Shown piece by piece: positions 1-64,000 of a DNA stretch of 64,000 nucleotides. This DNA is from Acidobacteriota bacterium (GTDB lineage: Bacteria > Acidobacteriota > Vicinamibacteria > Vicinamibacterales > Fen-181), in contig JADGOB010000006.1 in the NCBI GenBank assembly GCA_017883185.1, positions 2,283 through 66,282 of the forward strand. The letters run 5' to 3'. A program made the position numbers and the translations under genes. The notes below the pieces were generated by a model. It had not been told where the DNA came from. It was given only the letters and a program-made list of their open reading frames with translations, and searched no databases. Position 1 is the first letter of the stretch. The number at the start of each line of letters is the position of its first letter.

Positions 1-1668
1 GACCGCGCCGGCCTCGACGAACGGGCTGAGGTTGTTCGGAAGTTCGACGACGAGTGCGGGCACGTCCAGCGGCATCGCCTCGATGGCGGCCGTCGAGTTG
101 ACGGTCACGAGCGCGCTCGACGCGGCCACGAGCCGCGCCAGATCCGCCGAGGCGGGCGCGATCGTCACGTTGGTCGCGCCACTGGCCGCCCGTTCGTACG
201 GAGCCGCGGTTTCGGCAGGATGGCACTTCACCACCAACCGCACGTCCGGCATTCCCGCGACCGCTTCGATCAACGCCTCGAAGGCCCCGGCCATCTGCGA
301 GTACTTCGTGGCCACGACCACCAGATGCTGGTCCGTCCTGGCACCGACCGACGCCCGCAACGCCGCACGCGCGTCGTCGTCCATGTGGCGCGCCGATTCG
401 ACGAAGGCATCGAGCTTTGGGCTGCCGGCCACGGCGATCGCTTCGTCCGGAAAACGGCCCGCGTCGATCAGGTGACGCGCGGCGAACTGATCGTAGACGA
501 GCGTCAGGTCTGGCCGTGGAAAACCGAGGTCGGCCGGGTTGCGCGGGGAGGGCTGCATCTCGTCCGCCTCGTGCAGGTAGTTCAGCCAGTGCCGGTAAAT
601 GAAGCCGTGCTGCAGCCCGGCGACCGGGATCCCGCGGCGTCGGGCCTCGAGAACGAGCGCGCGCCCGGAACCGCCCGCCTCGGCGTAGGTGATGGCCACG
701 CGAGGTTTCAGCGCGTCGAGCGCTGCGCCGATCTCGTCCATCGTTCGCGCGGACCAGGGAAACTGCAGGTGCGAGATGCCGGTGAACTCGTTGCGCATGA
801 GCGGCCACGCGTCACACCCGCGGAACACGCAGGCGGTGCGGAGGGCGTCGCTGCCGACCAACGCCTGCCTGGTCGCGTTCCGCCCGGCCCAGACGGCGGT
901 GGACGGCGCGAGCGCGCGCCCCGAGGCGTAGCTGCCGACCGGAGCGAACGGGAGCGTGTCGGCCGTCTGGTGCACGATCTCCGCCAGCCGTTGTTTCCAG
1001 GTGCGAGAGCGGAAGTTCGTTTTCGGGCCAAGGCCGACCAGCGTCAGTTGGTGGTCGCCAACTCGCTTCGACACCTCGCGCAGCACCGGGCCGATGTACG
1101 ACTCGTCGCCGGTCGCCTGGCGCCAGAATGCGGAGTGCACGAAGGCCACGACCGTGACCGCGCCCCGTGTTCCTGGAGATCGTCGGCCAGGCCTGTATCG
1201 CTCCGCGACCGCGCTCGCCGTGTACAGCAGGCCGCGCCAGAGAGGCTCCGCGCGCTGGCGCCATGGAACGCGGGCGGGCGCCGGAGAGCCGCGCCAGGAG
1301 AGATGTCGCCCTTCGGCGAACTGGCGCGCGAGGTGGGTCAGCAGGACGTCTCCCTCCGCCACGCCCAGCGCGAGCGGTCGTTCGCGGGCGAGCAACGTCT
1401 CGAGGGCGTACAGCGTCCGGAGGATGGCGACGACCACGCGGCGCTTGTGGAGGTACAGCTCGGCAAACCACCAGAGGGAATCGCCGCGGAACAAGAACCG
1501 ATCGCGCAACGGGACGCCGTCCACCGGCAGGCCGCGAAGCGATTTGATCCAGGCGTTCGCGTCACTCTCCGCGCGCTCGGCCGCCTCGGCATCCAGGTAG
1601 GTGGTCAGCGATACGCGGCGCTCACCGTCGCCGGTATTCACGATGAGGATCTGTTTCTGGTCAGCCAT
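1..1668 (-). CDS. putative GT-B-type glycosyltransferase / capsule-synthesis-like protein; C-terminus runs off the window start
   Basis: Absent from the ORF track because its stop lies beyond position 1. Manual reverse translation from the ATG (1668-1666) gives an open 556-codon frame (MADQKQILIVNTGDGERRVSL...RLVVKCHPAE...LVTVNSTAAIEAMPLDVPALVV). The KxHP ... NST..IEA pattern resembles Capsule_synth (KpsC/KpsS-like) proteins. The start overlaps the GT9 stop by 31 nt. Confidence 0.55.
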   Translation of the reverse strand, partial: MADQKQILIVNTGDGERRVSLTTYLDAEAAERAESDANAWIKSLRGLPVDGVPLRDRFLFRGDSLWWFAELYLHKRRVVVAILRTLYALETLLARERPLALGVAEGDVLLTHLARQFAEGRHLSWRGSPAPARVPWRQRAEPLWRGLLYTASAVAERYRPGRRSPGTRGAVTVVAFVHSAFWRQATGDESYIGPVLREVSKRVGDHQLTLVGLGPKTNFRSRTWKQRLAEIVHQTADTLPFAPVGSYASGRALAPSTAVWAGRNATRQALVGSDALRTACVFRGCDAWPLMRNEFTGISHLQFPWSARTMDEIGAALDALKPRVAITYAEAGGSGRALVLEARRRGIPVAGLQHGFIYRHWLNYLHEADEMQPSPRNPADLGFPRPDLTLVYDQFAARHLIDAGRFPDEAIAVAGSPKLDAFVESARHMDDDARAALRASVGARTDQHLVVVATKYSQMAGAFEALIEAVAGMPDVRLVVKCHPAETAAPYERAASGATNVTIAPASADLARLVAASSALVTVNSTAAIEAMPLDVPALVVELPNNLSPFVEAGAV

Positions 1669-2864
1669 GTGTCCCCACTCAAGACCTCGGAGGCTGCATC
1701 GTACACCGCGTCGGCGCCGATCGCCCCGAGGCAATCGGGGACGTGACCGCGGCACCGCTGGGGTGGCCGACGAATCCGGTTGCACGGGCTGCAGGGCAAC
1801 TGGACCCGGACGACGCGGGCCGACCCGGAGACCGGGCCCCACCGCGCGGGATCGGAAGGCCCGAAGACTGCGACAAGGGGAACGTCCAGGGCGGCCGCGA
1901 GGTGCATCGGCCCCGTGTCGCCCGTCAGCAGCAGGTCCGCCTCCTCGAGGACGGCGGCCAGGGTGGCCAGGTCCACCCGCCCGGCGAGGTCGAGACATTC
2001 GACCTCGCGTCGCAGGCCGGACTTCATCTGGTCCACCAGGGGACGATCCTCCGCGCTGCCAGATAGGACGATGGACGCGCCGTGCGACGCTGACAGGCGG
2101 TTGGCGACCTCGGCGAACCGCGCGAGGTTCCACTGCTTGATCTCGCGGCCGCCGCCGGCGTGCACCACGACCACCGGTGTGCCGCCCCGGCTCCGGGCTG
2201 CGAGCAGCGCTGCGGCGCGTTCGCGCGCCTCGTCCGGCATCCGCAGTCGCCTCGCACCGGGTTCCGGCCTGTGCGATTCGAGAGAGCCAGTCGGCAAGTC
2301 GAACGCGCGCTCGACCAGGCGCAGCGAGTTCGATCGCGTGTGAATCGCGGGATTGAAAGCCACCCGGTCGGTCAGCATCGGCCCGCCGCCCGCCATGTCG
2401 AAACCCACGCGGCGAGCCGCTCCCGACAGGCCGAGGAGCGCGTGGCTGCGAACGTCTCCCTCGAAGTTGATCGCCACGTCGTAGCGCCGGCCGCGCCAGC
2501 CCTTCGCACGCTTTACCATGTCTCCGAACGAGTGGCTGGCCGCTCCTCGCGCGAGCCAGGGGGCGTTCAGCGTCTCGATGCGGTCGAGACCGGGGATGAG
2601 CCGCGCGAGCTGTTCGTTCCAGCTCCCCACCACGAGGTCGATGGTCGCGTGCGGGGACCGGGCCCGGACGGCGCCGATGGCATCGAGCGTCATCAACAGG
2701 TCGCCCACCCGCTCGAACCGCAGCAGCAGGATGGCCGGGCGGTCGTCTCCCCCGCCGGCGCCAGGGGAGCGCCGCAGAAATGGTGCGGCCGCGGCAAGGC
2801 CGATATCCGCCAGCCCGACCAGCCACCGTTCACGCCAATCCGTGAGTTGCAGATGAGAAAACAC
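1638..2864 (-). CDS. glycosyltransferase family 9 (heptosyltransferase-like)
   Basis: ORF track, 408 aa, GTG start. GT9-type motifs: LLLRFERVGDLLMT near the N-terminus and GDTGPMHLAAALDVPLVAVFGPSDP near the C-terminus. Confidence 0.8.
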   Translation of the reverse strand: MFSHLQLTDWRERWLVGLADIGLAAAAPFLRRSPGAGGGDDRPAILLLRFERVGDLLMTLDAIGAVRARSPHATIDLVVGSWNEQLARLIPGLDRIETLNAPWLARGAASHSFGDMVKRAKGWRGRRYDVAINFEGDVRSHALLGLSGAARRVGFDMAGGGPMLTDRVAFNPAIHTRSNSLRLVERAFDLPTGSLESHRPEPGARRLRMPDEARERAAALLAARSRGGTPVVVVHAGGGREIKQWNLARFAEVANRLSASHGASIVLSGSAEDRPLVDQMKSGLRREVECLDLAGRVDLATLAAVLEEADLLLTGDTGPMHLAAALDVPLVAVFGPSDPARWGPVSGSARVVRVQLPCSPCNRIRRPPQRCRGHVPDCLGAIGADAVYDAASEVLSGDTWLTRNRSSS

Positions 2865-2872
2865 CCAACCGT

Positions 2873-2935
2873 CCCCTGACCCCTGACCCCTAACTCCTAA
2901 CCCCCGATCCCCGATCCCTGCCCCCTGATCCCTAT
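2873..2935. repeat. heptanucleotide tandem array, 9 in-phase units (CCCCTGA family)
   Basis: Direct read: cccctga cccctga cccctaa ctcctaa cccccga tccccga tccctgc cccctga tccctat. It fills the junction between the upstream gene's stop (2932-2934) and the GT9 start (2864). Confidence 0.95.
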
Positions 2936-5442
2936 TTCACCGCCACCCTCTGCACCATCACGCCGAGCGTGCGGTGGTCATCGACACCCAACACAGCCTT
3001 GGGCGACCACGGCGAGGACGCGATGCGGAGGAGCGCCGGCTCTTCCCGGGCGGCAGCGGCGGCCGCGATGTCCGCGGGGATGGCGAAGGAATAGGGCTTG
3101 AACCCGCTATCGACGGTGGCTTCACCGATGAGGCGGTTGTCCAGATAGCACGTGATCGTGGCGGGACCTGCCGAAGCCGGCCGTCCGCCGTTGTCCATCC
3201 AGATCGCCAGGCTCGACGCGCGGTCGGTCAGGCCCAGGATCGTCACGTACGACGAATCGGTCGTCCAGCGAAACGAGCGACCGTTCATCCACTCCTTGGC
3301 GTTGAACCGAACGACGTACAGGTCGTCGTTCGTGCCGACGTCGATGTCGAACGGACGTGTCTCGCTCGCGGGATCGACGAACTTGTAGATGCTGAAGTCG
3401 AATTCCTTCTGGCGAGGGCCGCGTGGATAGCCGTCCCACACCGCCTCGTACTCGGGCACCTGGAACCGCTCGGTGGCCACGGGCACGACCGCGATCGCGC
3501 GCGACAGGAGGTCGGTGCCGCCGCTGCCGACGAAGTAGACGTTCTGGTAGCGGCTGCGGGCCCAGTCGAGGAACCCGCGGAACCGCTGGCGGTCGGGCCT
3601 GGGCGTGCTCAGCACGAGGACGTTGCGATTGAAGATGTAGGCCAGCGGCAAGGCGACGACGTGCAGATCGGACGACCGTCGAGATTCGACCACGACCAGG
3701 TCGCGCGGGCCGAAGTGATTCGAGAGAGCCTCGACGCGCGACCACAGCCCCTGGTACTCGACATGCCGAAAGACCGGCTGGTCCGCCCGGATGAGCAGCG
3801 CGCCGACGATCGTCACGAACACGAGCGGCGGAACCCACGCTGCCACGCGAGCCAGCGTCCCGCCCTTCGGTGTCGGCGTCTCGCCGGTCCCGTCCGTTTT
3901 CCGTGACCACACGCCGTAGAACGCGCCTGCAGCCAGCAGCAGGAACGCCGACGGCAGGATCACCGGCACGAATCGACGGGTCATCCAAAAGTGCTCGGGC
4001 ACGATCTGAATCTTGTAGAAGACGAAGAAGCCGTACACCACCGTGACGAGCAGCAGCGCCGGGTCGCGCCAGAACCGCCTCCAGGCTAGCAGGACGAAGC
4101 CGGCGACGGCGGCGATCAGACCCGCCCACGGGAAGTACCACGTGAACGTCCGGAGCGACAGCGCATCGTGCGGCGCCAGCCGACCGGCAGGAACGCGGAA
4201 GAACCAGGCGTAGATGACGGCACCGACGACGACGACGCCGAGGGCCGGAGGCGACCACGTGGAGATCACCCGCTCGAGCCGCTGGTTGCGGGAGAGGAGC
4301 AGGAGCGCGACCGCGGCCAGCACGCCGATGCCGAGAAACGTCAGGTGGATCGGACGCAGGTTCTCGAAGAACACCGCGTAGCGCCCGAAGCCTGGCCGCA
4401 TGATCGTCGAGATATAGACGCCGACGGCGACCAACGCCGCCACCATCGGGATGACAAACCAGGCGCGCGGCCACCGGCGCCGGAACAGCAGGAACAGCAC
4501 CGCGAGGCCGACGCCCGCCCACGCCAGGACGGCGTCGAAACGCAGGAACACCAGCAGTCCGAGAACCACGCCGGCCACAGGCGCAAAGAACCGGTCGTCG
4601 TCCACGTGCGACCGCGCGAAGGCGAGCAATCCTGCGAACAACAGCGCCTGCAGTCCGATCTCCGAGTTTGGATACCGGCCGAACCAGAGTTCGACGACGC
4701 AGAGCGCCAAAAGTGCCGAGGCGCAGAACGCCGGGATCCGCCCGAGCAGGCGGGCGCCCGCAAAATAGACGCCGAGCAACCCGAAGATGGCCCACGCGCC
4801 GATCATGCGCAGGCCGCCGCTCAGACCATCGAGCCCGTAACCGATCGCGACCCACGCCGGGTAGAGGTGCGGGAACTGGGCGACCACCGTGCCCTTGAGC
4901 GGATCGACCAGGAAGAAACCCATGAAGCGGAGGCTGTAGTACCAGCGATCGTGATACGGCGGGAAGAACAGGTCGCGGTGGACGGGCTGAACGGCTGCGA
5001 CCAGCGAGTCGCGGATCACCAGTGAGCCGCGCTGCGCGAGCGCGATCCCCTCGTTGATGTAGACGCCGGGGTCCCTGCCGCCGATGACGAATTCGGCGAC
5101 CGGGAAGAACAGGGCCATGCCGAGCGCGACGAGCGCAACCGGGAAAAGAGCCGTGACCCCGGGCCGTTGCGCCGTTCCGCGGTAGAGCAGGTGGCCGCGC
5201 CAGGCAGCGAGGGCCGCAGCCGAAAGCAATCCGTTGGCGATCAGCAGTCGCGGGAAGGTATACCAGGAGGCCGCCGCCAGCGCGAGCACGACGATCGACG
5301 ACCAGGCGGCGCTGATGACGACCGCCCAGAAGACGCGCTCCTCGGCGGCCAGCTGTGCCCGGCGGTCGCGCTCGGCGACAGGTGCGCGGAACAGCAGCGC
5401 GCCCGGCACGAACGCGATCAGCAGAAGCTCAGGAAGCCACAT
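2932..5442 (-). CDS. GT-C fold membrane glycosyltransferase (ArnT / PMT_2-like) with a large C-terminal soluble domain
   Basis: ORF track 2932..5562, trimmed to ATG 5442 (MWLPELLLIAFVPGALLF...); the upstream extension is Arg-rich and overlaps the DegT gene. About 560 aa of multiple hydrophobic helices are followed by about 270 aa of soluble domain. It sits in an operon with polyprenyl-P GT2 and sugar-modifying enzymes. Confidence 0.7.
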   Translation of the reverse strand: MWLPELLLIAFVPGALLFRAPVAERDRRAQLAAEERVFWAVVISAAWSSIVVLALAAASWYTFPRLLIANGLLSAAALAAWRGHLLYRGTAQRPGVTALFPVALVALGMALFFPVAEFVIGGRDPGVYINEGIALAQRGSLVIRDSLVAAVQPVHRDLFFPPYHDRWYYSLRFMGFFLVDPLKGTVVAQFPHLYPAWVAIGYGLDGLSGGLRMIGAWAIFGLLGVYFAGARLLGRIPAFCASALLALCVVELWFGRYPNSEIGLQALLFAGLLAFARSHVDDDRFFAPVAGVVLGLLVFLRFDAVLAWAGVGLAVLFLLFRRRWPRAWFVIPMVAALVAVGVYISTIMRPGFGRYAVFFENLRPIHLTFLGIGVLAAVALLLLSRNQRLERVISTWSPPALGVVVVGAVIYAWFFRVPAGRLAPHDALSLRTFTWYFPWAGLIAAVAGFVLLAWRRFWRDPALLLVTVVYGFFVFYKIQIVPEHFWMTRRFVPVILPSAFLLLAAGAFYGVWSRKTDGTGETPTPKGGTLARVAAWVPPLVFVTIVGALLIRADQPVFRHVEYQGLWSRVEALSNHFGPRDLVVVESRRSSDLHVVALPLAYIFNRNVLVLSTPRPDRQRFRGFLDWARSRYQNVYFVGSGGTDLLSRAIAVVPVATERFQVPEYEAVWDGYPRGPRQKEFDFSIYKFVDPASETRPFDIDVGTNDDLYVVRFNAKEWMNGRSFRWTTDSSYVTILGLTDRASSLAIWMDNGGRPASAGPATITCYLDNRLIGEATVDSGFKPYSFAIPADIAAAAAAREEPALLRIASSPWSPKAVLGVDDHRTLGVMVQRVAVK

Positions 5443-6520
5443 GAATCGCCCTTGCCACCTCGACCGCGTGCGTCTCCGGCATCGAGGGATACAGGGGCAG
5501 CGAGAAGATCTCCGCGCACACCTGGTCCGCGACGGGGCAGGCCGCGGGCGACTCGGAGGCAAGCGCAGGCTGGCGCGGGATCGGAACCGGGTAGTGGATC
5601 AGCGTCTCGATGCCGGCCTCATCGAGCTTCGCCCGAAGCGCCTCGCGCGCCGACGAGCGGACCGGGAACAGGTGGTAGACGTGGCCGGGATCCAGCTCCG
5701 GCGGGACGACGACGCCCGAGCCGATGAGCTCGCGCCGGTACACCGCCGCCAACGTCCGACGCTGTTCTGTCCACCGCGGCAGGAATTCGAGTCGCGCCAA
5801 CAGGATGGCCGCCTGGATCTCGTCGAGGCGGCTGTTGATGCCTGGCTCGCCGTGGTGGTAGCGGTCCGTTTGACCGCCGTTGCGAAGCCGCTTCAGCTTC
5901 GCCGCCAACTCCGCGTCGTTGGTGGTGATGGCCCCGCCGTCGCCAAGCGCGCCGAGGTTCTTCGTGGGGTAGAAGCTGTACGCCGCAGCCACGCTGAACG
6001 ACCCGACCGGTCGGCCGCGGAAGGTCGCCAGGTGCGCCTGGCAGCAGTCTTCGATCATCGCCAGGTCGTGGCGCGTGGCCATCGCGGCGAGTTCGTCCAT
6101 CGCGGCCGGCTGGCCGTAGAGGTGCACGGGAATGATCGCCGCCGTGTCGGGACCGATCGCCGCCTCGACGGCTGCCGGATCCAGCGTGAGGCGCTGCGGG
6201 TCGAGATCAACGAAGACCGGCCTGGCCCCGACGATCATCACGGCCAGCGCGGTATAGGCCGCCGACAGCGGCGTGGTGATGACCTCGTCGCCGCGGCCGA
6301 TGCCGAGCGCCTTCAGAATCAGCACCAGCGCGTCCGTGCCCGTGCCGACGCCGATGCCGAACTGCGCGCCCGACGCGTGAGCGAAGGCCCGCTCGAAGCT
6401 CTCCACCTCGGGGCCGAGCACGAACCAGCCTCGATCGACCACGCGGCGGATGGCCGCATCCACCGCCGGGCCGTCCTCGCCCGGCTTCAGGCTCATGAAC
6501 GGAATGCGCGTCGCGGTCAT
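5429..6520 (-). CDS. DegT/DnrJ/EryC1/StrS-family PLP-dependent sugar aminotransferase
   Basis: ORF track, 363 aa. Family-typical FVLGPEVESFE and the PLP-lysine region SFYPTKNLGALGDGG. ATGA overlap with the upstream SDR gene. Confidence 0.9.
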   Translation of the reverse strand: MTATRIPFMSLKPGEDGPAVDAAIRRVVDRGWFVLGPEVESFERAFAHASGAQFGIGVGTGTDALVLILKALGIGRGDEVITTPLSAAYTALAVMIVGARPVFVDLDPQRLTLDPAAVEAAIGPDTAAIIPVHLYGQPAAMDELAAMATRHDLAMIEDCCQAHLATFRGRPVGSFSVAAAYSFYPTKNLGALGDGGAITTNDAELAAKLKRLRNGGQTDRYHHGEPGINSRLDEIQAAILLARLEFLPRWTEQRRTLAAVYRRELIGSGVVVPPELDPGHVYHLFPVRSSAREALRAKLDEAGIETLIHYPVPIPRQPALASESPAACPVADQVCAEIFSLPLYPSMPETHAVEVARAIHVAS

Positions 6521-7548
6521 AGGATGCCGGCCAGGTCCTCGGGAACGGGGTTGAGATATCGGGCCAGGTGCTCGCGGTAGAACGCGATGGTCCGCTCGAA
6601 CCCTTCCCGGAGCGAGACCTTCGGTTCCCAGCCCACGGCCGCATTGAACTTGCTGGAATCGGCGTAGAAGTTGCCGATGTCAATCGCTTTCTTCTCGGCG
6701 GGCCACTCGACGAACGTCACCCGCCCGGCGCCCGCCAGGTCGAGCAGCAGGGCGACGAGTTCCCGGTGGCTGATCGGCGACTGGCCGCCCACGTTGAACG
6801 CCTCTCCGTTGCACGCGTCCGACGCGCCCGCTCTCAGGAAGGCGTCGGCCGCATCATCGACGTAGACGAAGTCGCGAAGCTGCGAGCCATCGCCGTAGAT
6901 CTGGATCTCGCCGCCCTCGACCGCCGTGCGGATGAACCAGCCGATGAATCCCTGTCGGTTGTGCTTGACGAGCTGCCGCGGGCCGTAGACGTTGGTGAGT
7001 CGCAGCGAGCAGGCGCGGATGCCGAAGACGTGGTTGTACAGCAGGTGGTAGTTCTCCCCCGCCGCCTTGTTGATGCCGTTGACATCCGTTGGGCTCACCA
7101 GGTGCCGCTCGGTGACCGGCAGGAAATCGGGCTTCCCGTACACCTGGCGCGTGCCCGCGAACACCACCCGCACGTCCGGGTTGTGCCGACGGCACGCCTC
7201 GAGAATCGACAACTGGCTGCGGCAGTTGATCTCGAGGTCCGTGTACGGATCCCGCATGCTGTCGATGTGGCTCACCTGCCCGGCGAGGTTGAAGATGACC
7301 GCCCGGTTCCGCACCAGGTAGTTCATCGTGCTCTCCTGGCGGATGTCCGCGACGTTCACCCTCACGCGGTCTTCGATCCCCTGGATGTTGAAGAAGTTGC
7401 CCCCGTAGTCCGGGATCATCGAGTCCACGAGCAGGACGTCGGCGCCCAGCTCCACCAGCTGGCGCGCGAGGTTGCTGCCAATGAAGCCCAGACCGCCGGT
7501 GATCATCACCTTGCGGTGGCGGTAGAAGGATCGATAGTCTGCGGTCAC
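6517..7548 (-). CDS. extended SDR, NAD-dependent epimerase/dehydratase family (atypical active site)
   Basis: ORF track, 343 aa. Rossmann motif ITGGLGFIGSNL. At the position expected for YxxxK the sequence reads NGINK (nt 7066-7080). GTGA overlap with the upstream GT2. Confidence 0.85.
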   Translation of the reverse strand: MTADYRSFYRHRKVMITGGLGFIGSNLARQLVELGADVLLVDSMIPDYGGNFFNIQGIEDRVRVNVADIRQESTMNYLVRNRAVIFNLAGQVSHIDSMRDPYTDLEINCRSQLSILEACRRHNPDVRVVFAGTRQVYGKPDFLPVTERHLVSPTDVNGINKAAGENYHLLYNHVFGIRACSLRLTNVYGPRQLVKHNRQGFIGWFIRTAVEGGEIQIYGDGSQLRDFVYVDDAADAFLRAGASDACNGEAFNVGGQSPISHRELVALLLDLAGAGRVTFVEWPAEKKAIDIGNFYADSSKFNAAVGWEPKVSLREGFERTIAFYREHLARYLNPVPEDLAGIL

Positions 7549-8276
7549 GGTCGTCGCCTGTGCAGCACCAGTTCACGCCAGAGTTTGAAGACGTCGGCCG
7601 CCGTGCGCACCAACCGGCCGAAGTTGAAGAACTGCGATTTGCCGTACGCCCGGTGGTAGTGGTGCACCGGGACTTCCACGATCGAGAAGCCCGCGTCCGT
7701 GATCTTCTTCATCATCTCGAGGCAGATCACGCCGCTCGACTTCTCCAGCGTCACCCGGTCGAACATGCGGCGGCGCATCAGCCTGAAATCGCAGTCCACG
7801 TCGCGCACCGTGAGGCCGAACAGCAATTTCACGGTGTGGTGGTAGAGGCGGCCAATGATGATGCGGTGCAGCGGGTCCGATCGGCTGATCTTGTAGCCGT
7901 TCACCAAGTCAACCGATTCCGACATCTTCTCCCACAACCGCGCCATCTCGCGCGGGTCGTACTGCGCGTCGCCATCCGTGTAGAAAATCCAGTCCTTGGT
8001 CGCCGACGCGAAGCCCGTGCGTAGCGCGCCGCCGTAGCCCCGGTTCTTCTCGTGATGGATGGCGCGGACCTGCGGGTAGATTCGCGACAACTCGTCGATG
8101 ATCTCGGCCGTCGCGTCGGTGCTCCCGTCGTTGATGACCAGGACCTCGAAATCGGGCGTCAGTCGGCTCGCCGTCTGAACGGCCGCGATCACCAAGCTGG
8201 CAATGGTGCCGCTGTCGTTGTAGGCGGGGAAGAACACCGTCAGTCCGACTGGCCGCTGGTCGAGTGAAGATGACAT
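7545..8276 (-). CDS. GT2 glycosyltransferase, polyprenyl-phosphate sugar synthase type (ArnC/DPM1-like, soluble)
   Basis: ORF track, 243 aa. FFPAYNDSGTI ... VINDGSTDAT ... YTDGDAQYDP, typical of GT2 family A-fold polyisoprenyl-phosphate glycosyltransferases. Confidence 0.8.
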   Translation of the reverse strand: MSSSLDQRPVGLTVFFPAYNDSGTIASLVIAAVQTASRLTPDFEVLVINDGSTDATAEIIDELSRIYPQVRAIHHEKNRGYGGALRTGFASATKDWIFYTDGDAQYDPREMARLWEKMSESVDLVNGYKISRSDPLHRIIIGRLYHHTVKLLFGLTVRDVDCDFRLMRRRMFDRVTLEKSSGVICLEMMKKITDAGFSIVEVPVHHYHRAYGKSQFFNFGRLVRTAADVFKLWRELVLHRRRP

Positions 8277-8307
8277 CGTCTGAAAGCGCTAAACCATAGC
8301 ACGAGCG

Positions 8308-9600
8308 TCACTTGGAGGGCAAGCCGGCCGCGATGGCGTTTCGCGCGTCGGGGCCTTTTCTCGCGTTCCGGTACGCCCGTTCGAACGCTTCCGCCACGCG
8401 AGTCCAGCTGTGCTCCCGGAGCACATCTTCGCGCGCCCGCGCCCCCAGGCGCGCGCGCGTGTCCGGCGAACGGAGCAGCCGATCGATCGTCCCGGCCAGC
8501 CCGTCCACGTCGCGCTCGGCCACGAGCGCCGCGTTCACGTCGTCGTGCGCGACGGCCGCAATTCCGCCGGCCGTTGTCGCCACCAGCGCCGTGCCCGACG
8601 CGAGCGCCTCCATCACGACGTTGGGCAGCCCGTCCACGTTCCCGGAATCGTCTCGGATCGAGGGGACGACCGCGAGGTCGGCCGCGGCAAGGTAGTCGGC
8701 CACTTCTCCCTGCGCCAGGACACCCGGGAAGAACAGGCGGTCGGCCACCCCTTGGCCGGCGCCGCGGGCGCGCAGTTCACCGTCGAGATCACCGTCGCCC
8801 CCGATCGCGAGACGCAGGCCAGGCCACCGGGGGGCCAGGCGGGCGACGGCGTCGATCAGATACTCGAACCCCTTCTTCCGGACGAAGCGCCCGGCCGTGA
8901 AGAGCAGGGGATCGTCTTCGCGTAAGCCGAGTGGCCCTCGGACCCGCGCTCGTGCCTCGGCGTCAGGACGAAAGCGATCGGCGTCCACGCCGTACGGAAC
9001 TGTTTCAGAGCGCTCGGCCGTCGCGCCAAGGGCAATCGCGCGCGACCGGAGATCCTCGCTGCAAGCGGTCATCCAGCCGGCGTGCTGAAATACCGCGCGC
9101 GCGACGCGCTTGGCGACCGGGTTCCGTTCCGCGAGGTAGACGTCGGACCCATGGAGGCTCACCACCATCGGGAGCCGGGGACACGCCGCGGCGGCGATGG
9201 CGCCGCCCGGGATCACCCAGTGGGCGTGGATGACGGTGGCGCCGAACACGCGGGCGATGTTCCGCGCCTTCAGCCAGCCGGCGGCGAGCGCGAGGGGAGC
9301 CACCGCGTAGGCGGACAGCCGAAGACTCACGTCGGCCCGCAGCGCTCCGGCGTACCCGAAAACACAGAGGCTGCGAGCGGGCGCGTACCGGAACGGATGG
9401 AAGCGCACCCCGTCCTCGACGTGCTCGCGCGCGAGTCGCGGGTGCCACGGGATCACCATGTGCACCTCGTGACCGCGTGCGGCCACGCCGCGCGCGATCG
9501 GCTCCATGAAGGTGCCGATCGTGTCACCCGGAAACCGCGGATAGGAGGTGGCCACCATGACCACGACCTCCCGCCCCTGTGCCTTCGACCGTTCGTCCAC
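8308..9600 (-). CDS. GT4 (GT-B, Glycos_transf_1) glycosyltransferase
   Basis: ORF track, 430 aa (GTG start; the internal ATG giving MVATSYPRF is an alternative). C-terminal EX7E-type region GLPNVVMEALASGTALVAT. Confidence 0.8.
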   Translation of the reverse strand: MDERSKAQGREVVVMVATSYPRFPGDTIGTFMEPIARGVAARGHEVHMVIPWHPRLAREHVEDGVRFHPFRYAPARSLCVFGYAGALRADVSLRLSAYAVAPLALAAGWLKARNIARVFGATVIHAHWVIPGGAIAAAACPRLPMVVSLHGSDVYLAERNPVAKRVARAVFQHAGWMTACSEDLRSRAIALGATAERSETVPYGVDADRFRPDAEARARVRGPLGLREDDPLLFTAGRFVRKKGFEYLIDAVARLAPRWPGLRLAIGGDGDLDGELRARGAGQGVADRLFFPGVLAQGEVADYLAAADLAVVPSIRDDSGNVDGLPNVVMEALASGTALVATTAGGIAAVAHDDVNAALVAERDVDGLAGTIDRLLRSPDTRARLGARAREDVLREHSWTRVAEAFERAYRNARKGPDARNAIAAGLPSK

Positions 9601-9604
9601 GATG

Positions 9605-10324
9605 CTATCGCCCCAGGAGTTTCCGCAGGCGCAGGCGCCACGGCATGATCACCGACTCGGCGAGCACGCTGCTCGACAGCTTGGAGGCGCCCATCCGGCG
9701 CTCGACGAAGACGATGGGGACCTCACCGATTCGACACTGCTGCCGCGCGGCTTCGAACAGCATCTCCACCATGAACGAGTATCCATCCGACACGATCCGG
9801 CCGAGCGGGATGCGCCCGAGCGCCTCACGCCGCCAGCACCGGAAGCCGCCGGTGCAGTCGCGAACGGCCAGGCCGGTCACGGCGCGGATGTAGCGGTTGG
9901 CGAACGTGCTCAGGATGAGTCGGTGGAGCGGCCAGTTCACCACGCTGATCCCGTTCAGGTAGCGGGAACCGACGACCACTTCGTGATCCTCCGCCGCCGC
10001 GATCAGCGACGGCAGGTATTTCGGATCGTGCGAAAAGTCCGCATCCATCTGGCAGATGAGGTCGACGTCCCGCTCGAGCGCGAGGCCGAATCCCTCCACG
10101 TAGGACCTGCCGAGGCCGCGCTTGCCCACTCGGTGCACCACGTCCACGCGACCGGGAAACTCCCGGGCGAGATCGTCGGCCACCTCCCCGGTGCCGTCGG
10201 GAGACTGGTCGTCCACGATCATGACCGCGCACCCTTCGTGCTCCAGGATCTGCCGCACGAGCGGTCCCAGGTTCTCGCGTTCGTTGTAAGTCGGGATCAC
10301 GACCAGGCTGCGTGGCGTTCTCAT
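9605..10324 (-). CDS. polyprenol-monophosphomannose synthase-like GT2 (Ppm1/DPM1-like)
   Basis: C-terminal 239 aa of track ORF 9605..11416, starting MRTPRSLVVIPTYNERENL...VDDQSPDGT...MDADFSHDP. The longer ORF is an Arg-rich extension overlapping the upstream gene. ATGA overlap with that gene's stop. Confidence 0.85.
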   Translation of the reverse strand: MRTPRSLVVIPTYNERENLGPLVRQILEHEGCAVMIVDDQSPDGTGEVADDLAREFPGRVDVVHRVGKRGLGRSYVEGFGLALERDVDLICQMDADFSHDPKYLPSLIAAAEDHEVVVGSRYLNGISVVNWPLHRLILSTFANRYIRAVTGLAVRDCTGGFRCWRREALGRIPLGRIVSDGYSFMVEMLFEAARQQCRIGEVPIVFVERRMGASKLSSSVLAESVIMPWRLRLRKLLGR

Positions 10325-11685
10325 CGTCGTCCTGCGCTCCCCTCTCGATCGGTCAGCATCGCCGGCGCGCAGGCGGCCGCGTACACGATCAGCACGGGGT
10401 CGATCACCGGGATCCGAAAGCGTTCCTGGGGAAAGAACACGAGACACACCATCACGGAGGCGGCGGCCAGCAACCAGAGCGCCACGGGGGGCGTTGTGCA
10501 GCCTCGCGCCCGCCACGCGCCGACGACGGCGAATGGCAGCACGAGCAGGTACGACGCGACCGAGGCGACGACGAACCGCGTGGAGTGCAGCGTGTACGAC
10601 GGCCCGACAGGGACCATGGTGTAGAAGGCCTTTCGCGCGAGCAGGTCGATCCACCGGACCGGGTCGCTGCGAATGTCGTCGAGCGCAGCCCTGTAGAAGA
10701 TTCCCTCGAGAGCCTCCGGCGTGGCGTTGCCGGCCGCGCGTTCGATTTCGAGGGCCGCGCGCTTCATCTCGAGGTTCGCCGCAAGGTCGCCTTCGCCACG
10801 CGCCAGCCGGTTGTTGCCCGTCCAGAATGTCACGCCGCCTTCCGAGGCGACCAGCACGAACCGGCCGTAGACCGCGTGGTTCCTGGCGGTCCAGGGAAAG
10901 ACGACGAGCATCGCGCCGGCGAGCACCGCCGCGAGCCACCATCCGCGGCGGCGAACGAGCCCCCAGGCCGCGACGAGCGCCAGGAACAACAGGATGGCCG
11001 GGCGCGCCAGCGCGGCGAGGCCGGTCAGCAGCCCGCCGGCCAGCGCAAGCCCGTACGACCGAACGGCGGTCGTCGGCGTCATCGCGCGGTCGATCACGAG
11101 CGCGGCCAGCAAGGCGAGCACCGCGTAGAGACTCTCGCTCAGCGCGTAGCTGCCGATCCAGACCAGCGGGGGGTAAACCGCCGCCAGGAACGCGGCCGCG
11201 ACCCCGGCGACGGCCGGGTGACGGCCTGCCAACTGCCGGCCGGCGACCGCCGCAGCACCTGGCCCCGCGACTCGCGTCGCCCACCACCCGACGAGCCAGA
11301 TGAGGGCGCAGCCGAGCAGCGCCTGCACGACCTTCACCTCGGTCGGCACCGACGCGGGCAGGCGATCCCCGCGAATCGCGCTCCCCGGAACCGCCACGGA
11401 GATACCCGCGAGCCACAGCGGGTAGAGCGGCGCCCGCCCGACGTGCCGCCCCTCAACCCTCCCCGATTCCGGCGACGCGTACGAGAACCCGCGGCCGTGG
11501 GCCAGGTTGTGAGCCAGCAGCAGGTACTCCTGTTCATCGAGCGTGAGGGGCTTGTCCACCCAATACGCCAGGCCGAAGACCAGGCGCAGGACGAAGCCGA
11601 GGAGCACGGCCGCCGCGAGCCACCAGCCAGTGCGGTTCGAGCCCGGCGGCGCCGTCGTCGGTCCGGCTCCTGGCGCCCGCATCAT
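10321..11685 (-). CDS. GT-C fold membrane glycosyltransferase (PMT_2 / GT39-GT83-like)
   Basis: ORF track, 454 aa, polytopic hydrophobic protein (WWLAAAVLLGFVLRLVFGLAYW..., DEQEYLLLAHNLAHGRGF). It lies directly upstream of and is coupled to the Ppm1-like GT2. Confidence 0.7.
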   Translation of the reverse strand: MMRAPGAGPTTAPPGSNRTGWWLAAAVLLGFVLRLVFGLAYWVDKPLTLDEQEYLLLAHNLAHGRGFSYASPESGRVEGRHVGRAPLYPLWLAGISVAVPGSAIRGDRLPASVPTEVKVVQALLGCALIWLVGWWATRVAGPGAAAVAGRQLAGRHPAVAGVAAAFLAAVYPPLVWIGSYALSESLYAVLALLAALVIDRAMTPTTAVRSYGLALAGGLLTGLAALARPAILLFLALVAAWGLVRRRGWWLAAVLAGAMLVVFPWTARNHAVYGRFVLVASEGGVTFWTGNNRLARGEGDLAANLEMKRAALEIERAAGNATPEALEGIFYRAALDDIRSDPVRWIDLLARKAFYTMVPVGPSYTLHSTRFVVASVASYLLVLPFAVVGAWRARGCTTPPVALWLLAAASVMVCLVFFPQERFRIPVIDPVLIVYAAACAPAMLTDREGSAGRR

Positions 11686-12546
11686 CTACTCCCGTCCTTC
11701 GAAGCGGAGTGCTGCGATCTGCTCGGACACCAGTCCCATCAGGAACACGATCACGCCGAGCATGATGAGGAGCACCGAGGAGTTCGTCACGTGCGACTGC
11801 GTGGCGATGGTCCACATGGCGTAGCCGAGGCCGACCGCGAACGATGCGAGGCTGACGGGCAGGAACACGCGCAGCGGGCTGAAGATCGTGACGACCTTGA
11901 GCACGATCAGGGAGAACTTGGCGCCGTCGCGCAGCAGCCGGATCTTCGACTGGCCCACCCGCAGGCGCGCCTCGACCGGCTCGAACACCACGTTGTAGCC
12001 CGCTTTGATGAAGGCCAGGGTCGTGGTCGTCGGCGCCGAGAACCCGTTGGGCAGCAGGTGGATGAACTCGTGGAGGTGCTGCCGCCGCGCGGCGCGAAAC
12101 CCGGACGTCAGGTCGGGGATTGGCCGGCCCGTCAGGTACGAGGCGAGGCCGTTGAGCAGGTGGTTGCCGAGACGCCGGGCCACGGTGGCCTGCGTGGCGT
12201 GCGCCCGCGCGCCGACCACCAGGTCGTAGTCGCCGAGCCGCGACACGAGGCGCGTGGCGTCCGCCGGCTGGTGCTGCCCGTCGGCGTCGATGATCAGCAC
12301 GTACTCGCCGGTCGCTTCGCGGATGCCGCTCTTCACTGACGCGCCGTTGCCCTTGTTGTACGGATGGCGGACCACCCGCGCGCCGGCGGCCTGCGCCGCG
12401 GCGCTCGTGGCATCCGTCGACCCGTCGTCCACGACGAGGATCTCGTGCCACGCGGCCGATCGGCGCAGCCCCGAGACGACATCGGCGATGTCGTCGGCCT
12501 CGTTGAAGGCGGGGATCACGACGGACGTCTGTTCGGGTGACGCCAC
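11686..12546 (-). CDS. GT2 glycosyltransferase with C-terminal transmembrane helices (GtrB / bactoprenol-glycosyltransferase-like)
   Basis: C-terminal 286 aa of track ORF 11686..13308, from GTG 12546 (VASPEQTSVVIPAFNEADDI...VVDDGSTDAT...IDADGQH), with two C-terminal hydrophobic helices. The upstream part of the ORF is Arg-rich junk overlapping the next gene. Confidence 0.8.
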   Translation of the reverse strand: MASPEQTSVVIPAFNEADDIADVVSGLRRSAAWHEILVVDDGSTDATSAAAQAAGARVVRHPYNKGNGASVKSGIREATGEYVLIIDADGQHQPADATRLVSRLGDYDLVVGARAHATQATVARRLGNHLLNGLASYLTGRPIPDLTSGFRAARRQHLHEFIHLLPNGFSAPTTTTLAFIKAGYNVVFEPVEARLRVGQSKIRLLRDGAKFSLIVLKVVTIFSPLRVFLPVSLASFAVGLGYAMWTIATQSHVTNSSVLLIMLGVIVFLMGLVSEQIAALRFEGRE

Positions 12547-13541
12547 TAGCGCTCCACGTGTTCCTGCTTGCGGGCGGCCGCGGTGACCGCGCTTTCGCCG
12601 AGCGTCAGCTCGATACCTCGGACCCGGTAGAGCAGGTCTTCGATCAGTTTCCGGTTGCCGGAAATCACATCCGCGACGAGGCCGATCAACGCGACCTGGA
12701 AGCCGACGATCAGCAGCACGGCCGCGAGGATCAACGACTGCAGGTGCCCGCGGCCCGTGCCCGTCAGGTAGAAGTAGAGGAACCGGATCGACACGCCAAC
12801 GCCGCAGAGGAAGACGACGGTGCCGATCGAGGTAAAGACCTTGAGCGGCTCGTACATCGTGTAGATGCGGACGATCGTCGCGGCCGACGCCTTGATGTAG
12901 GCCCACGTGCTGCTGAACAACCGCGACTCGCGCATGCGCGGGTTCGTCGCGATCGGCACGTGCGCGATCGCCATCCGCTTCTTCCCCGCCTGGATGATCG
13001 ACTCCAGCGTGTACGAGAAGTCGGACACGATGGTGAGCCGGAGCGCCGCGTCGCGGGTGTAGGCCCTGAACCCGCTCGTCGTGTCGGGCACCCGCGTGTT
13101 CGACACCTGGCGCACCACCCAGCTTCCCAGCAACTGCAGGCGCTTCCTGGTGGCGCTCATCTGCTTGACGGCCTGGATGTTCCGGTCGCCGATGACCATG
13201 TCGGCTTCGGCCGACAGCAGCGGCTGCAGCAGCGTGCCGACGTCCTTCGCGCAGTACTGGTTGTCCCCGTCCGTGTTGACGATGAAGTCGGCGCCGAGCT
13301 TGAGGCACGCATCGATGCCGGCCATGAACGCCGCGGCCAGGCCCTTGCGACGGCGGAACCGCACGACGTGATGGACGCCGTGCGCCCTCGCGACCTCGGA
13401 CGTCCCGTCGGTCGAGCCGTCATCGACCACCAGGAACTCGACGACATCGATGCCGGGCACGTGGCGCGGCAGGTCGGCAATCGTCTCCGGGAGCGTCTTC
13501 GCCTCGTTCAGGCACGGGATCTGGATGATGAGTTTCTTCAC
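12546..13541 (-). CDS. GT2 glycosyltransferase with C-terminal transmembrane helices (GtrB-like), second copy
   Basis: C-terminal 331 aa of track ORF 12546..15020, from GTG 13541 (VKKLIIQIPCLNEAKTL...VVDDGSTDGT...NTDGDNQY), with C-terminal TM helices. GTGA overlap with the upstream GT4 stop. Confidence 0.8.
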   Translation of the reverse strand: MKKLIIQIPCLNEAKTLPETIADLPRHVPGIDVVEFLVVDDGSTDGTSEVARAHGVHHVVRFRRRKGLAAAFMAGIDACLKLGADFIVNTDGDNQYCAKDVGTLLQPLLSAEADMVIGDRNIQAVKQMSATRKRLQLLGSWVVRQVSNTRVPDTTSGFRAYTRDAALRLTIVSDFSYTLESIIQAGKKRMAIAHVPIATNPRMRESRLFSSTWAYIKASAATIVRIYTMYEPLKVFTSIGTVVFLCGVGVSIRFLYFYLTGTGRGHLQSLILAAVLLIVGFQVALIGLVADVISGNRKLIEDLLYRVRGIELTLGESAVTAAARKQEHVER

Positions 13542-14584
13542 TGTCCACCAACGAACTTCTCGATGACGCCGTCCCACGTAATCGTCTGCGCGCGCTCGCG
13601 TCCGGCAGCCCCGAGCGACGCCGCCCGCGCGCGGCTGGCGGCCAGGCCGTTCATCGCCCGCGCGATGTCGTCGGCATCCGGCGCGCAGACGTACCCGTTC
13701 ACCCCGTCCTCGACGAACTCGAGGACGCCGCCCGAATCCGAGGCGGTCACCACCGGCTTGCCGCTCAGGAACGCCTCGAGCGTCACGTACCCGTAATCCT
13801 CGTCGAACGGGGCATAGACGACGCCGAGCGCGCCCGCGTAGAGATCGACAAGGTCGTCGTCCGAACGGGCGCCGAGGAACTCCACACGGTCGCGGACCCC
13901 CGCCTCCTCCGCCACCCGTTCCACGTTCTCGCGCTGCGTGCCCTCGCCGACGACGAGCAGCCGCACGCCAGGGTCCACGTGCCGGAACGCCCGAATCGCG
14001 AGGTCCACGCGCTTGATCGACTCGAGGCGGCCCACCGACAGGATATAGTCGCCGAACGCGCCGCAGCGCAACCGATCCGCCAGCCTCGGGGGATGATAGA
14101 GCGGCTCGGCGCCGACGCCCACGTATTTCTGCAGGCGGTTGGCGACGTTCCGGGCGATCGCATAGATGCGGCGCGACTCGAGCAGCATCTCGCGATCGAG
14201 ACTGAAAATGCGCTCGCGCAACGCCACGTCGAGCTCGGTGTAATCGAAATCGCCGTACTCGGTTCCGCAGAGCTCGTACGCGGCGCGGTACTGGTGCGTG
14301 AGCCAGGTGACCTTGTTCGGGTGTCGCACGAAGTACGACGGGAACTTCGTGGTGATCACCATGTCGATCGGCCGGCCGTTGCTCTCGCTGAGGTCGAGCA
14401 GCCGCCACGCGGCCGCGTGCGTGAGGATCTCCTGCTTGGGATACCACTTGAACGGCACCGACACGATGCCGGCGGCGTACCCGCGGAGCGTCAACTGGTG
14501 CGCGAGCTGGCGGACCAGTCGCTCGGCGCCGCCTTCGACGAGCGGCACCTGCACTTCGCAGACGAGGACGGTGCGGACGGACAT
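13538..14584 (-). CDS. GT4 (GT-B) glycosyltransferase; first gene of the glycan cluster
   Basis: ORF track, 348 aa. GGAERLVRQLAHQL N-terminal motif and EDYGYVTLEAFLSGKPVV EX7E-type region. Confidence 0.8.
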   Translation of the reverse strand: MSVRTVLVCEVQVPLVEGGAERLVRQLAHQLTLRGYAAGIVSVPFKWYPKQEILTHAAAWRLLDLSESNGRPIDMVITTKFPSYFVRHPNKVTWLTHQYRAAYELCGTEYGDFDYTELDVALRERIFSLDREMLLESRRIYAIARNVANRLQKYVGVGAEPLYHPPRLADRLRCGAFGDYILSVGRLESIKRVDLAIRAFRHVDPGVRLLVVGEGTQRENVERVAEEAGVRDRVEFLGARSDDDLVDLYAGALGVVYAPFDEDYGYVTLEAFLSGKPVVTASDSGGVLEFVEDGVNGYVCAPDADDIARAMNGLAASRARAASLGAAGRERAQTITWDGVIEKFVGGQ

Positions 14585-14587
14585 AAC

Positions 14588-14619
14588 AGTTGAAGAGAAG
14601 GGCGAGGCAGGTCTCGCCC
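14588..14619 (-). terminator. candidate intrinsic terminator downstream of ychF
   Basis: Minus-strand read: GGGCGAG-ACCTGC-CTCGCCC followed by TTCTCTTCAACTGTT. The 7-bp GC stem is at 14600-14619. The T-tract is interrupted, so this is only moderate. Confidence 0.45.
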
Positions 14620-14635
14620 GCGGACAGCCATCCAG

Positions 14636-15730
14636 TTACGTGGCGAACCGGAAATTGATCACGTCCCCGTCCTCGACCACGTACTCCTTGCCCTCGAGTC
14701 GGACCTCCGCGTGCTCGCGGCAAGTACCAAGCGATCCTCGGGCGACAAGGTGCTCGAAACGCACGACCTCGGCCCGGATGAACCCGCGCGCGATGTCCGA
14801 GTGAATCTCCCCGGCCGCCACCTGCGCGTGCGTTCCGCGCGGGACCGACCAGGCGCGGCATTCGTCCTCGCCCGCGGTGAGGAAGGAAATGTAGCCAAGC
14901 AGGTCGTAGGTGGTCCTGATCACCCGATTGACGCCGGGTTCCGCCAGGCCGAGATCGGCGAGAAACGCCTGCGCATCTGCGGCGTCCAGTTGCCCGATCT
15001 CGAGCTCGATCTTCGCGCACACCGCTACGACACCTGTGCCGGCGCGCGAGAGGAAGGTGGTCAGCCCGGCCACCTCGGCGGCTCGCGCTCCGTCGGCGAG
15101 GAGCGCCGTGTCGGCCTCGTCGAGATTCACCACGAGCAGCAGCGGCTTGGCCGAGAGGAACTGGAACCCTCTCAGCATCTTCCGCTCGTCGTCGGTCATC
15201 GAGAGGCCGCGGAGCGGCAGGCCGTTCTCCAGCGCGTCCTTGCAGCGGATGATGAGCGCCTTTTCGCGCTCCAGCTCCGGTGTCCGCCCCTTCTTCATGT
15301 CGCGATTGATCCGATCGAGGCGCTTCTCGGTCACCGCGAGATCGGCAAGGAGGAGCTCGTCCTCCATCGCCTGAGCGTCAGTGGCCGGGTTGATCCCGTC
15401 CGCGTGGTGCGTGACCGTCGGGTCGCGGAACGCGCGGATCACGTGCACGAGCGCATCGGCGTTGCGGTACGGCGCCACGTCGAGCAGCGCCTGCGCGCCC
15501 GTTCGACCCGGCCCGACCAGGTCTGCGAATTCCACGGTGGCGGGCGTCGTCTTCTTCGGCTTGTACAGATCGGCCAGCCGATCCACGCGGACGTCAGGCA
15601 CACGGGCGACCCCGACGACCGCTTCGAGCTTGCCGTGGCCCGCCTTGGGGGCCTCGTGCTGGTTCGTCATCAGCTGAAACAGCGCCGTCTTGCCGGACGA
15701 GGGAAATCCAATCAGTGCAGTTCGTAGCAT
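14636..15730 (-). CDS. ychF: redox-regulated ATPase YchF (Obg-family)
   Basis: ORF track, 364 aa. N-terminal P-loop GFPSSGKTALF, a central coiled insertion and a C-terminal TGS-like end ...EGKEYVVEDGDVINFRF. Confidence 0.9.
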   Translation of the reverse strand: MLRTALIGFPSSGKTALFQLMTNQHEAPKAGHGKLEAVVGVARVPDVRVDRLADLYKPKKTTPATVEFADLVGPGRTGAQALLDVAPYRNADALVHVIRAFRDPTVTHHADGINPATDAQAMEDELLLADLAVTEKRLDRINRDMKKGRTPELEREKALIIRCKDALENGLPLRGLSMTDDERKMLRGFQFLSAKPLLLVVNLDEADTALLADGARAAEVAGLTTFLSRAGTGVVAVCAKIELEIGQLDAADAQAFLADLGLAEPGVNRVIRTTYDLLGYISFLTAGEDECRAWSVPRGTHAQVAAGEIHSDIARGFIRAEVVRFEHLVARGSLGTCREHAEVRLEGKEYVVEDGDVINFRFAT

Positions 15731-15894
15731 GCCAAACCTCGAATGCTATCACGCTCGCGGCAGACCCGGAACGATTGCCCGCCACACGGGCCCCCAGCCA
15801 TCGTCTTGGACGTCTGAACTTGGATAGGCCAGCGAAGCAAAAGCGAACCACCGACGTCCCCGCGCGCAGGGCAACCTCTTCCATTTCTTAGGGA

Positions 15895-15923
15895 TTGACA
15901 ACCCCCAACTCGTCCCTTACCAT
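15895..15923 (+). promoter_or_regulatory. sigma70-type promoter of the dcw cluster (Pmra-like)
   Basis: TTGACA (15895-15900), a 17-nt spacer, then TACCAT (15918-15923), about 40 nt upstream of the mraZ ATG. Confidence 0.6.
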
Positions 15924-15926
15924 CCG

Positions 15927-15951
15927 AGTGGTCCAAAGTGGAGCGAGGTGG
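15927..15951 (+). promoter_or_regulatory. three direct GTGG boxes at exact 10-nt spacing (candidate MraZ operator)
   Basis: gAGTGGt (15928), aAGTGGa (15938), aGGTGGg (15948). They lie immediately downstream of the -10 box and upstream of mraZ. Confidence 0.55.
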
Positions 15952-15961
15952 GAGAGTAAGC

Positions 15962-16429
15962 ATGTTGCGCGGCAGTTTCACGGCGAAAATCGACGAAAAG
16001 AGCCGCCTGAAGATTCCCCGCGACTTCCTCAAGTCGATCGAGGAGAAATTCGGCCGCGAGTTCTTCGTGACCAGCCTCGATGGCATCTCTGCCCACCTCT
16101 ACCCGATGCCCGTCTGGACTGAGATCGAACGGCAACTTGGCGCGCAGGGGCTGGTCCGGGATCCCGAAGTGGATCGCTTCTTCAAACATACCAGCTTTTA
16201 TGGCCAGGTGGCCGAGATCGACAACCAGGGCCGCCTGCTGATCCACCCTCGGCTCCGCGAGAGAGCGAGCATGGCCGGCGACGTGGACGTGGTCGGCAAC
16301 TTCGACCACCTCGAGGTCTGGAACCTGGAGCGGCTCAAGGCGGATCTGGCGGCCGCGCCGTTCACCGACAACGACCGGCGCGTCGTGGCGGGCCTGCTGC
16401 GGCAGACTCAGAAAATCGAGACCCCGTAA
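15962..16429 (+). CDS. mraZ: transcriptional regulator MraZ
   Basis: Track ORF 15938..16429, trimmed to ATG 15962 (MLRGSFTAKIDEKSRLKIPRDF...). Duplicated SpoVT/AbrB-like halves, GGAGAG RBS upstream, first gene of the dcw cluster. Confidence 0.9.
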   Translation: MLRGSFTAKIDEKSRLKIPRDFLKSIEEKFGREFFVTSLDGISAHLYPMPVWTEIERQLGAQGLVRDPEVDRFFKHTSFYGQVAEIDNQGRLLIHPRLRERASMAGDVDVVGNFDHLEVWNLERLKADLAAAPFTDNDRRVVAGLLRQTQKIETP

Positions 16430-16448
16430 CGGGCGGCAAGGACGGCCA

Positions 16449-17342
16449 GTGACCATGCCCGAGCACGTTCCGGTGATGAGAGCCGAGGTTCTGCACGCTC
16501 TCGATCCGCAGCGCGGCGGGCTCTTCGTGGATTGCACGCTCGGCCTTGGAGGCCACGCTGCGGCGGTGCTGGAGGCGGGGGCGACACGGCTGATCGGGAT
16601 CGACAGGGACCTCGAGGCGCTGTCGATTGCGCGCGAGCGCCTGGGGCGATGGGCCGATCGGGTGGAGTTCGTGCACGCGGATTACAAGGACCTCGGCGAG
16701 GTGCTCGACGCGCGCGGGGTGCAGTGCGCGGACGGCATCGTCGCCGATCTTGGCGTCTCCTCGCTGCAGTTCGACGGCGAGGGGCGCGGGTTCAGTTTCC
16801 AGAGGGACGAACCGCTCGACATGCGGATGGACCGGTCGGCCGGAATGACGGCCGCTGATCTGATCGCGGAGCTCGAGGAGCACGAACTCGCCGACCTGGT
16901 CTACGCGTTCGGCGAGGAGCGCTACTCGCGGAGGATTGCGCGCGCGGTCGTGGAAGCACGCCGCGAGGGTCCGGTCGCCACGACGGGGCAGCTCGCGGCC
17001 ATCGTGCGTCGGGCGGTGCCACGGAAGGGCTACAGCCCGATTCACCCTGCGACGCGCACGTTCCAGGCGCTGCGAATCCGCGTGAACGGCGAGCTCGACG
17101 GGCTCGATCGATTCGTAGACCACGCGTGCCGGCGGCTGGCGCCGGGCGGGCGCCTGGTCGTGATCGCGTTTCACTCGCTCGAGGACCGGATCGTCAAGCA
17201 CACGCTGCGGCAGCTCGCGGCCGACGAGACGCGGTCACTCCGGCTGCTGGCCCGCAAGGCGGGCCAGCCCACCGACGAGGAAGTGGCCATCAACCCGAGG
17301 GCCCGGAGCGCAAAGCTCAGGGCCGTCGAGCGAGTGGCTTGA
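16449..17342 (+). CDS. rsmH: 16S rRNA (cytosine1402-N4)-methyltransferase RsmH
   Basis: ORF track, 297 aa. HVPVM...FVDCTLGLGGHA...SLEDRIVK motifs. Start is GTG 16449 or ATG 16455. Confidence 0.92.
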   Translation: MTMPEHVPVMRAEVLHALDPQRGGLFVDCTLGLGGHAAAVLEAGATRLIGIDRDLEALSIARERLGRWADRVEFVHADYKDLGEVLDARGVQCADGIVADLGVSSLQFDGEGRGFSFQRDEPLDMRMDRSAGMTAADLIAELEEHELADLVYAFGEERYSRRIARAVVEARREGPVATTGQLAAIVRRAVPRKGYSPIHPATRTFQALRIRVNGELDGLDRFVDHACRRLAPGGRLVVIAFHSLEDRIVKHTLRQLAADETRSLRLLARKAGQPTDEEVAINPRARSAKLRAVERVA

Positions 17343-17370
17343 GACACGTTTTACGGGAGAGGACCGCGAC

Positions 17371-17772
17371 ATGCAGGGCAGGGTCAACACCCCCACCGCC
17401 TTCGAGGTGAGCCCGGCGCTACCCCGCCAGCAGGTCAACCTCGAGGTGGACCAGGCGCGACAGCGCGAGTTTCGGCGCTGGCTGCTGGTCGGGCTCGTGA
17501 TCATTGTGGCCGCGCTGTTCGACGGGACGCAGCGATATGTCCCGTCCTCGCTCGGGTACCAGCTGGAGCAAGTGCAGCAACAACACGCCCAGGAGGACGC
17601 GATCGCCCGCGCGCTGCGGCTCGATATTGCGATGCTGCGGGCGCTGCCACGCATTGAGGGGCTAGCCACGAACCTTCTGCACATGACTGCTCCCGGGCGC
17701 GGCAATACCATCGTGATCGAGCGAGTTGTTCCGCCCGAGCAACCACCCTCGTCAGTCGTCGCGGCGCGATAG
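17371..17772 (+). CDS. ftsL: cell division protein FtsL-like (single-pass membrane, coiled coil)
   Basis: ORF track, 133 aa. One TM helix (WLLVGLVIIVAALF) followed by a heptad-like region. Canonical position between rsmH and ftsI. Confidence 0.7.
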   Translation: MQGRVNTPTAFEVSPALPRQQVNLEVDQARQREFRRWLLVGLVIIVAALFDGTQRYVPSSLGYQLEQVQQQHAQEDAIARALRLDIAMLRALPRIEGLATNLLHMTAPGRGNTIVIERVVPPEQPPSSVVAAR

Positions 17773-17780
17773 GAGCGATC

Positions 17781-19808
17781 ATGGCTGAGCAACCCGATCC
17801 ACGCAACTGGCGGCTTACCGTGGGCCCCCGCCTGGTCGTGGTCGTCGTCGTGTTCGCGGTCTGTCTGCTTGCCGTGTTCGTCCGCCTTGTCAATCTCCAG
17901 ATCTACCAGCACGACGAACTCCAGGCGAGGAGCGAGCGCCAGCGGACGAGTCTGCTGGAGGAGCCCGCGCAGCGGGGCGACATCGTGGACCGTCACGGCA
18001 GGGTGCTCGCCTCCAGCGTCGAGGTCGACACGGTGGTCGCCGTGCCGAGCAAGCTAGTGAACAAGGAGCAGGTGGTCGCGAGTTTGTGCGACGCGCTCGG
18101 CGACTGCGACGACGCCGAGCGTGTGGCCATGACGAAGCGCCTCAGCCGGAAGAAGTCGTTCGCCAACGTGCGTCACCATGTGAAACCCGAGCAGGCGCGC
18201 CGGGTGGAAGCGCTCGGGATTGACGGCGTCTACTTCGTGAAGGAGCCGCGCCGCTACTATCCCAACCAGGAGCTGGCTGCGGCCGTGCTCGGCTACGTCG
18301 GGATCGAGAACAAGGGCCTGGCCGGGCTCGAGGACACCTACGACTCGAAGCTCCGCGGACGTCCGGGCCTCATGCGGCTGCAACACGACGGCCGCAAGAC
18401 CGGTCGAAAGTCCTTCAGTCGCGTCGGCGATCCGCCCGTGCCCGGGGCCACCATCGAGCTCACGATCGACGCGAACCTGCAGTACATCGCCGAACGGGAA
18501 CTGCGGGCGGGCGTCGAGGAGAACCGGGCGATCGGCGGCAGCGTGGTCATGATGGATTCGACGACCGGCGAGATCTTCGCCCTCGCGAGCGAGCCGTCGT
18601 TCAACGCGAACGACTACGGGCACGTGCCCGCCGAGCATCGGCGCAATCGCGCTGTCCAGGACATCTACGAGCCGGGATCAACCTTCAAGCTCGTCACGGC
18701 ATCGGCCGCGCTCGAAGAGAAGGTGATGAGCCCGACCGACCTGGTCGAGACCGGCGGCGGGTCGATCGCGATTGGGTCCAGGATCATCAAAGAAGCACAG
18801 GGGCACGCGTACGGGACGCTCTCGTTCACCGACGTGATCGTCAAATCGAGCAACGTCGGTGCGATCAAGATCGGGTTCCGCCTTGGGGCGGAACGCCTCG
18901 GTCGCTACGTCGAACGCTTCGGGTTCGGCACGCGCCTGTCGCCCGACTTCCCGGGGGAGAACGCCGGCATCGTGTGGCGGCCGTCGCAGTGGACCGACGG
19001 CGCGCTGGCTTCGGTCTCGATGGGCTACCAGATCGGCGTGACGCCGCTGCAGATGGCGGCCGCCGCGAGCGTCGTGGCCAACGGCGGCGAACTGGTGCAG
19101 CCGCGGGTGGTGCGAGCGGTGATCGACGGCAACCGGCGCGCGGTCGTCCCGCGCAAGGTGATTCGTCGGGTGACCTCGGCGGAAACCGCGGCGGAGCTGA
19201 CCTCCATCATGGAAGCCGTGGTCGATCGCGGGACCGGGAAGAATGGCAAGCTTCTGGACTTCACCGTCGCGGGCAAGACCGGCACCGCGAACAAGGTCCA
19301 GGATGGGCAATACCTGAAGAAGGACTTCAACGTGTCGTTCGTCGGCTTCGTCCCGTCGCGCAAGCCGGCGCTGACGATCCTCGTCCTCATCGACACCCCA
19401 CGCGGCCCGAACAGACCCTTCGGCGGCACCGTGGCGGCGCCGATCTTCCGGCGGATCGCCGACGCCGCGCTCCGTTACATGGCCGTCGCGCCGACCATCA
19501 ACCCGATGCCTCCCGTCCTCGTGGCGCGTCACGACAGCGGCAACGGAATCAAGGTGTCCGGTCCGGTCCTGCCGTTGACGATCATCCCGGCCGTCAGCCC
19601 GTCGTCGACCGGACAGATCGTGCTGCCGGAGTTGCGGGGGCTGAGCGGGCGCGAGGCGCTCCGGGTGCTGGCCCGGCTGGGTATCACGCCGCGCGTGACG
19701 GGCGACGGCGTGGTGACTGAACAGGATCCGCTGCCTGGCGCGGCGCTCGAGGCCGGCGGGTCGTGCCGCCTGGCGCTCGGCCGCCACGCCCCGGGGCTGC
19801 GTCCATGA
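17781..19808 (+). CDS. ftsI: peptidoglycan D,D-transpeptidase FtsI (class B PBP) with a C-terminal PASTA domain
   Basis: ORF track, 675 aa. SxxK (GSTFK), SxN (KSSNVG) and KTG (GKTGTA) motifs. C-terminal LPELRGLSGREALRVLARLGITPRVTGDGVV is PASTA-like. Confidence 0.92.
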   Translation: MAEQPDPRNWRLTVGPRLVVVVVVFAVCLLAVFVRLVNLQIYQHDELQARSERQRTSLLEEPAQRGDIVDRHGRVLASSVEVDTVVAVPSKLVNKEQVVASLCDALGDCDDAERVAMTKRLSRKKSFANVRHHVKPEQARRVEALGIDGVYFVKEPRRYYPNQELAAAVLGYVGIENKGLAGLEDTYDSKLRGRPGLMRLQHDGRKTGRKSFSRVGDPPVPGATIELTIDANLQYIAERELRAGVEENRAIGGSVVMMDSTTGEIFALASEPSFNANDYGHVPAEHRRNRAVQDIYEPGSTFKLVTASAALEEKVMSPTDLVETGGGSIAIGSRIIKEAQGHAYGTLSFTDVIVKSSNVGAIKIGFRLGAERLGRYVERFGFGTRLSPDFPGENAGIVWRPSQWTDGALASVSMGYQIGVTPLQMAAAASVVANGGELVQPRVVRAVIDGNRRAVVPRKVIRRVTSAETAAELTSIMEAVVDRGTGKNGKLLDFTVAGKTGTANKVQDGQYLKKDFNVSFVGFVPSRKPALTILVLIDTPRGPNRPFGGTVAAPIFRRIADAALRYMAVAPTINPMPPVLVARHDSGNGIKVSGPVLPLTIIPAVSPSSTGQIVLPELRGLSGREALRVLARLGITPRVTGDGVVTEQDPLPGAALEAGGSCRLALGRHAPGLRP

Positions 19809-21355
19809 CACTTGCCGACCTGCTGGCGGCACTCGGCGACCTCGCGCCTGACGCGCGCTCGACGCTCGACGCGTCGCTGGCCGAGCGGGTCGTCAAGGCG
19901 GTGGCCTACGACTCGCGCAAGACGGGCCAGGGTTCCCTCTTCGTGGCGCTCAAGGGACAGAAAGCGGACGGCAGCGCGTTCGCGGTGCAGGCGCTCTCGA
20001 AAGGCGCGCTGGCGGTCGTCGCCGAGTCGGAGCGCCCGCGCGACGTGCAGGCGCCGTGGGTCGTCGTGCCCGACGCGCGCCTCGCCATGGCGCGGCTCGC
20101 GGCGGCGTTCTACCGTCATCCTTCCCGCGAACTGAAAGTCGTGGGCATCACCGGCACCAACGGCAAGACCACGACGGCGTACCTGGTCACCGCGCTGTTC
20201 GAGGCCGCGGCCATTCGGTGCGGCATGCTCGGCACTGTCGTCTACCGGATCGGCCTCGAGGACCGCGAGGCGACCCGAACGACGCCGGAGTCGGTGGACG
20301 TGCAGCACATGCTGCGCGAGATGGTGACCCGCGAGTGCGGCGCGTGCGCGATGGAGGTGTCTTCTCACGCGCTTTCGCAGCGGCGCGTGGACGGGACGCG
20401 GTTTGCCGTCGGCGTCTTCACGAACCTGACGCGCGACCACCTCGACTTCCACGGCGACATGGAGTCGTACTTCGCGGCCAAGCGACGCCTGTTCGAGATG
20501 ATGGGCCCTGACGGCGTGGCCGTGCTCAACGTGGACGATCCCCGCGGCTCGACGTTGGGCGGCCTCGCCGGACGGACGCTCACCTACGCCGTCGACCGGC
20601 CGGCTGACATCTCCCCCTCGAAGCTGACGCACTCGATCAGGGGCTTCACCTTCCAGGCCGTGACGCCGGTTGGATCGATCCAGGTGTGCTCGTCGCTGGT
20701 TGGCCGCCCGAACGTGTACAACGTGCTTGCGTCGATCGGCGCGGCGCTGGCGTGCGGTCTCCAGGCTGACGCGATCGAGCGTGGCCTGGCCGGGCTCGAA
20801 GGCGTGCCGGGCCGCTTTCAGGTGGTGTCCGAACCGGGCGACGACATCACCGTCGTCGTCGACTATGCGCACACCGACGACGCGCTGAAGAACCTGCTCG
20901 AAACGGCGCGGCCCCTGGCCACCCAGCGGCTGATTACCGTGTTCGGCGCCGGCGGGGAGCGCGACCGGACCAAGCGCCCGCTGATGGGCGCCGTGGCGGC
21001 GAGGCTCAGCGACCTCGTGATCATCACGTCGGACAACCCGAGAGGCGAGGACCCGACGGAGATCATCGAGGAGATCAAGCGGGGGGTCGCCATGCCGGCC
21101 GAGCGCACGCGAGCGTCAGAGACGCGCGAAGGCCAGCCGAAGTACACGCCGCCGAAGGCCACGGCGCACATGGCGATCGTGGATCGCAAGCTGGCGATCG
21201 AGCGGGCGATCAGCCTCGCGCGTCCCGATGATGTCGTGCTGATCGCCGGGAAGGGCCACGAGAAGTACCAGGTGATCGGCGACCGGGAGATTCCGTTCGA
21301 CGATGTCGCCGTATCGAGGCAGGCGCTGGAGCGAAGGCGCGCGGGTCGTGGGTAG
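19805..21355 (+). CDS. murE: UDP-N-acetylmuramoyl-L-alanyl-D-glutamate--2,6-diaminopimelate ligase MurE
   Basis: Track ORF 19763..21355, trimmed to ATG 19805 (ATGA overlap with the ftsI stop). GITGTNGKTTTAYL P-loop; DNPR motif (SDNPRGEDP). Confidence 0.92.
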   Translation: MTLADLLAALGDLAPDARSTLDASLAERVVKAVAYDSRKTGQGSLFVALKGQKADGSAFAVQALSKGALAVVAESERPRDVQAPWVVVPDARLAMARLAAAFYRHPSRELKVVGITGTNGKTTTAYLVTALFEAAAIRCGMLGTVVYRIGLEDREATRTTPESVDVQHMLREMVTRECGACAMEVSSHALSQRRVDGTRFAVGVFTNLTRDHLDFHGDMESYFAAKRRLFEMMGPDGVAVLNVDDPRGSTLGGLAGRTLTYAVDRPADISPSKLTHSIRGFTFQAVTPVGSIQVCSSLVGRPNVYNVLASIGAALACGLQADAIERGLAGLEGVPGRFQVVSEPGDDITVVVDYAHTDDALKNLLETARPLATQRLITVFGAGGERDRTKRPLMGAVAARLSDLVIITSDNPRGEDPTEIIEEIKRGVAMPAERTRASETREGQPKYTPPKATAHMAIVDRKLAIERAISLARPDDVVLIAGKGHEKYQVIGDREIPFDDVAVSRQALERRRAGRG

Positions 21356-21364
21356 CGAGCACCG

Positions 21365-22768
21365 ATGACGTTGACCGTTGCAGACATCGTCGAGGCCGTC
21401 GGCGGACGGCTCCTTTCCGGTGATGGGAAGGCGGTGGTCCCGGGGCTGTCGATCGACACGCGCACGCTCGAGGCGGGTGATCTCTACATCGCCATCCGCG
21501 GCGAGCGGTTCGACGGTCATGCGTTTGTGGAGGCTGCGCTCGCGGGCGGCGCGTGCGGTGCCGTCGTCAGCCAGCCGGTAGGGCACCTGCCGCCGGTGGT
21601 GGTTTCCGGGCGGGCCTTGATCGTCGTGCCCGACACCACGGGCGCCCTGCAGCGCCTGGCGCGCTGGGTGCGGCGTCAGTCGGGCGCACGCGTCGTGGTC
21701 ATCACGGGAAGTGTGGGCAAGACGACGACGAAGGACGTGACGGCGGCGTTTCTCGGGCTGCGGCATCGGGTGATGCGGTCGTCGGGCAACCTGAACAACC
21801 ACATTGGCCTGCCGCTGTCGCTGCTGGAACTGCGGCACGGGGCCGACGTCGCCGTGGTCGAGCTCGGGATGAACCACGCGGGCGAGATCAGCCGACTCGT
21901 GGCGATCGCCGACCCCGACGTGCGCGTCTGGACCAACGTCGCGGAGGTGCACATCGAGTTCTTCGCGTCGATCGACGCGATTGCCGACGCGAAGGCCGAG
22001 GTGCTCGAGGGGGCGACCGCGACAACGGTCCTCGTCGCGAACGCAGACGACCCTCGGGTGATGAGCCGCGCAGGAGGGTTCCCGGGGCGAGTGCTGACGT
22101 TCGGCACCGCGCCCGGGTCAACCGTCACGGCCTCGGAGGTCGAGGACCTGGGCATCGACGGGATGACTGCGCGGGTGAGCACCGGCGCCGGAAGCGTCCG
22201 CGTTCAGGTGCCGCTGCTCGGCCGGGGCAACCTGCAGAACGTCCTCGCGGCCGTCGCCGTCGCGCAAGAGTTCGGAGTGGGGCTCGCGGACATCGCCGGG
22301 CGAGCGACGACGCTCGGTCCGGCGTCGCATCGGGGCGACGTGATCCGGCTGGGTGGGGGCGTCACCGTTGTCGATGACGCGTACAACTCCAACCCGCGTG
22401 CGCTGCAGGGCGCGCTGGGAGTGATGGCCAGCGAGCGGAGATTCACCCGCCGCGTCGCCGTTCTGGGCGAGATGCTCGAACTGGGCGAACAGGCCGTTTT
22501 GCTGCACGAGGCGTGCGGCCGCACGGCGGCCGCGTCAGGCCTGTCACTGCTGCTGACGGTGGGCGGAGAGCCGGCGCGTGCGATGGGGCGGGCGGCCGTG
22601 CAGGCGGGAATGTCGGAAACGGCGGTCCGGCACGCCGGCTCGAGCGCCGAGGCCGCCGAGATCGCGGCGACCGCGGTCCACGCGGGCGATCTCGTGCTGG
22701 TCAAGGGTTCGCGCGGCATCAGGACCGAGCGCGTCGTCGAGCGATTGGCCACCGCGTTCCCGGTGTAG
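21365..22768 (+). CDS. murF: UDP-N-acetylmuramoyl-tripeptide--D-alanyl-D-alanine ligase MurF
   Basis: ORF track, 467 aa. ITGSVGKTTTKD P-loop; LELGMNHAGEI; DAYNSNP. Confidence 0.92.
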   Translation: MTLTVADIVEAVGGRLLSGDGKAVVPGLSIDTRTLEAGDLYIAIRGERFDGHAFVEAALAGGACGAVVSQPVGHLPPVVVSGRALIVVPDTTGALQRLARWVRRQSGARVVVITGSVGKTTTKDVTAAFLGLRHRVMRSSGNLNNHIGLPLSLLELRHGADVAVVELGMNHAGEISRLVAIADPDVRVWTNVAEVHIEFFASIDAIADAKAEVLEGATATTVLVANADDPRVMSRAGGFPGRVLTFGTAPGSTVTASEVEDLGIDGMTARVSTGAGSVRVQVPLLGRGNLQNVLAAVAVAQEFGVGLADIAGRATTLGPASHRGDVIRLGGGVTVVDDAYNSNPRALQGALGVMASERRFTRRVAVLGEMLELGEQAVLLHEACGRTAAASGLSLLLTVGGEPARAMGRAAVQAGMSETAVRHAGSSAEAAEIAATAVHAGDLVLVKGSRGIRTERVVERLATAFPV

Positions 22769-22782
22769 CGCCGGAAGGCGTC

Positions 22783-22824
22783 GGGGATCGGGGATCAGGG
22801 ATCGGGGATCAGGGATCAGGGATG
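22783..22824 (+). repeat. heptanucleotide tandem array, 6 units (GGGGATC/AGGGATC), ending in the murD ATG
   Basis: Direct read: ggggatc ggggatc agggatc ggggatc agggatc agggATG. It occupies almost the whole murF-murD spacer. Confidence 0.95.
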
Positions 22825-24204
22825 TCCGAGGTTCATGTGACCGGCAAGCGTGTCGTGGTCGTCGGGGCCGCCCGCAGCGGGATTGCCGCCGCCGAGCTGC
22901 TGGCGCGCCGTGGTGCACGCGTGATCCTCGCCGACCGGAAGCCGGAGTTGCCAGACGCCTCGAGACTGCGTGAACTCGGCGTCGAAACCGAGCTCGGTCC
23001 GCACAATCCGAAGACGTTCACGGCGGCAGACCTGATCGTGCTGAGCCCAGGGGTTCCGCTTCGGCAGCCGGTGCTGGTGCGCGCGAGGCGGGCCAGGGTC
23101 CCGATCATCGGCGAGGTGGAGCTGGCATCGCGGATGCTGCGGGGCCGGATCATCGCGATCACCGGCACGAAGGGAAAGTCGACGACGACGACGCTGGTTG
23201 GCCGGATGCTCACGGCCGCCGGGCTGAACGCCTCGGTGGCGGGCAACATCGGCGATCCGCTGGCGGCCAAGGTCGAGGCGTCCACGGACCAGACGATCCA
23301 CGTCGTCGAGGTGAGCAGCTTCCAGCTGGAATCGACCGAGACGTTCCACCCGTGGATCGCCGTGCTATTGAACTTCTCGGCCGATCACCTCGACCGGCAC
23401 GCGAACCTGCGCGAGTACGCCGCTGCCAAGGCGCGCGTCTTCGCCAACCAGGGCGAGTCGGACTGGGCCGTGATCAATGCAGACGATCCCCCGGCGATGC
23501 GGCTCGCCGCCCGGCGCGCGCACGCGCCGAAGCGGCTGTTCGCGCTGGATCGCGCGCTCACCGAGGGCACCGTGCTCGCCGACGGCTGGATCGTGTCGCG
23601 AGTGCCAGGGCAGGCCGACGTGCCCGTGCTGCCCGTGAGCGAGGTGCAGTTGATCGGGCGCCACCTCCTGTCCGACGTCGCGGCGGCCGCCACGGTCGCG
23701 ATGCTCGCGGGCGCGACGCCCGACGCGATCCGCCTCGCGGTTTCGGGCTTCGGCGGACTCGAGCACGCGCTCGAACGTGTGAAAGTGGTGGCGGGCATCC
23801 AGTTCGTCAACGACTCGAAGGCCACCAATGTCGAGTCCGCCCGGCGGGCGATCGAGAGCTTTGACGGACGGCTCGTGCCGATCATCGGCGGGCGTTTCAA
23901 GGGCGGGGATCTTCGCGACCTGCGGCCGGCGCTTGATGGGCGTTCGACGGCAGTCGTCGCGATCGGCGAAGCCCGCGCGGCGGTGCGTGAGGCGCTCGGG
24001 GACCTGGTGGCCGTGATCGAAGCGGGATCGATGGCGGAGGCGGTGCGCGCGGCGTTTGGCGCGGCGCCGCCCGGCGGGACGGTGGTGCTGGCGCCCGCGT
24101 GCGCCAGTTTCGATATGTTCCGTGACTACGCGGAACGGGGACGGATGTTCAAGCAGGAAGTCGAGAGGCTCGCGCAGGAATTCAACGGAACCCGTGAGCC
24201 GTGA
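22822..24204 (+). CDS. murD: UDP-N-acetylmuramoylalanine--D-glutamate ligase MurD
   Basis: Track ORF 22513..24204, trimmed to ATG 22822 (MSEVHVTGKRVVVVGAARSGIAAAELL...). GTKGKSTTT P-loop. The upstream extension overlaps murF and is Arg/Gly-rich. Confidence 0.92.
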   Translation: MSEVHVTGKRVVVVGAARSGIAAAELLARRGARVILADRKPELPDASRLRELGVETELGPHNPKTFTAADLIVLSPGVPLRQPVLVRARRARVPIIGEVELASRMLRGRIIAITGTKGKSTTTTLVGRMLTAAGLNASVAGNIGDPLAAKVEASTDQTIHVVEVSSFQLESTETFHPWIAVLLNFSADHLDRHANLREYAAAKARVFANQGESDWAVINADDPPAMRLAARRAHAPKRLFALDRALTEGTVLADGWIVSRVPGQADVPVLPVSEVQLIGRHLLSDVAAAATVAMLAGATPDAIRLAVSGFGGLEHALERVKVVAGIQFVNDSKATNVESARRAIESFDGRLVPIIGGRFKGGDLRDLRPALDGRSTAVVAIGEARAAVREALGDLVAVIEAGSMAEAVRAAFGAAPPGGTVVLAPACASFDMFRDYAERGRMFKQEVERLAQEFNGTREP

Positions 24205-24319
24205 GCAGTCGTCAGTCGGCACGCGCGATTGGGAGTTGACCGCTGGGAACGCAGGCTGCCCCGGTCTGCGAGGTCGGTGTCCCAATCCCGGCTGGCTGAT
24301 GACTGTTCACTGCTCACGG
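24194..24319. repeat. nested imperfect inverted repeat built from heptamer units (murD-ftsW spacer)
   Basis: Outer arms ccgtgagcagtCGTcagtc (24199-24217) and gactgTTCactgctcacgg (24301-24319): 16 of 19 positions complementary. Inner arms gattggga (24228-24235) and tcccaatc (24280-24287). The arms read as 7-mers gtgagcc gtgagca gtcgtca gtcggca and tgatgac tgttcac tgctcac. Confidence 0.85.
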
Positions 24320-24403
24320 TGTTCCGTCCTGCAGAGGTTATTTCGGGTCGACGTGCCGTAAAGTTTAGGCCCGGGCGCAGCAGGACGGCAAGGAAGGCGA
24401 ACG

Positions 24404-25504
24404 ATGGCGCGCAAGCTCAAATCCGACGCGGTGCTGTTCAGCACCACCCTGGTGCTGCTCGTCATCAGTATGGCCTGGGTCTACGGCGCGTCGGTCACGT
24501 TCGCGACGGAGATAAAGCACGACCCGAGCCACTTCGTGATCCGGCAGGGCATGTGGGTGGCGCTCGGGATGGTCGGGCTGATGGTCGCCATGAAGCTCGA
24601 CTACCGCCTGTTCCGCAATCGCACCTTGCTGCTATGGATAGCGGGAGCGACCGCCGTCGCACTCGTGGCGGTCCTGTTCAGTCGCCCGGTGAACAACTCG
24701 ACTCGATGGCTGGGATTAGGCGGCCTCGGCGTCCAGCCGGCCGAATTCGCCAAGTTGGTTGCCATCTTTTTCGTCGCCACCGTGCTCGAACGGAGGCTGG
24801 AGCAGCAGGAACCCCTGGAGCCCGGGCTGTTCCAGGCGGGCGTGCTGCTGACCGTCTTCGCGGGGTTGATCATGATTGAGCCCGACTTCGGCACCGGGCT
24901 CGTGCTGCTGGCGGCGGCGGGCACGATGATCTTCGTCGCGGGCCTCGCGTATCGATGGGTGCTGACTGCGGTTCTCGTGCTGCCGTGGCCGCTCATCGCG
25001 ATCATGCTGTACGAGCCGTACCGGCTGCGGCGGTGGCTCGCGTTCCTGAACCCTTATGATGACCCGCTTGACAGTGGCTACCAGACGCTCCAGTCGCTGA
25101 TCGCGGTCGGCACGGGCCACGTGTGGGGCAAAGGGTTCACGATGAGCGTGCAGAAGATGTTCTACCTGCCGGAGGCGCACAGTGACTACATCTTCGCGGT
25201 CATCGCCGAGGAGACGGGCCTGGTCGGCGCGACAGTGGTGCTTGCGTGCTTTGGCCTCATCGTGTGGCGCGGTCTGCGGGTGGCGCGGCGCGCGCCCGAC
25301 GCGTTCGGGTCGCTCCTTGCGGTCGGCATCACCGCCCTGATCGGCATCCAGGCCATGGTGAACCTGGGGGTCGTGGTCGGGATCCTGCCGTCGAAGGGGA
25401 TCCCGCTGCCGTTCGTGAGCGCCGGCGGCTCATCGATGATTGTCAGCCTGGTGGCGATGGGCGTGCTGTTGAATATCTCGCAACAGGCATCGGCGACGGA
25501 GTAA
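24404..25504 (+). CDS. ftsW: peptidoglycan glycosyltransferase / lipid II flippase-family protein FtsW (SEDS)
   Basis: ORF track, 366 aa polytopic membrane protein. SEDS motifs: PAEFAKL, LPEAHSDYIFAVI, LPSKGIPLPFVSAGGSS. Confidence 0.92.
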   Translation: MARKLKSDAVLFSTTLVLLVISMAWVYGASVTFATEIKHDPSHFVIRQGMWVALGMVGLMVAMKLDYRLFRNRTLLLWIAGATAVALVAVLFSRPVNNSTRWLGLGGLGVQPAEFAKLVAIFFVATVLERRLEQQEPLEPGLFQAGVLLTVFAGLIMIEPDFGTGLVLLAAAGTMIFVAGLAYRWVLTAVLVLPWPLIAIMLYEPYRLRRWLAFLNPYDDPLDSGYQTLQSLIAVGTGHVWGKGFTMSVQKMFYLPEAHSDYIFAVIAEETGLVGATVVLACFGLIVWRGLRVARRAPDAFGSLLAVGITALIGIQAMVNLGVVVGILPSKGIPLPFVSAGGSSMIVSLVAMGVLLNISQQASATE

Positions 25505-25507
25505 CGC

Positions 25508-26923
25508 GTGCTGGGACGTACCCGGAGAGTGCATTTCGTCGGTATTGGCGGCAGCGGCATGAGCGGTATCGCCGAGTTGCTCGCGAACCTCGACTACGCG
25601 GTGAGCGGGTCCGATGCCCGGCTGTCGCCGGTGACTGCGCACCTGGCCTCTCTCGGCGTCCGCGTCGAGGAGGGGCACGATGCCAGCCACGTCGGCGATG
25701 CGGACGTCGTCGTCTACTCGTCCGCGGTGCGCCCGACGAACCCGGAGATCGTCGAGGCCACGCGGCGCCGCATCCCGGTGATCCCCCGCGCCGAGATGCT
25801 GGCGGAGTTGATGCGGCTGAAGTACAGCGTCGCGGTGGCCGGGGCACACGGCAAGACCACCACCACCTCGATGATCGCTCTCGTGCTGGAACGGGGCGGC
25901 CTCGACCCGACGGCGGTGATCGGGGGGCGCCTGAGCGCGTTCGGCAGCAGCGCTCGGCTGGGCCGCGGCGACTTCATGGTGGTGGAGGCTGACGAAAGCG
26001 ACCGCTCGTTCCTGAAGCTCACGCCGTCGGTGGCCGTCGTCACCAACATCGACCAGGAGCACCTGGAGAGCTACCGCGACTTCGAGGACCTACAGCAGGC
26101 CTTCGTCGCGTTCGCCAACAAGGTGCCGTTCTACGGGACGATCGTCGCGTGCGCCGACGATGGGTACCTGCGGCAGTTGCTGCCGGCTATGACGCGGCGC
26201 GTCATCACGTACGGCCTCGACGCGCCGGACACGCACTACCGCGGCGTCGAGGTGCGCGGCGTCGGGTTCGACTGGCGCTGCACGGTCGTTCGCGACCTGC
26301 GCCAGATCAGCCGCGGCGAGGGGGCCGGGCCGGTCACGCTCGGCGAGATCGTGCTGCACGTGCCCGGTCGCCACAACCTCCAGAACGCGCTGGCCGCCGT
26401 CGCCGTCGGCCTCGAGCTCGACGTGCCGTTCGATCGCATCGCCGCCGCGCTCGACGAGTTCCGGGGCGCCGAACGGCGGTTCGAGGATCACGGCGTTGCC
26501 GGCGGCGTTCGGGTCATCGAGGACTACGGGCACCATCCCACTGAGATTGCCGCGGTGATCGGCGCCGCGAAAGCGGCCCTTGAAGGCCGCCTGCTCGTGG
26601 TGTTCCAGCCCCATCGATACTCGCGCACGCGTCGACTGCTCGATCGATTCGGGCCGGCCCTGGCTGGCGCGGACATGGTGGTGCTGACCGACATCTACGC
26701 GGCGGGCGAGGACCCCGAGCCGGGTGTCACCGTGGAGGCGCTGGCCGACGAGATCCGCCGCCACCTCCAGGCGCCGCTGCTCGTGGTGAAGGACATCAAG
26801 GACGTGCCGTTGGCGGTCTCGCGGCTGGCGACGCCTGGCGATGTGATCCTCACGCTCGGGGCGGGATCGATCGGGGCGGCGTCGGACGAGATCCTGAACG
26901 AGCTGGGGAAGACAGCGAAATGA
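25508..26923 (+). CDS. murC: UDP-N-acetylmuramate--L-alanine ligase MurC
   Basis: ORF track, 471 aa, GTG start 3 nt after the ftsW stop. VHFVGIGGSGMSGIAELL, AGAHGKTTTTSM, DYGHHPTEI. Confidence 0.92.
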   Translation: MLGRTRRVHFVGIGGSGMSGIAELLANLDYAVSGSDARLSPVTAHLASLGVRVEEGHDASHVGDADVVVYSSAVRPTNPEIVEATRRRIPVIPRAEMLAELMRLKYSVAVAGAHGKTTTTSMIALVLERGGLDPTAVIGGRLSAFGSSARLGRGDFMVVEADESDRSFLKLTPSVAVVTNIDQEHLESYRDFEDLQQAFVAFANKVPFYGTIVACADDGYLRQLLPAMTRRVITYGLDAPDTHYRGVEVRGVGFDWRCTVVRDLRQISRGEGAGPVTLGEIVLHVPGRHNLQNALAAVAVGLELDVPFDRIAAALDEFRGAERRFEDHGVAGGVRVIEDYGHHPTEIAAVIGAAKAALEGRLLVVFQPHRYSRTRRLLDRFGPALAGADMVVLTDIYAAGEDPEPGVTVEALADEIRRHLQAPLLVVKDIKDVPLAVSRLATPGDVILTLGAGSIGAASDEILNELGKTAK

Positions 26924-26950
26924 CGTCTTGGGACTGATGGATCCATCAAC

Positions 26951-27814
26951 GTGCCCGTAACCGCACCGGCCGATCGTCGGTTCCTGCGCGCGCAGGTCAA
27001 GCCAGGGCGGCGCCAGCCGCCGTGGCGGCCGTGGCTTCGGCTGTGCCGCGCGCTCGTGCTCTTCGCCCTCGTCGGGTGGGCCGGCTGGTGGTGCGCGATG
27101 TCGATCCTGCACGCCCCGGTCCTGCGGGTCGCGCACATCACCGTGATGGGCACGCGGCACCTGTCGACTGGCGAGGTGCTGGCGCTGGTCGACGGGCTTC
27201 GCGGCCAGAACATCCTGCTGGTGCGCCTGGACGACTGGCGCGAACGAGTGCTGACGTGTCCGTGGGTGGCCGACGCGACACTCCGGCGGTCGTTGCCGGG
27301 CACCGTGGAGGTTCGGATCGCCGAGCGGCATCCGCTCGCGATCGGACGCGTCGGCGAGGAACTGTTCCTCGTGGACGATCATGGCCGCGTCATCGACGAG
27401 TACGGCCCGCGCTACGCGGATTTTGACCTGCCGATTCTCGACGGGCTGGCCCCGGGATTCGCGCAGGAGGCGAGCGCCAACGAGCGCCGCGCGCAACTGG
27501 CGTCGCGACTGTTGCGGGACGTGCGCACCCGGCCCGACCTCGCCAGGCGCATTTCGCAGCTCGACGTGTCGGACCCGCGCGACGCCGTCGTGATCGTGGA
27601 CCAGGATACGGCTCGCGTCCGGCTGGGTGAAGAGCGGTTCGTCGAGCGGCTGCAGTCGTACGTGGACCTCGCGCCTACACTGCGCGAACACGTTCCCGTC
27701 ATCGACTACGTGGATCTCAGGTTCGGCGAGCGGGTATTCGTCGGATCGCAGGCAGGAGTCGCTCCGGCGGCAACGACCGGGCCCGTGCGTCGGCCGGGCA
27801 CGACGAACCAGTAG
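26951..27814 (+). CDS. ftsQ: cell division protein FtsQ (POTRA domain)
   Basis: ORF track, 287 aa. N-terminal TM helix (ALVLFALVGWAGWWCAM) followed by a POTRA-like region. Canonical position before ftsA. Confidence 0.8.
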   Translation: MPVTAPADRRFLRAQVKPGRRQPPWRPWLRLCRALVLFALVGWAGWWCAMSILHAPVLRVAHITVMGTRHLSTGEVLALVDGLRGQNILLVRLDDWRERVLTCPWVADATLRRSLPGTVEVRIAERHPLAIGRVGEELFLVDDHGRVIDEYGPRYADFDLPILDGLAPGFAQEASANERRAQLASRLLRDVRTRPDLARRISQLDVSDPRDAVVIVDQDTARVRLGEERFVERLQSYVDLAPTLREHVPVIDYVDLRFGERVFVGSQAGVAPAATTGPVRRPGTTNQ

Positions 27815-27912
27815 AGGATCAGCCGGGGCGCGACGCGGACGGACCAACTGGGCAGGCGGCAGGCGCGCCGCGCAGGGCGCCGCCAACCGCAGGGTGACAG
27901 AGCGGAGGGGGA

Positions 27913-29151
27913 GTGGCGCGAAAGGAACGGTATCTCGTCGGCCTCGACATCGGCACGTCGAAGACGACGGCGATCGTCGGTGAGCCGGGCGAGAACAACA
28001 GCCTGAACATCGTCGGCATGGGCGTCGCCGAATCGAACGGCATCCGTCGCGGCCTCGTGGTGAATCTCGCGGCGGCGGTGGATTCGATCAAGAAGGCGAT
28101 CATGGAAGCGGAGCTGACCGCCGGCATCGAGATCGACAACGTCTACCTCGCCCTTTGCGGCCCGCACGTCAAGGGGTTCAACAGCCGCGGCGTCGTGGCG
28201 GTGTCCGGCAAGAACCGGGAGATCACCCGCGAAGACGTCGGGCGGGCCATCGACGCGGCCAAGGCGGTCTCGCTCCCGACCGGGCGCCAGATCCTGCACG
28301 TCCTGCCGCAGGACTTCGTCGTGGACGACCAGGACGGCATCCGCGACCCGATCGGGATGACCGGCGCCCGGCTCGAGGTGAACGTGCACGTGGTGACCGG
28401 GAGCGTGTCGGCGACGCAGAACATCGTCGCGTGCGTGAACCGGGCGAATGTGCACGTCAAGGGCACCGTGCTCGGGCAGCTGGCCGCGAGCGACGCGGTG
28501 CTGACGGAAGACGAGAAGGAGTTGGGCGTCGCGCTGCTCGACGTGGGCGGCGGCACGACCGACCTGGCGATCTTCGAGCGGGGCAGCCTCTGGCACACCG
28601 CGGTGATCCCGATCGGCGGCGATCACTTCACGAACGACATCGCCGTCGGCCTCCGGATGCCGATCCCCGAGGCCGAGAAACTCAAGCGCCGCAGCGGATG
28701 CGCGCTGTCCGGCATGGTCGCGGACGAAGAGACGATCGAGGTGGCGAGCGTGGGTCGGCGGCGCCCGCGCGTCATGAGCCGGCGGATTCTGACCGACGTG
28801 CTCCAGCCGCGCGCGGAGGAGATCTTCCACCTCGTGTGGGACGAGATCCGGCACGCGGGTTACGAGAAGGTCCTGAACTCTGGCATCGTCCTCGCCGGCG
28901 GCGGGGCGATTCTCGACGGCCTCCCGGAGATCGCCGAGCAGATCTTCGACCTGCCCATCCGGCGCGGCAATCCTGCCGGCGTGGGTGGCGGGCTGGCGGA
29001 TCACGTGAACAGCCCTGCGTTCGCGACCGCGGTCGGCCTCGTGCAACGCGCGCACGCCCAGTGGCTGCGCGAGACGCCGCGCAATGGTAGCGGGCCGTTC
29101 TCCCGGGTAGCGGGCAGGATTGGACGATTGCTTCGCGAGTTCGTCCACTGA
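27913..29151 (+). CDS. ftsA: cell division protein FtsA (actin-like ATPase)
   Basis: ORF track, 412 aa. LVGLDIGTSKT, DVGGGTTDLAIF, VLAGGGA motifs. GGAGGGGGA RBS upstream of the GTG start. Confidence 0.92.
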   Translation: MARKERYLVGLDIGTSKTTAIVGEPGENNSLNIVGMGVAESNGIRRGLVVNLAAAVDSIKKAIMEAELTAGIEIDNVYLALCGPHVKGFNSRGVVAVSGKNREITREDVGRAIDAAKAVSLPTGRQILHVLPQDFVVDDQDGIRDPIGMTGARLEVNVHVVTGSVSATQNIVACVNRANVHVKGTVLGQLAASDAVLTEDEKELGVALLDVGGGTTDLAIFERGSLWHTAVIPIGGDHFTNDIAVGLRMPIPEAEKLKRRSGCALSGMVADEETIEVASVGRRRPRVMSRRILTDVLQPRAEEIFHLVWDEIRHAGYEKVLNSGIVLAGGGAILDGLPEIAEQIFDLPIRRGNPAGVGGGLADHVNSPAFATAVGLVQRAHAQWLRETPRNGSGPFSRVAGRIGRLLREFVH

Positions 29152-29438
29152 CCAATGGAGTCGAGCCATCATGAACGAACACCGAGAATCGCAAACGACC
29201 GGAAGCGGCACGAACCCGCCCGTCGATTCACACATGGCCACTCTCGGCGCCGGCGCGGCGGGGCGATCGGGGGCCTGGCCTGCAATCGCGATCGGGCCGG
29301 TCAGTCGAACGACTCTCAGGGCCAGGCTGGCCCTGCTGAGGCCGCTCGCGCTGAAGGTGCAGCCGGCAAGGGCCGCCCGGCCCTGATCCGGTCGGCGGAA
29401 TTACATCATCTGGACCCGAGCGAGACGTGGAGGATTGA

Positions 29439-30734
29439 ATGGCGAACCCGCAGCACCTGATCCCCGGCACCGGCACAAATTCTCTTTCGGATTCGCTGCG
29501 GATCCAGCTTGGCGATGACCCGCGTCGCCTGGGCGCGCGCATCAAGGTGATCGGCGTGGGCGGCGGCGGCGGAAACGCCGTCAACCGGATGGTCCGCGCC
29601 GGGTTCCCTGGCGTCGAGTTCATCGTGACGAACACCGATGTCCAGGCGTTGCAGCAGAGCAACGCCCCGATCAAGGTGCAGCTGGGCGAGAAGCTGACCA
29701 AGGGCCTCGGCGCCGGCGCCGACCCCGTGGTGGGCCGCGCGGCCGCGCTCGAGGACACCGAGCGATTGCTCGAAGTGCTCGACGGGGCCGACATGGTGTT
29801 CGTGACCGCCGGCATGGGCGGCGGGACAGGCACCGGCGCCGCCCCGGTGGTAGCCAGCCTCGCCAGCGAGATTGGCGCACTGACCATCGCGGTGGTCACC
29901 AAGCCGTTCACATTCGAAGGAGGCCAGCGCAACCAGCAGGCCGAACAGGGGCTCTCCGAGCTCCGCCAGTCCGTGGACAGCGTGATCACCATTCCGAACG
30001 AGCGCCTCCTCGCCGTCGATCGCGGCCTCACCCTGCTCAAGGCGTTCGAGGCGGCCGACGACGTCCTGCGGCAGGCGATTCAGGGCATCTCGGATCTCAT
30101 CCTCGTGCCCGGGTTGATCAACCTCGACTTCGCCGACGTCAAGGCGATCATGAGAGGCATGGGCGTCGCCGTGATGGGCACAGGCATCGCCGAGGGACCC
30201 GACCGTGCGATCGAGGCGGCGAAGAAGGCCATCTCGAGCCCGCTGCTCGAGGATGCCTCGGTGGACGGCGCCCGCGGCGTCATCATCAACATCACCGGAG
30301 GCAGCAGCCTTGGCATCGGCGAGGTGAACGACGCCTCGCAGATCATCTTCAAGGCCGCGCATCAGGACGCGAACATCATCTTTGGCGCGGTGGTGGACCC
30401 GAGCCTCGAGGACCGGGTGAAGATCACCGTCATCGCCACCGGGTTCGACGGCGGGCGCCCGAGTAAGACGGGGCGGCTCAACGTCGACACGCCTGTTGCC
30501 ATCGAGAACTACAAGAACTGGCACGAGGAACACCGCCAGGCTCCGCCTGCCAGCGAGGTGGGCTCGGCCACCTCGTCCATTCCTGTCCGCCGGCGTTCGG
30601 TGATCTCGGTGTCGGCGCCAGCGCGGACCGTCGTGAACGGATCGCCCGTTGAGCCGGTATCGGACGAGGGTGTCGAGCCGGACGACACGTCTCCGTTCGA
30701 CGTGCCGGCCTTCCTCCGCCGCCAGCAGGGGTGA
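29439..30734 (+). CDS. ftsZ: cell division GTPase FtsZ
   Basis: ORF track, 431 aa. Tubulin signature [13 protein letters not shown] and NTDVQAL. C-terminal DVPAFLRRQ peptide. GGAGGA RBS. Confidence 0.97.
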
Positions 30735-30885
30735 GCGGCCAGGCGAACGCCCGTTCCCGCCTCGGGCGCGTGGTAAACTAAAAATATCCACGGCACCCGT
30801 GAACGTCGGCGTTTCAGGCGCAGCCGGCGCTCAACCCGACTCTTGTCGTCCGGGTCGGTCCAAGCCGTCCCACCGAAACGAGACC

Positions 30886-32592
30886 ATGAGTTCCTGGCAA
30901 CAGCGCGAACGGGCGCGGGAGATCCTGTCCCGCGAGGTCGGCGCCATCCGCAAGTCGCACCGCGATCGGTTGCGCGTGGCATTGGCCTTTCCCAACTCCT
31001 ACTTCGTCGGCATGTCGAACCTCGGCTTCCAGACCGTCTATCGCCTCTTCAACGAGAGCGACGACGTGGTGTGCGAGCGAGTGTTCCTGCCACCGAAGCA
31101 GGAACTGCAGGAGGCGCTGCGTGCCGGCGTGCGCCTGGCAACGCTCGAGTCGCAGTTGCCGGTCGCGGATGTCGACGTGCTGGCGTTCTCCGTGTCGTTC
31201 GAGTGGGACTACACGAACGTCCTCACGATGCTGCGCCTTGCCGGAGTGCCGCTTCGTGCCGACGAGCGGGACGACCGGCATCCGCTCGTCGTGCTCGGCG
31301 GCGCGATCAGCTTTCTCAACCCCGAACCGCTCGCGCCGTTCGTGGACCTCGTGTGCGCCGGCGAAGGAGAGGTCCTCGTCCCCGACCTCGTGAAGGCGAT
31401 CGGCGAGGGTGGGGGCCACGCCGCGATCCTCCGCCGGCTCGTGGGACGCCCAGGGATGTACGTGCCGGCTCTCGTCGAGATCCGCTACGACGTCGATGGC
31501 CGAGTTGACGGATTCGCGCCGGCGGCAGATTCCCCGGTACGAGTTCCCGTGACCAAGGCCGCGCTCAAGGCCGCCGAGATGGCGGAACCGCCGGCCACCA
31601 CGGTGTTCTCTCCGGACACCGAGTTCGGGTCGCGGCTACTGATCGAGGTCGTTCGCGGGTGCGCCAATCTGTGCCGCTTCTGCTGGGCCGGCTACAACTA
31701 CCTGCCGGTGCGCGCCTTCGATGCCGACCGGATCCTCCGCCTGGCCGAGACGGCCCGGCCGTACTCGTCCCGAGTGGGCCTGGTGTCGATCGCCTTGTGC
31801 GACCACCCGGAGATCGAACGGATCCTCGGTCGGCTCCACGAGCTCGGCTACCGAATCAGCCCGGCATCGCTTCGTCTCGACGAGCTGACGGAGCCGATCG
31901 TCCGCCTGCTCCGCGCGAGCGGCGAGCGCAGCATCACCATCGCGCCCGAGACCGGATCCGACCGCCTTCGCCGAGTCATCAACAAGACGGTGACGAACGC
32001 CCAGATCCTCGACCGCGCGGAACTGGTGTTCGCGGCCGGCATCGAGAACCTGAAGCTCTACTACATGCTCGGCCTTCCCACCGAGACCGACGAGGACTTG
32101 GTCGCGATACGGGACCTGACCGCGGCCATCCGGGACCTGATGATGCGGTATGCCCGCGGTCGTGGCGCGGTCGGCCGAATCGTGGCCAGTGTCAACCCGC
32201 TGGTGCCGAAGCCCGGAACGGCGTACCAGTGGATGCCGATGGAGGCCGCCCCGGTGACCGAGCGCAAGATGCGGCGTCTACGACAGCTCGTGGCCGGACT
32301 CGACAACGTCTACTTCAACATCAAATCCGAGCGGCACTCCTATTACCAGGCCCTGCTCTCGCTCGGCGACCGGCGCGTCGCCCCGGTGATCGAAGCGGCG
32401 GAACGGAACGGGGGCCAGTGGCGCGCAGCCGCCGCCGAAGCGGGCGTGGACCCGGACTGGTACGTGTTCCGTGACCGAAGAGAGGACCGATGGCTGCCAT
32501 GGGACGTGATCGACGGGGGCATGAAGCCGGCCTTTCTCCGCACCGAGTTCGACCGCGGTCTGCGCGAGGAATGGACCACCACCCGTTTGTGA
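30886..32592 (+). CDS. radical SAM protein with an N-terminal B12-binding-like domain (TIGR03960-like, function unknown)
   Basis: Track ORF 30649..32592, trimmed to ATG 30886 (MSSWQQRERAREIL...). FPNSYFVGMSNLGFQTVY N-terminal pattern and a CxxxCxxC cluster in VVRGCANLCRFCWAGYNY. Confidence 0.8.
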   Translation: MSSWQQRERAREILSREVGAIRKSHRDRLRVALAFPNSYFVGMSNLGFQTVYRLFNESDDVVCERVFLPPKQELQEALRAGVRLATLESQLPVADVDVLAFSVSFEWDYTNVLTMLRLAGVPLRADERDDRHPLVVLGGAISFLNPEPLAPFVDLVCAGEGEVLVPDLVKAIGEGGGHAAILRRLVGRPGMYVPALVEIRYDVDGRVDGFAPAADSPVRVPVTKAALKAAEMAEPPATTVFSPDTEFGSRLLIEVVRGCANLCRFCWAGYNYLPVRAFDADRILRLAETARPYSSRVGLVSIALCDHPEIERILGRLHELGYRISPASLRLDELTEPIVRLLRASGERSITIAPETGSDRLRRVINKTVTNAQILDRAELVFAAGIENLKLYYMLGLPTETDEDLVAIRDLTAAIRDLMMRYARGRGAVGRIVASVNPLVPKPGTAYQWMPMEAAPVTERKMRRLRQLVAGLDNVYFNIKSERHSYYQALLSLGDRRVAPVIEAAERNGGQWRAAAAEAGVDPDWYVFRDRREDRWLPWDVIDGGMKPAFLRTEFDRGLREEWTTTRL

Positions 32593-32603
32593 CCGGCCTC
32601 CGC

Positions 32604-32906
32604 CTACTCAGCCATGGCCGCCTGTTCCTCGTGTTCCTGGTAAGCCTGCAGGATCAGATCCCGCAGCCTGTCCTGCGCGCTCCCGTCGACCGACGGTCGC
32701 AGGAGCGCGAAGCTGCGCCGCTCGCCATTGACCGAGTACTGCCTCGCCGGGAACGTGACATTGCGTCCGGTGCCGTTGCGGCGCTCCCAGACGGCGAACC
32801 CAATCAACTTGAGTCCGTCGAGCGCGCCCTCGCTGAAGTGCAGTTCTGCCTCGGCCAGTTTGCCCGGCGGGTTGCCCTTGTCGTTCCGGTTGATCTTGAC
32901 CAGCAT
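32604..32906 (-). CDS. small conserved protein, possibly SpoVG-like fold
   Basis: ORF track, 100 aa. By-eye similarity to the SpoVG pattern (GKLAEAELHF..., LIGFAVWERRNGTGRNVTFPARQ..., RLRDLILQAY). Not verifiable without an HMM search. Confidence 0.45.
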   Translation of the reverse strand: MLVKINRNDKGNPPGKLAEAELHFSEGALDGLKLIGFAVWERRNGTGRNVTFPARQYSVNGERRSFALLRPSVDGSAQDRLRDLILQAYQEHEEQAAMAE

Positions 32907-33259
32907 GCGCAGCCTCCGTGTTGGTGACGCGTCGAGACGGCCAATGTGACGTGGTGGGGCGGGCCGATGGGCCGCTGCGCGCCGTGGCCGTGTGGCCTCG
33001 GGAGACGAGTGAGCAATCCGTATTCCGCCGAGAGCCGATCACGAGCGGAGCCGCAAGCTGCTGGTGGGCCAGACCTTGAGCGATCGGTCTCGACTGCGCC
33101 CCCCGCGGGCCACCGGGTGACGGCCGGAAACGACAACCCGGGTTGCGGGGCCGAGCCGCTGCCGGCGACTGCGGAAAGCACTGCGCGCGCGTCGGGCCGG
33201 CCATATCCGGGCCACTGGCTGTCGGGCACAAGCGGCCCGCAACCGTTTATTATTGGAGG

Positions 33260-33643
33260 ATGCAGATCATCGGGATTGGCCTCGACGCGACGGAAATACC
33301 CCGCATCGCCGAGACGATGGCGCGCCACGGCGAGCGATTTCTCACCAGGATCTTCACCGAGGGCGAGGTCGCGTACTGCCAGGCGCATCGGCATGCTGCC
33401 CAGCATTTCGCCGCGCGGTTCGCCGTCAAAGAGGCAGCCATGAAAGCGCTCGGCACCGGGCACTCGCACGGCGTGCTCTGGCGGGATGTCGAGGTGGTTC
33501 GCCGGGGAGGTCCTCCGCAACTGCAGTTGCACGGGGGCGCGGCCCGTCGGTTCGACGTGATCGGCGGCCGGTCGTCGGTGGTCACGATTGCCCACACCGA
33601 CACGCTGGCGATCGCCCAGGTGATCCTCATGGGCGATCAGTGA
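33260..33643 (+). CDS. acpS: holo-[acyl-carrier-protein] synthase AcpS
   Basis: Track ORF 33143..33643, trimmed to ATG 33260 (MQIIGIGLDATEIPRI...), with GGAGGA directly upstream. FAAKEAAMKALG-type motif (FAVKEAAMKALG). Confidence 0.9.
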   Translation: MQIIGIGLDATEIPRIAETMARHGERFLTRIFTEGEVAYCQAHRHAAQHFAARFAVKEAAMKALGTGHSHGVLWRDVEVVRRGGPPQLQLHGGAARRFDVIGGRSSVVTIAHTDTLAIAQVILMGDQ

Positions 33644-34542
33644 TGCTCCGCCTCGAACCGCCGAGATCGCCGGGACGGCCGTCAACGAACGGATTTGTCT
33701 GGACGAGGGAGTCGTGGGGCACGGCGCTGCGGTGCGCGTCCCTGACGGAGGTGGCGGATCACTTCTTCACGACCCGTCAACTGCGGTTGCGGGGAGCGTC
33801 GGAACCGGACGACTGGGCGCATGTGGCCTCGACGATCGGGGTGACACCGGGTCGCCTGCTCCGCCTGACCCAGGTCCACGGCCACCGCGTGGTCGTGGCA
33901 CGCCGCCCGGAATCGGCAGGCCGCCCCGGATCGGCCAGCCTGCCTTTGCCGGAAAACGGGAGCACCTCCAGCAGGAGCGGGCACGACTGGCCCGAGGCCG
34001 ACATCCTGGTGTCGGACGACCCGGAAGTGGCCCTGGCCATCCAGGTGGCTGACTGCGTGCCGCTGCTCATGGCTGACCGTCGCTCTGGCGCGGTGGCGGC
34101 CGTCCACGCCGGCTGGCGGGGAACGGTGGCTGGTGCCGGGCCTGCCGCGGTCGATGCGCTGTCGCGGGAATTCGGCGCACGTCCCGAGGACCTCCTCGTG
34201 GCTCAGGGACCGAGCATCGGGCCCTGCTGCTACGAAGTGGGCGGCGACCTGCGCGGTGCCTTCGAAGAGAGCGAATTCAGGACGCACATCGACCGATGGT
34301 TCTCGCGCGGCGCGGACGGTCGTTTCCTGCTCGACCTGTGGACGGCCAACCGCGACCAACTGCTCGCGTCAGGCGTGCGCCCGGACGCCATTCACCAATC
34401 GGGTCTCTGCACCGCCAGCCACCCTGACTTGTTTGCATCGTATCGGCGGGACGGGCCGGGCACGGGTCGGATCGCGGCGGTGGTCCGAAGCCGGGGGCTC
34501 TCAGGTGAAAGTGAGAATCGAGGATTGAGAATCGAGGATTGA
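33643..34542 (+). CDS. pgeF: peptidoglycan editing factor PgeF / YfiH (Cu-oxidase_4, DUF152)
   Basis: Track ORF 33253..34542, trimmed to ATG 33643 (TGATG overlap with acpS). QVHG, ADCVPLL, HAGWRG and C..S motifs. The last codons are encoded by a heptamer array. Confidence 0.85.
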   Translation: MLRLEPPRSPGRPSTNGFVWTRESWGTALRCASLTEVADHFFTTRQLRLRGASEPDDWAHVASTIGVTPGRLLRLTQVHGHRVVVARRPESAGRPGSASLPLPENGSTSSRSGHDWPEADILVSDDPEVALAIQVADCVPLLMADRRSGAVAAVHAGWRGTVAGAGPAAVDALSREFGARPEDLLVAQGPSIGPCCYEVGGDLRGAFEESEFRTHIDRWFSRGADGRFLLDLWTANRDQLLASGVRPDAIHQSGLCTASHPDLFASYRRDGPGTGRIAAVVRSRGLSGESENRGLRIED

Positions 34543-34554
34543 AGATCGACGACC
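34513..34554. repeat. heptanucleotide array, 6 units (GAGAATC/GAGGATT)
   Basis: gagaatc gaggatt gagaatc gaggatt gaagatc gacgacc. It overlaps the pgeF stop (34540-34542). Confidence 0.95.
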
Positions 34555-34599
34555 GCTGCTGTCCAAGCCGGTCACCTGGAGGCGGCCGCGCGCTCGGCC

Positions 34600-34627
34600 A
34601 TTCTCCATTCTCAATTCTTCATTTCCG
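34600..34627. repeat. heptanucleotide array, 4 units (ATTCTCC family); inverted partner of 34513-34554
   Basis: attctcc attctca attcttc atttccg. It overlaps the rnhA stop (34611-34613). Its reverse complement (GGAGAAT/TGAGAAT) matches the first array at about 15 of 18 positions. Confidence 0.9.
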
Positions 34628-35024
34628 GTTGACCGGCTTCGTCCATCGCCTTGTTGGCCAGGCGATCGGCTTCGGTGTTCAGTTCCCGCCGGACGTGCTG
34701 GAAGCCGACGCGCCCGATCCGGGACACCAGCGAGCGGGCCCGCTGGTACAGCGGTTGAAGGCCGGGGTTCTTGACGCGGTAGACGCCGAGCATCTGCTTG
34801 ACCAGGAGTTCCGAGTCGGAGCGAATCTTCAGCGCCCGCAACTCGTGATCAGCCGCCCACGTCAGCGCCGCCACCAGGCCGTGGTATTCGGCCACGTTGT
34901 TGGTCGCGACGCCCAGCGCGCCGTGCAGTTCCTCGACTAGCGTCCCGTCCTTGTCTTCGATGCGCACGCCGTAGCCGGCCGGCCCGGGGTTGCCGCGCGA
35001 CCCGCCGTCGATGTACGCGACCAT
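34611..35024 (-). CDS. rnhA: ribonuclease HI-family protein
   Basis: Track ORF 34611..35105, trimmed to ATG 35024 (MVAYIDGGSRGNPGPAGYG...NNVAEYHGL...NTEADRLAN; DEDD residues). 1-nt overlap with the upstream zinc-ribbon gene's stop. Confidence 0.85.
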   Translation of the reverse strand: MVAYIDGGSRGNPGPAGYGVRIEDKDGTLVEELHGALGVATNNVAEYHGLVAALTWAADHELRALKIRSDSELLVKQMLGVYRVKNPGLQPLYQRARSLVSRIGRVGFQHVRRELNTEADRLANKAMDEAGQPEMKN

Positions 35025-35767
35025 CAGCTGTGTGCTCCCGTTCCATTCTCGGCGGCCGGTGCAGCCGCGGGCGGGTAGTAGAGGATGCGTTGGCAGCTCT
35101 CGCACTGGAACAGCATGTCATTCCGCCGGAGTTCGTTGGCGGCCTGCGGACGCAGCCGCACGTGGCAGGCGCTGCAGTAGTCGCCCTTTACCTCGGCGAC
35201 GGCCGTGCCACGGCGTCCGCGGACGAGCTCGTAGGTCGAGAGCGGTCCCGGCGCGACCTCGGCGACCAACTGCGCCCGCTTCGACGTCGCCTCTTCCAGT
35301 TCCCGCTGCAGCCGCGTCGTCTCCTCCTCGAGCTGCGTGCGCTCGCACGCGATGACCTGCTTGTCAGCCGCGAGCCGTGCCTCTGCGTTCTTCTGGCGCG
35401 CCGCCAGCTCGTCGGCCTCGAGCATGCGCTCGAGGATGCGATCTTCAAGATGGCGCACCTCGGTCTGCGCGGCCTCGATCTCCTTGAGCATCGCCTGGTA
35501 TTCCTTGTTGGTCTTGACGTCCATCAGTTGACCCTTGAACTTGCTCAGCCGCGTCTGGATCATCGCGAGGTCCTTCTCGACCGCGCGCCGCGCCGCCTGG
35601 TTCTCGGCGACGCGCGCCCGGGCGGTCTCGAGTCCATCCGTGGCGGAGGCCAAGCGAGTGTCGAGACCCTGGGCCAGGCTCGGATGATCGGCAACGCGCC
35701 TTCGGGCGCTCTCGCCGAAGAGGTCGATCTGCTGGAGGCGGATGAGACGTTCGAGGTCAGCGTGCAT
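35024..35767 (-). CDS. coiled-coil plus C4 zinc-ribbon protein (COG1579/DUF164-like)
   Basis: ORF track, 247 aa. Long heptad region with TNKEYQAMLKEIE and a C-terminal CSACHVRL...CESCQRILY zinc ribbon. The pairing with an RNase H gene is a known conserved neighbourhood. Confidence 0.8.
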   Translation of the reverse strand: MHADLERLIRLQQIDLFGESARRRVADHPSLAQGLDTRLASATDGLETARARVAENQAARRAVEKDLAMIQTRLSKFKGQLMDVKTNKEYQAMLKEIEAAQTEVRHLEDRILERMLEADELAARQKNAEARLAADKQVIACERTQLEEETTRLQRELEEATSKRAQLVAEVAPGPLSTYELVRGRRGTAVAEVKGDYCSACHVRLRPQAANELRRNDMLFQCESCQRILYYPPAAAPAAENGTGAHS

Positions 35768-35783
35768 GGAGCATCAGCGCCTG

Positions 35784-35810
35784 ATAAAAAAGGCCCCGTG
35801 GACCGGGGCC
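35784..35810 (-). terminator. intrinsic terminator downstream of the tRNA
   Basis: Minus-strand read: GGCCCCG-GTCCA-CGGGGCC followed by TTTTTTAT (stem 35792-35810, A-run 35786-35791 on the plus strand). Confidence 0.8.
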
Positions 35811-35895
35811 TTGGTGGTCGGGCGCGCACGCCAGCGCACATCCGTGCGTGGCGATCCAGACAGCGCGCGAGGTCGGAACTCTGTGCATCTTGTGC

Positions 35896-35971
35896 TGGTG
35901 GGCCCACCAGGATTCGAACCTGGGACAGGCCGGTTATGAGCCGGCGGCTCTGACCGCTGAGCTATGGGCCC
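35896..35971 (-). tRNA. tRNA with CAT anticodon (elongator Met, or Ile2 if lysidine-modified), CCA encoded
   Basis: 76-nt cloverleaf folded by hand: acceptor GGGCCCA/TGGGCCC, D-arm GCTC-AGCGGTCA-GAGC, anticodon arm GCCGG-CTCATAA-CCGGC, T-arm CCAGG-TTCGAAT-CCTGG, ACCA end. The G1-C72 pair argues against an initiator. Confidence 0.9.
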
Positions 35972-36077
35972 CAAACGATGACGTGCTCGGAGCGACGCGG
36001 CCAGTCGCGCTCCCGGCGCCGCAGCGACGGGACGAACCGGGCCATGAACAGTCTACCCCCTGCCGGGGTCGCCGCCA

Positions 36078-36120
36078 ACGGAAACCGTGGACGGAAACCG
36101 TGGACCCAAACCGTGGACGG
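36078..36120. repeat. 13-nt direct repeat x3 (ACGGAAACCGTGG) plus a partial fourth
   Basis: acggaaaccgtgg acggaaaccgtgg acccaaaccgtgg acgg. It lies in the 400-nt spacer between the tRNA (minus) and the blaI-like gene (plus). Confidence 0.9.
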
Positions 36121-36373
36121 GGCCGTCCGCGGGCCGGATGCCGCCGGGTATCGTCGCCATGGCGCGGCTCGGCCATGCCTAGGCGTGCTCCCAGCGCCAC
36201 CCGGGTTCACGGCGAGATCTGTGGTCTGCTGCGCGTGCGCGCTGGTGGTCGGGAACGCGCGAAAGGCGGCCTGACCGGCTCATCCTCACTCCGCACGTGA
36301 ATCCACCCGACCCGCCGTGGGCGCGGGCGAGCCTCGCGCGGCGGTGAAGTATACTCGTCATCGGTCACTCAGC

Positions 36374-36757
36374 ATGATCCACACCCCTCTGCGACCCACC
36401 GACGGTGAACTCATGATCCTGCGGGTCCTCTGGCACCGCGGGCCGAGCACTGTGCGACAGGCTCACGACGTGCTCGAGCGCGACCGGCCGACCGGCTACA
36501 CCACGGTCCTGAAACTGCTGCAGATCATGCACGAGAAAGGGCTGGTCCTACGGGACGAGTCTGAGCGCCGCCACGTCTACCGTCCGCGCGCGTCCGAGCA
36601 GCAGACCCAACGGCAGCTGGTGCGTGATCTCGCGGATCGGGCGTTCGACGGATCGATCGCACGGCTGGTCCTCCAGGCGCTCGCCGTCAGGCGGCCGAAC
36701 CGCGAGGAGATGGCCGATATCCGGGCCGCTCTGGCCGAGGCCGACCCCGAAACGTAG
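36374..36757 (+). CDS. BlaI/MecI/CopY-family winged-helix repressor (orphan; no adjacent sensor gene)
   Basis: Track ORF 36317..36757, trimmed to ATG 36374 ([31 protein letters not shown]...[18 protein letters not shown]...). The palindrome AGTATACT (36348-36355), which includes a TATACT -10-like box, lies upstream. Confidence 0.8.
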
Positions 36758-36872
36758 CCTACGGTCCTTGGGAGGCACGCACGAGACGGCCGCGAGGTCC
36801 GCCTCACGCCGCAAGAACAGGCCGGGTACAAGAAAAAGGCGCTGACAGGGTGTGCCCCATCGGCGCCCTTGG

Positions 36873-37062
36873 CAACCGCCCCGTCCTCGTCAGCACCGCC
36901 CCGTCCTCGTCAGCACCGACCCGTCCCCGTCAGCACCGACCCGTCCCCGTCAGCACCGCCCCGTCCTCGTCAGCACCGACCCGTCCTCTCGTCAGTTCCG
37001 CCCCGTCCTCGTCGGCACCGACCCGTCCTCGTCAGCACCGACCCGTCCCCGTCAGCACCGAC
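36873..37062. repeat. 20-bp minisatellite, about 9.5 tandem copies, two alternating variants
   Basis: Units caccgCcccgtccTcgtcag and caccgAcccgtccCcgtcag (one 21-nt, one 22-nt and one diverged unit). The array ends 2 nt before the rpoD stop codon (37065-37067). All three plus-strand frames are open across it. Confidence 0.95.
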
Positions 37063-37064
37063 TA

Positions 37065-38747
<1,683 letters not shown>

Positions 38748-38790
38748 GGGCAGTCCTCCTCGAAAACATGATGTCTACGCTGGCCGACAG

Positions 38791-40548
38791 TTACGCAATC
38801 CGCAGCCGGTTGATTTCCCGGCTCAGTTCGACTTTCCGTTGCCCCAGAACTTCCAACCGTTCGCCGGTCTCGCCGCTCGACTGCAGCTGCTCGATCTCCC
38901 GCTGCATGCCCGCTCGCTCCCGCTCGTAGCGCAGCAACCGCAATTCCGCCGCCGACTCGGCCGCCGGCACCGGCCGGACCGACTCGGCCGCCATCCCGGT
39001 GACGAGGCGCGCCTCCTCGGTATTTAGACGCGCGAGCAGCGCCGAAGGTACGTCCTCAGTCCCGCTTTCGTGCAGGCCCTGCGCTATTTCCAGGATCCTG
39101 CGCGTCAGCAATGTTTCGAAATCGTCCGGGACGAGGCCGGCCAGCGCCTCCCGCGCCCCGTCGTCATCGTGGAACAGGGCCCAGATCAGCCCTCGTTCCG
39201 CCGGTCTGATCTGGCCGAAGCTCGGCAGTTCCCGCGTCGTCAACGTCGGCCGGCGATCGACGGCCGCCTTACGGATCTCGGCGCGAACGACATCTTCCGT
39301 AATTCTGGCCTTGTGCGCGAGCCGGTCGGCGAACTGGTCGCGGCCGGCCGCGTCCGGAATCTGCGCGGCGACCGGCAGCATCCGGTTCAGGAACTCGCGC
39401 CGGACCTCGTCGCTCCCGAAATCGCGTCCCTCCGCCGCCCGGTCGATCAGGTACTCCAAGTACGGACGCGACGCCTTGAGCCGTTCCATGTACGCGCCGG
39501 CGCCCTGCTTCCGGATGAACCCGTCGGGGTCGTCCCCCGGCGGCAGCAGCGCCACGTTCACCAGGAACCCCTCCTGGACGAGCAGCAGCGACGAGCGCTC
39601 CGCCGCGCCCTGGCCCGCGGCGTCCGGATCGTAGCTGAGGACCACCTTCGCGGCAAACCGATGCAACAGGTGGGCCTGCTGCACGGTCAGCGCCGTGCCG
39701 CACGAGGCGACAACCGCCAGGACGCCAGCCTGCAGTGCCTGCGCGAAGTCGAAATACCCTTCGACCAGCACCGCGTACCCCACACGCCGGATGTCGCCCT
39801 TCGTGAGGTGCAGCCCGTAGAGCGTACGGCTCTTCGAGTAAATCGGCGTTTCCGGCGAGTTCAGGTACTTCGGCTGCTGATCCGCCTCCATCGCACGTCC
39901 GCCGAACGCGACCACCGACCCGCTGTCGCGGCAGATCGGGATCATCAACCGTCCCTTGAACCGGTCTATCGCCTGCCCGTCCTCGCGCTGCAGCACCAGG
40001 CCGCTCTTCACGAGGAGCGGCAGGTCGAATCCCTGCCGCAGCAGCCACGTCTTGAGCGCGTCGCGTGACGGAAGCGCGTAGCCGAGTCCGAGCCTGTCGA
40101 TCGTCTCGCGGCTGATCCCGCGCGCCGCCAGTTGCTGCCGTCCCCGGGTCCCGGCCGGCGAGGCGAGGTGCTCGCGGAACCTCGCCTCGGCCGCCTCGTG
40201 GATCTTCAGGAGCGTTTCGCGCTCGACGCTGTCGGTGTCGTTCGAGCCGGTTGCCTCCGGCACCGTCATGCCAAATTTGCGCGCGATCAGCCGCACCGCG
40301 TCCTGGAACCCGATCTTCTCCTGCAGTTCGACGAACTTGAAGACGTCGCCACCCGTCTGGCACCCGAAACAGTAGAAGAAGCCCTTGTCTGGGTTGACAT
40401 GGAACGACGGCATCTTCTCCCCGTGGAACGGGCACAGGCCTTTCCACGTCGATCCCGACTTCTTCAACGGCACATAATCCTGCACCACCTGGACGATGTC
40501 CGCCCGGGTGCGCAGGTCGTCGATGAAGGTCTGGGGGAGCAGGCCCAC
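38791..40548 (-). CDS. dnaG: DNA primase DnaG
   Basis: ORF track, 585 aa. Zinc finger CPFHGEKMPSFHVNPDKGFFYCFGCQTGGDVFKF and a TOPRIM region (VLVEGYFD). Confidence 0.95.
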   Translation of the reverse strand: MGLLPQTFIDDLRTRADIVQVVQDYVPLKKSGSTWKGLCPFHGEKMPSFHVNPDKGFFYCFGCQTGGDVFKFVELQEKIGFQDAVRLIARKFGMTVPEATGSNDTDSVERETLLKIHEAAEARFREHLASPAGTRGRQQLAARGISRETIDRLGLGYALPSRDALKTWLLRQGFDLPLLVKSGLVLQREDGQAIDRFKGRLMIPICRDSGSVVAFGGRAMEADQQPKYLNSPETPIYSKSRTLYGLHLTKGDIRRVGYAVLVEGYFDFAQALQAGVLAVVASCGTALTVQQAHLLHRFAAKVVLSYDPDAAGQGAAERSSLLLVQEGFLVNVALLPPGDDPDGFIRKQGAGAYMERLKASRPYLEYLIDRAAEGRDFGSDEVRREFLNRMLPVAAQIPDAAGRDQFADRLAHKARITEDVVRAEIRKAAVDRRPTLTTRELPSFGQIRPAERGLIWALFHDDDGAREALAGLVPDDFETLLTRRILEIAQGLHESGTEDVPSALLARLNTEEARLVTGMAAESVRPVPAAESAAELRLLRYERERAGMQREIEQLQSSGETGERLEVLGQRKVELSREINRLRIA

Positions 40549-40550
40549 CT

Positions 40551-43070
40551 CTACTCCTTCAACTCCACCACGGTGACGCCGCCGCCGCCACGCTCCGGCA
40601 GCGCCTGCTGGTAGCCGGCCACGAGCGGGTGGTTCTTCAGGTACTCGGTGATCGCCCGTCGCAGCTGCCCGGTGCCGTACCCGTGGATCACGCGAACGGT
40701 CCGCTGTTCGGCCAGCAGCGTGTCATCGAGGAACCGCTCGGTCCGCGCCAGCGCCTCTTCCACCGTGCACCCGATGACGTTCAGGTCGCCAATGACGCCG
40801 TCGCCCCGGGGCTGGAGCTGGACGTTGACGCTCACGCGGCCGGCGTCCTTCTCGACCGCCGACCCGCCCTTCGAGACGAGCCGGAGGTCGGCCGCGCGCG
40901 CGCGCAGCCGCTTGCCGTGGATGTCGATCTCGGCGTCGTCGCCGTGCAGCAGCGCGAGTGTGCCTTCGAGACCCAGCCCGGCCACGGTCACGCGGTCGCC
41001 GATCGCGGGGCGACCTTCGAAGGTGACGGGCGGCTCGAGACGAGGGGGCTCGCCGCCGTGGAACCGCGCCGCGGCTTCGTCGATGGCCTGCCGCGCTTCG
41101 ACGCGCGCCGAGCCGGCATCGCCCGTCGAGATGGGCGGGCCGCTGAAGGTGCGCTTCGACAGCCGCCGTTCGGCCTCCGCGGTCATGTCGGACGCTTTCT
41201 TCTTGAGGTCGTCGATGACCTTGTCGATCTCGCGCCGCGCATCGCGAAGCCGCTCGTCCAGTCGGTCCTCGGTCCTGCGCCGGAACGTCTCCTCACGCTG
41301 GCGCAGCCCCTCTTCGCGCAGCTTCAGGCGCGTCTCGGACTCGCCGACCGCCTGGCGCTCGCGCGCGACCAGCCGGCGCTCGTGCTCCAGGTCGTGAAGG
41401 CTCTGGTCGATCCTGGCCAGGTGCTCGGCGAGTTGCGCGTCACGGGCGCTCAGGTTGTGACGGGCCCGGGCGAGGACCGTGGCGCCCAGGCCCAGCCGGC
41501 CGGCAATTTCGAGCGCCAGGCTGCGACCGGGCGACCCGTAGACCAGGCGATAGCTTGGCGCAAACGACACGGGGTCGAAGCCGAAGGCCGCCACCGTCAC
41601 GCCGGGAGTCGTCGTCGCATACGTCTTGACCGCGTCGCTGTGGCTGGTGCAGATGACGACCGCGCCGCGATTCCTGAAGTGGTCCACGACCGCCGTGGCC
41701 AGCGCGCCGCCTTCGGCCGGATCCGTGCCAGACCCCAGCTCGTCGAACAGCACCAGCGCCGGCAAGGCCAGCATCCGCTCCATCGAGACGAAGTTGGAGA
41801 CGTGCCAGGAGAAGGTGCTCAGATTCGCCGCGATCGACTGCTCGTCGCCGATGTCGGCGAACACGCCGCGGAACACCGGGAGGCGCGAGCCCGGGGCGGC
41901 CGGGATGTGCAGGCCAGCCTGCGCCATCAGCGCCAGGAGCCCTGTGGTCTTGAGCGCAACCGTCTTGCCGCCCGTGTTCGGGCCCGTGATGACGAGGACC
42001 GTGGCCGGCGGCGCGACGAGAATATCCACCGGCACCGGTTCCGCCGGTTGTTCGCGGGCGTCCTGGCGCTCGCGTCCCTCGTCCGCATCGTTCGCCGAGG
42101 TGGACGACGCCGCGGCAAGGCGCTCGGTGACCGCGCGGATCAGGAGCGGGTGGCGCGCCGAGTGCAGCTCGAGCCCCCCGTCATTCGACATCACCGGTTC
42201 GACGCCGCCGACCAGGCGCGAGAATCGCGCCTTGGCCTGCACGACGTCGAGTTCCGTGGCCGATTCGACCGTCCGCTGGAAGTCGCCGGCGCGGCGGCGG
42301 AACGCGTCGGTCAGCGCCAGCAGGATGCGCCGGATTTCCGCGGCTTCCTGCTCTTCCATGGCCACCACGTCGTTGTTGATCTCGACGGTGCTGAGCGGCT
42401 CGAGGTACAGGCTTGCCCCGCTCGCCGAACTGCCGTGGATGATGCCCGGGATGGCCGACCGGTGCTCGGCGCGCACGACGAGGACGTAGCGCCCGTTGCG
42501 ATCGGTGACGACCTGGTCCTGGAGGTAACGGGAGGTGTCCCGTCCCCGCAAGTACGACTCAAGCGTGTTCCGGAGACGGGCGCGCTGTTTGCGGAGGCGG
42601 TCACGGATCGCGCGAAGCTCGCCGCTCGCGTGGTCGTTGACGTCGCCGCTGCCGTCGATCTTCTCACGGATGTCGCCCACTTCCGACTTGAACGACGACC
42701 CCATCTCGACCAGCGACGCCAGATACACGTAGTTGCCGGCGGCCCGCCGGACCGCGGCGCGGGTCTGCTCGAGCGAGTCGAGGAAGTCGGCAAGGCCCAG
42801 CAGCCGGAGCGGTTCGAGCGGGCGCCCCTCCACGGCCAGCGCAGACAGGCTGGTGTCGATGTCGGATGGGGCCTGGAGCGGGAAAAGACCGCCGTCAGCC
42901 AGGTAGCGCGTCCCCTCGCTGGTCGCCCCGAGCCACTGCGCGACGCGTCGCGGGTCGGACTGCGGGCGCAATGACGCCAGCCGGTCGCGCCCGAGGGGCG
43001 TCGCGGCGAAACTGCCCACCGCCTCGACGATCCGGTGAAACTCCAGGGCTTGCTGCGCAGCTCGCTGCAT
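40551..43070 (-). CDS. mutS2: endonuclease MutS2 (MutS domain V ATPase plus C-terminal Smr)
   Basis: ORF track, 839 aa. Walker A ITGPNTGGKTVALK; Smr end VRVIHGYGTGQLRRAITEYLKNHPLV. The stop is 2 nt from the dnaG start. Confidence 0.93.
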   Translation of the reverse strand: MQRAAQQALEFHRIVEAVGSFAATPLGRDRLASLRPQSDPRRVAQWLGATSEGTRYLADGGLFPLQAPSDIDTSLSALAVEGRPLEPLRLLGLADFLDSLEQTRAAVRRAAGNYVYLASLVEMGSSFKSEVGDIREKIDGSGDVNDHASGELRAIRDRLRKQRARLRNTLESYLRGRDTSRYLQDQVVTDRNGRYVLVVRAEHRSAIPGIIHGSSASGASLYLEPLSTVEINNDVVAMEEQEAAEIRRILLALTDAFRRRAGDFQRTVESATELDVVQAKARFSRLVGGVEPVMSNDGGLELHSARHPLLIRAVTERLAAASSTSANDADEGRERQDAREQPAEPVPVDILVAPPATVLVITGPNTGGKTVALKTTGLLALMAQAGLHIPAAPGSRLPVFRGVFADIGDEQSIAANLSTFSWHVSNFVSMERMLALPALVLFDELGSGTDPAEGGALATAVVDHFRNRGAVVICTSHSDAVKTYATTTPGVTVAAFGFDPVSFAPSYRLVYGSPGRSLALEIAGRLGLGATVLARARHNLSARDAQLAEHLARIDQSLHDLEHERRLVARERQAVGESETRLKLREEGLRQREETFRRRTEDRLDERLRDARREIDKVIDDLKKKASDMTAEAERRLSKRTFSGPPISTGDAGSARVEARQAIDEAAARFHGGEPPRLEPPVTFEGRPAIGDRVTVAGLGLEGTLALLHGDDAEIDIHGKRLRARAADLRLVSKGGSAVEKDAGRVSVNVQLQPRGDGVIGDLNVIGCTVEEALARTERFLDDTLLAEQRTVRVIHGYGTGQLRRAITEYLKNHPLVAGYQQALPERGGGGVTVVELKE

Positions 43071-43293
43071 ATCGGGATTTGGAGACCGGGCTCAGGAAGG
43101 CACGGACTACACGTCCGTCGGCCAACCGCACAAGCGGAGGCAACCCCCTAGACTACCACAGGCATGGTAGATAGGGGATCAAAATTGATGACCGCCGGAA
43201 ATCACTCGCGGAGTGGTTCTCTCGTGCGGTGTGGTCGGCACCGACGCCGCAGGTCGCGAGCCACACGTCGCAAGCCAACTGGTCGTGTTGAGC

Positions 43294-44052
43294 CTACAGG
43301 TGATTGATCAGGCTGGCAATGGTGGCGGCCCCGAACCCATTGTCGATGTTCACCACCGAGACCCCTCCGGCGCAACTGTTGAGCATGCCGAGGAGCGCGG
43401 CGATCCCCCCAAAGCTGGCGCCGTAGCCGATGCTCGTCGGCACCGCGATGATCGGGACCCTCACCAACCCTCCGATCACGCTCGGCAGCGCCCCCTCCAT
43501 CCCGGCCGCGACGATGATCACGCGCGCCGCAGTGAGGCGATCGTGCGCGCTCAGCAGGCGGTGCAACCCGGCCACGCCGACATCGAAGAGCCGCTCCGTC
43601 TGGTTCCCCATCAGCTCGGCCGTCACCACCGCTTCTTCAGCCACCGGCAGGTCTGCCGTGCCCGCGGCGACCACCAGTACGGTTCCCTTTCCGGGTGCGA
43701 TGTCCTGTTGCTGCAACGTGATAGCCCTGGCGACCGGGTGGAAGACGCCGGCCGGCACCTCGGCCAGAACCGCGGCATAGGCCGTCTCGTCGGTCCGCGT
43801 CACCAGCAGCGAATGCCCCCTGGCTACGATCCGGGCGGCAATGGCCGCGATGTGGGCCGGGGTTTTGCCTGTACCCAGGATGACCTCGGGAAAACCCTGT
43901 CGGAGGGCGCGGTGATGGTCTATCCGGGCGAACCCGATGTCCTCGTAGGGAAGTTCCCGGAGGTAGTCGAGGAGGCGCTGCTCGGCCTCGCCGGCTGGCA
44001 ACGTGCCCGAGGACACCTGCTCGAGGATGTCGCGAAGAGGCGGCAGATTCAT
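43294..44052 (-). CDS. larB: LarB-like (PurE-family) nickel-pincer cofactor biosynthesis protein
   Basis: C-terminal 252 aa of track ORF 43294..45069, from ATG 44052 (MNLPPLRDILEQV...ARIDHHRALRQGFPEVILGTGKT...VVAAGTADLPVAEEA...AGMEGALPSV). The upstream extension overlaps the divergent GT2 gene. Confidence 0.8.
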   Translation of the reverse strand: MNLPPLRDILEQVSSGTLPAGEAEQRLLDYLRELPYEDIGFARIDHHRALRQGFPEVILGTGKTPAHIAAIAARIVARGHSLLVTRTDETAYAAVLAEVPAGVFHPVARAITLQQQDIAPGKGTVLVVAAGTADLPVAEEAVVTAELMGNQTERLFDVGVAGLHRLLSAHDRLTAARVIIVAAGMEGALPSVIGGLVRVPIIAVPTSIGYGASFGGIAALLGMLNSCAGGVSVVNIDNGFGAATIASLINHL

Positions 44053-44078
44053 GGGCGGCTCCGGAGCGAGACGACGGT

Positions 44079-44106
44079 TTGACTTGTCATGACTCGGCTG
44101 TATAAT
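44079..44106 (+). promoter_or_regulatory. near-consensus sigma70 promoter for the processive GT2 gene
   Basis: TTGACT (44079-44084), a 16-nt spacer, then TATAAT (44101-44106), 37 nt upstream of ATG 44143. The spacer contains the palindrome GTCATGAC. Confidence 0.6.
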
Positions 44107-44142
44107 TGAGTGTTTGTTGACCAACCAAGAGACACTGACCAT

Positions 44143-45639
44143 ATGACGCCCACTGAAACCCTGATCCTCGGGGCGTATTTTTTCATCCTGAGCATCCTCG
44201 CCCTCTACGGTTGGCACCGCTACTTCCTTGTGTATCTTTACATGAAGCACAAGGGCGACAAAGTCGCGACGCCGGTCGTGCCGGAGACATGGCCCGCGGT
44301 CACGGTGCAGTTGCCGCTGTACAACGAGATGTACGTCGTGGACCGCCTCGTCGAGGCGGTGTGCCGGATGGACTACCCGAAGGATCGCCTCGAAATCCAG
44401 GTCCTCGACGATTCCAACGACGAGACCCAGGACATCGCTCGTCTCGCCGTGCATCGCTACGCGGCGCAGGGCTTCGACATCAAGTACATCCACCGCGACG
44501 ATCGCCTCGGCTACAAGGCCGGGGCGCTCGAGGCGGCGCTGAAGGTGGCGACCGGCCGCTTCGTCGCGATCTTCGACGCCGACTTCGTGCCGTCCGCCGA
44601 TTTCCTGAAACGCACGGTGCCGTACTTCGCGGAACCGCGCGTGGCGATGGTTCAGGCGCGCTGGACGCATCTGAACCAGGATTTCTCGCTGCTCACGAAG
44701 GTCCAGTCGATCCTGCTCGACGCCCACTTCGTCCTCGAGCACGGCGGACGCAACCGGTCCGGCCGGTTCTTCAATTTCAACGGCACCGCCGGTATCTGGC
44801 GGCCTGAAGCCATCGCGGATGGCGGCGGCTGGCAGCACGACACCCTGACCGAGGACCTCGACCTGAGCTACCGCACGCAGCTCAAGGGCTGGAAGTTCGT
44901 CTTCCTCCCCGACCTCGAGGCCCCCGCGGAAGTGCCGGTCGAGATGAACGGGTTCAAGTCGCAGCAGCATCGCTGGGCGAAGGGGTCGATCCAGACCTGC
45001 CTGAAGCTGCTGCCGCACATCCTCCGCTCGAACGCGTCGTTCGAAGTGAAGGCCGAGGCGTTCATGCACCTGACGGCCAACTTCAACTACCTGTTGATGA
45101 TCGTCCTGTGCCTGCTGATCTTCCCGTCGATGGTGATCCGGTACAACATGGGTTGGTACGAGATGCTCCTCATCGACGTGCCGCTCTTCTTCGCCGCCAC
45201 CGCCTCGGTCGCCAACTTCTACATCGTCTCCCAGCGCGAGCTGTACCCGCTCGACTGGAAGTCGCGGCTGAAGTACGTGCCGTTCCTGATGTCGATTGGC
45301 ATCGGGTTGTCGGTGAACAACACGCGCGCGGTCATCGAGGCCGTGCTCGGCAAGCAGAGCGAGTTCGCCCGCACGCCGAAGTACGGCGTGGTGCAGCGCG
45401 AGACCGACGAATGGCAGACCAAGAAGTATCGCCAGTCGGTGGCGATCCAGCCGTTGGTCGAGCTGATGCTCGGCCTGTATTTCACCTGGACGGTGTTCTA
45501 CGCGCTCGCGAATGGCATCTACGCCACGGTGCCCTTTCTGATGCTCTTTCAGGTCGGCTTCCTCTACACCGGCGTCCTGTCGGTGGTGCAGCAGTACGCG
45601 GGCGAGAGCGTGGTGCTCAAGACAGAGGTGGCGAAATAG
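44143..45639 (+). CDS. processive GT2 beta-glycosyltransferase, cellulose-synthase-like (multi-TM)
   Basis: Track ORF 44110..45639, trimmed to ATG 44143 because the TATAAT box overlaps the GTG at 44110. D,D,D,QxxRW signature: VLDDSND, FDADF, TEDLDLS, QQHRWAKG. N- and C-terminal TM helices. Confidence 0.85.
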   Translation: MTPTETLILGAYFFILSILALYGWHRYFLVYLYMKHKGDKVATPVVPETWPAVTVQLPLYNEMYVVDRLVEAVCRMDYPKDRLEIQVLDDSNDETQDIARLAVHRYAAQGFDIKYIHRDDRLGYKAGALEAALKVATGRFVAIFDADFVPSADFLKRTVPYFAEPRVAMVQARWTHLNQDFSLLTKVQSILLDAHFVLEHGGRNRSGRFFNFNGTAGIWRPEAIADGGGWQHDTLTEDLDLSYRTQLKGWKFVFLPDLEAPAEVPVEMNGFKSQQHRWAKGSIQTCLKLLPHILRSNASFEVKAEAFMHLTANFNYLLMIVLCLLIFPSMVIRYNMGWYEMLLIDVPLFFAATASVANFYIVSQRELYPLDWKSRLKYVPFLMSIGIGLSVNNTRAVIEAVLGKQSEFARTPKYGVVQRETDEWQTKKYRQSVAIQPLVELMLGLYFTWTVFYALANGIYATVPFLMLFQVGFLYTGVLSVVQQYAGESVVLKTEVAK

Positions 45640-45668
45640 TCGCCAGATGTCCCCCGTTCACCCTCCGG

Positions 45669-45717
45669 ATTCTGACTTCTGAATTCTGTCTTCTGACTTC
45701 CGACTTCTCCCTCCTGC
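45669..45717. repeat. heptanucleotide array, 7 units (ATTCTGA/CTTCTGA family)
   Basis: attctga cttctga attctgt cttctga cttccga cttctcc ctcctgc, followed directly by TATAAT (45718-45723), 11 nt before the lepA ATG. Confidence 0.95.
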
Positions 45718-45734
45718 TATAATTCTGAGATCCG

Positions 45735-47540
45735 ATGGACCCGCGTTACATTCGCAACTTCTCCGTCATCGCGCACATCGACCACGGCAAGTCCACGCTC
45801 GCGGACCGCTTCCTCGAGCTGACGGGCGCCGTGCAGTTGCGGGACATGGAGGCCCAGTTGCTCGACAGCATGGACCTCGAGAAGGAACGCGGTATCACGA
45901 TCAAGGCGCACCCCGTCCGGCTCACCTACCTGGCCGATGACGGCAACAAGTACGTGCTGAACCTGATCGACACGCCCGGCCACGTGGATTTCTCGTACGA
46001 GGTAACTCGCTCGCTGGCCGCGTGCGAGGGCGCGGTGCTGCTGGTTGACGCCGCGCAGGGCGTCGAGGCCCAGACGCTGGCCAACGCCTACCTGGCCGTT
46101 GACGACGGCCTCGAGATCGTGCCGGTCATCAACAAGATCGATCTCCCGGGCGCCCAGCCCGAGGAAACGCGACGCCAGATCGAGGACATCATCGGGCTCG
46201 ACGGAAGCCAGGCCATCCTGGCGAGCGCCAAGGTGGGCACCGGCATCAGGGAGGTCCTCGAGGCGATCGTGCACCGCCTGCCGCCCCCTGCCGGAACCGC
46301 CGCCGCCCCGCTGAAGGCGTTGGTCTTCGATTCCTGGTACGACGCCTACCGGGGCGTCGTCATCGTCATCCGCGTGATCGACGGCGTCATCCGCAAGGGC
46401 ATGCAGGTCAAGTTCATGGCCGCCGGCCAGGAATACGAGATCGAGGAAGTCGGCGCGTTCACGCCGAAGGCCACGCCCCTCGAGGAACTCGCCGTGGGCG
46501 AGGTCGGGTTCATTACTGCCGGCATCAAGAAGGTGGCGGACGCCAAGCTCGGCGACACCATCACCGAGACCGCCCGGCCGACCTCCGAGCCGTTTCCGGG
46601 TTTCAAGGAACTCAAGCCGATGGTCTTCGCCGGGCTCTACCCGGTTGAGGGACACGAGTACGCCGAACTGCGCGACGCGCTCGAGAAGCTGCGGCTGAAC
46701 GACGCATCGTTCTTCTACGAGCCGGAAACCTCGGTCGCCCTCGGCTTCGGGTTCCGCTGCGGCTTTCTCGGCCTGCTGCACATGGAGATCGTGCAGGAGC
46801 GCCTCGAGCGCGAGTTCAACCAGGACCTGGTCACCACCGCGCCGAGCGTGTTGTACCGGGTGACGACGACCGACGGCGAAGTCCGCGAGGTGGACAGCCC
46901 CGCGAAGCTGCCGGACGCGGGCCGCATCCAGAAGCTCGAGGAGCCGGTCATCACGGCGATGATCCTGACGCCGGCCGAGCACGTCGGCGGGATTCTCACG
47001 CTGTGCCAGGACAAGCGCGGGGTCCAGAAGACGCTCGAGTACCTCGCCAGCAACCGCGTGCTCATCACCTACGAGCTGCCGTTCAACGAGGTCGTGCTCG
47101 ATTTCTACGACCGGCTGAAGACGATCTCGCGCGGCTATGCGTCGCTCGACTATCACGTCACGGGGTACTGGGAGTCGCCGCTGGTGAAACTCGATATCCT
47201 GGTGAACGGCGACCCGGTGGACGCCCTGTCCGTCATCGTCCACAGGGACTCTTCGTACCAGCGCGGTCGCGCGCTGGCGAGCCGGATGCGCAGCCTGATC
47301 CCGAGGCAGATGTTCGAGGTGGCAATCCAGGCGGCGATCGGCGGCCGGATTATCGCCCGCGAGTCGGTGAAGGCGCTGCGGAAGAACGTGCTGGCCAAGT
47401 GCTACGGCGGCGACATCACGCGCAAGCGGAAGCTGCTCGAGAAACAAAAGGAAGGCAAGCGCCGGATGAAGCGCGTGGGGAAGGTCGAGATTCCCCAGGA
47501 GGCGTTTCTCGCCGTGCTCAAGATGGATGGGGACGAGTAG
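45735..47540 (+). CDS. lepA: elongation factor 4 (LepA)
   Basis: ORF track, 601 aa. [19 protein letters not shown]1 motif, [13 protein letters not shown]. LepA C-terminal domain. Confidence 0.97.
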
Positions 47541-47552
47541 AAGGGACCTGCT

Positions 47553-48299
47553 GTGAAGAATCAAACGAAGGCTGCCCAGAAACCCGCGCCGGCTGCGCCT
47601 CAGCCCTTCCGGAAATCGACCGCCCGCGAGTACTTCGAGTCGATCGTCATCGCCGTCATCCTGGCGCTCTTCATCCGGACGTTCGTCGTCCAGGCCTTCA
47701 AGATCCCCACCGGGTCGATGGAGAACAACCTGCTCATCGGCGATCACCTGCTGGTGAACAAGTTCGTCTTCGGGCCGGCCAACAGCCCGATCGAACGCGC
47801 GCTGCTCCCCGAGCGCGCGATCCGTCGCGGCGACATCATCGTCTTCAAGTACCCGGAAGATCGGGAGCGCGATTTCATCAAGCGGGTGATCGGCCTGCCG
47901 GGCGAGACGCTCGAGGTGAAGGACAAGCGCGTCTACATCAACGGCAAGAAGGTCGATGAGCCCTACGTGCACTTCCTGGAGCCGCCCCAGGGCACGTCGT
48001 CCTACTCCGAGATCACCTCCTACGACCTGCGCGAGCGCTACGGCCCGATTTCCATCCCCGCCGACAAGTACTTCGTGATGGGAGACAACCGCGACAATTC
48101 GCAGGACAGTCGCTACTGGGGGCTGTTGCCGCGCGAGGACGTCAAGGGACGCGCCGTGATGATCTACTGGTCCTACGAGTCGGAGACCGAGGACTACCAG
48201 CAGACCGGGATCGGCGCGATCGCGAAGGACCTGTTCACCGTGGTCACCCAGTTCTTCTCTCGCACGCGCTGGTCGCGGATGTTCCACCTCATCCGCTGA
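47553..48299 (+). CDS. lepB: signal peptidase I
   Basis: ORF track, 248 aa. TM anchor, catalytic Ser region IPTGSMENNL, RVIGLPGE, and GDNRDNSQDSRYWG box E. Confidence 0.93.
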   Translation: MKNQTKAAQKPAPAAPQPFRKSTAREYFESIVIAVILALFIRTFVVQAFKIPTGSMENNLLIGDHLLVNKFVFGPANSPIERALLPERAIRRGDIIVFKYPEDRERDFIKRVIGLPGETLEVKDKRVYINGKKVDEPYVHFLEPPQGTSSYSEITSYDLRERYGPISIPADKYFVMGDNRDNSQDSRYWGLLPREDVKGRAVMIYWSYESETEDYQQTGIGAIAKDLFTVVTQFFSRTRWSRMFHLIR

Positions 48300-48431
48300 C
48301 CGTGGTGACGGCGGACCACCCAGTGTCCTTTGTGGTTGCCTCGGCCGTCCCTACACAGAAACGGCTCTTCGACCGAAACAGCTACTGACGCCCTCCCCCC
48401 GTCCGCCCTACGGCTCGAGGACCGGTGTGCC

Positions 48432-48833
48432 ATGGCCAAGACGCTGATCAAGATTGTCATCGCGCTGGTTGTCATCCACGGCGCCTTCAGGATTGGAAGC
48501 GCCTACTGGAACTTCTACCGCTACGAGGACGCGCTCCAGCAGTTGGCGCAGTTCGGCGAGCGGCGGACCGACCGGCAGTTGTGCGATGAGGCGATAGAAA
48601 CGGCGGGGAACTACGGCGTGCCGATCGCCGCGACGGGGCTGAACATCCGGCGGGGAAACAACCCGGTGTTCAACTGCGAGGCCGGTGCAACCGCTCCGCA
48701 GGCCGGCGTCGTCGCGCAGGCGTCAGGGCAGATGACGATCGAAGGGGCCTACACGGACCGCGTCCAGCTGTTCCCGGGCTTCTTCTATCCCTGGGAGTTC
48801 AAGCCGAGCATCAAGGTGTGGCTCAGGCCGTAA
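48432..48833 (+). CDS. hypothetical membrane-anchored protein
   Basis: Track ORF 48330..48833, trimmed to ATG 48432 (MAKTLIKIVIALVVIHGAF...). One N-terminal TM helix; I recognise no family. Confidence 0.5.
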   Translation: MAKTLIKIVIALVVIHGAFRIGSAYWNFYRYEDALQQLAQFGERRTDRQLCDEAIETAGNYGVPIAATGLNIRRGNNPVFNCEAGATAPQAGVVAQASGQMTIEGAYTDRVQLFPGFFYPWEFKPSIKVWLRP

Positions 48834-48854
48834 CAGCTGGTCTGAAGGCCCGCC

Positions 48855-50102
48855 CTACACGACGACCCGGCCGTTCTTGACGACGCGCGTGATGGCTGGT
48901 GCGCCAACGCGAATCAGGTCTACCGCTTCCCCGGCCACGATCACGGCGTCCATCAGCTTGCCGGGTTCGAGGCTGCCCAGGTCTCCGTCGCGCCCGAGGG
49001 AGTACGCGGCGTTGATCGTCGCCCCGACGAGCGCTTCCTCGAGCGTCATTCCCATCCCGAAGCAGGCGAGCGTGATGACGAACGGCATCGACGGCGTGAA
49101 GCCGCCGCCGGGGTTGAGGTCGGTGGCGAGCGCGACCGCAACGCCGCGCTCGATCAGCATCCGTGCGGGCGCAAACCGCCCGAGCTTCAGGTAGAACGCC
49201 GCGGCGGGGAGCAGCGTGGCGACCACGCCGGCCTCCGCCATGCGATCGGCGGACGTCGGCTGCACGAACAGCAGGTGATCGGCGGACCTGGCGCCGACAT
49301 CGGCAGCCACATCGGAACCGCCGCTGGCCGCCAGTTCGTCGGCATGAATGCGCGGGCGCAAGCCGGCTCTGGCGCCGGCCTCCAGGATCGCCCGCGATTC
49401 GCCCGGCGTATACACGCCGGTTTCGCAGAACACGTCGCACCAGGCGGCCAGGCTCTCGCCCGCGACGGCCGGGATCATCTCCCCGGTGAGCAGGTCGAGA
49501 TACGCCTGGCGGCGGTCGCGGTACTCGCGCGGGATCTCGTGTGCGCCGAGAAACGTCGCGACCAGGTCGATGGGCTGCGACCCGGCGAGATGTCGAATCG
49601 CCCGCAGCATCTTCAGTTCCGCCGCCGTCTCCAACCCGTACCCGCTCTTGGCTTCCGCCGTCGTCGTGCCGCAGCGCAGCATCTCGGCCAGGCGCGGCCG
49701 CGCGGACTCGATCAGCTCTTCTTCGGTGGCCTCTCTGGTCGCCCGAACCGTGCTGAGGATGCCCCCGCCCTCGGCCGCGATCTCGGCGTAGGTCGCCCCG
49801 GCCAGGCGGCGCCGCAGTTCTTCACGCCGGTCGCCCGCGTAGATCACGTGCGTGTGCGGATCGACGAAGCCGGGGACGACCGTGCCGCCGCCGGCATCGA
49901 CAATCACGGCGTCGGCTGTCGCCTGCACGCTCCCCTGGAACTCGGTCTCGGACCCGGTGAAGACAATGCGGCCGGCGCGCGAGGCGACAACGCCGTCGGA
50001 AATGGAGGAGGCGACGCGCTGGGCGGCACCGCGACGCGGTGCCGGCCCGGCGCAGGTCAGAACCTGCCTGGCGTGGCGGATGACGAAATCAGCGGTGACC
50101 AC
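48855..50102 (-). CDS. hutI: imidazolonepropionase HutI
   Basis: ORF track, 415 aa. Amidohydrolase motifs GFVDPHTHV, AKSGYGL, IHADE and TDLNPG. Confidence 0.9.
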   Translation of the reverse strand: MVTADFVIRHARQVLTCAGPAPRRGAAQRVASSISDGVVASRAGRIVFTGSETEFQGSVQATADAVIVDAGGGTVVPGFVDPHTHVIYAGDRREELRRRLAGATYAEIAAEGGGILSTVRATREATEEELIESARPRLAEMLRCGTTTAEAKSGYGLETAAELKMLRAIRHLAGSQPIDLVATFLGAHEIPREYRDRRQAYLDLLTGEMIPAVAGESLAAWCDVFCETGVYTPGESRAILEAGARAGLRPRIHADELAASGGSDVAADVGARSADHLLFVQPTSADRMAEAGVVATLLPAAAFYLKLGRFAPARMLIERGVAVALATDLNPGGGFTPSMPFVITLACFGMGMTLEEALVGATINAAYSLGRDGDLGSLEPGKLMDAVIVAGEAVDLIRVGAPAITRVVKNGRVVV

Positions 50103-50121
50103 GGGTCGATGGGAATGTGGG

Positions 50122-50730
50122 CTACTTCTGTCCCTCGACCGCCGCGTCGAGCGCGTGCATCACGGTGCTGGCGGGCGAGCCGCCCACCGCGTGGGCCTGT
50201 GGCTGCGAATCCTGCACGGGGGGCTCCATGGCGACCTGGCGCGGGCGGTGATAGAGGATCTTGTCCTCGCGGTCCTTCTGATCCTGCTCGCGCACGAATT
50301 CCAGCGAGTTGCGGAGGGTGGCAATCGTGGACTGCAGCGTCGTTTCGACGTCGCGACGCTTGAGCTTGAGGCCGTCGATCTCGCGCTGGATCTCCGTGAG
50401 CCGCCCCTGCGTCTGCTGGAAGATCAACTCGGCTCGCGACTCGGCTTCCTCGACGACGCGGCGCGATTCCAGCTCGGCGTGCTCGCGGATTTCGTCGGCG
50501 AGCCGCTGGGCGGTGAGCAGCGTGTTGCGGAGGTTGCGCTCGTGTTCACGGTGCTCCGCAACGACTGCCTCGAGCCGCAGCAGTTCCTGGTGCAGACGGT
50601 CCGACTCGCGCAGCGCCTGCTCGTAGTCATCGGCCACTTCGTTCAGTAGTGCGTCCACCTCGTTGCGATCGTAGCCGCGCATCGTGACTCGCAGTTTGGC
50701 CTGCCGCAGGTCGAGTGGGGTGACCTTCAT
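50122..50730 (-). CDS. divIVA: DivIVA domain-containing protein
   Basis: ORF track, 202 aa. N-terminal MKVTPLDLRQAKLRVTMRGYDRNEVDALLNEV lipid-binding motif followed by a coiled coil. Confidence 0.88.
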   Translation of the reverse strand: MKVTPLDLRQAKLRVTMRGYDRNEVDALLNEVADDYEQALRESDRLHQELLRLEAVVAEHREHERNLRNTLLTAQRLADEIREHAELESRRVVEEAESRAELIFQQTQGRLTEIQREIDGLKLKRRDVETTLQSTIATLRNSLEFVREQDQKDREDKILYHRPRQVAMEPPVQDSQPQAHAVGGSPASTVMHALDAAVEGQK

Positions 50731-50839
50731 GAACCTGTCTCCTCTGACACGTGAACGGAAGGAACTCCGGCTTCCAGCGAATGTGTGCCAGCATTCTACG
50801 TTTCGGCCGATCGTGCCCCGGGCTGCAGGGCGCGGGCGT

Positions 50840-51544
50840 TCAGGGCTGGCGCGTTCCGAAGATCGCGGTGCCGACCCGGACCAGGGTCGCGCCTTCCTCG
50901 ATCGCCACCTCGAAGTCGTGGCTCATGCCCATGGAGAGTTCGCGAAGCATCGCGGCCGGCACGCCCTCGTCGCTCAGGCGGTCGCGGAGTTCGCGTAACT
51001 GCCTGAAATAGGGTCGAACCTCCTCCGGGTCCTCGAGGTAGGGCGGCAGCAGCATCAGCCCGGCCAGCCGGACGGCACGGCTCCGCGCGGCCCGCTCCAC
51101 GACCGCGCGCACCAGATCCAGCGTCGCCCCGTGCTTGGTGGGTTCGGCCGCCAGGTCAACTTGGACGAGGACCTCCGGCGACGTGCCTGCGTCGGCGGCC
51201 GCGCGGTCCACCGCCTCGAGCAGATCGAGGCGGTCGATCGAGTGGACGCACGCGAACGAGACCGCGGCTTTCCTGGCCTTGTTCGACTGCAGGTGCCCGA
51301 TCAGGTGCCAGCGCACGTCGAGGTCCTGCGCCGACGCGATCTTCTGGAGCGCTTCCTGCACCCGGTTCTCGCCAAAGTCCCGTTGCCCCGCGGCCGCCGC
51401 GGCCCGCACGTGTTCGATCGGGTACGTCTTGGAGACGGCCACGAGGCGCACGTCGCCGGCCCCACGGCCGGCGCGCAGTGCGGCACGCGCCATCCGGTCG
51501 CGCACGTCGGCAAGGCGAAGGGCGAGAGCGGCTTCGAGTGTCAC
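50840..51544 (-). CDS. yggS: YggS-family pyridoxal-phosphate homeostasis protein
   Basis: Track ORF 50840..51583, trimmed to GTG 51544 because the longer start would lie inside the upstream terminator hairpin. LVAVSKT PLP-lysine, HLIGHLQSNK, MGMSHDFEVAIEEGAT. Confidence 0.85.
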   Translation of the reverse strand: MTLEAALALRLADVRDRMARAALRAGRGAGDVRLVAVSKTYPIEHVRAAAAAGQRDFGENRVQEALQKIASAQDLDVRWHLIGHLQSNKARKAAVSFACVHSIDRLDLLEAVDRAAADAGTSPEVLVQVDLAAEPTKHGATLDLVRAVVERAARSRAVRLAGLMLLPPYLEDPEEVRPYFRQLRELRDRLSDEGVPAAMLRELSMGMSHDFEVAIEEGATLVRVGTAIFGTRQP

Positions 51545-51548
51545 GGGC

Positions 51549-51592
51549 AGAGAAAGGAAAAGGCCGCCGGTTGCGACCGACAACCGGCGGCC
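51549..51592 (-). terminator. intrinsic terminator downstream of the TPR gene
   Basis: Minus-strand read: GGCCGCCGGTTG-TCGGTCG-CAACCGGCGGCC (12-bp perfect stem, 51562-51592) followed by TTTTCCTTTCTCT. Confidence 0.75.
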
Positions 51593-51640
51593 TCGACACT
51601 GACCGGGATCCTGATGACTGACCAGTTGACCGTCATTCTC

Positions 51641-51668
51641 TGGCCCCTGGCCCCGCGTCCCAGATCCC
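51641..51668. repeat. heptanucleotide array, 4 units (TGGCCCC family)
   Basis: tggcccc tggcccc gcgtccc agatccc, immediately 3' of the TPR gene's stop (51672-51674). In the minus sense it reads GGGATCT GGGACGC GGGGCCA GGGGCCA. Confidence 0.9.
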
Positions 51669-51671
51669 TCG

Positions 51672-52646
51672 TTACTTCTTGATCTGCAACAGCATCGCCT
51701 TCACCTGGGCCGCGTACTGGCCGTCGGGCGCGAGCTGCATGTACAACTCGAACTCGGTCACCGCCTCGGGCAGCTTGCCCAGGTTGATCAGGCACATTGC
51801 CAGCTGGTAGTGCGAGTTGGCGTGCTTCGGGTCGGCCTTGAGCGCCTCCTCGAACGCCTTCTTGGCATCTTCGGCCTTACCCGCGTTCCACGCGATGACG
51901 CCCTGGTTGTAGAGCGCGTCCACGCCGCCGCCACCCGCCGCCGATCCGCTCGCAGTCGCCAGGGCCGCGGCCTTCTGGCTGGCCGCTTGCGCGTCATCGA
52001 ATTTCTTCTGGGCGTTGTAGATGGTCGCCAAACCGTTGTAGGCCTCGATGTAGTCGGCCTTGAGCTCGATCGACTTCTTGAACGCCTCTTCGGACTTGTC
52101 GTATTCCTTCTTCTGGGCGTAGGCGTAGCCGATGTTGTAGTAGCAGTCGTAACAGGTCGGCATCACGTTGGCCGCCTCGGTGAACTTCGCGAGCGCGGTG
52201 TCGTTGTCGCCTGAACGGCTCGCGGCCACACCCTCGTCGAACAACTTCTTGATCGCTGCCACCTTGGCGGCGTCTTCCTTGGTCGGCCCGGACGAGCCAG
52301 GCGCGAGCTGGAAGTTGACCTCGGCCGTATCGCCAAGCCTCACGCGGCAGGGATACGACTGAGCCCCGACCTTTTCCTTTTCGGCCGTCACCTTGTAGTT
52401 GCCAGGCGGCAGGCCAATCTGGGTGTATTCACCCTTCTTGTTCGATTTGACCGTGTAGACGCGCGAGACGCCATCCTGGAATTCGATGGTCACCTTCGCA
52501 GCCTCAATCGGCTGACCCTTGCCGTCGAACACCTTACCCTTGACCATCCCGGTCGACTGAGCGGTCGCGGGCGACGTCATAGCAACGGCCACGAACACTG
52601 CACAGGCCACGAGCAGCACGCGAGGGCCGGAAAGAACGGGAAGCAT
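51672..52646 (-). CDS. secreted protein: carboxypeptidase-regulatory-like beta-sandwich plus TPR repeats
   Basis: ORF track, 324 aa. Signal peptide ...AMTSPATAQS; GMVKGKVFDGKGQPIEAAKVTIEF... (CarboxypepD_reg-like); several TPR-like helical pairs. Lys-rich and visibly less GC-rich than its neighbours. Confidence 0.75.
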   Translation of the reverse strand: MLPVLSGPRVLLVACAVFVAVAMTSPATAQSTGMVKGKVFDGKGQPIEAAKVTIEFQDGVSRVYTVKSNKKGEYTQIGLPPGNYKVTAEKEKVGAQSYPCRVRLGDTAEVNFQLAPGSSGPTKEDAAKVAAIKKLFDEGVAASRSGDNDTALAKFTEAANVMPTCYDCYYNIGYAYAQKKEYDKSEEAFKKSIELKADYIEAYNGLATIYNAQKKFDDAQAASQKAAALATASGSAAGGGGVDALYNQGVIAWNAGKAEDAKKAFEEALKADPKHANSHYQLAMCLINLGKLPEAVTEFELYMQLAPDGQYAAQVKAMLLQIKK

Positions 52647-52808
52647 CAGAATCCTCCGTCAGGTAGAGATGAAAAAATAGTACGGCGGTCGGCGGAACCG
52701 TCGAGTTCTAGTCTACACCGAAATCCCGTCGAAAGCGTAGCAAGCGGGAAAGACGCCTGGGGCAAGCGGCGCGGCCTAAAGCCGGGCTGCTCAGCCGGTT
52801 GGAGACGG

Positions 52809-54806
52809 TCAGCGCGCGAAGAAACGGGCGATATCGTCGAGCCGGGAGACAACCGGCGCCGGGGGGAGCGCGTCGAGGAAACGCGCGCCGTAGCCTTTCG
52901 ACCGGATCCGCGGATCGAGCACCGCCAGGACCCCGCGATCGCGGCGATGACGGATCAGTCGGCCGAGGCCCTGCTCGAGCGTCAGGATGGCGAGCGGGAG
53001 CTGGTACCGCTCGAACGCGTTCTCGCCGCGGGCAGTGATCGCGTCGATTCTCGCCGCGGTAATGGGCTCAGTGGGGGACGCAAACGGCAGCTTGTCCACG
53101 ATGACGCAGCTCAGCGCTTCGCCGACGACGTCCACGCCCTGCCAGAAGCTCGACGTCGCGAGCAGCACCGCGTTGCCGAGCGACCGGAACTGCGTCAACA
53201 GGACCGAGCGGGGCGCGCTGCCCTGGACGAGCACCGGATAATCGAGCGCCGACGCGAGCTGGCGCTCGACCTCGCGCAGCACCGAGTAGCTGGTGAAGAG
53301 CACGAACGCACGCCCCTCGGTTCGCTTCAGGATCTCCAGGATCTCGCGGCTGGCGGCCTTCGGGAACAGCGGCGACCGCGGATCGGGCATCGCGGGCGGC
53401 AGGTAGAGGATCGCCTGCTCCGAGTACCTGAACTCAGACGGCAGCCTCACCTCGCTGGCTTCACGTACCCCGAGGCGGCTGCGCACGTACTCGAACGACC
53501 CGGCGACGCTGAGGGTTGCGGAAGTGAGAACCGTGGCCTGCATCCGGTCGAGCAGGAGTTCGCGCACCATGGTCGAAACATCGATCGGCGACGCCCGAAG
53601 AAAGACGCCGCGCCCGCGGGCCTCGAGGTAGTAGACGTAGTCCGGGTCGCCGGCACGCAGCAGGAATCGCAGTTCGTCGCGCATCTCTCCGGCGCGTCGT
53701 CCTACCGCGGCCACGTCTTCACTCGGGTCCCTGGTGAGCGCCGCCACGCCCTGCAGCCCGTCGAGCGCCTCGATCAGCGCAACGCCCGCCGGTTGCACGC
53801 CACTGAGCAAGTCGGCGGTGACGCGCTGGCGATCGGGCGACGACGACCCGCCCTGCAAAACGTATCGCCCGCCGCCTGAGGGCGCCAGCTCGCGCAACGC
53901 GTGGAAGAACAGCATGGTCCTGTCGCGCACGCGGTCGCTGGCACGCCGCATCTCGACCGGGTCGTCCTTGTACGCCCCGCTCGCGACCACCCGCTCGACG
54001 TCCCGCACCAGGTCCTCGACCCGGTAGGTGCTCACCGTCATCCCGAAGTACTGCGTCGCGACGTCCTCGAGCTGGTGCGCTTCGTCGATCACCGCCACGT
54101 GGCACTCGGGGATCACCTCGCCATAGGCGTTCTGCCTGACGGAAGCGTCCGCGCACAGCAGGTGGTGATTGACGATGACAATGTCCGACTCGGCGGCGCG
54201 CTGCCGCATGCGCGTGATGAAGCAGTCCTTGTAGCGCGGGCACTCCGTCCCGACGCAGTTCTCGGACGTGGCCGCCATCTCGGACCAGAACGACAGGTCC
54301 TCGGGCAGGTCCTCGAGTTCGGCCCGGTCGCCCGTGTCAGTCCGTTCCGCCCAATCGGCGATGGCCGCGACCGTTTCCGTGTCGGCGAACGCCATCGACA
54401 TCGGGTTGTCGCGGAACAGATCGAACCGGTGGCGGCACAGGTAGTTGCCCCGGCCCTTCATGCAGGTGGCCTTGAAGGGCACGCCGAGCGCCTCCTGCAG
54501 GACCGGCAGGTCCTTCGAGAAGATCTGTTCCTGGAGGGTTTTGGTCCCGGTCGAGACCAGGACGCGGCGGCCGCTCAGGATCGCGGGGACGAGGTAGGCG
54601 ATCGTCTTGCCGGTGCCCGTTCCAGCTTCGGCCAGCAGGACGTGGCCGTCTTCGATGGCGTCGGCGACGGCGGCGGCCATCGCCCGCTGGCCGGGACGCG
54701 ACTCGAACTCGGGCACCGCCCGGGCCAGCGCGCCATCTTCGGCAAACACGCGGTCCACGATCGCGGACAGGCTGCGGGCCGCCGGAACCGACTTACCGTG
54801 GGACAT
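52809..54806 (-). CDS. dinG: ATP-dependent DNA helicase, DinG/XPD family (Fe-S)
   Basis: Track ORF 52809..54869, trimmed to ATG 54806 (MSHGKSVPAARSL...). Walker A AEAGTGTGKT, DEAH box VIDEAHQLED, and four Cys (CMKGRGNYLC ... CVGTECPRYKDC). Confidence 0.88.
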   Translation of the reverse strand: MSHGKSVPAARSLSAIVDRVFAEDGALARAVPEFESRPGQRAMAAAVADAIEDGHVLLAEAGTGTGKTIAYLVPAILSGRRVLVSTGTKTLQEQIFSKDLPVLQEALGVPFKATCMKGRGNYLCRHRFDLFRDNPMSMAFADTETVAAIADWAERTDTGDRAELEDLPEDLSFWSEMAATSENCVGTECPRYKDCFITRMRQRAAESDIVIVNHHLLCADASVRQNAYGEVIPECHVAVIDEAHQLEDVATQYFGMTVSTYRVEDLVRDVERVVASGAYKDDPVEMRRASDRVRDRTMLFFHALRELAPSGGGRYVLQGGSSSPDRQRVTADLLSGVQPAGVALIEALDGLQGVAALTRDPSEDVAAVGRRAGEMRDELRFLLRAGDPDYVYYLEARGRGVFLRASPIDVSTMVRELLLDRMQATVLTSATLSVAGSFEYVRSRLGVREASEVRLPSEFRYSEQAILYLPPAMPDPRSPLFPKAASREILEILKRTEGRAFVLFTSYSVLREVERQLASALDYPVLVQGSAPRSVLLTQFRSLGNAVLLATSSFWQGVDVVGEALSCVIVDKLPFASPTEPITAARIDAITARGENAFERYQLPLAILTLEQGLGRLIRHRRDRGVLAVLDPRIRSKGYGARFLDALPPAPVVSRLDDIARFFAR

Positions 54807-55251
54807 CCGCGTGCGAACCCTGAAGCGCCATGATCTTGTCCACGCGCCGCTGGTGGCGGCCGCCGGCAAACGGCGTCTCGAGGAAGAGGCGCACGATCGC
54901 CATGGCGAGGTCCGGGGGCGTCAGCCGGGCGCCGAGCGTGAGCACGTTGGCGTCGTTGTGCTCGCGGCAGAGCCGGGCCGATTCGAGGTCGCCGGCCGCC
55001 GCGGCGCGAATGCCGTCCACCTTGTTGGCGGCCATGGCCATCCCGATCCCGGTGCCGCAGATGAGGATGCCGCGGTCGCACGCGCCCGAGACGACCAGCC
55101 GGGCCACCGCCTCGGCATAGTCGGGATAGTCCACCGACGCGTCCCCGGTGGTCCCCGCATCGTCAAGGGCGACGCCCGCGTCGATCAGGCCCGCCTTGAG
55201 CGTTTCCTTCAGCAGGTAGCCTGCGTGATCGGATCCGATGGCAACGCGCAT
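54793..55251 (-). CDS. rpiB: ribose-5-phosphate isomerase B
   Basis: Track ORF 54793..55368, trimmed to ATG 55251 (MRVAIGSDHAGYLLKE...ICGTGIGMAMAANK...). 14-nt overlap with the dinG start. Confidence 0.9.
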   Translation of the reverse strand: MRVAIGSDHAGYLLKETLKAGLIDAGVALDDAGTTGDASVDYPDYAEAVARLVVSGACDRGILICGTGIGMAMAANKVDGIRAAAAGDLESARLCREHNDANVLTLGARLTPPDLAMAIVRLFLETPFAGGRHQRRVDKIMALQGSHADVPR

Positions 55252-55942
55252 GAGTGAATTGTACCCGCGATCGCGGGAACTTGCGACCGGGCGCGCTGCC
55301 CGACCGACAACGACAAAGCACACAGAGCACACAAAGGACGTCGGAAAGACCCCGGCCGACGCCGGCACCGTCGGAAGGGCCTCGCCCTCCGTGTCCTTGG
55401 TGATCTTGGGTACGCCAGTGAGTCCTTTTCATTCTCGCTGACTGAAAGGAGTCAGCCATGTGAATTGCTCGTTCAGCATGTAGCGGCGGTCCGGCACGTG
55501 GAGGCAACAAAGCGTGCGAAGCGGACCGGTTGGCCGTGGCCGCCGCGGCAACGGCCAGCCACGGAGAGGGTCCTCTCCCGACCGCGAAGACGCGAGCCCT
55601 AGCGCAAGCGAACCTGTTTCGGCCTCGTGACACTGCACTGGCGGCGGCCAATCTGCCGAAGATGCTGAAGCCTGCCACCGACGAGGAAGCAACGAGCATC
55701 CGCACTCGTCGGGCCGCTCGGGGTGAGAGGGGAGAGCGCGCGTCGACCGAATGAGAAGGGCGCTGGGAGACCCGGCGAGGGGTGCCGCCGCAGGGCGGGA
55801 CACCGGCACGTGGGAAACCATAACCACGCGGCGGCCTCGGCCGGGAGTCGGACCGGCTCGTAGTAGCGAGGAAGCGGGGTAACGCCCGTGGAGCGAAGGG
55901 GCCGGACTTCACACGCGTTTCTGTCGCAGAAGGAGGTGCCGA

Positions 55943-57289
55943 TTGAGCGACCGCCGCTCTCTGACGGACTGGGAAGCCGACGGCTTCACGCCGGAGGCGC
56001 ACCTGCCAGTGCGGGTCTCGCTGCTGCGCTGGAAACTGGGCCGCAAGGCCAAGCAGGAACCGGGGTTCCGATTCTACAACCTGTTCGGGCACGTGCTGCG
56101 GGCCGACGTGCTGACGGCGGCCAGTCAGCGCGTGCGAGCGAACAAGGGCGGGCCGGGCGTGGATGGCGTCACCTGGGCGACCATCGATGCTCAGCCGGGA
56201 GGGGAGACGGTGTGGCTGGAGGCCCTCGCGGAGGACCTGCGGCGGCACCGCTACCATCCCCAGCCGGTCCGTCGCGTCTACATTCCGAAGGCCGATGGCC
56301 GGCCGCGGCCGCTGGGGATTCCCACGGTCCGCGACCGGGTGGCGCAAGCCGCGGTCCTGCTGGTGATCGAGCCGATCTTCGAAGCGGACTTCGAGGCGTG
56401 CTCGTTTGGCTTCCGCCCGGGGCGGTCGGCCCACCAAGCGCTGGACACGCTGCAGGTGGCCATCAAGGCCGGACGCACCGAGGTCTACGACGCGGACCTG
56501 TCGAGCTACTTCGATACGATCGACCACGGGCGGCTGATGGCGCAGCTCCACCGGCGGATCACCGACAGCGGCGTGCTGCGGCTGATCCGTCTGTGGCTGC
56601 GGTGTCCGATTGCCGAAGAGGACGGCGACAGCGGGACCCGCCTGACGCGTCCCACGCGCGGGACGCCCCAGGGTGGGGTCATCTCGCCGCTGCTGGCCAA
56701 CGTCTATCTGCACGACTTCGACCGCGCCTTCCACGGTCCCGACGGCCCGGCCCAGTTTGCGAACGCGCGGCTGGTGCGGTACGCCGATGACTTCGTGGTC
56801 GTGGCGCGGTGGATGGGGTCGCGCGTCGTCGGTTGGGTCGAGACGATGCTCGAACAGCGGCTGCAGCTCACCATGAATCGGACCAAGACACGGGTAGTAC
56901 GATTGGGAGACCCGGGCACGTCCGTGGATTTTCTGGGGTTCACGCTGCGCTTCCTGCGTGACCGCCACGGACGGCCGCATCGCTATCTCGCGGTCGGCCC
57001 GTCGGCGCGCGCCAGTCAACGCCTGCGCGAGAAGGTGCGGGCGCAGATTGGGTGCGGCTTCAACGGGTCGCTCGCGGCGGCCATCGCGGCCGTCAACGCG
57101 TTGCTGCGCGCCTGGAAGCCCTACTTCGCGTACGGCTATCCCCAGGTCGCGTTTCGGGACCTCAATCATTTCACCCGCGAACGGTTCGGACGCTTCTTGC
57201 GTCATCGGAGTCAACGACGGGCCCGGCCCTTTCGGCGGGGCGAGACGCTCTACGCGGGGTTGCACCGCTATGGCTTTCGTCCGCTGTGA
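55943..57289 (+). CDS. group II intron reverse transcriptase/maturase (no endonuclease domain evident)
   Basis: ORF track, 448 aa. TTG start 7 nt after GGAGG. RT blocks: GVDGVTW, RRVYIPKADGRPRPLGIPTVRDRVAQ, GTPQGGVISPLLANVYL, and VRYADDFVVV (YADD). Maturase X region LLRAWKPYFAYG. Confidence 0.93.
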   Translation: MSDRRSLTDWEADGFTPEAHLPVRVSLLRWKLGRKAKQEPGFRFYNLFGHVLRADVLTAASQRVRANKGGPGVDGVTWATIDAQPGGETVWLEALAEDLRRHRYHPQPVRRVYIPKADGRPRPLGIPTVRDRVAQAAVLLVIEPIFEADFEACSFGFRPGRSAHQALDTLQVAIKAGRTEVYDADLSSYFDTIDHGRLMAQLHRRITDSGVLRLIRLWLRCPIAEEDGDSGTRLTRPTRGTPQGGVISPLLANVYLHDFDRAFHGPDGPAQFANARLVRYADDFVVVARWMGSRVVGWVETMLEQRLQLTMNRTKTRVVRLGDPGTSVDFLGFTLRFLRDRHGRPHRYLAVGPSARASQRLREKVRAQIGCGFNGSLAAAIAAVNALLRAWKPYFAYGYPQVAFRDLNHFTRERFGRFLRHRSQRRARPFRRGETLYAGLHRYGFRPL

Positions 57290-57340
57290 CCGGTCCGTCC
57301 ACAGCTCTCTGCGTCTGCCCTGTGGCGAGAGTGTGTCGGT

Positions 57341-57412
57341 GAGCCGGATGCGGGAAATCTGCATGTCCGGTTCGAAGAGGGGGAGGGGAATCAACCCCCC
57401 TCCCTACTCGAC
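57341..57412 (+). ncRNA. group II intron domains V and VI (catalytic hairpin and branch-site helix)
   Basis: DV: GAGCCGGAUGCGG-GAAA-UCUGCAU(GU)CCGGUUC, with the AGC triad and a 2-nt bulge. DVI: GGGAGGGG-loop-CCCCUCCC with bulged A57406 and a terminal AC. Confidence 0.85.
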
Positions 57413-57463
57413 TGGTTGGAATTCATGCCGGCGTCCAGGGAGGCTTCGCGGTAAGCTAACGCC

Positions 57464-58627
57464 ATGCAGCCATCAGTCGCCGTGTCGGGCCGTGCGGAGG
57501 AGCGAATCCAGGCGGGCCATCTCTGGATCTACAAGAGTGACGTGCTCGACGTGGAGGCAGATCCTGGCGACACGGTGACCGTTCTGGGGGCCCGAGGCCG
57601 CGCAATCGGCCAAGCGCTCTACAGCGACCGGTCGCAGATTACGCTGCGCCTGCTGTCGCACGGCGCGGAGCCGGCGGATGCGGCCCTCTGGCGTCGCCGC
57701 CTCGTCAGCGCGATCGGGTTCCGAGAGACACTGAAGATCGATGCGTCCGCCTGCCGCCTGGTTCATGCCGAGGGCGACCTGCTTCCCTCGCTGATCGTCG
57801 ATCGCTACGGCGACTACCTCGTGGTGCAGTCGTTGTCACAGGGAGTCGAGCGGTTGCTGCCGACGATCACCGGGCTGCTGGTGGAGCTGCTGGCCCCGCG
57901 CGGCATCCTCGCGCGTAACGACGCAAAAGTGCGGGCGCTCGAGGGGCTCGATCAGCGCGTCGAGGTGCTGCACGGCGAGGTGCCCGCCTCGATCACCGTC
58001 CGCGAGGGGCCGATCGAGTACGACGTGGATCCGTGGAAGGGGCAGAAGACCGGCCTGTTCCTGGACCAGCGCGAGAACCGCGTGGCGGCCGCCCAGTACG
58101 CGCGCGGCCGGGTGCTCGACTGCTTCAGCTACAACGGCGGCTTCGCCATGCGGCTGGCCTCGTCGTGCGACGAGGTGACGGCCATCGACATCTCGGCCGA
58201 CGCCGTGGCGCGCATCGCCGCAAACGCGGCGCGCAATCGCCTGCCGCAGATCCAGGTGCGCGAGGCGAACGTGTTCGACGAGTTGCGGCGACTGGAACGC
58301 GAAGCGGGCCGCTTCGATACGATCGTCCTGGATCCGCCTGCATTTGCCAAGAACAAGGCGTCGGTGCCGAAGGCGCTGTCCGGCTATCGCGATATCAACC
58401 TGCGGGCGCTCCGCCTGCTGAAGCCAGGCGGGTTCCTCGTCACCTGCAGTTGTTCCTACAACGTGGACGAGGCGACGTTCGGGCAGGTGATCCGCGAAGC
58501 GGCCACCGACGCGCTCGTGCACGTGGACGTGGTGGAAAAACGCATGCAGGCGCGCGATCACCCCGTGCTGCTGGGCGTCCCCGAGAGCTACTACCTCAAG
58601 TGCTTCATCCTGCGCCGCCTCAGCTGA
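57464..58627 (+). CDS. rlmI: class I SAM-dependent 23S rRNA m5C methyltransferase, RlmI-like (PUA plus MTase)
   Basis: ORF track, 387 aa. HLWIYKSDV (PUA-like N-terminus), QKTGLFLDQREN, VLDCFSYNGGFA, VLDPPAF, TCSCS. Confidence 0.85.
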   Translation: MQPSVAVSGRAEERIQAGHLWIYKSDVLDVEADPGDTVTVLGARGRAIGQALYSDRSQITLRLLSHGAEPADAALWRRRLVSAIGFRETLKIDASACRLVHAEGDLLPSLIVDRYGDYLVVQSLSQGVERLLPTITGLLVELLAPRGILARNDAKVRALEGLDQRVEVLHGEVPASITVREGPIEYDVDPWKGQKTGLFLDQRENRVAAAQYARGRVLDCFSYNGGFAMRLASSCDEVTAIDISADAVARIAANAARNRLPQIQVREANVFDELRRLEREAGRFDTIVLDPPAFAKNKASVPKALSGYRDINLRALRLLKPGGFLVTCSCSYNVDEATFGQVIREAATDALVHVDVVEKRMQARDHPVLLGVPESYYLKCFILRRLS

Positions 58628-58633
58628 CTGGCC

Positions 58634-58661
58634 GGCTTGCGACTGGCGGCTTGCGACCTGC
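58634..58661. repeat. 14-nt (2 x 7) direct repeat x2 (GGCTTGC GACYKGC)
   Basis: ggcttgc gactggc ggcttgc gacctgc, starting 7 nt after the rlmI stop. Confidence 0.9.
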
Positions 58662-58726
58662 GGCCATGCTGCGCCGTGCCACCCAGGACCGGCGGATCTC
58701 GCCCGTCCTACCGCGCGCTCACGGCC

Positions 58727-58754
58727 GTCAGCCGTCAGCCGCAAGCCGTCAGGC
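58727..58754. repeat. heptanucleotide array, 4 units (GTCAGCC family)
   Basis: gtcagcc gtcagcc gcaagcc gtcaggc, abutting the S9 peptidase stop (58757-58759). CGCAAGCCG (58740-58748) is complementary to CGGCTTGCG in the 58634 array. Confidence 0.9.
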
Positions 58755-58756
58755 GA

Positions 58757-61435
58757 TCACTTCTTCAAGTACTCCTCGAACAGCCTCAGGATCCGCTTGT
58801 ACTCGTCGGCCCAGCTGGTTTCCTCGGTGAAGCTGTGGTCTTCGACCGGGTACGGCGCCACGGACCAGGTCTCCTTCCGAAGCTCGATCAGCCGCTGCAT
58901 CAGCCGCACCGTGTCCTGGTAGAACACGTTCGTGTCCACCATCCCGTGGAGGATGAGCAGTTGATTCTTCAGCCCCTCGGCGAAGTAGATCGGTGAGCTG
59001 CGCTTGTAGGCCTCGAGGTTGGTCTGCGGGAGGCCGAGGATCGGCGCGGTGTAGCTGTGGTTGTAGTGCGCCCAGTCGGTGACGGGCCGCAGCGCGGCAC
59101 CGGCGGCAAACACGTCGGGCGTCGTGAAGAGCGCCATCAGCGTGAGGAACCCGCCGTAGCTCCCCCCGTAGACGCCAATCCGCTTCGGGTCCACCTTCTC
59201 GGTCGCCACCAGGAACTTCGCGCCGTCCACCACGTCGTCGAGATCCTTGCCGCCCATGTGCTCGTAGATGCCCGTGCGCCAGTCGCGCCCGTAGCCCGAG
59301 CTGGCCCTGTAGTCAGGCGCGAGCACCACGTAGCCGCGCGCGGCCAGCAGGTGGTTGAACATGTGTTCGCGGTAGTAGTTCTGCGACCAGTACTTGTGCG
59401 CGAACTGCAGGTAGCCCGCCCCGTGAACGAAGACCACGGCGGGACGCTTCGGGTTGCGCTTCGCGCCGACCATTTCCGGCGTGTAGAGCCTCGCGTAGAC
59501 CATGCCACCGTCACGCGCCTTGTAGGTGATGACCTTCGGCTCGATCCACTTGAACGCCATCCACTCGTCGGTCGGCGTCGTCGTCACCTTTTTGGCCGTG
59601 GCGCCCGTCGTGAACGGCATCACGAACAGTTCGGGCGGCCGGTTGATGGTCGAGTAGAGAAGCGCCAGCGTCTTCTCGTCGGGGGACACGGTCGCCTCGT
59701 TGCCGCCCGTCATGGTGGTGACGCGGGTGAACGAACCGCCGTCCACCGGGACCGTGTAGAAGTGGTGCTCGCCCAGGTGAACCTCGCTCGCCGTGAAGTA
59801 CACCTTCGTGCGGTCGTTCGACAATCGCGCGTTCGAAATCTCCCACTTCCCGGTTGTCAGCGCCTTCGGCGCCGGCATGGCGGCTGTCACGTCGAGTGAA
59901 TAGAGGTGCATCCAGCCGTCGCGTTCAGCGAGGAACAGGAAGCGCTTGTTGTCGGGAAGCCAGGTGACACCGCCGCCGCCGAACCCGCCACCACCGAACC
60001 CACCTCCGCCCGTGCCGGTCGAGACCACGCCTTCACGGATCCAGGCGTCGTCGTGCAGGTTGTCGATCGACGTGGCCTTGCCCGTGGCGGGATCGACGGT
60101 CACGAACCAGCGGTCGTGATTGTCCTTGGAGCGGGCCGTCGCGACGCACCGGCCGCCGTCGTCCGGGCACTCCGGCAAGCTCCAGTCGACGATGCGCGGA
60201 ACCGCCGTGTCGGTCGGCTTGGCGGTCTTTTCGTTGCCGGCGAACGCCGACGCGTCGGCCCAGAGCGTCTTGGTCTGCTTGAGGTCGAGGACGGCGAGCA
60301 GGCGGCGCGACTGCGAGTCGCCGACGTTCGTCCGGCCGTTGACCATCTCTGGATATGCCGATTCGGTGACGTAGTTCGGCACGTCCTGGTTGCGGCCCGT
60401 CACTTCCGGCCGCTCGGTCACGGCGATGAAGACGTAGTTCTCGTCAGACGAGAGCAGCATGTCGGTGACCGACTGCCGGGGGCCCGGCTGGAAACGGGCG
60501 ATCGGCTCCGCGGCCGGACCACCGGCTCCTCCCTGTCCGCCGCGGCCGCCGCGCTGGCCCCCGCCCAGCATTGCCAGGGCACCGCGGGCGCCCTGCTGCC
60601 GCTGCTCCGTCTCGCGCTTGAGGTGCTCGATCAACTTCAGTTCTTCCTGGCGCAGGATGCGCTGCGATTCGGTCAGGCCCTGATCGCTGCCGCTGCTCCC
60701 GCGGGCGGCCTGTCCGCCCTGTGCCTGGGCACCACCGCCCTGGCCTCCGCCGCGCTGTCCCGTCGCCGCGGCACCACCCATCGCACCGCGCGAGCCGCCG
60801 GCGCCCGCGCCGCCGTCCGATGCGACTGTCGCCACATCGGTCAGCTGCACTTCCGTCGGTGAGTTGGCCGACCCGTCGAGCGACAGCATGAACAGGTTCC
60901 CGTCACGCATGAACGTGACGGCGGTGTCATTGCGCGCCCACCTCGGGTTCGATTCGATGCTCGCCGTTTTCATGAGCAGGCGCCGCGCGTTGGTGCCCAG
61001 GTCGTAGATGACGATGTTGCCGCCTTCGGCGGCGACCAGCTTCTTCCGGATCCGATCGAGACGGCCGCTTGGCGTAGCGGGAATCTGCCGCACGTCCTCA
61101 GTGGTCAGCTGCTTGAGATCGGTGCCGTCACGACTGACCGAATAGGTGTTGGCGCGGTCTTCGTTGGGCTTCTGCCAGGAGAAGTAGATCTTCGACGAGT
61201 CCGGCGCCCACCGGACCGACGTTGGCGCGGACCCGATCAGCTTCTGACCGCGCATGATGTTGTCGATCGTCAGCGTGAACGGTGTCGGCTTGGCGGCCGC
61301 CGGCTTCGTAGGTGTCGCCTGCGCGGCCTTCACCGGAGGCGTCGGCGGGGTTGTCGGTGTGGTCTGCGGTTGCTGGGCGCGAACCAGCCAGGTGCAGGTC
61401 GCGCAGAGAGCAAGGACGATCAGGAATCGGCGCAT
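58757..61435 (-). CDS. secreted S9-family serine peptidase (DPP-IV/prolyl oligopeptidase-like: beta-propeller plus alpha/beta hydrolase)
   Basis: ORF track, 892 aa. Signal peptide MRRFLIVLALCATCTWLVRAQ; catalytic GxSxG in VYGGSYGGFLT; C-terminal HGMVDTNV and EDHSF (Asp/His region). Contains a roughly 100-aa Gly/Gln/Arg-rich insert. Confidence 0.88.
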   Translation of the reverse strand: MRRFLIVLALCATCTWLVRAQQPQTTPTTPPTPPVKAAQATPTKPAAAKPTPFTLTIDNIMRGQKLIGSAPTSVRWAPDSSKIYFSWQKPNEDRANTYSVSRDGTDLKQLTTEDVRQIPATPSGRLDRIRKKLVAAEGGNIVIYDLGTNARRLLMKTASIESNPRWARNDTAVTFMRDGNLFMLSLDGSANSPTEVQLTDVATVASDGGAGAGGSRGAMGGAAATGQRGGGQGGGAQAQGGQAARGSSGSDQGLTESQRILRQEELKLIEHLKRETEQRQQGARGALAMLGGGQRGGRGGQGGAGGPAAEPIARFQPGPRQSVTDMLLSSDENYVFIAVTERPEVTGRNQDVPNYVTESAYPEMVNGRTNVGDSQSRRLLAVLDLKQTKTLWADASAFAGNEKTAKPTDTAVPRIVDWSLPECPDDGGRCVATARSKDNHDRWFVTVDPATGKATSIDNLHDDAWIREGVVSTGTGGGGFGGGGFGGGGVTWLPDNKRFLFLAERDGWMHLYSLDVTAAMPAPKALTTGKWEISNARLSNDRTKVYFTASEVHLGEHHFYTVPVDGGSFTRVTTMTGGNEATVSPDEKTLALLYSTINRPPELFVMPFTTGATAKKVTTTPTDEWMAFKWIEPKVITYKARDGGMVYARLYTPEMVGAKRNPKRPAVVFVHGAGYLQFAHKYWSQNYYREHMFNHLLAARGYVVLAPDYRASSGYGRDWRTGIYEHMGGKDLDDVVDGAKFLVATEKVDPKRIGVYGGSYGGFLTLMALFTTPDVFAAGAALRPVTDWAHYNHSYTAPILGLPQTNLEAYKRSSPIYFAEGLKNQLLILHGMVDTNVFYQDTVRLMQRLIELRKETWSVAPYPVEDHSFTEETSWADEYKRILRLFEEYLKK

Positions 61436-61484
61436 GCGAGTACCTCGGAATGCAGCAGAGAACAGGGGCTTCGAGATTCTACCG

Positions 61485-62651
61485 TCAGGGTGTCACTTTC
61501 ACCATGATCACGTCGTGTGGCGGGACGCTGGCGACGAAGGTGCCCTTGATCTTCCCCAGGTCCTTCTTCGCCCACAGATCGCGGACGGCGGGTTCGGCGT
61601 CGAACGAGAGACCGAGCTCCTGCCAGGACAGCGCGATCTGCGCAGCCGTCTCACCACGATTGAAGAGCACCAGCGCCCAGGCGTCGCCCGTCAGCTTCTT
61701 CGCCCACACTTCGAGGTCGCCGTTCTTCCGCACGCGGCGTCCCTGCTGAAGCGGGTCCTGGTCGACCGCGATGACCTCCTTGTGGGTCAGGATGTCTCGA
61801 ATCTCAGGCGTCATGCTGCGGATGTCGTTGCCGGCCATCAGTGGAGCCGACAGCAGGCACCACAGGCTGAAGTGCGCGCGATACTCGTGGATCTTCATGC
61901 CGCCGTTGCCGACTTCCAGCATGTCGGGATCGTTCCAGCCGCCGGGACCGGCGTACTTCTCGAGGCCGACCTGCTGATCGAGCAGGCGCGTGAAGCTCGC
62001 CCATCGGTCCTGGATGTCGCCGGTCGTGCGCCAGATGTGCGCAACACCTCGCACCCATGTCCATGGCTGGTTGCGTCCCCACTCGCACATGCTGAACACG
62101 ATCGGCCGGCCCGTCGCCTTCAGGGCATCCCTCATCGTCGGGTAGGCGATCTTCGGGTCCACGCCGTCGGTGTTGCACCAATCGTACTTCAGGTAGTCCA
62201 CGCCCCAGGCCGCGTATTGACGGGCGTCTTCGACCTCGTACCCGTTACTGCCCGGGCGGCCCTCGCAGGTTTTCGAGCCCGCGTCGGAGTACACGCCGAA
62301 CTTGAGACCCTTCGAGTGGACGTAGTCGGCCAGGGCCTTCATCCCCGAAGGAAACCGCTGCGCGTCCGGCACGATGGTCCCGCTCTTGTCGCGCGACACC
62401 TGCCAGCAGTCGTCGATGACGACGTATTGATAGCCGGCGTCCTTCATGCCGGACGAGACCATCGTGTCGGCGACCTCGCGAATGAGCGTGTCGCTGACGT
62501 TGCAGCCGAACTTGTTCCAGCTGTTCCAGCCCATGGGCGGAGTTCGGGCGAGTTCCATCCAGGCCGGCTGACTCTGACCGGAACTTGTGGCCCCAAGTGA
62601 GCATCCAACGATCAGGACGAGGAGCGTTCGACGGATGAATGCGTATGTCAC
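61485..62651 (-). CDS. alpha-galactosidase, GH27
   Basis: ORF track, 388 aa. Signal peptide, then PPMGWNSWNKFGCN, YQYVVIDDCWQ and YLKYDWC, typical of GH27 melibiase. Confidence 0.9.
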   Translation of the reverse strand: MTYAFIRRTLLVLIVGCSLGATSSGQSQPAWMELARTPPMGWNSWNKFGCNVSDTLIREVADTMVSSGMKDAGYQYVVIDDCWQVSRDKSGTIVPDAQRFPSGMKALADYVHSKGLKFGVYSDAGSKTCEGRPGSNGYEVEDARQYAAWGVDYLKYDWCNTDGVDPKIAYPTMRDALKATGRPIVFSMCEWGRNQPWTWVRGVAHIWRTTGDIQDRWASFTRLLDQQVGLEKYAGPGGWNDPDMLEVGNGGMKIHEYRAHFSLWCLLSAPLMAGNDIRSMTPEIRDILTHKEVIAVDQDPLQQGRRVRKNGDLEVWAKKLTGDAWALVLFNRGETAAQIALSWQELGLSFDAEPAVRDLWAKKDLGKIKGTFVASVPPHDVIMVKVTP

Positions 62652-62697
62652 GGCAAGCCTCCTGCGCGCGGACTGTATCAGGGGACGGCCCGGGGCT

Positions 62698-62764
62698 CAA
62701 GGCGGCAGGTGGAAAGGCGGGAAGGCGGGAAGGCGGCAGGCGGAGGGCGGACGGCGGAAAGGCT
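62698..62764. repeat. G-rich 7-8-nt tandem array (RRGGCGG units)
   Basis: caaggcgg caggtgg aaaggcgg gaaggcgg gaaggcgg caggcgg agggcgg acggcgg aaaggc, in the divergent spacer between the GH27 and blaI genes. Confidence 0.85.
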
Positions 62765-62835
62765 CGGGGCGCGAGGTCGCGAATTGGGGCCAGGCCTGTC
62801 TTGCGAATTTTCTCCTTGACATGTGAATTCAACAG

Positions 62836-62851
62836 TACTAATTTGTTAGTA
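62836..62851. promoter_or_regulatory. palindromic operator candidate for the BlaI-family repressor
   Basis: TACTAA-tttg-TTAGTA (6-bp arms) ends 1 nt before the blaI ATG, in a locally AT-rich stretch. TTGACA lies at 62816-62821. Confidence 0.55.
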
Positions 62852-62852
62852 T

Positions 62853-63227
62853 ATGAGACCAACCAGCGTGACGCTGACGCCCCAGGAACTCGAGCTGATG
62901 AAGATCGTCTGGCACAAAGGCGAGGCGACGGTGCGAGACGTCTACGAGACGCTGCTCGAGCGCCGCAAGATCGCCTACACCACCGTGATGACGATGATGC
63001 GGGTGCTGGAGAAGAAGGGGCACGTCAAGACACACCGGGAGAACCGGGCGTTCGTCTACCGGCCGACGCGTCCCGAGCGCCAGGTCGTCCGGTCGATGGT
63101 TCGCGAGTTCGTCGATCGCGTGTTCAACGGGTCCGCGCAGCCGCTTCTCGTGCACCTGGTCGAGGACCGTCGGTTGTCCCCGCAGGAACTCGAAGAGCTG
63201 GAGCGCCTCATCCGCGAGGCTGAGTGA
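62853..63227 (+). CDS. blaI: BlaI/MecI/CopY-family transcriptional repressor
   Basis: ORF track, 124 aa. ELELMKIVWHKGEATVRDVYE...AYTTVMTMMRVLEKKGHV. Translationally coupled (TGATG) to the downstream M56 sensor. Confidence 0.88.
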   Translation: MRPTSVTLTPQELELMKIVWHKGEATVRDVYETLLERRKIAYTTVMTMMRVLEKKGHVKTHRENRAFVYRPTRPERQVVRSMVREFVDRVFNGSAQPLLVHLVEDRRLSPQELEELERLIREAE

Positions 63228-64000
63228 TGGACGTCCTGAGTTCGGCCAACCTCCTCGCCTGGGCGATCCAGGCCGGCGTCATCGTCCTCGTCGCCGCGCC
63301 GCTGCCGCACTTGCTTGGGCTCTGGTCTCCGCGCGCGCGGATGATCTTCTGGCGCGGGGTGCTCGTTGCCTGCCTGCTGCTGCCGCTGCTGCAGCCGTGG
63401 GCCACGCCAGTCGTTGCCGTAGGGGCGACCGGCCGGTCGCCCCTGCGGGCGATTGGCGCCAGCGTAGAAGTCCAGGGGACGACGTCGGCCACCGGTGTGC
63501 CCGTGCCCGCAACGCCGGTCGCGGCCGCGCCGACGAGTGCCGGGTGGACATGGCCGTCGCCGACAGTGGTGCGTAACGTGATCGCGGCGGGCATCGTGCT
63601 GCGTCTTGGCTGGCTCGGCCTCGGGCTCGTCACGGTGTCCCGCCTTCGTCGAGCCTCCTCGCGCTTGTGGCCGCGCCCACAGTCGATCGACAGGGCCGCC
63701 ACGCTCGCCGAGACCGACGCCGAGTTCCTCGTGTCGGCGACGACGAGCCGGCCGGTGACCTGCGGCGTGCTGTGGCCAGTTGTGATGGTGCCTAGCAACT
63801 TCGAGTCGTTCCCGGAACAGGAGCAGACGGCGATCGCCTGCCACGAACTGCTGCACGTGAGCCGGGCGGACTGGGTGCGGAACGGGTTCGATGAAATCGT
63901 CCGCGCCGTGCTGTGGTTCCACCCGGCCATCTGGTGGCTGATCAATCAGATTCAGCTCGCCCGCGAACAAGTGGTCGATCGTGAGGCGGTCCGCCGGCTC
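63227..64000 (+). CDS. blaR1: BlaR1/MecR1-like M56 peptidase-domain sensor; N-terminal 258 codons, runs off the window end
   Basis: Not in the ORF track (no stop in the window). Manual translation: MDVLSSANLLAWAIQAGVIVLV... multi-TM, with the HExxH zinc motif in AIACHELLHVSRADW and FHPAIWW. Confidence 0.8.
   Translation, partial: MDVLSSANLLAWAIQAGVIVLVAAPLPHLLGLWSPRARMIFWRGVLVACLLLPLLQPWATPVVAVGATGRSPLRAIGASVEVQGTTSATGVPVPATPVAAAPTSAGWTWPSPTVVRNVIAAGIVLRLGWLGLGLVTVSRLRRASSRLWPRPQSIDRAATLAETDAEFLVSATTSRPVTCGVLWPVVMVPSNFESFPEQEQTAIACHELLHVSRADWVRNGFDEIVRAVLWFHPAIWWLINQIQLAREQVVDREAVRRL

Follow-up and report, generated by a model that had tools for sequence, protein, structure and literature searches.

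A copy-number-variable heptanucleotide array between murF and murD in a Vicinamibacterales acidobacterium

The murF–murD junction of a Vicinamibacterales acidobacterium contains a G-rich heptanucleotide array of the GGGNATC type, and we consider it probable that this array is a slippage-prone microsatellite forming a mostly tolerated spacer. The repeat is of a recognizable class, its copy number is polymorphic among close relatives, its origin is later than the loss of mraY from the cluster, and it belongs to an order-wide excess of period-7 arrays. The array would have grown by slippage, would be co-transcribed with murD, and presumably affects murD translation weakly or hardly at all.

Sequence of the murF–murD junction

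The junction is composed of the following features.

21365..22768, plus strand: murF, UDP-MurNAc-tripeptide--D-Ala-D-Ala ligase (TIGR01143, 1.7e-112), also called in public assemblies; stop codon TAG at 22766–22768
22769..22782, plus strand: non-repetitive spacer head, CGCCGGAAGGCGTC
22783..22824, plus strand: heptamer array with the units GGGGATC, GGGGATC, AGGGATC, GGGGATC, AGGGATC and AGGGATG; G tracts on the mRNA sense strand
22822..24204, plus strand: murD, UDP-MurNAc-L-Ala--D-Glu ligase (TIGR01087, 1.2e-122, residues 10–448)

The initial annotation had reported six in-phase heptamers of the RGGGATC type, and these are present at 22783–22824, far above chance. The pattern RGGGATCRGGGATC, allowing at most one mismatch, occurred six times in the window (the whole stretch of 64,000 nucleotides analysed) against 0.15 expected, and none of 100 shuffles scored as high; five of these matches are in the murD array and one is on the minus strand in an array at 2873–2933. 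TRF described the array as period 7 with 5.7 copies and 90% matches, or, read as period 14, with 96% matches. In terms of the GGGNATC form, three units are exact GGGGATC and three are one-base variants (AGGGATC/AGGGATG). The array begins 14 nt past the murF stop on the sense strand, and its last unit ends with the murD ATG (22822–22824). The spacer proper is 53 nt (22769–22821); the earlier figure for the array, 42 of 56 nt from the murF stop to the murD start, is exact when the ATG is included. The spacer head CGCCGGAAGGCGTC is predicted to fold into a small hairpin (CGCC-GGAA-GGCG), and a homologous CGCGGGC is shared by sister strain groups and by L105, a relative that has no array.

We rejected an upstream in-frame murD start giving an N-terminal extension across the array: the frame is open, yet there is no start codon from the murF stop to the ATG, and public calls use the ATG. 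The array contains five GATC sites 7 bp apart, but a Dam-type reading was dropped because GATC is about 3-fold over-represented throughout the window (583 against 191 expected) and because sister alleles lose GATC. The MraZ box has a period of about 10; an MraZ-box reading was dropped on period (7 against about 10) and on position.

The dcw cluster and the absence of mraY

The MurD protein is identical on 14 public contigs with the same ATG start, and the murD start is conserved in relatives as ATG TCC GA. The gene order murF–mraY–murD was found in 72 of 80 related loci, and no mraY was found anywhere in the 64-kb window. With the MraY of E. coli and of relative L005 and the MurG of relative L115 as queries, tblastn gave no match to mraY or murG, either in the window or in the flanking sequence of relatives lacking mraY. 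A MraY homologue search, a cluster look-up and context look-ups (P0178, P0134 and P0139) returned canonical murF–mraY–murD loci only, with no relocated gene.

Among the 72 relatives with both mraY and murD, the spacer between these genes is essentially nil (overlapping or abutting) in 53, and in most relatives the stop of mraY and the start of murD share the sequence ATGA. About ten of the fifteen mraY–murD spacers of at least 30 nt in this set are short tandem arrays. The mraY-less relatives L001–L004 and L105/L106 have non-repetitive murF–murD spacers with no array; hence the loss of mraY preceded the array. It had been proposed that the array occupies the slot of mraY. As a position this holds, since it matches that of mraY in 72 of the 80 loci and mraY is absent from the window; the array is, however, neither a replacement for the gene nor a scar of its loss. 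It is not special to the mraY slot, being one of the order-wide period-7 arrays that occupy intergenic spacers. The further claim that the array supplies the murD start codon did not hold: the context GGGATG-TCC-GA is found in the array-free L002, L004 and L008 and thus predates the array, which most likely grew from it.

Two observations on this cluster stand apart from the array. The host belongs to a Vicinamibacterales clade whose dcw cluster lacks both mraY and murG. In addition, the murD–ftsW spacer contains a conserved RNA structure of about 135 nt that is strongly supported by covariation and matches no Rfam family.

Copy-number alleles

The initial annotation had proposed looking for copy-number variation at this junction across relatives, and such variation was found. 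The array has six or four units among strains that are 99.2–99.98% identical, and 4, 5 or about 11 units in sister strain groups. Relative L082 differs from the window by one 14-nt deletion in the array, the sole indel across 7.4 kb, and L103 differs from L091–95/L104 by 7 nt at the same array. A metagenome scan with the 3′ junction as pattern returned three contigs, two of them already known, which added one six-unit copy. A G-rich array is kept at this slot in every strain group with MurD identity of at least 87% while its unit sequence turns over: sister alleles swap GAUC for GGUC, GACC or GACG. At least four G tracts are retained in all clade alleles.

The support for slippage consists of its expected products, the length alleles, which are all that was seen of it. 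In the proposed history, first murG and later mraY would already have gone from the cluster, leaving a short unique murF–murD spacer, inside which replication slippage would have produced the array. Its bounds would be an ancestral CGCGGGC-like head and the ancestral GGGATG start context, and later gains and losses of units (7 or 14 nt), plus point changes, would account for the present alleles. With no promoter or terminator detected by consensus scans in the murF–murD spacer, the most likely transcript is a polycistronic mRNA in which the array is the leader of murD. There, the last full unit AGGGAUC (-11 to -5) could act as a weak purine-rich ribosome-binding element, and with at least four G tracts an RNA or DNA G-quadruplex would become possible.

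Three points weigh on the other side of a mostly tolerated microsatellite. The persistence of a G-rich array at the slot could reflect selection as much as descent. A neutral process driven by replication alone would have no evident reason to track the direction of transcription. And unit families common to distant loci are not explained by local slippage alone.

Period-7 arrays in the window and in related genomes

Besides the murD array, the window contained the following period-7 arrays.

2871..2933, minus strand: sister RGGGATC array with the units AGGGATC, AGGGGGC, AGGGATC, GGGGATC, GGGGGTT, AGGAGTT, AGGGGTC, AGGGGTC and AGGGGAC
34512..34623, no strand assigned: inverted array pair, GAGAATC/GAGGATT (five copies) and CCATTCT (four copies), with a 42-nt centre and arms of 33 nt that are 73% complementary
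45670..45708, plus strand: TTCTGAC array (5.6 copies) in the spacer upstream of lepA
58724..58752, no strand assigned: GCCGTCA array (4.1 copies) between convergent genes
62699..62759, no strand assigned: AAGGCGG array (8.3 copies) between divergent genes

Relative to its own genes, the sister array has its G-rich strand in the sense direction. It begins within the stop codon TAG (2932–2934) of the upstream gene and ends 6 nt ahead of a family-9 glycosyltransferase gene, which is envelope-related and starts with GTG at 2864. Four length alleles (spacers of 60, 60′, 67 and 81 nt) were found in six sequences that are at least 99.2% identical with indels and at least 99.6% identical outside them; the length differences are -7, -7 (in a different unit) and +14 nt. 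Contigs L097–L099 end inside this array. The lepA-side array has a constant length in eight strains, and an adjacent 109-nt piece is present or absent.

The murD and sister arrays have one unit family in common, as had been noticed, and the RGGGATC unit is found at these two loci within 64 kb. They were also said to be the only two loci sharing a unit, which was too narrow, since the arrays at 34512–34553 and 34591–34623 are inverted copies of one unit family. Unit families recur at distant loci of one genome elsewhere as well (2871 and 22783 here; 5910 and 7396 in L017).

With at least 3.5 copies, six of the nine arrays of any period in the window have period 7. Period 7 is also the commonest array class in the 80 related dcw loci (950 kb), with 37 arrays against 10–12 for periods 5, 6 and 8. 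The period-7 arrays are all located in spacers and typically occupy entire intergenic gaps; in L035 and L055 the unit GGGATTC is also the beginning of murD (GTG GGA TTC). In co-directional dcw spacers of relatives, the sense strand of such arrays is the G-rich one in 16 cases and the C-rich one in 6. The two RGGGATC arrays of the window lie on opposite DNA strands, yet each has its G-rich strand in the sense orientation; GC skew revealed no strand switch within the window.

Comparison with known heptamer repeats

The closest known system was described by Rehm et al. 2015 (PMC4692102): GGGNATC-type repeats, found in Xanthomonas (GGGAATC) and Nostoc (GGGGA(C/T)T). Those repeats are intergenic, between co-directional open reading frames and at most 50 bp past the stop on the coding strand; their lengths vary among close relatives and they are reported to form G-quadruplexes in vitro, but no regulatory role was identified. 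The murD array resembles them in its 7-nt GGG-N-ATC unit (GGGGATC here), arranged head to tail in at least four units, in its formal G-quadruplex motif, in its variable length and sequence in close relatives, and in its place beside housekeeping genes and not surface genes. It differs in its host, Acidobacteriota (Vicinamibacterales), for which we found no paper describing GGGNATC-type repeats, and in that half of its units are the A-variant AGGGATC. Rehm et al. found repeats close upstream of an open reading frame mostly on the non-coding strand (PMC4692102), whereas the murD array carries its G-rich strand on the coding side and overlaps the start codon. As this class has already been described, the murD array is a further case of it and is ordinary taken alone.

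As cited in the same paper, which also relays the idea of polymerase slippage for heptamers, heptanucleotide simple sequence repeats are over-represented in large, high-GC genomes of non-pathogenic bacteria (ref. 33 in PMC4692102). STRR heptamers are known in heterocystous cyanobacteria. As far as these repeats have been described, the arrays reported here share with them the dominance of period 7, the intergenic position and the proposed slippage in favoured 7-nt steps; the statistics cited are genome-level, whereas ours concern single loci with population alleles.

The 5′-UTR repeat (ATCTTTC)n of Haemophilus influenzae hmw1A/hmw2A is likewise a heptamer array directly upstream of a gene and variable in copy number in natural populations. 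There, expression of a phase-variable adhesin is inversely proportional to repeat number, and 11 or more repeats are required, which pair with a G-rich partner as one side of a long hairpin that RNase III cleaves (PMC12721329). The array described here precedes the essential murD instead, has 4–11 units and no partner arm. TAACTGA direct repeats, found near start codons in marine Beggiatoaceae, cyanobacteria and Bacteroidetes (MacGregor 2015, PMC4679880), are also heptamers a few nt upstream of starts, including those of essential genes, with a unit family at several loci. They are AT-rich, have no G-quadruplex potential and are strictly conserved across loci and taxa, whereas the murD units drift among strains.

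Predicted effects on murD expression

The Watson–Crick fold of the murF–murD spacer is not unusually stable (z = -0.07), which ruled out a stable structure of this kind, and no Rfam match was found in the spacer at gathering thresholds or at E<=1. Predicted start-site accessibility is flat (0.35–0.47 across 0–11 units), and gain or loss of units leaves the 20 nt ahead of the murD ATG unaltered because the units are nearly identical. Length alleles do occur among strains, but in position, structure and gene context the locus does not resemble a phase-variable contingency locus: the array is intergenic, there is no promoter-like site, the fold is unremarkable and the accessibility flat, and the gene downstream is the essential murD, not a surface, virulence or restriction-modification gene. 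Quadruplex and Shine–Dalgarno effects of the array are possible, and the values that the models predict for them are marginal or small.

The formal G-quadruplex motif pointed out at the outset was confirmed, with six tracts of three or four G and loops of 3–4 nt (regular-expression match at 22783–22821). Only six such motifs were found on both strands of the 64 kb, and three of these are in the two RGGGATC arrays. A quadruplex of RNA or non-template DNA by the start codon might throttle murD translation or transcription, with the unit number as a rheostat, which we regard as unlikely. In the G4 model of ViennaRNA, the window allele has a three-layer quadruplex in its minimum-energy fold, and the quadruplex gain is large (-26 kcal/mol) in the allele of about 11 units. 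A quadruplex joins the minimum-energy fold only at four or more full units plus AGGG, and the natural alleles of 39 and 53 nt straddle that threshold. Together with the four or more tracts kept in every clade allele, the sense-strand G bias and the in-vitro quadruplexes of Rehm et al., these predictions favour such a regulator. However, the gain in the window allele is just -1.5 kcal/mol over a GAUC-palindrome hairpin, and the 4-unit allele has no quadruplex in its minimum-energy fold. The same slot in relatives also contains non-G-rich or C-rich arrays (L010, GACCCTG; L053), other arrays of the window are not G-rich, no regulatory role was identified by Rehm et al., and an essential housekeeping gene is an odd target for stochastic tuning.

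We give an equally low probability to the units being repeated Shine–Dalgarno-like or standby sites, in which RGGGAUC would pair with the 16S tail (5′-GAUCACC...), recruit the 30S subunit and replace a translational coupling lost with mraY. Neighbouring dcw genes have GGAG-type Shine–Dalgarno sites at -8 to -12. The last full unit of the array ends 4 nt ahead of the AUG. Against the assumed canonical tail GAUCACCUCCUUUCU, each unit is calculated to pair at about -8.5 kcal/mol, within the range of the neighbours (-6 to -12.5). From the overlap or abutment of mraY and murD in most relatives that have mraY, coupling was probably lost in the mraY-less clade. This pairing is, however, calculated for an assumed 16S 3′ tail, as no 16S 3′ end of the host or its relatives was found in the sequences searched, and the core anti-Shine–Dalgarno CACCUCCU pairs weakly (-5.7 kcal/mol). 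The GGUC, GACC and GACG of sister alleles abolish the GAUC complementarity, and mraY-less relatives manage without an array.

It is very unlikely that the array is a platform for an RNA- or DNA-binding protein, either CsrA-like (GGA in CAGGGAUG-like motifs) or a dedicated binder of heptamer repeats. The CsrA SELEX core is CARGGAUGU, which CAGGGAUGU resembles. The motifs AGGGA and GGGGA are present in the array. One unit family recurs at a second locus, and in both places it adjoins a start codon in the sense orientation; binders for heptamer repeats just upstream of starts were proposed by MacGregor 2015 (PMC4679880). The units, however, diverge freely across strain groups, and other window arrays have unrelated units; a search of 1.2 Mb gave no csrA, which is uninformative for the whole genome.

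A recombination footprint or mobile-element remnant left by the removal of mraY is hardly credible: the array lies exactly at the junction missing mraY, and the mraY–murD spacer of L005, which has mraY, contains a G-rich quasi-repeat partly aligning with a sister-group array (GGGTCGGGGTCAGGG), but the junctions of five further lineages without mraY are free of repeats, arrays of identical type are found at unrelated junctions and in mraY-keeping relatives, and no transposase, inverted terminal repeats or target duplications are present.

Significance

The survey carries the excess of heptamer repeats to Acidobacteriota. In Vicinamibacterales, the arrays tend to create intercistronic spacers where the genes of relatives overlap. 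The RNA of about 135 nt and the dcw clade without mraY and murG may matter more than the array itself.

The murD array is nevertheless a natural test case, in which the repeat makes up the whole leader of an essential and easily assayed gene. Near-identical backgrounds naturally provide alleles with 4, 5, 6 and about 11 units, so that its effect on translation can be tested directly at the locus, and with it the question of GGGNATC repeats and RNA quadruplexes in translation.

A broader idea, which we consider unlikely, is that sense-strand G-rich heptamer arrays are an evolvable translation-tuning device in Vicinamibacterales, acting through RNA quadruplexes, anti-Shine–Dalgarno pairing or a repeat-binding protein. 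Its traits would be gap-filling and start-abutting arrays that are oriented with transcription, use unit families particular to each genome and change in copy number by slippage. If so, they would govern how much is made from the genes that follow them, here murD, an essential gene, after its translational uncoupling from mraY, and would be a functional lineage-wide system and not neutral microsatellites.

The heptamer array between murF and murD

The spacer between murF and murD was composed of a short unique head and six in-phase heptamers, and its sequence was exactly as the initial annotation had read it, with six units and the ATG inside the last one:

22766-22768, + strand: murF stop codon TAG
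directly after the murF stop, + strand: unique 14-base head of the spacer, CGCCGGAAGGCGTC
22783-22824, + strand, after the head up to the murD ATG: GGGGATC GGGGATC AGGGATC GGGGATC AGGGATC AGGG-ATG
22822-22824, + strand: murD start codon ATG

The array with the ATG takes up 42 of the 56 nt downstream of the murF stop (TRF: period 7, 5.7 copies, 90% matches). Where 0.15 matches to a two-unit pattern would be expected in the window, six were found, and none of 100 shuffles contained as many; five of these matches lie in this array, the sixth on the minus strand within the 2873-2933 array. The identities of both genes are secure (NCBIfam E-values of 1.7e-112 for murF and 1.2e-122 for murD), and 14 public contigs encoding the exact MurD protein call the same ATG as start.

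The sister array (2871-2933, - strand) is built in the same way. Of its nine RGGGRTC-type units on the sense strand, the first overlaps the upstream gene's stop codon, and 6 nt lie between the array and the GTG codon at which a family-9 glycosyltransferase gene starts.

Copy-number variation

Copy-number variation at the murF-murD junction, a possibility raised in the initial annotation, was found across relatives (L-numbers denote the related loci and contigs compared), with six versus four units and other forms. In the near-identical set, assemblies share 99.2-99.98% identity with the window; MurD is 97-98% identical in the sister strain groups:

window, L081, L083-L090, L100: six units
L082: four units, the 14-nt deletion being the sole indel in 7.4 kb against the window
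L091-95, L104 (sister groups): AGGGATC AGGGATC AGGGGTC GGGGGTC AGGG
L103 (sister groups): the preceding form with one extra AGGGATC
L096 (sister groups): about 11 degenerate units, 84-nt spacer
L099 (MurD 87% identical): AGGGACG/AGGGGCG units, the contig breaking off within the array

Three contigs (L097-L099) terminate within the array, which may be an effect of population heterogeneity on the assembly graphs. The sister array had four length alleles among six sequences (-7, -7 with the other unit lost, and +14 nt relative to the window), with flanks at least 99.6% identical. Because these two arrays vary while the TTCTGAC array upstream of lepA has the same length in eight strains, the heptamer repeats are mutable, not hypervariable.

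The dcw cluster without mraY and murG

The window has a G+C content of 67.7%, and its closest relatives are Acidobacteriota MAGs of the order Vicinamibacterales. The cluster of cell-wall and division genes (dcw, 15900-30800) has the order rsmH-ftsL(?)-ftsI-murE-murF-murD-ftsW-murC-ftsQ-ftsA-ftsZ, by which mraY and murG are both missing from their usual slots. Neither gene was found anywhere in the 64 kb window, and no displaced copy was found there or in look-ups of the relatives' loci. murB and ddl are also not located between murC and ftsQ.

Nearly all of 80 related loci have murF-mraY-murD (72 with mraY and murD on the contig), and all but the closest few show a murG-sized gap of about 1.1 kb between ftsW and murC. 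Since L001-L004 (MurD 76-84% identical) and probably L008 lack both genes like the window, and L005 and L007 keep mraY and lack murG alone, the departure of the two genes from the cluster was a stepwise, clade-level event.

Age and origin of the array

The murF-murD spacers of the mraY-less relatives are ordinary and non-repetitive: 90 nt in L001, 60 nt in L002, 5 nt in L003, and in L004 a spacer ending in GGGGATGGGGATG. In L105 and L106 (MurD 85% identical) the spacer is a small hairpin followed by GATCGTGGATCACC-ATG. The array thus postdates the loss of mraY. L002, L004 and L008 already have the start context GGGATG-TCC-GA, and the post-stop head CGCGGGC is common to L105 and the sister strain groups; as both ends occur in relatives' loci, the array is an expansion inside the spacer, flanked on each side by an older piece. 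It had been proposed initially that the array supplies the murD start codon, but with that context already in L002, L004 and L008 it is likelier that the array grew out of it. The GGGATTC unit of L035 and L055 is identical to the beginning of murD there (GTG GGA TTC), which again points to local seeding of arrays.

Period-7 arrays in the order

The window contained six period-7 arrays of at least 3.5 copies, every one intergenic. Across 950 kb of related loci period 7 was the commonest: it had 37 arrays, and periods 5, 6 and 8 had 10-12. Some of the rows, CTGCTGA hits among them, proved not to be true repeats but one strand of a conserved RNA helix, and the excess persisted after such rows were removed. 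The mraY-murD spacer is nil in 53 of the 72 relatives having both genes, typically with mraY stop and murD start overlapping as ATGA. Spacers of at least 30 nt number 15, and about ten of them are made of short tandem arrays (six of period 7, two of period 8 and one of period 9). Because most relatives lack a spacer and the long ones are mostly arrays, arrays in Vicinamibacterales tend to make the spacers. In co-directional dcw spacers the sense strand of the arrays was G-rich in 16, C-rich in six and neutral in ten; several C-rich arrays belong to an inverted pair, as its second arm.

Very long mraY-murD spacers of 184 and 257 nt occur in L010 (5800-6000) and L060 (5740-6000), made of 8-nt (GACCCTGN) or 9/18-nt (GGTGCGAGA/GGTGCGACG) tandem arrays; that of L010 is the reverse complement of an AGGGTC-type unit and therefore C-rich on the sense strand. 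An inverted pair was located in the window as follows:

34507-34625: inverted heptamer-array pair, GAGAATC/GAGGATT x5 and CCATTCT x4, with a 42-nt centre

Its arms are 33 nt long and 73% complementary, and L014, L017 and L030 have similar pairs in their murD-ftsW and ftsW-murC spacers. Upstream of lepA (window 45640-45734), some strains with identical LepA (L107, L110, L112, L114) carry an extra 109-nt piece that begins right after the upstream stop codon and is absent from the window. It contains an array of AGAATTC x4, which runs in the inverse orientation to the TTCTGAC array retained in the window, and a terminator-like hairpin (GGGAGCCAGGAGGC...GCCTCCTGGCTC, then TTTCGTTT). This suggests composite elements, inverted heptamer arrays around a hairpin, that may be gained or lost en bloc.

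A separate tandem array of a 20-nt unit (ACCGACCCGTCCTCGTCAGC; 36875-37062, 9.3 copies, TRF score 288) sits just past the stop of a minus-strand gene (37065-38774), and is non-coding because its period is not a multiple of three.

A probable structured RNA between murD and ftsW

Another element was found in the murD-ftsW spacer (murD stop at 24204, ftsW start at 24404):

24194-24331, + strand: rod-like RNA element of about 135 nt

The 5' strand of its outer helix overlaps the last murD codons and stop. Of 81 sequences, 80 contained it, among them every one of the 79 related loci reaching the position, although the murD DNA of these species is just 75-82% identical. RNAalifold on 78 distinct sequences gave a 49-pair rod-like hairpin with compensatory double changes in 33 pairs; 95.6% of cells were paired versus 26-43% with partners slid, and none of 500 shuffles matched the observed value on any measure. 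The covariance model scored 138 bits on the plus strand and 41 bits on the minus strand, and the element was single-copy in the window. Among the unpaired stretches, GCUGGGAAC and the apical loop UGCCCCG, for example, are invariant. No Rfam 15 family matched even at E<=10. It is probably a previously unannotated structured RNA within the dcw operon; candidate roles are a site of RNA processing or stabilisation, or an ftsW leader that binds a protein or ligand.

An Rfam match lies further along the window:

57339-57412, + strand: group II intron domains V-VI (55.6 bits, E 3.4e-08)

It lies directly 3' of a 469-codon ORF (55883-57289), presumably the intron-encoded reverse transcriptase/maturase.

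Predicted effects of the array

The evidence best supports reading the array as a G-rich heptamer microsatellite that arose by replication slippage and is largely tolerated. It would now form the leader of murD on the dcw mRNA, and the last unit would act by default as a purine-rich ribosome-binding region. Ordinary folding of the region was unremarkable (z = -0.07), no promoter-like or terminator-like site and no Rfam match was found in the spacer, and predicted accessibility of the start region was flat (0.35-0.47) across 0-11 units.

A functional role, through G4 throttling, standby Shine-Dalgarno sites or a repeat-binding factor, has low probability. G4 motifs are rare in the window: there are six in 64 kb, and three of these lie within the two RGGGATC arrays. 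The ViennaRNA G4 model placed a three-layer G4 in the minimum-energy fold of the window allele, with a predicted gain of just -1.5 kcal/mol versus a hairpin on the GAUC palindromes; the 4-unit allele had none, the allele of about 11 units gained a predicted -26 kcal/mol, and in a synthetic series G4 was predicted from four full units plus AGGG upward. As for standby sites, neighbouring genes have GGAG-type Shine-Dalgarno sites. Predicted pairing of the RGGGAUC unit was weak with the core anti-SD and about -8.5 kcal/mol per unit with a 16S tail assumed to be GAUCACC..., and GAUC is lost in sister alleles. The functional readings stay alive because a G-rich array is retained at this slot in every strain group with at least 87% MurD identity, the sense strand tends to be the G-rich strand, and distant loci have unit families in common.

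GATC occurs 583 times in the whole window versus 191 expected from base composition, an excess of about 3-fold; codon usage is a candidate cause.

Relation to known heptamer repeats

The murF-murD array belongs to an already described class, its unit being exactly the GGGNATC type of Rehm et al. 2015 (PMC4692102), which includes Xanthomonas GGGAATC and Nostoc GGGGA(C/T)T. Such repeats are intergenic, preferentially between co-directional ORFs, form G4 in vitro and differ in length and sequence between close relatives; they are not linked to surface genes, and the authors found no role in regulation (PMC4692102). The same paper relays earlier work in which large, high-GC genomes showed an over-representation of heptamer repeats, and the idea that this excess reflects the DNA polymerase footprint. 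Related cases are the TAACTGA repeats of Beggiatoaceae, just upstream of start codons (PMC4679880), and the 5'-UTR repeat (ATCTTTC)n of H. influenzae hmw, where expression is graded by copy number via an RNase III-cleaved hairpin (PMC12721329). Our literature search found no paper connecting Vicinamibacter with tandem repeats. With its series of natural alleles, the murF-murD array offers ready material for testing the effect of GGGNATC repeats.

Follow-up and report, generated by a model that had tools for sequence, protein, structure and literature searches.

Intergenic arrays of head-to-tail units of tens of bases, bracketed by unique conserved flanks, are typified by the VNTR/MLVA loci (e.g., MIRU-VNTR of Mycobacterium tuberculosis). 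The copy number of these loci varies between close strains, their units are homogenised within each allele, slippage or unequal recombination is presumed to act on them, and they are used for typing. REP/BIME elements are likewise extragenic, lie just past stop codons, are carried in 3′UTR transcripts as RNA stem-loops and sometimes occur in tandem. REPs are imperfect palindromes at the DNA level, present in many dispersed copies and linked to RAYT transposases. Iterons and centromere-like repeats are rows of 19–22-bp direct repeats. A further group is formed by the G-rich heptamer SSRs and the cyanobacterial STRR heptamers, which are found less than 50 bp past stop codons with the G-rich strand being the coding strand, and which vary in length and sequence. 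Rehm et al. (2015; PMC4692102) described post-stop repeats of this kind, GGGNATC in Xanthomonas and GGGGA(C/T)T in Nostoc, that are G-rich on the coding strand and vary in length between close relatives; no function was assigned to them.

The minisatellite described here resembles all four groups in part. It differs from MIRU-VNTR by its 20-nt unit, by its occurrence at one known place, where it directly adjoins the rpoD stop codon ahead of a putative terminator, and by lacking small ORFs or start/stop overlaps. Unlike REPs, it is made of direct repeats, is self-complementary only through G.U pairs on one strand and was found at one locus in the data searched. Unlike iterons, it has no replication or partition genes nearby, lies in a putative chromosomal 3′UTR and ranges from 1 to 10 copies. 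It departs from the G-rich heptamer SSRs by its period of 20 rather than 7, by the absence of a canonical G-quadruplex motif and by not belonging to a set of hundreds of dispersed arrays. The locus was analysed within a 64-kb stretch of DNA (the window) from an uncultured soil Vicinamibacterales (Acidobacteriota): a search with the RpoD protein found 8000 homologues, and those that carry a source name come from Vicinamibacterales/Acidobacteria MAGs. The features of the region are:

37065..38747, minus strand: rpoD, primary sigma-70 factor of 560 aa (ORF and Pfam)
36876..37062, minus strand: minisatellite (unit parse on the rpoD strand)
36830..36870 (core 36868..36838), minus strand: predicted intrinsic terminator of rpoD (RNA folds and conservation)
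36413..36757, plus strand: orphan BlaI-family repressor gene (PF03965 Penicillinase_R, E = 7e-22)

RpoD has the Pfam domains Sigma70_r1_1/r1_2/r2/r3/r4 (scored on an identical protein). Its gene ends with a TAA codon at 37067..37065, and the next in-frame codon is TAG. The array starts 2 nt past this stop codon. It lies between rpoD and the convergent BlaI-family gene, and in both respects the original prediction agrees with the coordinates. Tandem Repeats Finder (TRF) assigned to the array positions 36875..37062, a period of 20, 9.3 copies, 89% matches, 2% indels and a score of 288, while the next-best tandem array of the window has a score of 79. A degenerate 20-mer matched the window eight times, always within the array, against 0.07 matches predicted from shuffled sequences. 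Parsing of the rpoD strand yielded nine full units, eight of 20 nt and one of 22 nt (GGCGGAACTGACGAGAGGACGG), followed by a partial unit GGCGG at 36880..36876. The units start on the minus strand at 37062, 37042, 37022, 37002, 36980, 36960, 36940, 36920 and 36900, and their consensus on the rpoD sense strand is G[T/G]CGGTGCTGACG[A/G]GGACGG. These are thus head-to-tail copies of a unit within the 10–100-bp range of VNTRs, close to the 20-bp minisatellite of about 9.5 copies that had been predicted. The 22-nt unit that had also been proposed was recovered, while no 21-nt unit was found in the parse. Substitutions said to travel in pairs along the array do so only loosely (the sense-strand combinations are A..G in four units, G..T in three and A..T in two), and this linkage gives weak support at best to the proposed duplication of two-unit blocks.

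Units abut directly, with no spacers between them, so that the array is not a CRISPR, as had been recognized. The plus strand of the array contains 53.5% C and 20% G; the rpoD sense strand is accordingly G-rich (53.5% G). On the plus strand the array has no stop codon in any of the three frames, an openness previously described as artificial that is explained by composition. Its sense strand has a TGA in each unit, so that every frame meets a stop within three units. A coding repeat is excluded by these TGA codons and by the length differences between alleles, which are multiples of 20 nt and not of 3.

Read on the minus strand, the end of rpoD (AGA ACG TAA) is followed by a TA spacer, the nine units, the partial GGCGG, TTGCC and a stem-loop. 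This stem-loop, GGGCGCCGAUGGGG-CACA-CCCUGUCAGCGCC, has a predicted ΔG of about −23 kcal/mol (−23.4) and precedes the U-tract UUUUUCUU (36837..36830). GC-rich and followed by a U-tract on the transcribed strand, it folds as a convincing candidate for the intrinsic terminator of rpoD. It was absent from the output of a simple terminator scan and of a DNA inverted-repeat search because of its bulge and G.U pairs. On a plus-strand transcript it is much weaker because the stem uses G.U pairs. The terminator is kept in all conspecific contigs, and three relatives (L006, L128 and L129) have an equivalent hairpin and T-run. Because the terminator comes after the array, we infer that the repeats are located in the 3′UTR of rpoD, between stop codon and terminator, which is also where the original prediction had put them; they would then form the 3′ tail of the rpoD transcript.

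Copy number was compared within the species using seven independent metagenome contigs, four from ENA (L001–L004) and three from JGI (L118, L119 and L121). They are 96.5–99.7% identical to the window at the DNA level and carry the array in the identical slot in all seven cases. The four ENA contigs, for which this was checked, encode an RpoD 100% identical to that of the window; the three JGI contigs share with the window the last 21 nt of rpoD. The alleles are:

L121: 1 unit, complete allele
L002: 2 units, complete allele
L001: 4 units, complete allele
Window: 9 units, complete allele
L119: 10 units, complete allele
L003: at least 3 units, contig breaks within the array
L004: at least 7 units, contig breaks within the array
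L118: at least 8 units, contig breaks within the array

The array is essentially the sole length difference between the ENA contigs and the window. In L002, for example, the flanks diverge from those of the window by about 0.3%, but there are 2 units versus 9. Even a one-unit allele exists with otherwise near-identical flanks (identity of RpoD itself refers to the four ENA contigs). This allele belongs to L121, a more divergent JGI contig with further indels besides the array. Polymorphic copy number (1, 2, 4, 9 and 10 units) between conserved unique flanks makes the locus, close to certainly, a genuine hypervariable VNTR, and the span of 1 to 10 units among conspecific contigs bears out the hypervariability and the use in strain typing that had been suggested.

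An artefact of assembly, the first alternative to be considered, could draw on the three short-read contigs that stop within the array and on the exact counts above about 7 units, which rest on short-read assembly and are provisional for these longest alleles. Against it, the array occupies the identical site in seven independent assemblies from two data sources. L118 and L119, which come from different JGI data sets, are 100% identical across 263 nt including 8 units, and the sub-order of units 3–5 in L004 matches the window. The short alleles measure 27–87 nt. The names of the ENA contigs imply k = 141, which exceeds the length of the L001 and L002 alleles, and each of these is therefore spanned by single k-mers; the argument applies to these two contigs, L121 being a JGI contig. 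Comparison of independent assemblies, which had been named as a possible refutation of the array, effectively refutes the artefact, to which we assign a negligible probability. The array is a known reason why contigs of short-read metagenome assemblies break at rpoD.

A second length-polymorphic repeat region was observed in this species. L121 (about 7205..7210) lacks about 88 bp present at positions 34503..34589 of the window. The missing stretch includes 2.7 copies of a 14-nt repeat, TGAGAATCGAGGAT, overlapping the 3′ end of a Cu-oxidase_4 (YfiH-like) gene. Neither L001 nor L002 differs from the window there.

The rpoD arrays of the species fall into two allele lineages. In the first, TAATA is followed by units GCTGACGAGGACGG; in the second, TAAGG is followed by units GCGGACGACGACGR (four in L001, one in L121). 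Units are homogenised inside each lineage while the flanks differ by only 1–2%, and we therefore conclude that the array undergoes concerted evolution, its repeats turning over much more rapidly than point substitutions accumulate. In the one-unit allele, TAAGG-GTCGGTGCGGACGACGACGG-GTCGGTTGCC, a GGTCGGT direct repeat, 20 nt apart, brackets the single unit. A direct repeat bracketing one unit is a classical seed for slipped-strand mispairing.

The explanation that we find likely is that of a strain-variable minisatellite at a single locus, seeded by an old direct repeat and driven by slippage, that is nearly neutral in a permissive slot of the rpoD 3′UTR. The array would have been born from a short direct-repeat seed such as the one seen in the one-unit allele, and would then have been subjected to continual expansion, contraction and homogenisation by replication slippage or unequal recombination. 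Near-neutrality is deduced from variability only. No particular length or unit sequence is required, and the array therefore most likely has little, if any, effect on sigma-70 expression. A natural VNTR of this kind offers a strain-resolving marker, beside a universal single-copy gene, in a soil lineage that is uncultured and abundant worldwide.

The slot between the rpoD stop codon and the next feature was also read in eleven species-level relatives whose RpoD is 87–93% identical. L122, a different species (rpoD 88% identical at the DNA level, protein about 92–93%), carries an array of roughly 10 copies of a related 19–21-nt unit that starts 4 nt past a TAG stop codon. It is composed of GTCGGGACTGACGATAGTCA, one GTCGGACCTGACGCAGTCA and four GTCGGACCTGGCGCAGTCA, then 20–22-nt variants, and its units have in common with those of the window the core GTCGGnnCTGRCG. 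No BlaI-family gene is found near it. Other slots hold shorter periods. L006 has GGAGTCG/GGAGTCA repeats with a period of 7/14, closing with GTCGGTTGGG ahead of the terminator. The window array closes like that of L006, with a unit start and then TTG (GGCGGTTGCC); in L001, L002 and L121 the closing sequence is GTCGGTTGCC. The slot of L128 contains 4.5 copies of AGGRCTC followed by the terminator. In L005 (RpoD 93% identical; 11690..11770), TAGTGGC-type heptamers are followed by three inverted copies, GCCACTA, an arrangement that could form one long tandem-repeat hairpin. A single TCGGGACTCA is present in L129, whose RpoD shares 98% identity with that of L006. No repeat array was found in the rpoD slot of L007, L123–127, L130 and L129.

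From these slot differences we consider that the seed region (GTCGG/GGACTCA-like) is probably older than the species. It would have been amplified with periods of 7, 14, 19–21 or 20 nt depending on the lineage and been lost or never expanded elsewhere. A related array in two species and tandem repeats in about five of the eleven lineages could also reflect selection instead of a permissive site. The database also contains an RpoD entry of 650 aa (P0005) with an exact internal duplication of about 90 residues in regions 3–4, probably an artefact of assembly or collapse, which was set aside as irrelevant to the array.

Selection could act on the RNA. The unit core GUCGGUGCUGAC is self-complementary only via G.U pairs, so that on the sense RNA, and not on the antisense, adjacent units can pair into 12-bp stems closed by 8-nt loops. 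Unit cores would thereby stack into stem-loops on the tail of the rpoD mRNA, a structure that is strand-specific because its pairing depends on G.U. Folding relative to shuffled sequences gave:

Window, 286 nt with flanks: sense z −4.8, antisense z +2.0
Window, array only: sense z −4.1, antisense z +2.8
L002 array: sense z −2.1, antisense z 0.0
L119 array: sense z −1.85, antisense z +2.7
L001 array: sense z −0.08, antisense z +1.7
L122 array: sense z −3.3, antisense z −1.55

The sense RNA folds better than shuffles in four of the five arrays, and the antisense folds worse in the window species. Excess sense-strand structure is thus common and not conserved across alleles: the search for RNA structure that had been recommended found it in some alleles and not in L001. 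The 12-nt core is better conserved than the remainder of the unit. Among its 14 distinct variants the dinucleotide at the centre (the loop) is freely variable (TG, AA, GA, AC, GG), and two stem changes preserve pairing (U9→C and A11→G). Pairing is broken by U2→G in 15 of the 51 units and by U9→G in five of the 51 (window species). This pattern hints at an RNA hairpin, of which it is no proof.

Such stem-loops, beginning 2 nt past the stop codon, might act in cis to modulate termination and ribosome release or 3′→5′ mRNA decay, copy number setting the dosage of sigma-70 in a contingency-type locus acting on a housekeeping regulator. Liang, Rudd and Deutscher reportedly observed in 2015 that, in E. 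coli, ribosomes stall and expression drops when a REP hairpin lies no more than about 15 nt from a stop codon. The excess of sense folding in the window, L002, L119 and L122, the core GUCGGnnCUGAC kept in two species with its variable loop and two pair-preserving changes, and the strand-specificity of the G.U-dependent pairing speak for a tunable RNA. These observations are offset by the four-unit allele of L001 that lacks excess structure, by the frequent U2→G and the five U9→G changes that break pairing, by one-unit alleles that occur with an equally conserved terminator, and by close relatives without any repeat; furthermore, the terminator hairpin already supplies a 3′ protective structure. 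We regard this explanation, the main rival of a nearly neutral array, as unlikely. Its stronger form, in which a selected, copy-number-tunable RNA module sits on the sigma-70 mRNA with the core GUCGGnnCUGRC maintained in at least two species, is more doubtful still. If it were true, slippage would allow global transcription capacity to vary heritably and reversibly within populations of soil Vicinamibacterales, and a locus tuning sigma-70 levels by copy number would be an unusual case of contingency on a core housekeeping regulator.

The functions previously proposed, namely termination, mRNA stability, protein or sRNA binding and Rho utilisation, are unsupported or stay conjectural. A role of the repeats in termination finds no support in partition-function folding of the RNA up to the U-tract: the mean probability of the terminator pairs is 0.85–0.97 in all five complete alleles, copy number leaving the predicted fold unaffected. 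Two decoy functions were also rejected. An anti-terminator or decoy could be imagined by eye from the pairing of 12 of 13 positions between a unit and the 3′ arm of the terminator, but the terminator pairs keep the above probabilities in every allele. A CsrA-type decoy was considered for the GGA motifs. There is about one GGA per unit, as expected from composition; it shifts from loop to stem in L001 and is missing from one unit of L002.

The convergent BlaI-family gene suggests two functions on the opposite strand or on the DNA itself. This gene codes for 114 aa as called on conspecific contigs, its ORF can be extended to a GTG at 36317, and no evident intrinsic terminator was found in its own direction ahead of the array. 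The plus strand of the array might be a Rho-loading (rut-like) pad that stops transcripts of the BlaI-like gene before they enter rpoD in antisense. Its high C and low G content and its lack of structure (folding worse than shuffles by +1.7 to +2.8 in the longer alleles of the window species and 0.0 in L002) fit a putative rut site, and the shared hairpin depends on G.U pairing and lacks a T-run when read on the plus strand. One- and two-unit alleles (27–47 nt) coexist, however, with this same BlaI-like gene, and the array of L122 has no such neighbour and a weak skew (38% C and 30% G on the antisense strand). We give a Rho pad little credence.

Half-site-NN-half-site is the layout of BlaI/CopY-type operators, and it is resembled by the cores GTCGG-NN-C(C/T)GAC, on which a BlaI-family dimer, for instance, could bind in an iteron- or operator-like array at the DNA level. 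The 19–22-bp period is close to two helical turns, and in one unit the palindrome is perfect (GTCGGTGCCGAC). At the DNA level, though, most cores lack such symmetry, and the inverted-repeat search was empty. Copy number spans 1 to 10, and L122 carries its array without a BlaI-family gene nearby. A protein-binding array is, to our judgement, very improbable. A better operator candidate exists upstream of the BlaI-like gene. Between tRNA-Met and this gene (36078..36120), a 13-nt unit, ACGGAAACCGTGG, is repeated 3.3 times with the dyad ACGG-N3-CCGT, and we propose it as a candidate operator array for the BlaI-family repressor. The segment from the rpoD terminator to the tRNA-Met/CT398-family gene (35896..37064) appears as an insertion hot spot when compared with L005, L006, L007 and L122–L130. 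Depending on the relative, it contains nothing, a BlaI-family gene, a methyltransferase block, a TonB receptor with a two-component system, HipA, or peptidases.

The repeat is confined to its slot in the data searched. No second copy of the unit is present in the 64-kb window. When the window and about 100 kb of related loci were searched with the degenerate core, its matches elsewhere were single and scattered, and the only clusters lay in the rpoD slot. A scan of 185,579 GTDB representatives (one genome per species) with the exact pattern GKCGGTGCTGACGRGGACGG found no array and 110 single chance matches in unrelated GC-rich taxa. The search for the 20-mer that had been advised, applied here to the window, related loci and the GTDB representatives, thus ended with one locus, and a dispersed element was rejected: all 110 matches are single and no second cluster exists in the window or the relatives. 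Rfam 15 had no match in the region at gathering score; in E-value mode only 15-bit chance matches to an archaeal snoRNA model (gathering score 42) were returned. The DNA inverted-repeat search of the region found no imperfect palindrome of about 35 nt like those of the dispersed REP/BIME elements.

Short tandem repeats are abundant in this DNA. The window has 12 tandem arrays with a TRF score of at least 50, against 0–3 in dinucleotide shuffles, and this abundance of short intergenic repeats points to a slippage habit of the whole lineage that is not specific to rpoD. Several of the arrays are heptamers found after stop codons:

2873..2933, minus strand: TCAGGGG/GGGATCA, 8.7 copies, after the TAG of an ORF ending at 2932
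22784..22823: GGGATCA, 5.7 copies, in the gap between the stop codon of a Mur-ligase gene (22768) and the murD ATG (22822)
58724..58752: TGACGGC, 4 copies, abutting the stop codon of an S9 peptidase gene
11745..11764 of L007 (RpoD 87% identical): GGGATCA, 2.5 copies, directly after the stop codon of a TonB-receptor gene

The G-rich strand of the post-stop heptamers of the window and of L007 is the coding strand. We know of no report of GGGNATC-like post-stop repeats in Acidobacteriota, and no papers came up in a literature search on Vicinamibacter tandem repeats. The window thus carries G-rich heptamers (GGGATCA, TCAGGGG) at positions like those of the known SSRs, and in relatives the rpoD slot itself is occupied by heptamers. 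The rpoD minisatellite also starts within 50 bp of its stop codon with the coding strand G-rich, and looks like the long-period extreme of a lineage-wide habit of post-stop repeats. Vicinamibacterales would then join Xanthomonas, heterocystous cyanobacteria and Beggiatoaceae among the bacteria with non-random tandem repeats past stop codons and a G-rich coding strand. An origin of the 20-nt unit by triplication of a heptamer was discarded, its three 7-nt thirds being unrelated by inspection.

This parallel raises the question of whether the array forms G-quadruplexes, as proposed for GGGNATC heptamer SSRs. A G-rich coding strand directly past the stop codon is the preferred site of the Xanthomonas and Nostoc G-quadruplex repeats (PMC4692102), and the window allele has four matches with long loops (up to 12 nt). 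The canonical G3+N1-7 motif is present in no allele, and L119, L001, L002 and L121 have no match even at loops of up to 12 nt; in L001 and L121 the units lack G3 runs in the repeat body. No allele has the heptameric unit (it is 20 nt here) with at least four G3 tracts and short loops of these SSRs. A G-quadruplex function of the array has, in our opinion, a very slim chance of being correct.

Two other heptamer arrays of the window lie upstream of genes. TTCTGAC is repeated 5.6 times at 45670..45708, between a GT2 glycosyltransferase gene and lepA. Its last copies are at the expected −35 position and a perfect TATAAT is found about 25 nt ahead of the lepA ATG, so that the repeat may supply a −35-like element to lepA. 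AAGGCGG (8.3 copies, 62699..62759) is found in an intergenic region of divergent orientation; about 55 nt downstream of it, a promoter-like pair TTGACA ... TACTAAT precedes an ORF at 62853. The window also contains a group II intron (55943..57412), recognized by a maturase ORF with RVT_1 and GIIM domains (55943..57289) followed by a match to the Rfam Intron_gpII domain V/VI model at 57339..57412.

Follow-up and report, generated by a model that had tools for sequence, protein, structure and literature searches.

The window, meaning the whole 64,000-nt stretch of contig JADGOB010000006.1 that was analysed, carries a group II intron in the spacer between two divergent genes. The elements of the locus are:

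54793..55251, - strand: rpiB, flanking gene, with its true start at ATG 55251 and not at GTG 55368
55410..57412, + strand: group II intron, 2003 nt, 5' GUACGCC ... CUACUCGAC 3'; ends match those of about 40 (5') and 38 (3') copies and the published ends of Ni.ha.I1
55943..57289, + strand: RT/maturase of 448 aa encoded within intron domain IV, TTG start after GGAGG, no D/En domain
57413..57414, + strand: UG, the start of the 3' exon, with IBS3 = U57413 (most copies have TG here, one clade has CG and two copies have TA)
57464..58627, + strand: rlmI-like 23S rRNA m5C methyltransferase gene, flanking gene (PUA_3 and Methyltrans_SAM; NF053718)
55409 to 57413: predicted ligated-exon junction, GAUCUUGG/UGGUUGGAAUUC (AUCUUGG/UGGUUGG)

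The start of rpiB was placed at ATG 55251 because matches to Pfam LacAB_rpiB and to the NCBIfam models only set in at residue 40-42 of the long open reading frame, and the orthologue on the related contig L157 has 152 aa. The rlmI-like product scored 433 bits against NF053718, under the equivalog cutoff of 575. Without the intron the spacer measures 209 nt; the intron has the same orientation as rlmI and ends 51 nt 5' of its start. Its exact coordinates explain the long distance between rpiB and rlmI, and mark a 743-aa antisense ORF and others across the spacer as artefacts. Two further 448-aa ORFs in the window were considered as additional RTs; both are antisense artefacts. We are highly confident that 55410-57412 on the + strand is a complete bacterial group II intron retroelement that lacks an endonuclease domain and is of an IIB-like, class F-like type. 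The class F-like intron in this spacer is intact, and is a fresh example of an already known kind of element.

The encoded protein matched TIGR04416 at 353.6 bits (cutoff 300) and contains PF00078 (RVT_1) and PF08388 (GIIM), with no HNH domain. Family members are 70-81% identical to it and colinear with it throughout, and its YADD motif is kept. The first-pass annotation had described an RT/maturase ORF with YADD and without HNH, in an intron pointing toward rlmI, and this description held up against Rfam and protein models and the covariation of domains I-III and VI. The family is very large, with at least 8000 RT relatives at E < 1e-30, and is typical of soil Acidobacteriota. The best labelled ORF relatives among 72,556 plasmids were g3/class F types at 41-43% identity, the labels being taken from Table S2 of PMC3552965; Ni.ha.I1 is 40.7% identical and a Bradyrhizobium g3-type intron 42%. 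By sequence, the nearest RTs of solved structure come from IIC introns (189 and 184 bits, versus 146 and 141 for CL and ML), a likeness that shows only that RTs without an endonuclease domain resemble one another.

The 5' junction at 55410 is common to about 40 independent copies. The family consensus is GUGCGCC, or GUGCG/GUUGCG over the first bases, whereas the window copy begins GUACGCC; GUACG also occurs in the copy L077 and GUACA in L135. The 3' junction at 57412 is exact: 38 copies have the last bases of domain VI in common (ending in CTACTCGAC in 36 of the 38, and in CTACTCGCC in the other 2) and diverge after them. In an alignment, both ends coincide with the published boundaries of Ni.ha.I1. 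The 3' end thus stays where the first-pass annotation had put it, whereas its 5' end at 55514 lies 104 bases downstream of the true one, as the aligned copies, the EBS1-IBS1 pairing and the Ni.ha.I1 boundary agree. The GTGCG at 55514, which had been read as the intron start, is the 3' strand of a domain I helix. Two other ends were considered and rejected. A first alignment, of 10 sequences, had suggested a 5' end at 55400 (GTGATC), which the 40 lined-up junctions ruled out; a 3' end at 57416, suggested by a conserved-looking TGGT, would place the branch-point A at -11, and the 38 junctions share only T/C-G.

With these boundaries, the intron RNA without the ORF amounts to 533 + 123 = 656 nt, in place of the 430 + 123 nt first estimated, and all six intron domains are present in the window copy. 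The RNA elements and the exon bases paired with them are:

55404..55409, + strand: IBS1 (UCUUGG) in the 5' exon; pairs with EBS1 at 5 of 6 positions, with a G.G mismatch at -2
55415..55766, + strand: domain I, 352 nt, closed by helices CCAG/CUGG and by a 13-bp stem (RNAalifold on 34 copies, pair counts, controls)
55437..55456, + strand: domain I hairpin GCUGACU-GAAAGG-AGUCAGC (helix 3), inside the RF02003 match; 6 of 6 pairs compensatory, 100% of cells pair
55466..55473, + strand: alpha (UGCUCGUU), in the loop of hairpin 55457-55480, complementary to alpha'
55632, + strand: candidate EBS3, an A that would pair with U57413 (alignment column 232)
55657..55662, + strand: EBS1 (CGAAGA), top column of a blind scan, covarying with the last six bases of the 5' exon across copies
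55691..55698, + strand: alpha' (AACGAGCA), in the terminal loop of the DId3 hairpin (helix 17)
55767..55849, + strand: domain II, helices 18-20; 18 of 25 pairs with double changes
55850..55908, + strand: domain III, helices 21-23, containing GUAGUAGCGAGGAAGCGGGGUAACGCCC; almost invariant across the family and in Ni.ha.I1
57341..57373, + strand: domain V (RF00029), with AGC triad at 57342-57344, AU bulge and 5-nt loop GAAAU; occurs once in the window
57377..57409, + strand: domain VI, with bulged branch-point A57406 (-7), from the RF00029 alignment

The consensus fold of 34 copies, computed with RNAalifold, contains 127 nested pairs plus 8 for alpha-alpha', or 135 in total. Across these pairs 96.0% of cells are paired, versus 35-40% when partners are slid, and double changes occur in 86 of the 135 (27-35 in the slid controls); none of 500 shuffles reached any of the measures. 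In the window copy seven of the 135 consensus pairs are unpaired. The alpha-alpha' interaction (helix 5) is paired in 95% of cells, has double changes in three pairs and is fully compensated in Ni.ha.I1. The domain VI stem also covaries between copies (GAGGGG/CCCCUC, GAGCGG/CCGCUC, GAGAGG/CCUCUC and GAGCAG/CUGCUC). RF00029 matched the window at 57339-57412 with 55.6 bits (gathering threshold 40), in agreement with the domains V and VI, the bulged A at -7 and the terminal AC of the first-pass annotation; its D3-like stretch is truly domain III. It had also named the absence of domains I-IV upstream of the ORF as evidence against an intact intron; domains I-III were found there, in the intron's favour. 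RF02003 (group-II-D1D4-4) matched intron nt 30-147 with 33.7 bits, below its gathering threshold of 49; relatives scored 34-47.5 bits, and Ni.ha.I1 102 bits at the same intron position. The family is homologous to RF02003 but lies beyond the boundary of the curated family. For the epsilon' partner of intron position 3, several invariant-U columns fit equally, every candidate column being U.

In the blind scan, EBS1 was paired with exon positions -6 to -1 in 92.3% of cases; the highest value among 200 shuffles of the partners was 83.3%. Column 232 is G in the copies that have C as first base of the 3' exon, and almost all the rest have A; this is only suggestive of EBS3 = A55632, as the C-exon copies form a single clade. 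Neither column-based nor alignment-free scans of the copies for EBS2 gave anything above shuffles, the alignment-free scan having low power (even IBS1 reached only p = 0.008). Of the EBS/IBS pairings that the first-pass annotation had proposed to identify, EBS1-IBS1 was thus recovered through covariation, and EBS2 was undetectable.

The first-pass annotation had favoured a compact class C (IIC) intron, with its 5' end near 55514, inserted after a terminator-like stem-loop. IIC introns (B.h.I1, O.i.I1, GsI-IIC) do share with this family an RT that lacks the endonuclease domain, the want of a usable EBS2 and non-coding sites often near inverted repeats, which many family members adjoin; the RT structures from IIC introns also gave the best scores with the window RT. 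Against this stands the RNA. IIC introns (O.i.I1 and others) have a CGC catalytic triad in domain V, a ribozyme of about 400 nt and a shortened EBS1, whereas the window intron has an AGC triad, 656 nt, a 6-nt EBS1 and a full 352-nt domain I that includes DId3, alpha' and the EBS1 loop. The hairpins at 55437-55456 and 55457-55480, taken earlier for upstream exon structures, are domain I helices 3 and 4, both with compensatory changes, and are not terminator-like. No terminator-like site was seen in the region, and for the window's own empty site the predicted folding was on a par with shuffles (z = -0.08 and +0.2). IIC introns insert just after the terminator hairpin, whereas members of this family, where a hairpin is present, usually lie within its descending arm. 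The homology is to RF02003 and to Ni.ha.I1 of class F, and the position of the 5' end at 55410 already refutes the IIC reading, which we consider so improbable that it can be set aside. The annotators' own doubt, that either the boundary or the class assignment was uncertain, was justified; both were off.

The class F-like assignment draws on several comparisons. The closest named relative is Ni.ha.I1, from plasmid 1 of Nitrobacter hamburgensis ("Bacterial F", subgroup g3; Toro & Martinez-Abarca 2013). Its RNA can be aligned with the window intron end to end; it has the same GAAAU domain V and the same domain III, alpha and alpha' in the same places with compensated sequence, and an RT of 440 aa (448 aa in the window) that likewise lacks the endonuclease domain. 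The two differ in RT sequence, in their RF02003 scores and in the lengths of domain II and of the DId2 region; Ni.ha.I1 lies in an IS4 transposase gene, whereas the family of the window intron is found in non-coding repeat arrays. For the IIE/IIF introns Cl.be.I2, Pe.th.I2 and Ge.ur.I1, characterised in vitro, Nagy et al. 2013 (PMC3753933) describe an IIB-like ribozyme of 450-700 nt without the ORF, an additional DId3 bulge loop, and two features that serve as hallmarks, a 5-nt domain V loop rather than a tetraloop and alpha' at the tip of the DId3 hairpin. The window intron shares the IIB-like fold, the ribozyme size, the position of alpha' and the 5-nt loop (G53-[GAAAU]-C59, identical in five of five relatives with domain V aligned and in Ni.ha.I1). 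Several internal loops flank helices 13-17 of its consensus fold, and one of them may correspond to the extra bulge loop. PMC3753933 also describes EBS1-IBS1 as decisive and EBS2-IBS2 as dispensable in these introns, which fits the missing EBS2 signal here; a putative EBS2 is annotated for them, whereas none was detected in the window family. Class F is poorly resolved and its monophyly disputed (PMC3552965), and membership of the ORF in it is suggested by the shared RNA features and by one labelled class F/g3 intron to which it is about 41% identical.

Contig L157 carries the order helicase, rpiB, a 142-nt spacer and rlmI with no intron, homology to the window resuming a few bases from the 3' junction; on a second intron-less contig the rpiB/rlmI spacer is 105 nt. 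The same intron sequence (>99.7% identical) was found in other genomic contexts. On its 5' side the copy in L156 is flanked by other DNA, with a perfect IBS1 (CCUUCG) at the junction; the copies in L076 and L075 have different 3' flanks, and that in L139 is truncated at its 5' end. Because a related genome has an empty rpiB/rlmI site and near-identical copies lie in other contexts, the window intron appears to have moved recently. These findings also bear out the earlier description of the element as apparently intact. A spacer segment of about 60 nt that is missing from the empty site has no second copy in the window, so it is not a dispersed repeat there.

Could the arrangement rpiB-intron-rlmI be an assembly chimera from a collapsed multi-copy repeat, the intron not really lying in the spacer? 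L076 joins rpiB and the intron to an unrelated methyltransferase gene, L156 joins a recombinase-like flank to the intron and rlmI, and most family members are on contigs of about 2 kb. However, the empty sites show the rpiB/rlmI adjacency to be ancestral, and the 5' and 3' junctions of the window are reproduced independently in L076 and L156, respectively. The simplest reading is one copy here and at least one elsewhere, with short-read assemblies crossing over between them, and we regard a chimera in the window as very unlikely. The family does break metagenome assemblies and yields chimeric contigs, as for L076 and L156.

The target site of the window copy, UCUUGG, departs slightly from the ideal UCUUCG, and intron position 3 is A; the copy probably arose when the intron retrotransposed into a near-cognate site. 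The element might be a genuine class F-like intron and yet, in this position, a dead-end copy that splices inefficiently; it would then be no removable intron but a 2-kb insertion parting rlmI from upstream promoter elements. The IBS1 mismatch at -2 and the G3A change at the 5' splice site are in line with this, as is the location in domain II of four of the seven unpaired consensus positions; in the IIE/IIF ribozymes tested, according to PMC3753933, fidelity suffered when the three EBS1-IBS1 pairs nearest to the splice site were disrupted. In contrast, five of the six IBS1 pairs are kept, L077 and L135 likewise begin with GUAC, and neither the RT nor any catalytic element is damaged. In L156 the same sequence occupies a perfect site, so the element itself would seem competent, and the 51 nt from the intron to rlmI are conserved at the empty site too, so the proximal promoter of rlmI may be 3' of the insertion. 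We think a dead-end copy rather unlikely. No promoter-like site was found upstream, sigma-70 consensus scans being uninformative for this phylum. Transcription of rlmI would either start within the 51 nt 3' of the intron or depend on splicing.

For a class F-like intron such as this one, established knowledge of group II introns predicts the following cycle. The + strand of the spacer would be transcribed and the RT/maturase would bind the intron RNA; the ribozyme would splice via branching at A57406, releasing a lariat RNP, which would reverse-splice into DNA matching EBS1/EBS3 (YYYYCG/UG-like). With no endonuclease domain, cDNA synthesis would presumably be primed by nascent DNA at the replication fork, as in RmInt1 and the IIC introns; introns without this domain are expected to lie on the lagging-strand template. 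By description, RmInt1 (class D, Sinorhizobium meliloti) also resembles the window intron in its RT/maturase without an endonuclease domain, its many copies and its homing into a repeated genomic target; it differs in using EBS1, EBS2 and EBS3 and in targeting an insertion sequence, and is absent from the top RT matches of the window ORF.

Around each family copy its target motif is itself repeated, in tandem or inverted arrays; CUUCGUG, AUCCGUG, CUCUGCG and UCGUCG are among these motifs. The window also contains 20 isolated CTTCGTG 7-mers that carry no intron. About half of the family sites are strong hairpins; the window site is not among them. Across the family EBS1 appears to track the local array motif, with no EBS2 detectable.

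It is possible, although we hold it somewhat short of probable, that this Vicinamibacterales intron lineage homes specifically into short tandem or inverted heptamer-to-nonamer arrays, which are frequent in the intergenic DNA of its hosts, using EBS1 (and EBS3) only, with EBS1 co-diversifying with the array motif. The literature searched gave nothing relevant on non-IIC group II introns that target REPs or palindromes. If array homing is true, each array would offer several equivalent landing sites, and inverted arrays would also offer a single-stranded hairpin. An IIB-type (class F-like) intron would then be guided to its targets by repeats or structure, in a manner analogous to yet distinct from the terminator targeting of IIC. 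Should the pattern hold, structure- or repeat-guided targeting would extend beyond IIC, and a simple one-helix retargeting rule would be suggested.

The Rfam group II model RF00029 matched positions 57339-57412 (55.6 bits; gathering score 40), and the ORF at 55943-57289 matched TIGR04416, "group II intron reverse transcriptase/maturase", with 353.6 bits (cutoff 300). With these matches, the observation of a group II intron is real, far beyond chance. The ORF contains the RVT_1 and GIIM domains; an HNH/En domain was absent in searches with the Pfam and NCBIfam models, which upholds the first-pass annotation of an intron with an En-less reverse transcriptase (RT) between rpiB and rlmI. A single long insertion occupies the spacer between these two flanking genes:

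54793-55251, minus strand: rpiB, start ATG at 55251
57464-58627, plus strand: rlmI-like methyltransferase gene

The longer rpiB ORF matches the Pfam and NCBIfam models only from residue 40-42 onward, which places the true start at the ATG at 55251. An antisense ORF of 743 aa (55163-57394, minus strand) spans the entire intron; it is a high-G+C artefact, unfit for gene annotation.

About 150 related loci (L-numbers) were gathered from genome and metagenome collections and mapped onto the window. In 38 copies, homology at the 3' junction runs through the final bases of DVI (...CCCTACTCGAC in 36, ...CTCGCC in 2) and then gives way to unrelated sequence starting with TG, CG, or occasionally TA. 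The RF00029 match ends on the same base, 57412, exactly where the 3' boundary had been drawn. The 5' end had been placed at 55514 and moves to 55410. The junction common to about 40 copies (...YYYYG followed by GTGCGCCAGG or GTTGCGCCAGG) is homologous to window base 55410 (GTACGCC), as is the junction implied by the EBS1 pairing. The published ends of Ni.ha.I1, an intron of Nitrobacter hamburgensis plasmid 1 (CP000320 75444-77354; "g3, Bacterial F" in PMC3552965 Table S2), align onto 55410 and 57412. The start GUACG also occurs in the close relative L077, and GUACA in L135. The GTGCG at 55514, formerly read as the intron start, belongs to a DI helix (GCACG...CGUGC), of which it forms the 3' strand; the supposed hairpins upstream (55437-55456 and 55457-55480) correspond to DI helices 3 and 4, with compensatory changes. 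The intron measures 2003 nt, and its non-coding RNA comes to 533 + 123 = 656 nt in place of the earlier estimate of about 430 + 123 nt.

The six exon bases directly upstream of the 55410 junction find their pairing partner in domain I, at 55657-55662 (CGAAGA). This EBS1 segment varies in step with the exon across copies (CGACGG/UCGUCG, CAGAGG/CCUCUG, CGGAUG/AUCCG, CGGAGG/CCUCCG, CUAAGA/CUUAG, and CUGAGA/UCUCGG). A blind scan of all columns also ranked EBS1 first, with 92.3% of positions paired; the best of 200 partner shuffles reached 83.3%. A55632, opposite U57413, is a possible EBS3; as the C-type copies all belong to a single clade, the evidence is weak. EBS2 was not detectable across copies by two methods, the second of low power; this agrees with splicing assays in which EBS2 was dispensable in IIE/IIF introns (PMC3753933). 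At the window site, IBS1 (UCUUGG) is imperfect because position -2 forms a G.G mismatch, and the third base of the intron is an A. Both features would fit a copy impaired in splicing, which we consider improbable though worth keeping in mind.

The consensus fold was calculated with RNAalifold on 34 non-redundant copies, and the alpha-alpha' pairing was added before pairs were counted. The elements of the ribozyme are:

55415-55766, plus strand: DI, full, RNAalifold consensus
55466-55473, plus strand: alpha, UGCUCGUU, pairs with alpha'
55691-55698, plus strand: alpha', AACGAGCA, terminal loop of helix 17
55767-55849, plus strand: DII, RNAalifold consensus
55850-55908, plus strand: DIII, RNAalifold consensus
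57341-57373, plus strand: DV, AGC triad, 9-bp lower helix, AU bulge, 4-bp upper helix, 5-nt loop GAAAU

Standard pairs fill 96.0% of cells versus 35-40% with the 3' partners slid by 1-3 columns, a percentage flattered by deriving the structure from the same alignment; the excess of pairs changed on both sides is nonetheless large (86 versus 27-35 in the slid controls). None of 500 shuffles matched any of five pairing measures, and DVI covaries among copies. In the window copy, 7 of 135 consensus pairs are unpaired, within the range of its relatives (1-15). The RT has 448 aa, the length typical of almost all family members, with which it is colinear at 70-81% identity, and it retains YADD and every family-invariant residue. 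Two other 448-aa ORFs in the window, considered as further RTs, are antisense artefacts. Since DI-DIII are present upstream of the ORF, the element is not the 5'-truncated relic that had been considered as an alternative, and its description as apparently intact stands.

The AGC triad, full-size DI, and 6-nt EBS1 contradict the compact class C (IIC) assigned previously. According to Nagy et al. (PMC3753933), IIE/IIF introns are IIB-like and measure 450-700 nt excluding the ORF; their DV loop has 5 nt, and alpha' sits at the tip of a DId3 stem-loop, not in a bulge. The window intron has all these features, and its alpha-alpha' pairing is compensated in L003, L115, L007, and Ni.ha.I1. Ni.ha.I1 has the same DV loop and the same DIII, whereas its RF02003 match (102 bits at intron nt 25-164) exceeds that of the window intron (33.7 bits at nt 30-147) and its relatives (34-47.5 bits). 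The best RT matches among 72,556 plasmids were Ni.ha.I1 and RTs from Bradyrhizobium, Rhizobium, and Mesorhizobium, at 41-43% identity; the Bradyrhizobium matches are taken as probable g3 members, on the analogy of chromosomal B. japonicum RTs of ~442 aa that appear under g3 in PMC3552965 Table S2. The best solved-structure matches were IIC RTs (189 and 184 bits; T.el4h 146, LtrA 141), which we read as the general likeness of En-less RTs. The intron is a class F-like IIB type, not IIC. From the RNA features and the pairwise RT matches, we label it "IIE/IIF structural type, closest to class F/g3", the monophyly of class F itself being disputed (PMC3552965).

A distant branch of the family (L007, L008, L009, L123, L124, L127, and L129), from Desulfobulbaceae, Desulfobacterales, and related MAGs, has RTs about 54% identical and the intron start GUGUGCC. 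L007, the member tested, matches RF02005 (D1D4-6), not RF02003, and its RF00029 match covers 138 nt, an apparent long extension in or after DVI. Other relatives are degenerate: in L002, most of DId (window 55524-55707) is missing at positions ~2255-2257, in L006 (1-646) DI lacks its first ~200 nt, and the RT matches cover residues 1-349 only in L005 and 1-283 only in L130 and L131.

An empty site is found in L157 (RlmI 90% identical), where the order is helicase-rpiB, a 142-nt spacer, and rlmI, and an RT is absent. Alignment of this spacer with the window 3' exon begins no more than a few bases from the junction (GGAATTCGTGCCGG...GGTAAGCTAA...ATG), and a second contig has 105 nt between rpiB and rlmI. 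In the window, rlmI lies 51 nt downstream of the intron in the same orientation; the empty site has a conserved counterpart of this interval, and the proximal promoter of rlmI may be retained despite the intron. A scan on either side of the intron for the sigma-70 consensus, which says little for this phylum, found no promoter. The ~60 nt directly 5' of the intron (55350-55409) have no counterpart in the L157 spacer and no further copy elsewhere in the window; within them is a direct repeat of 19 nt, CGTCGGAAAGACCCCGGCC / CGTCGGAAGGGCCTCGCCC.

The window contains one intron copy. Four other assemblies carry the intron at >99.7% identity in differing contexts:

L076: rpiB flank and intron as in the window; beyond 57418, an unrelated methyltransferase gene
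L075: intron with a different 3' flank after 57422
L139, 799-1385: 5'-truncated copy in unrelated surroundings, reduced to the final 587 nt of the intron, with 100% identity to the window
L156: intron and rlmI; the 5' flank, inside a recombinase-like ORF, ends in ...GACCUUCG at the junction, a perfect EBS1 match

The 5' flank of L076 and the 3' flank of L156 match the window, so each window junction is independently reproduced. The alternative flanks on the same intron are a SAM-methyltransferase-like gene (L076 2777-3903) and the recombinase-like ORF (L156 1-893). The most economical reading is a population with no fewer than two or three copies, between which short-read assemblies have crossed over; the mixed flanks of L076 and L156 are either such misassembly or real recombination between intron copies. 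The L139 copy is as expected from incomplete reverse transcription or a chimeric contig. Judged by its sequence, the intron at 55410-57412 is genuine, intact, and recently mobile. Following the established group II pathway, the maturase would assist branching at A57406, the lariat RNP would reverse-splice into DNA matching EBS1/EBS3, and, without an En domain, cDNA synthesis would be primed at replication forks.

The sequences flanking family members are non-random. We defined the own target motif of a copy as the 7-mer of the last five exon bases and the first two 3'-exon bases, with one mismatch allowed. It occurs 5.4 times within ±150 nt versus 1.6 times in the flanks of copies with a different motif, and exceeds the control in 18 of 21 copies. 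Reverse-complement units are almost only upstream, so that inverted units come first, followed by direct units, the intron, and more direct units. Arrays flank L081, L082, L083, L085, L091, L095, L105, L108, L109, L110, and the window copy (55313-55409); their motifs include CTTCGTG, ATCCGTG, CTCTGCG, and TCGTCG, and EBS1 follows the array motif. Of 19 empty sites reconstructed and folded as ssDNA, 9 have a far better fold than their dinucleotide shuffles (z < -2; L085, z -12; L086, z -9), with the insertion point in the descending arm for most of the nine; the other 10, the window's included, have no better-than-shuffle fold. The window contains 20 unoccupied exact CTTCGTG sites; therefore, the 7-nt match alone is insufficient to set insertion. 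At least six further period-7 arrays with unrelated motifs are present in its intergenic DNA:

2873-2933: CCCCTGA x8.7
22784-22823: GGGATCA x5.7
34598-34623: CCATTCT x3.7
45670-45708: TTCTGAC x5.6
58724-58752: GCCGTCA x4.1
62699-62759: AAGGCGG x8.3

Such arrays are therefore a feature of the host genome. These six lie in apparent intergenic gaps, and inverted partner units are near only two. Long ORFs are listed through a further repeat in the window, a 20-nt unit, ACCGACCCGTCCTCGTCAGC (x9.3, 89% identity, 36875-37062, TRF score 288), although its period is not divisible by three. A tRNA gene is also present:

35899-35971, minus strand: tRNA gene, RF00005 68.4 bits, anticodon loop CUCAUAA, anticodon CAU

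In the literature searched, we found no description of array or hairpin targeting for non-IIC introns. The intron itself is a known kind of element from an under-sampled phylum. The preference of its family for array and hairpin targets is a lead, not a result; of all the observations, it alone might be worth pursuing.
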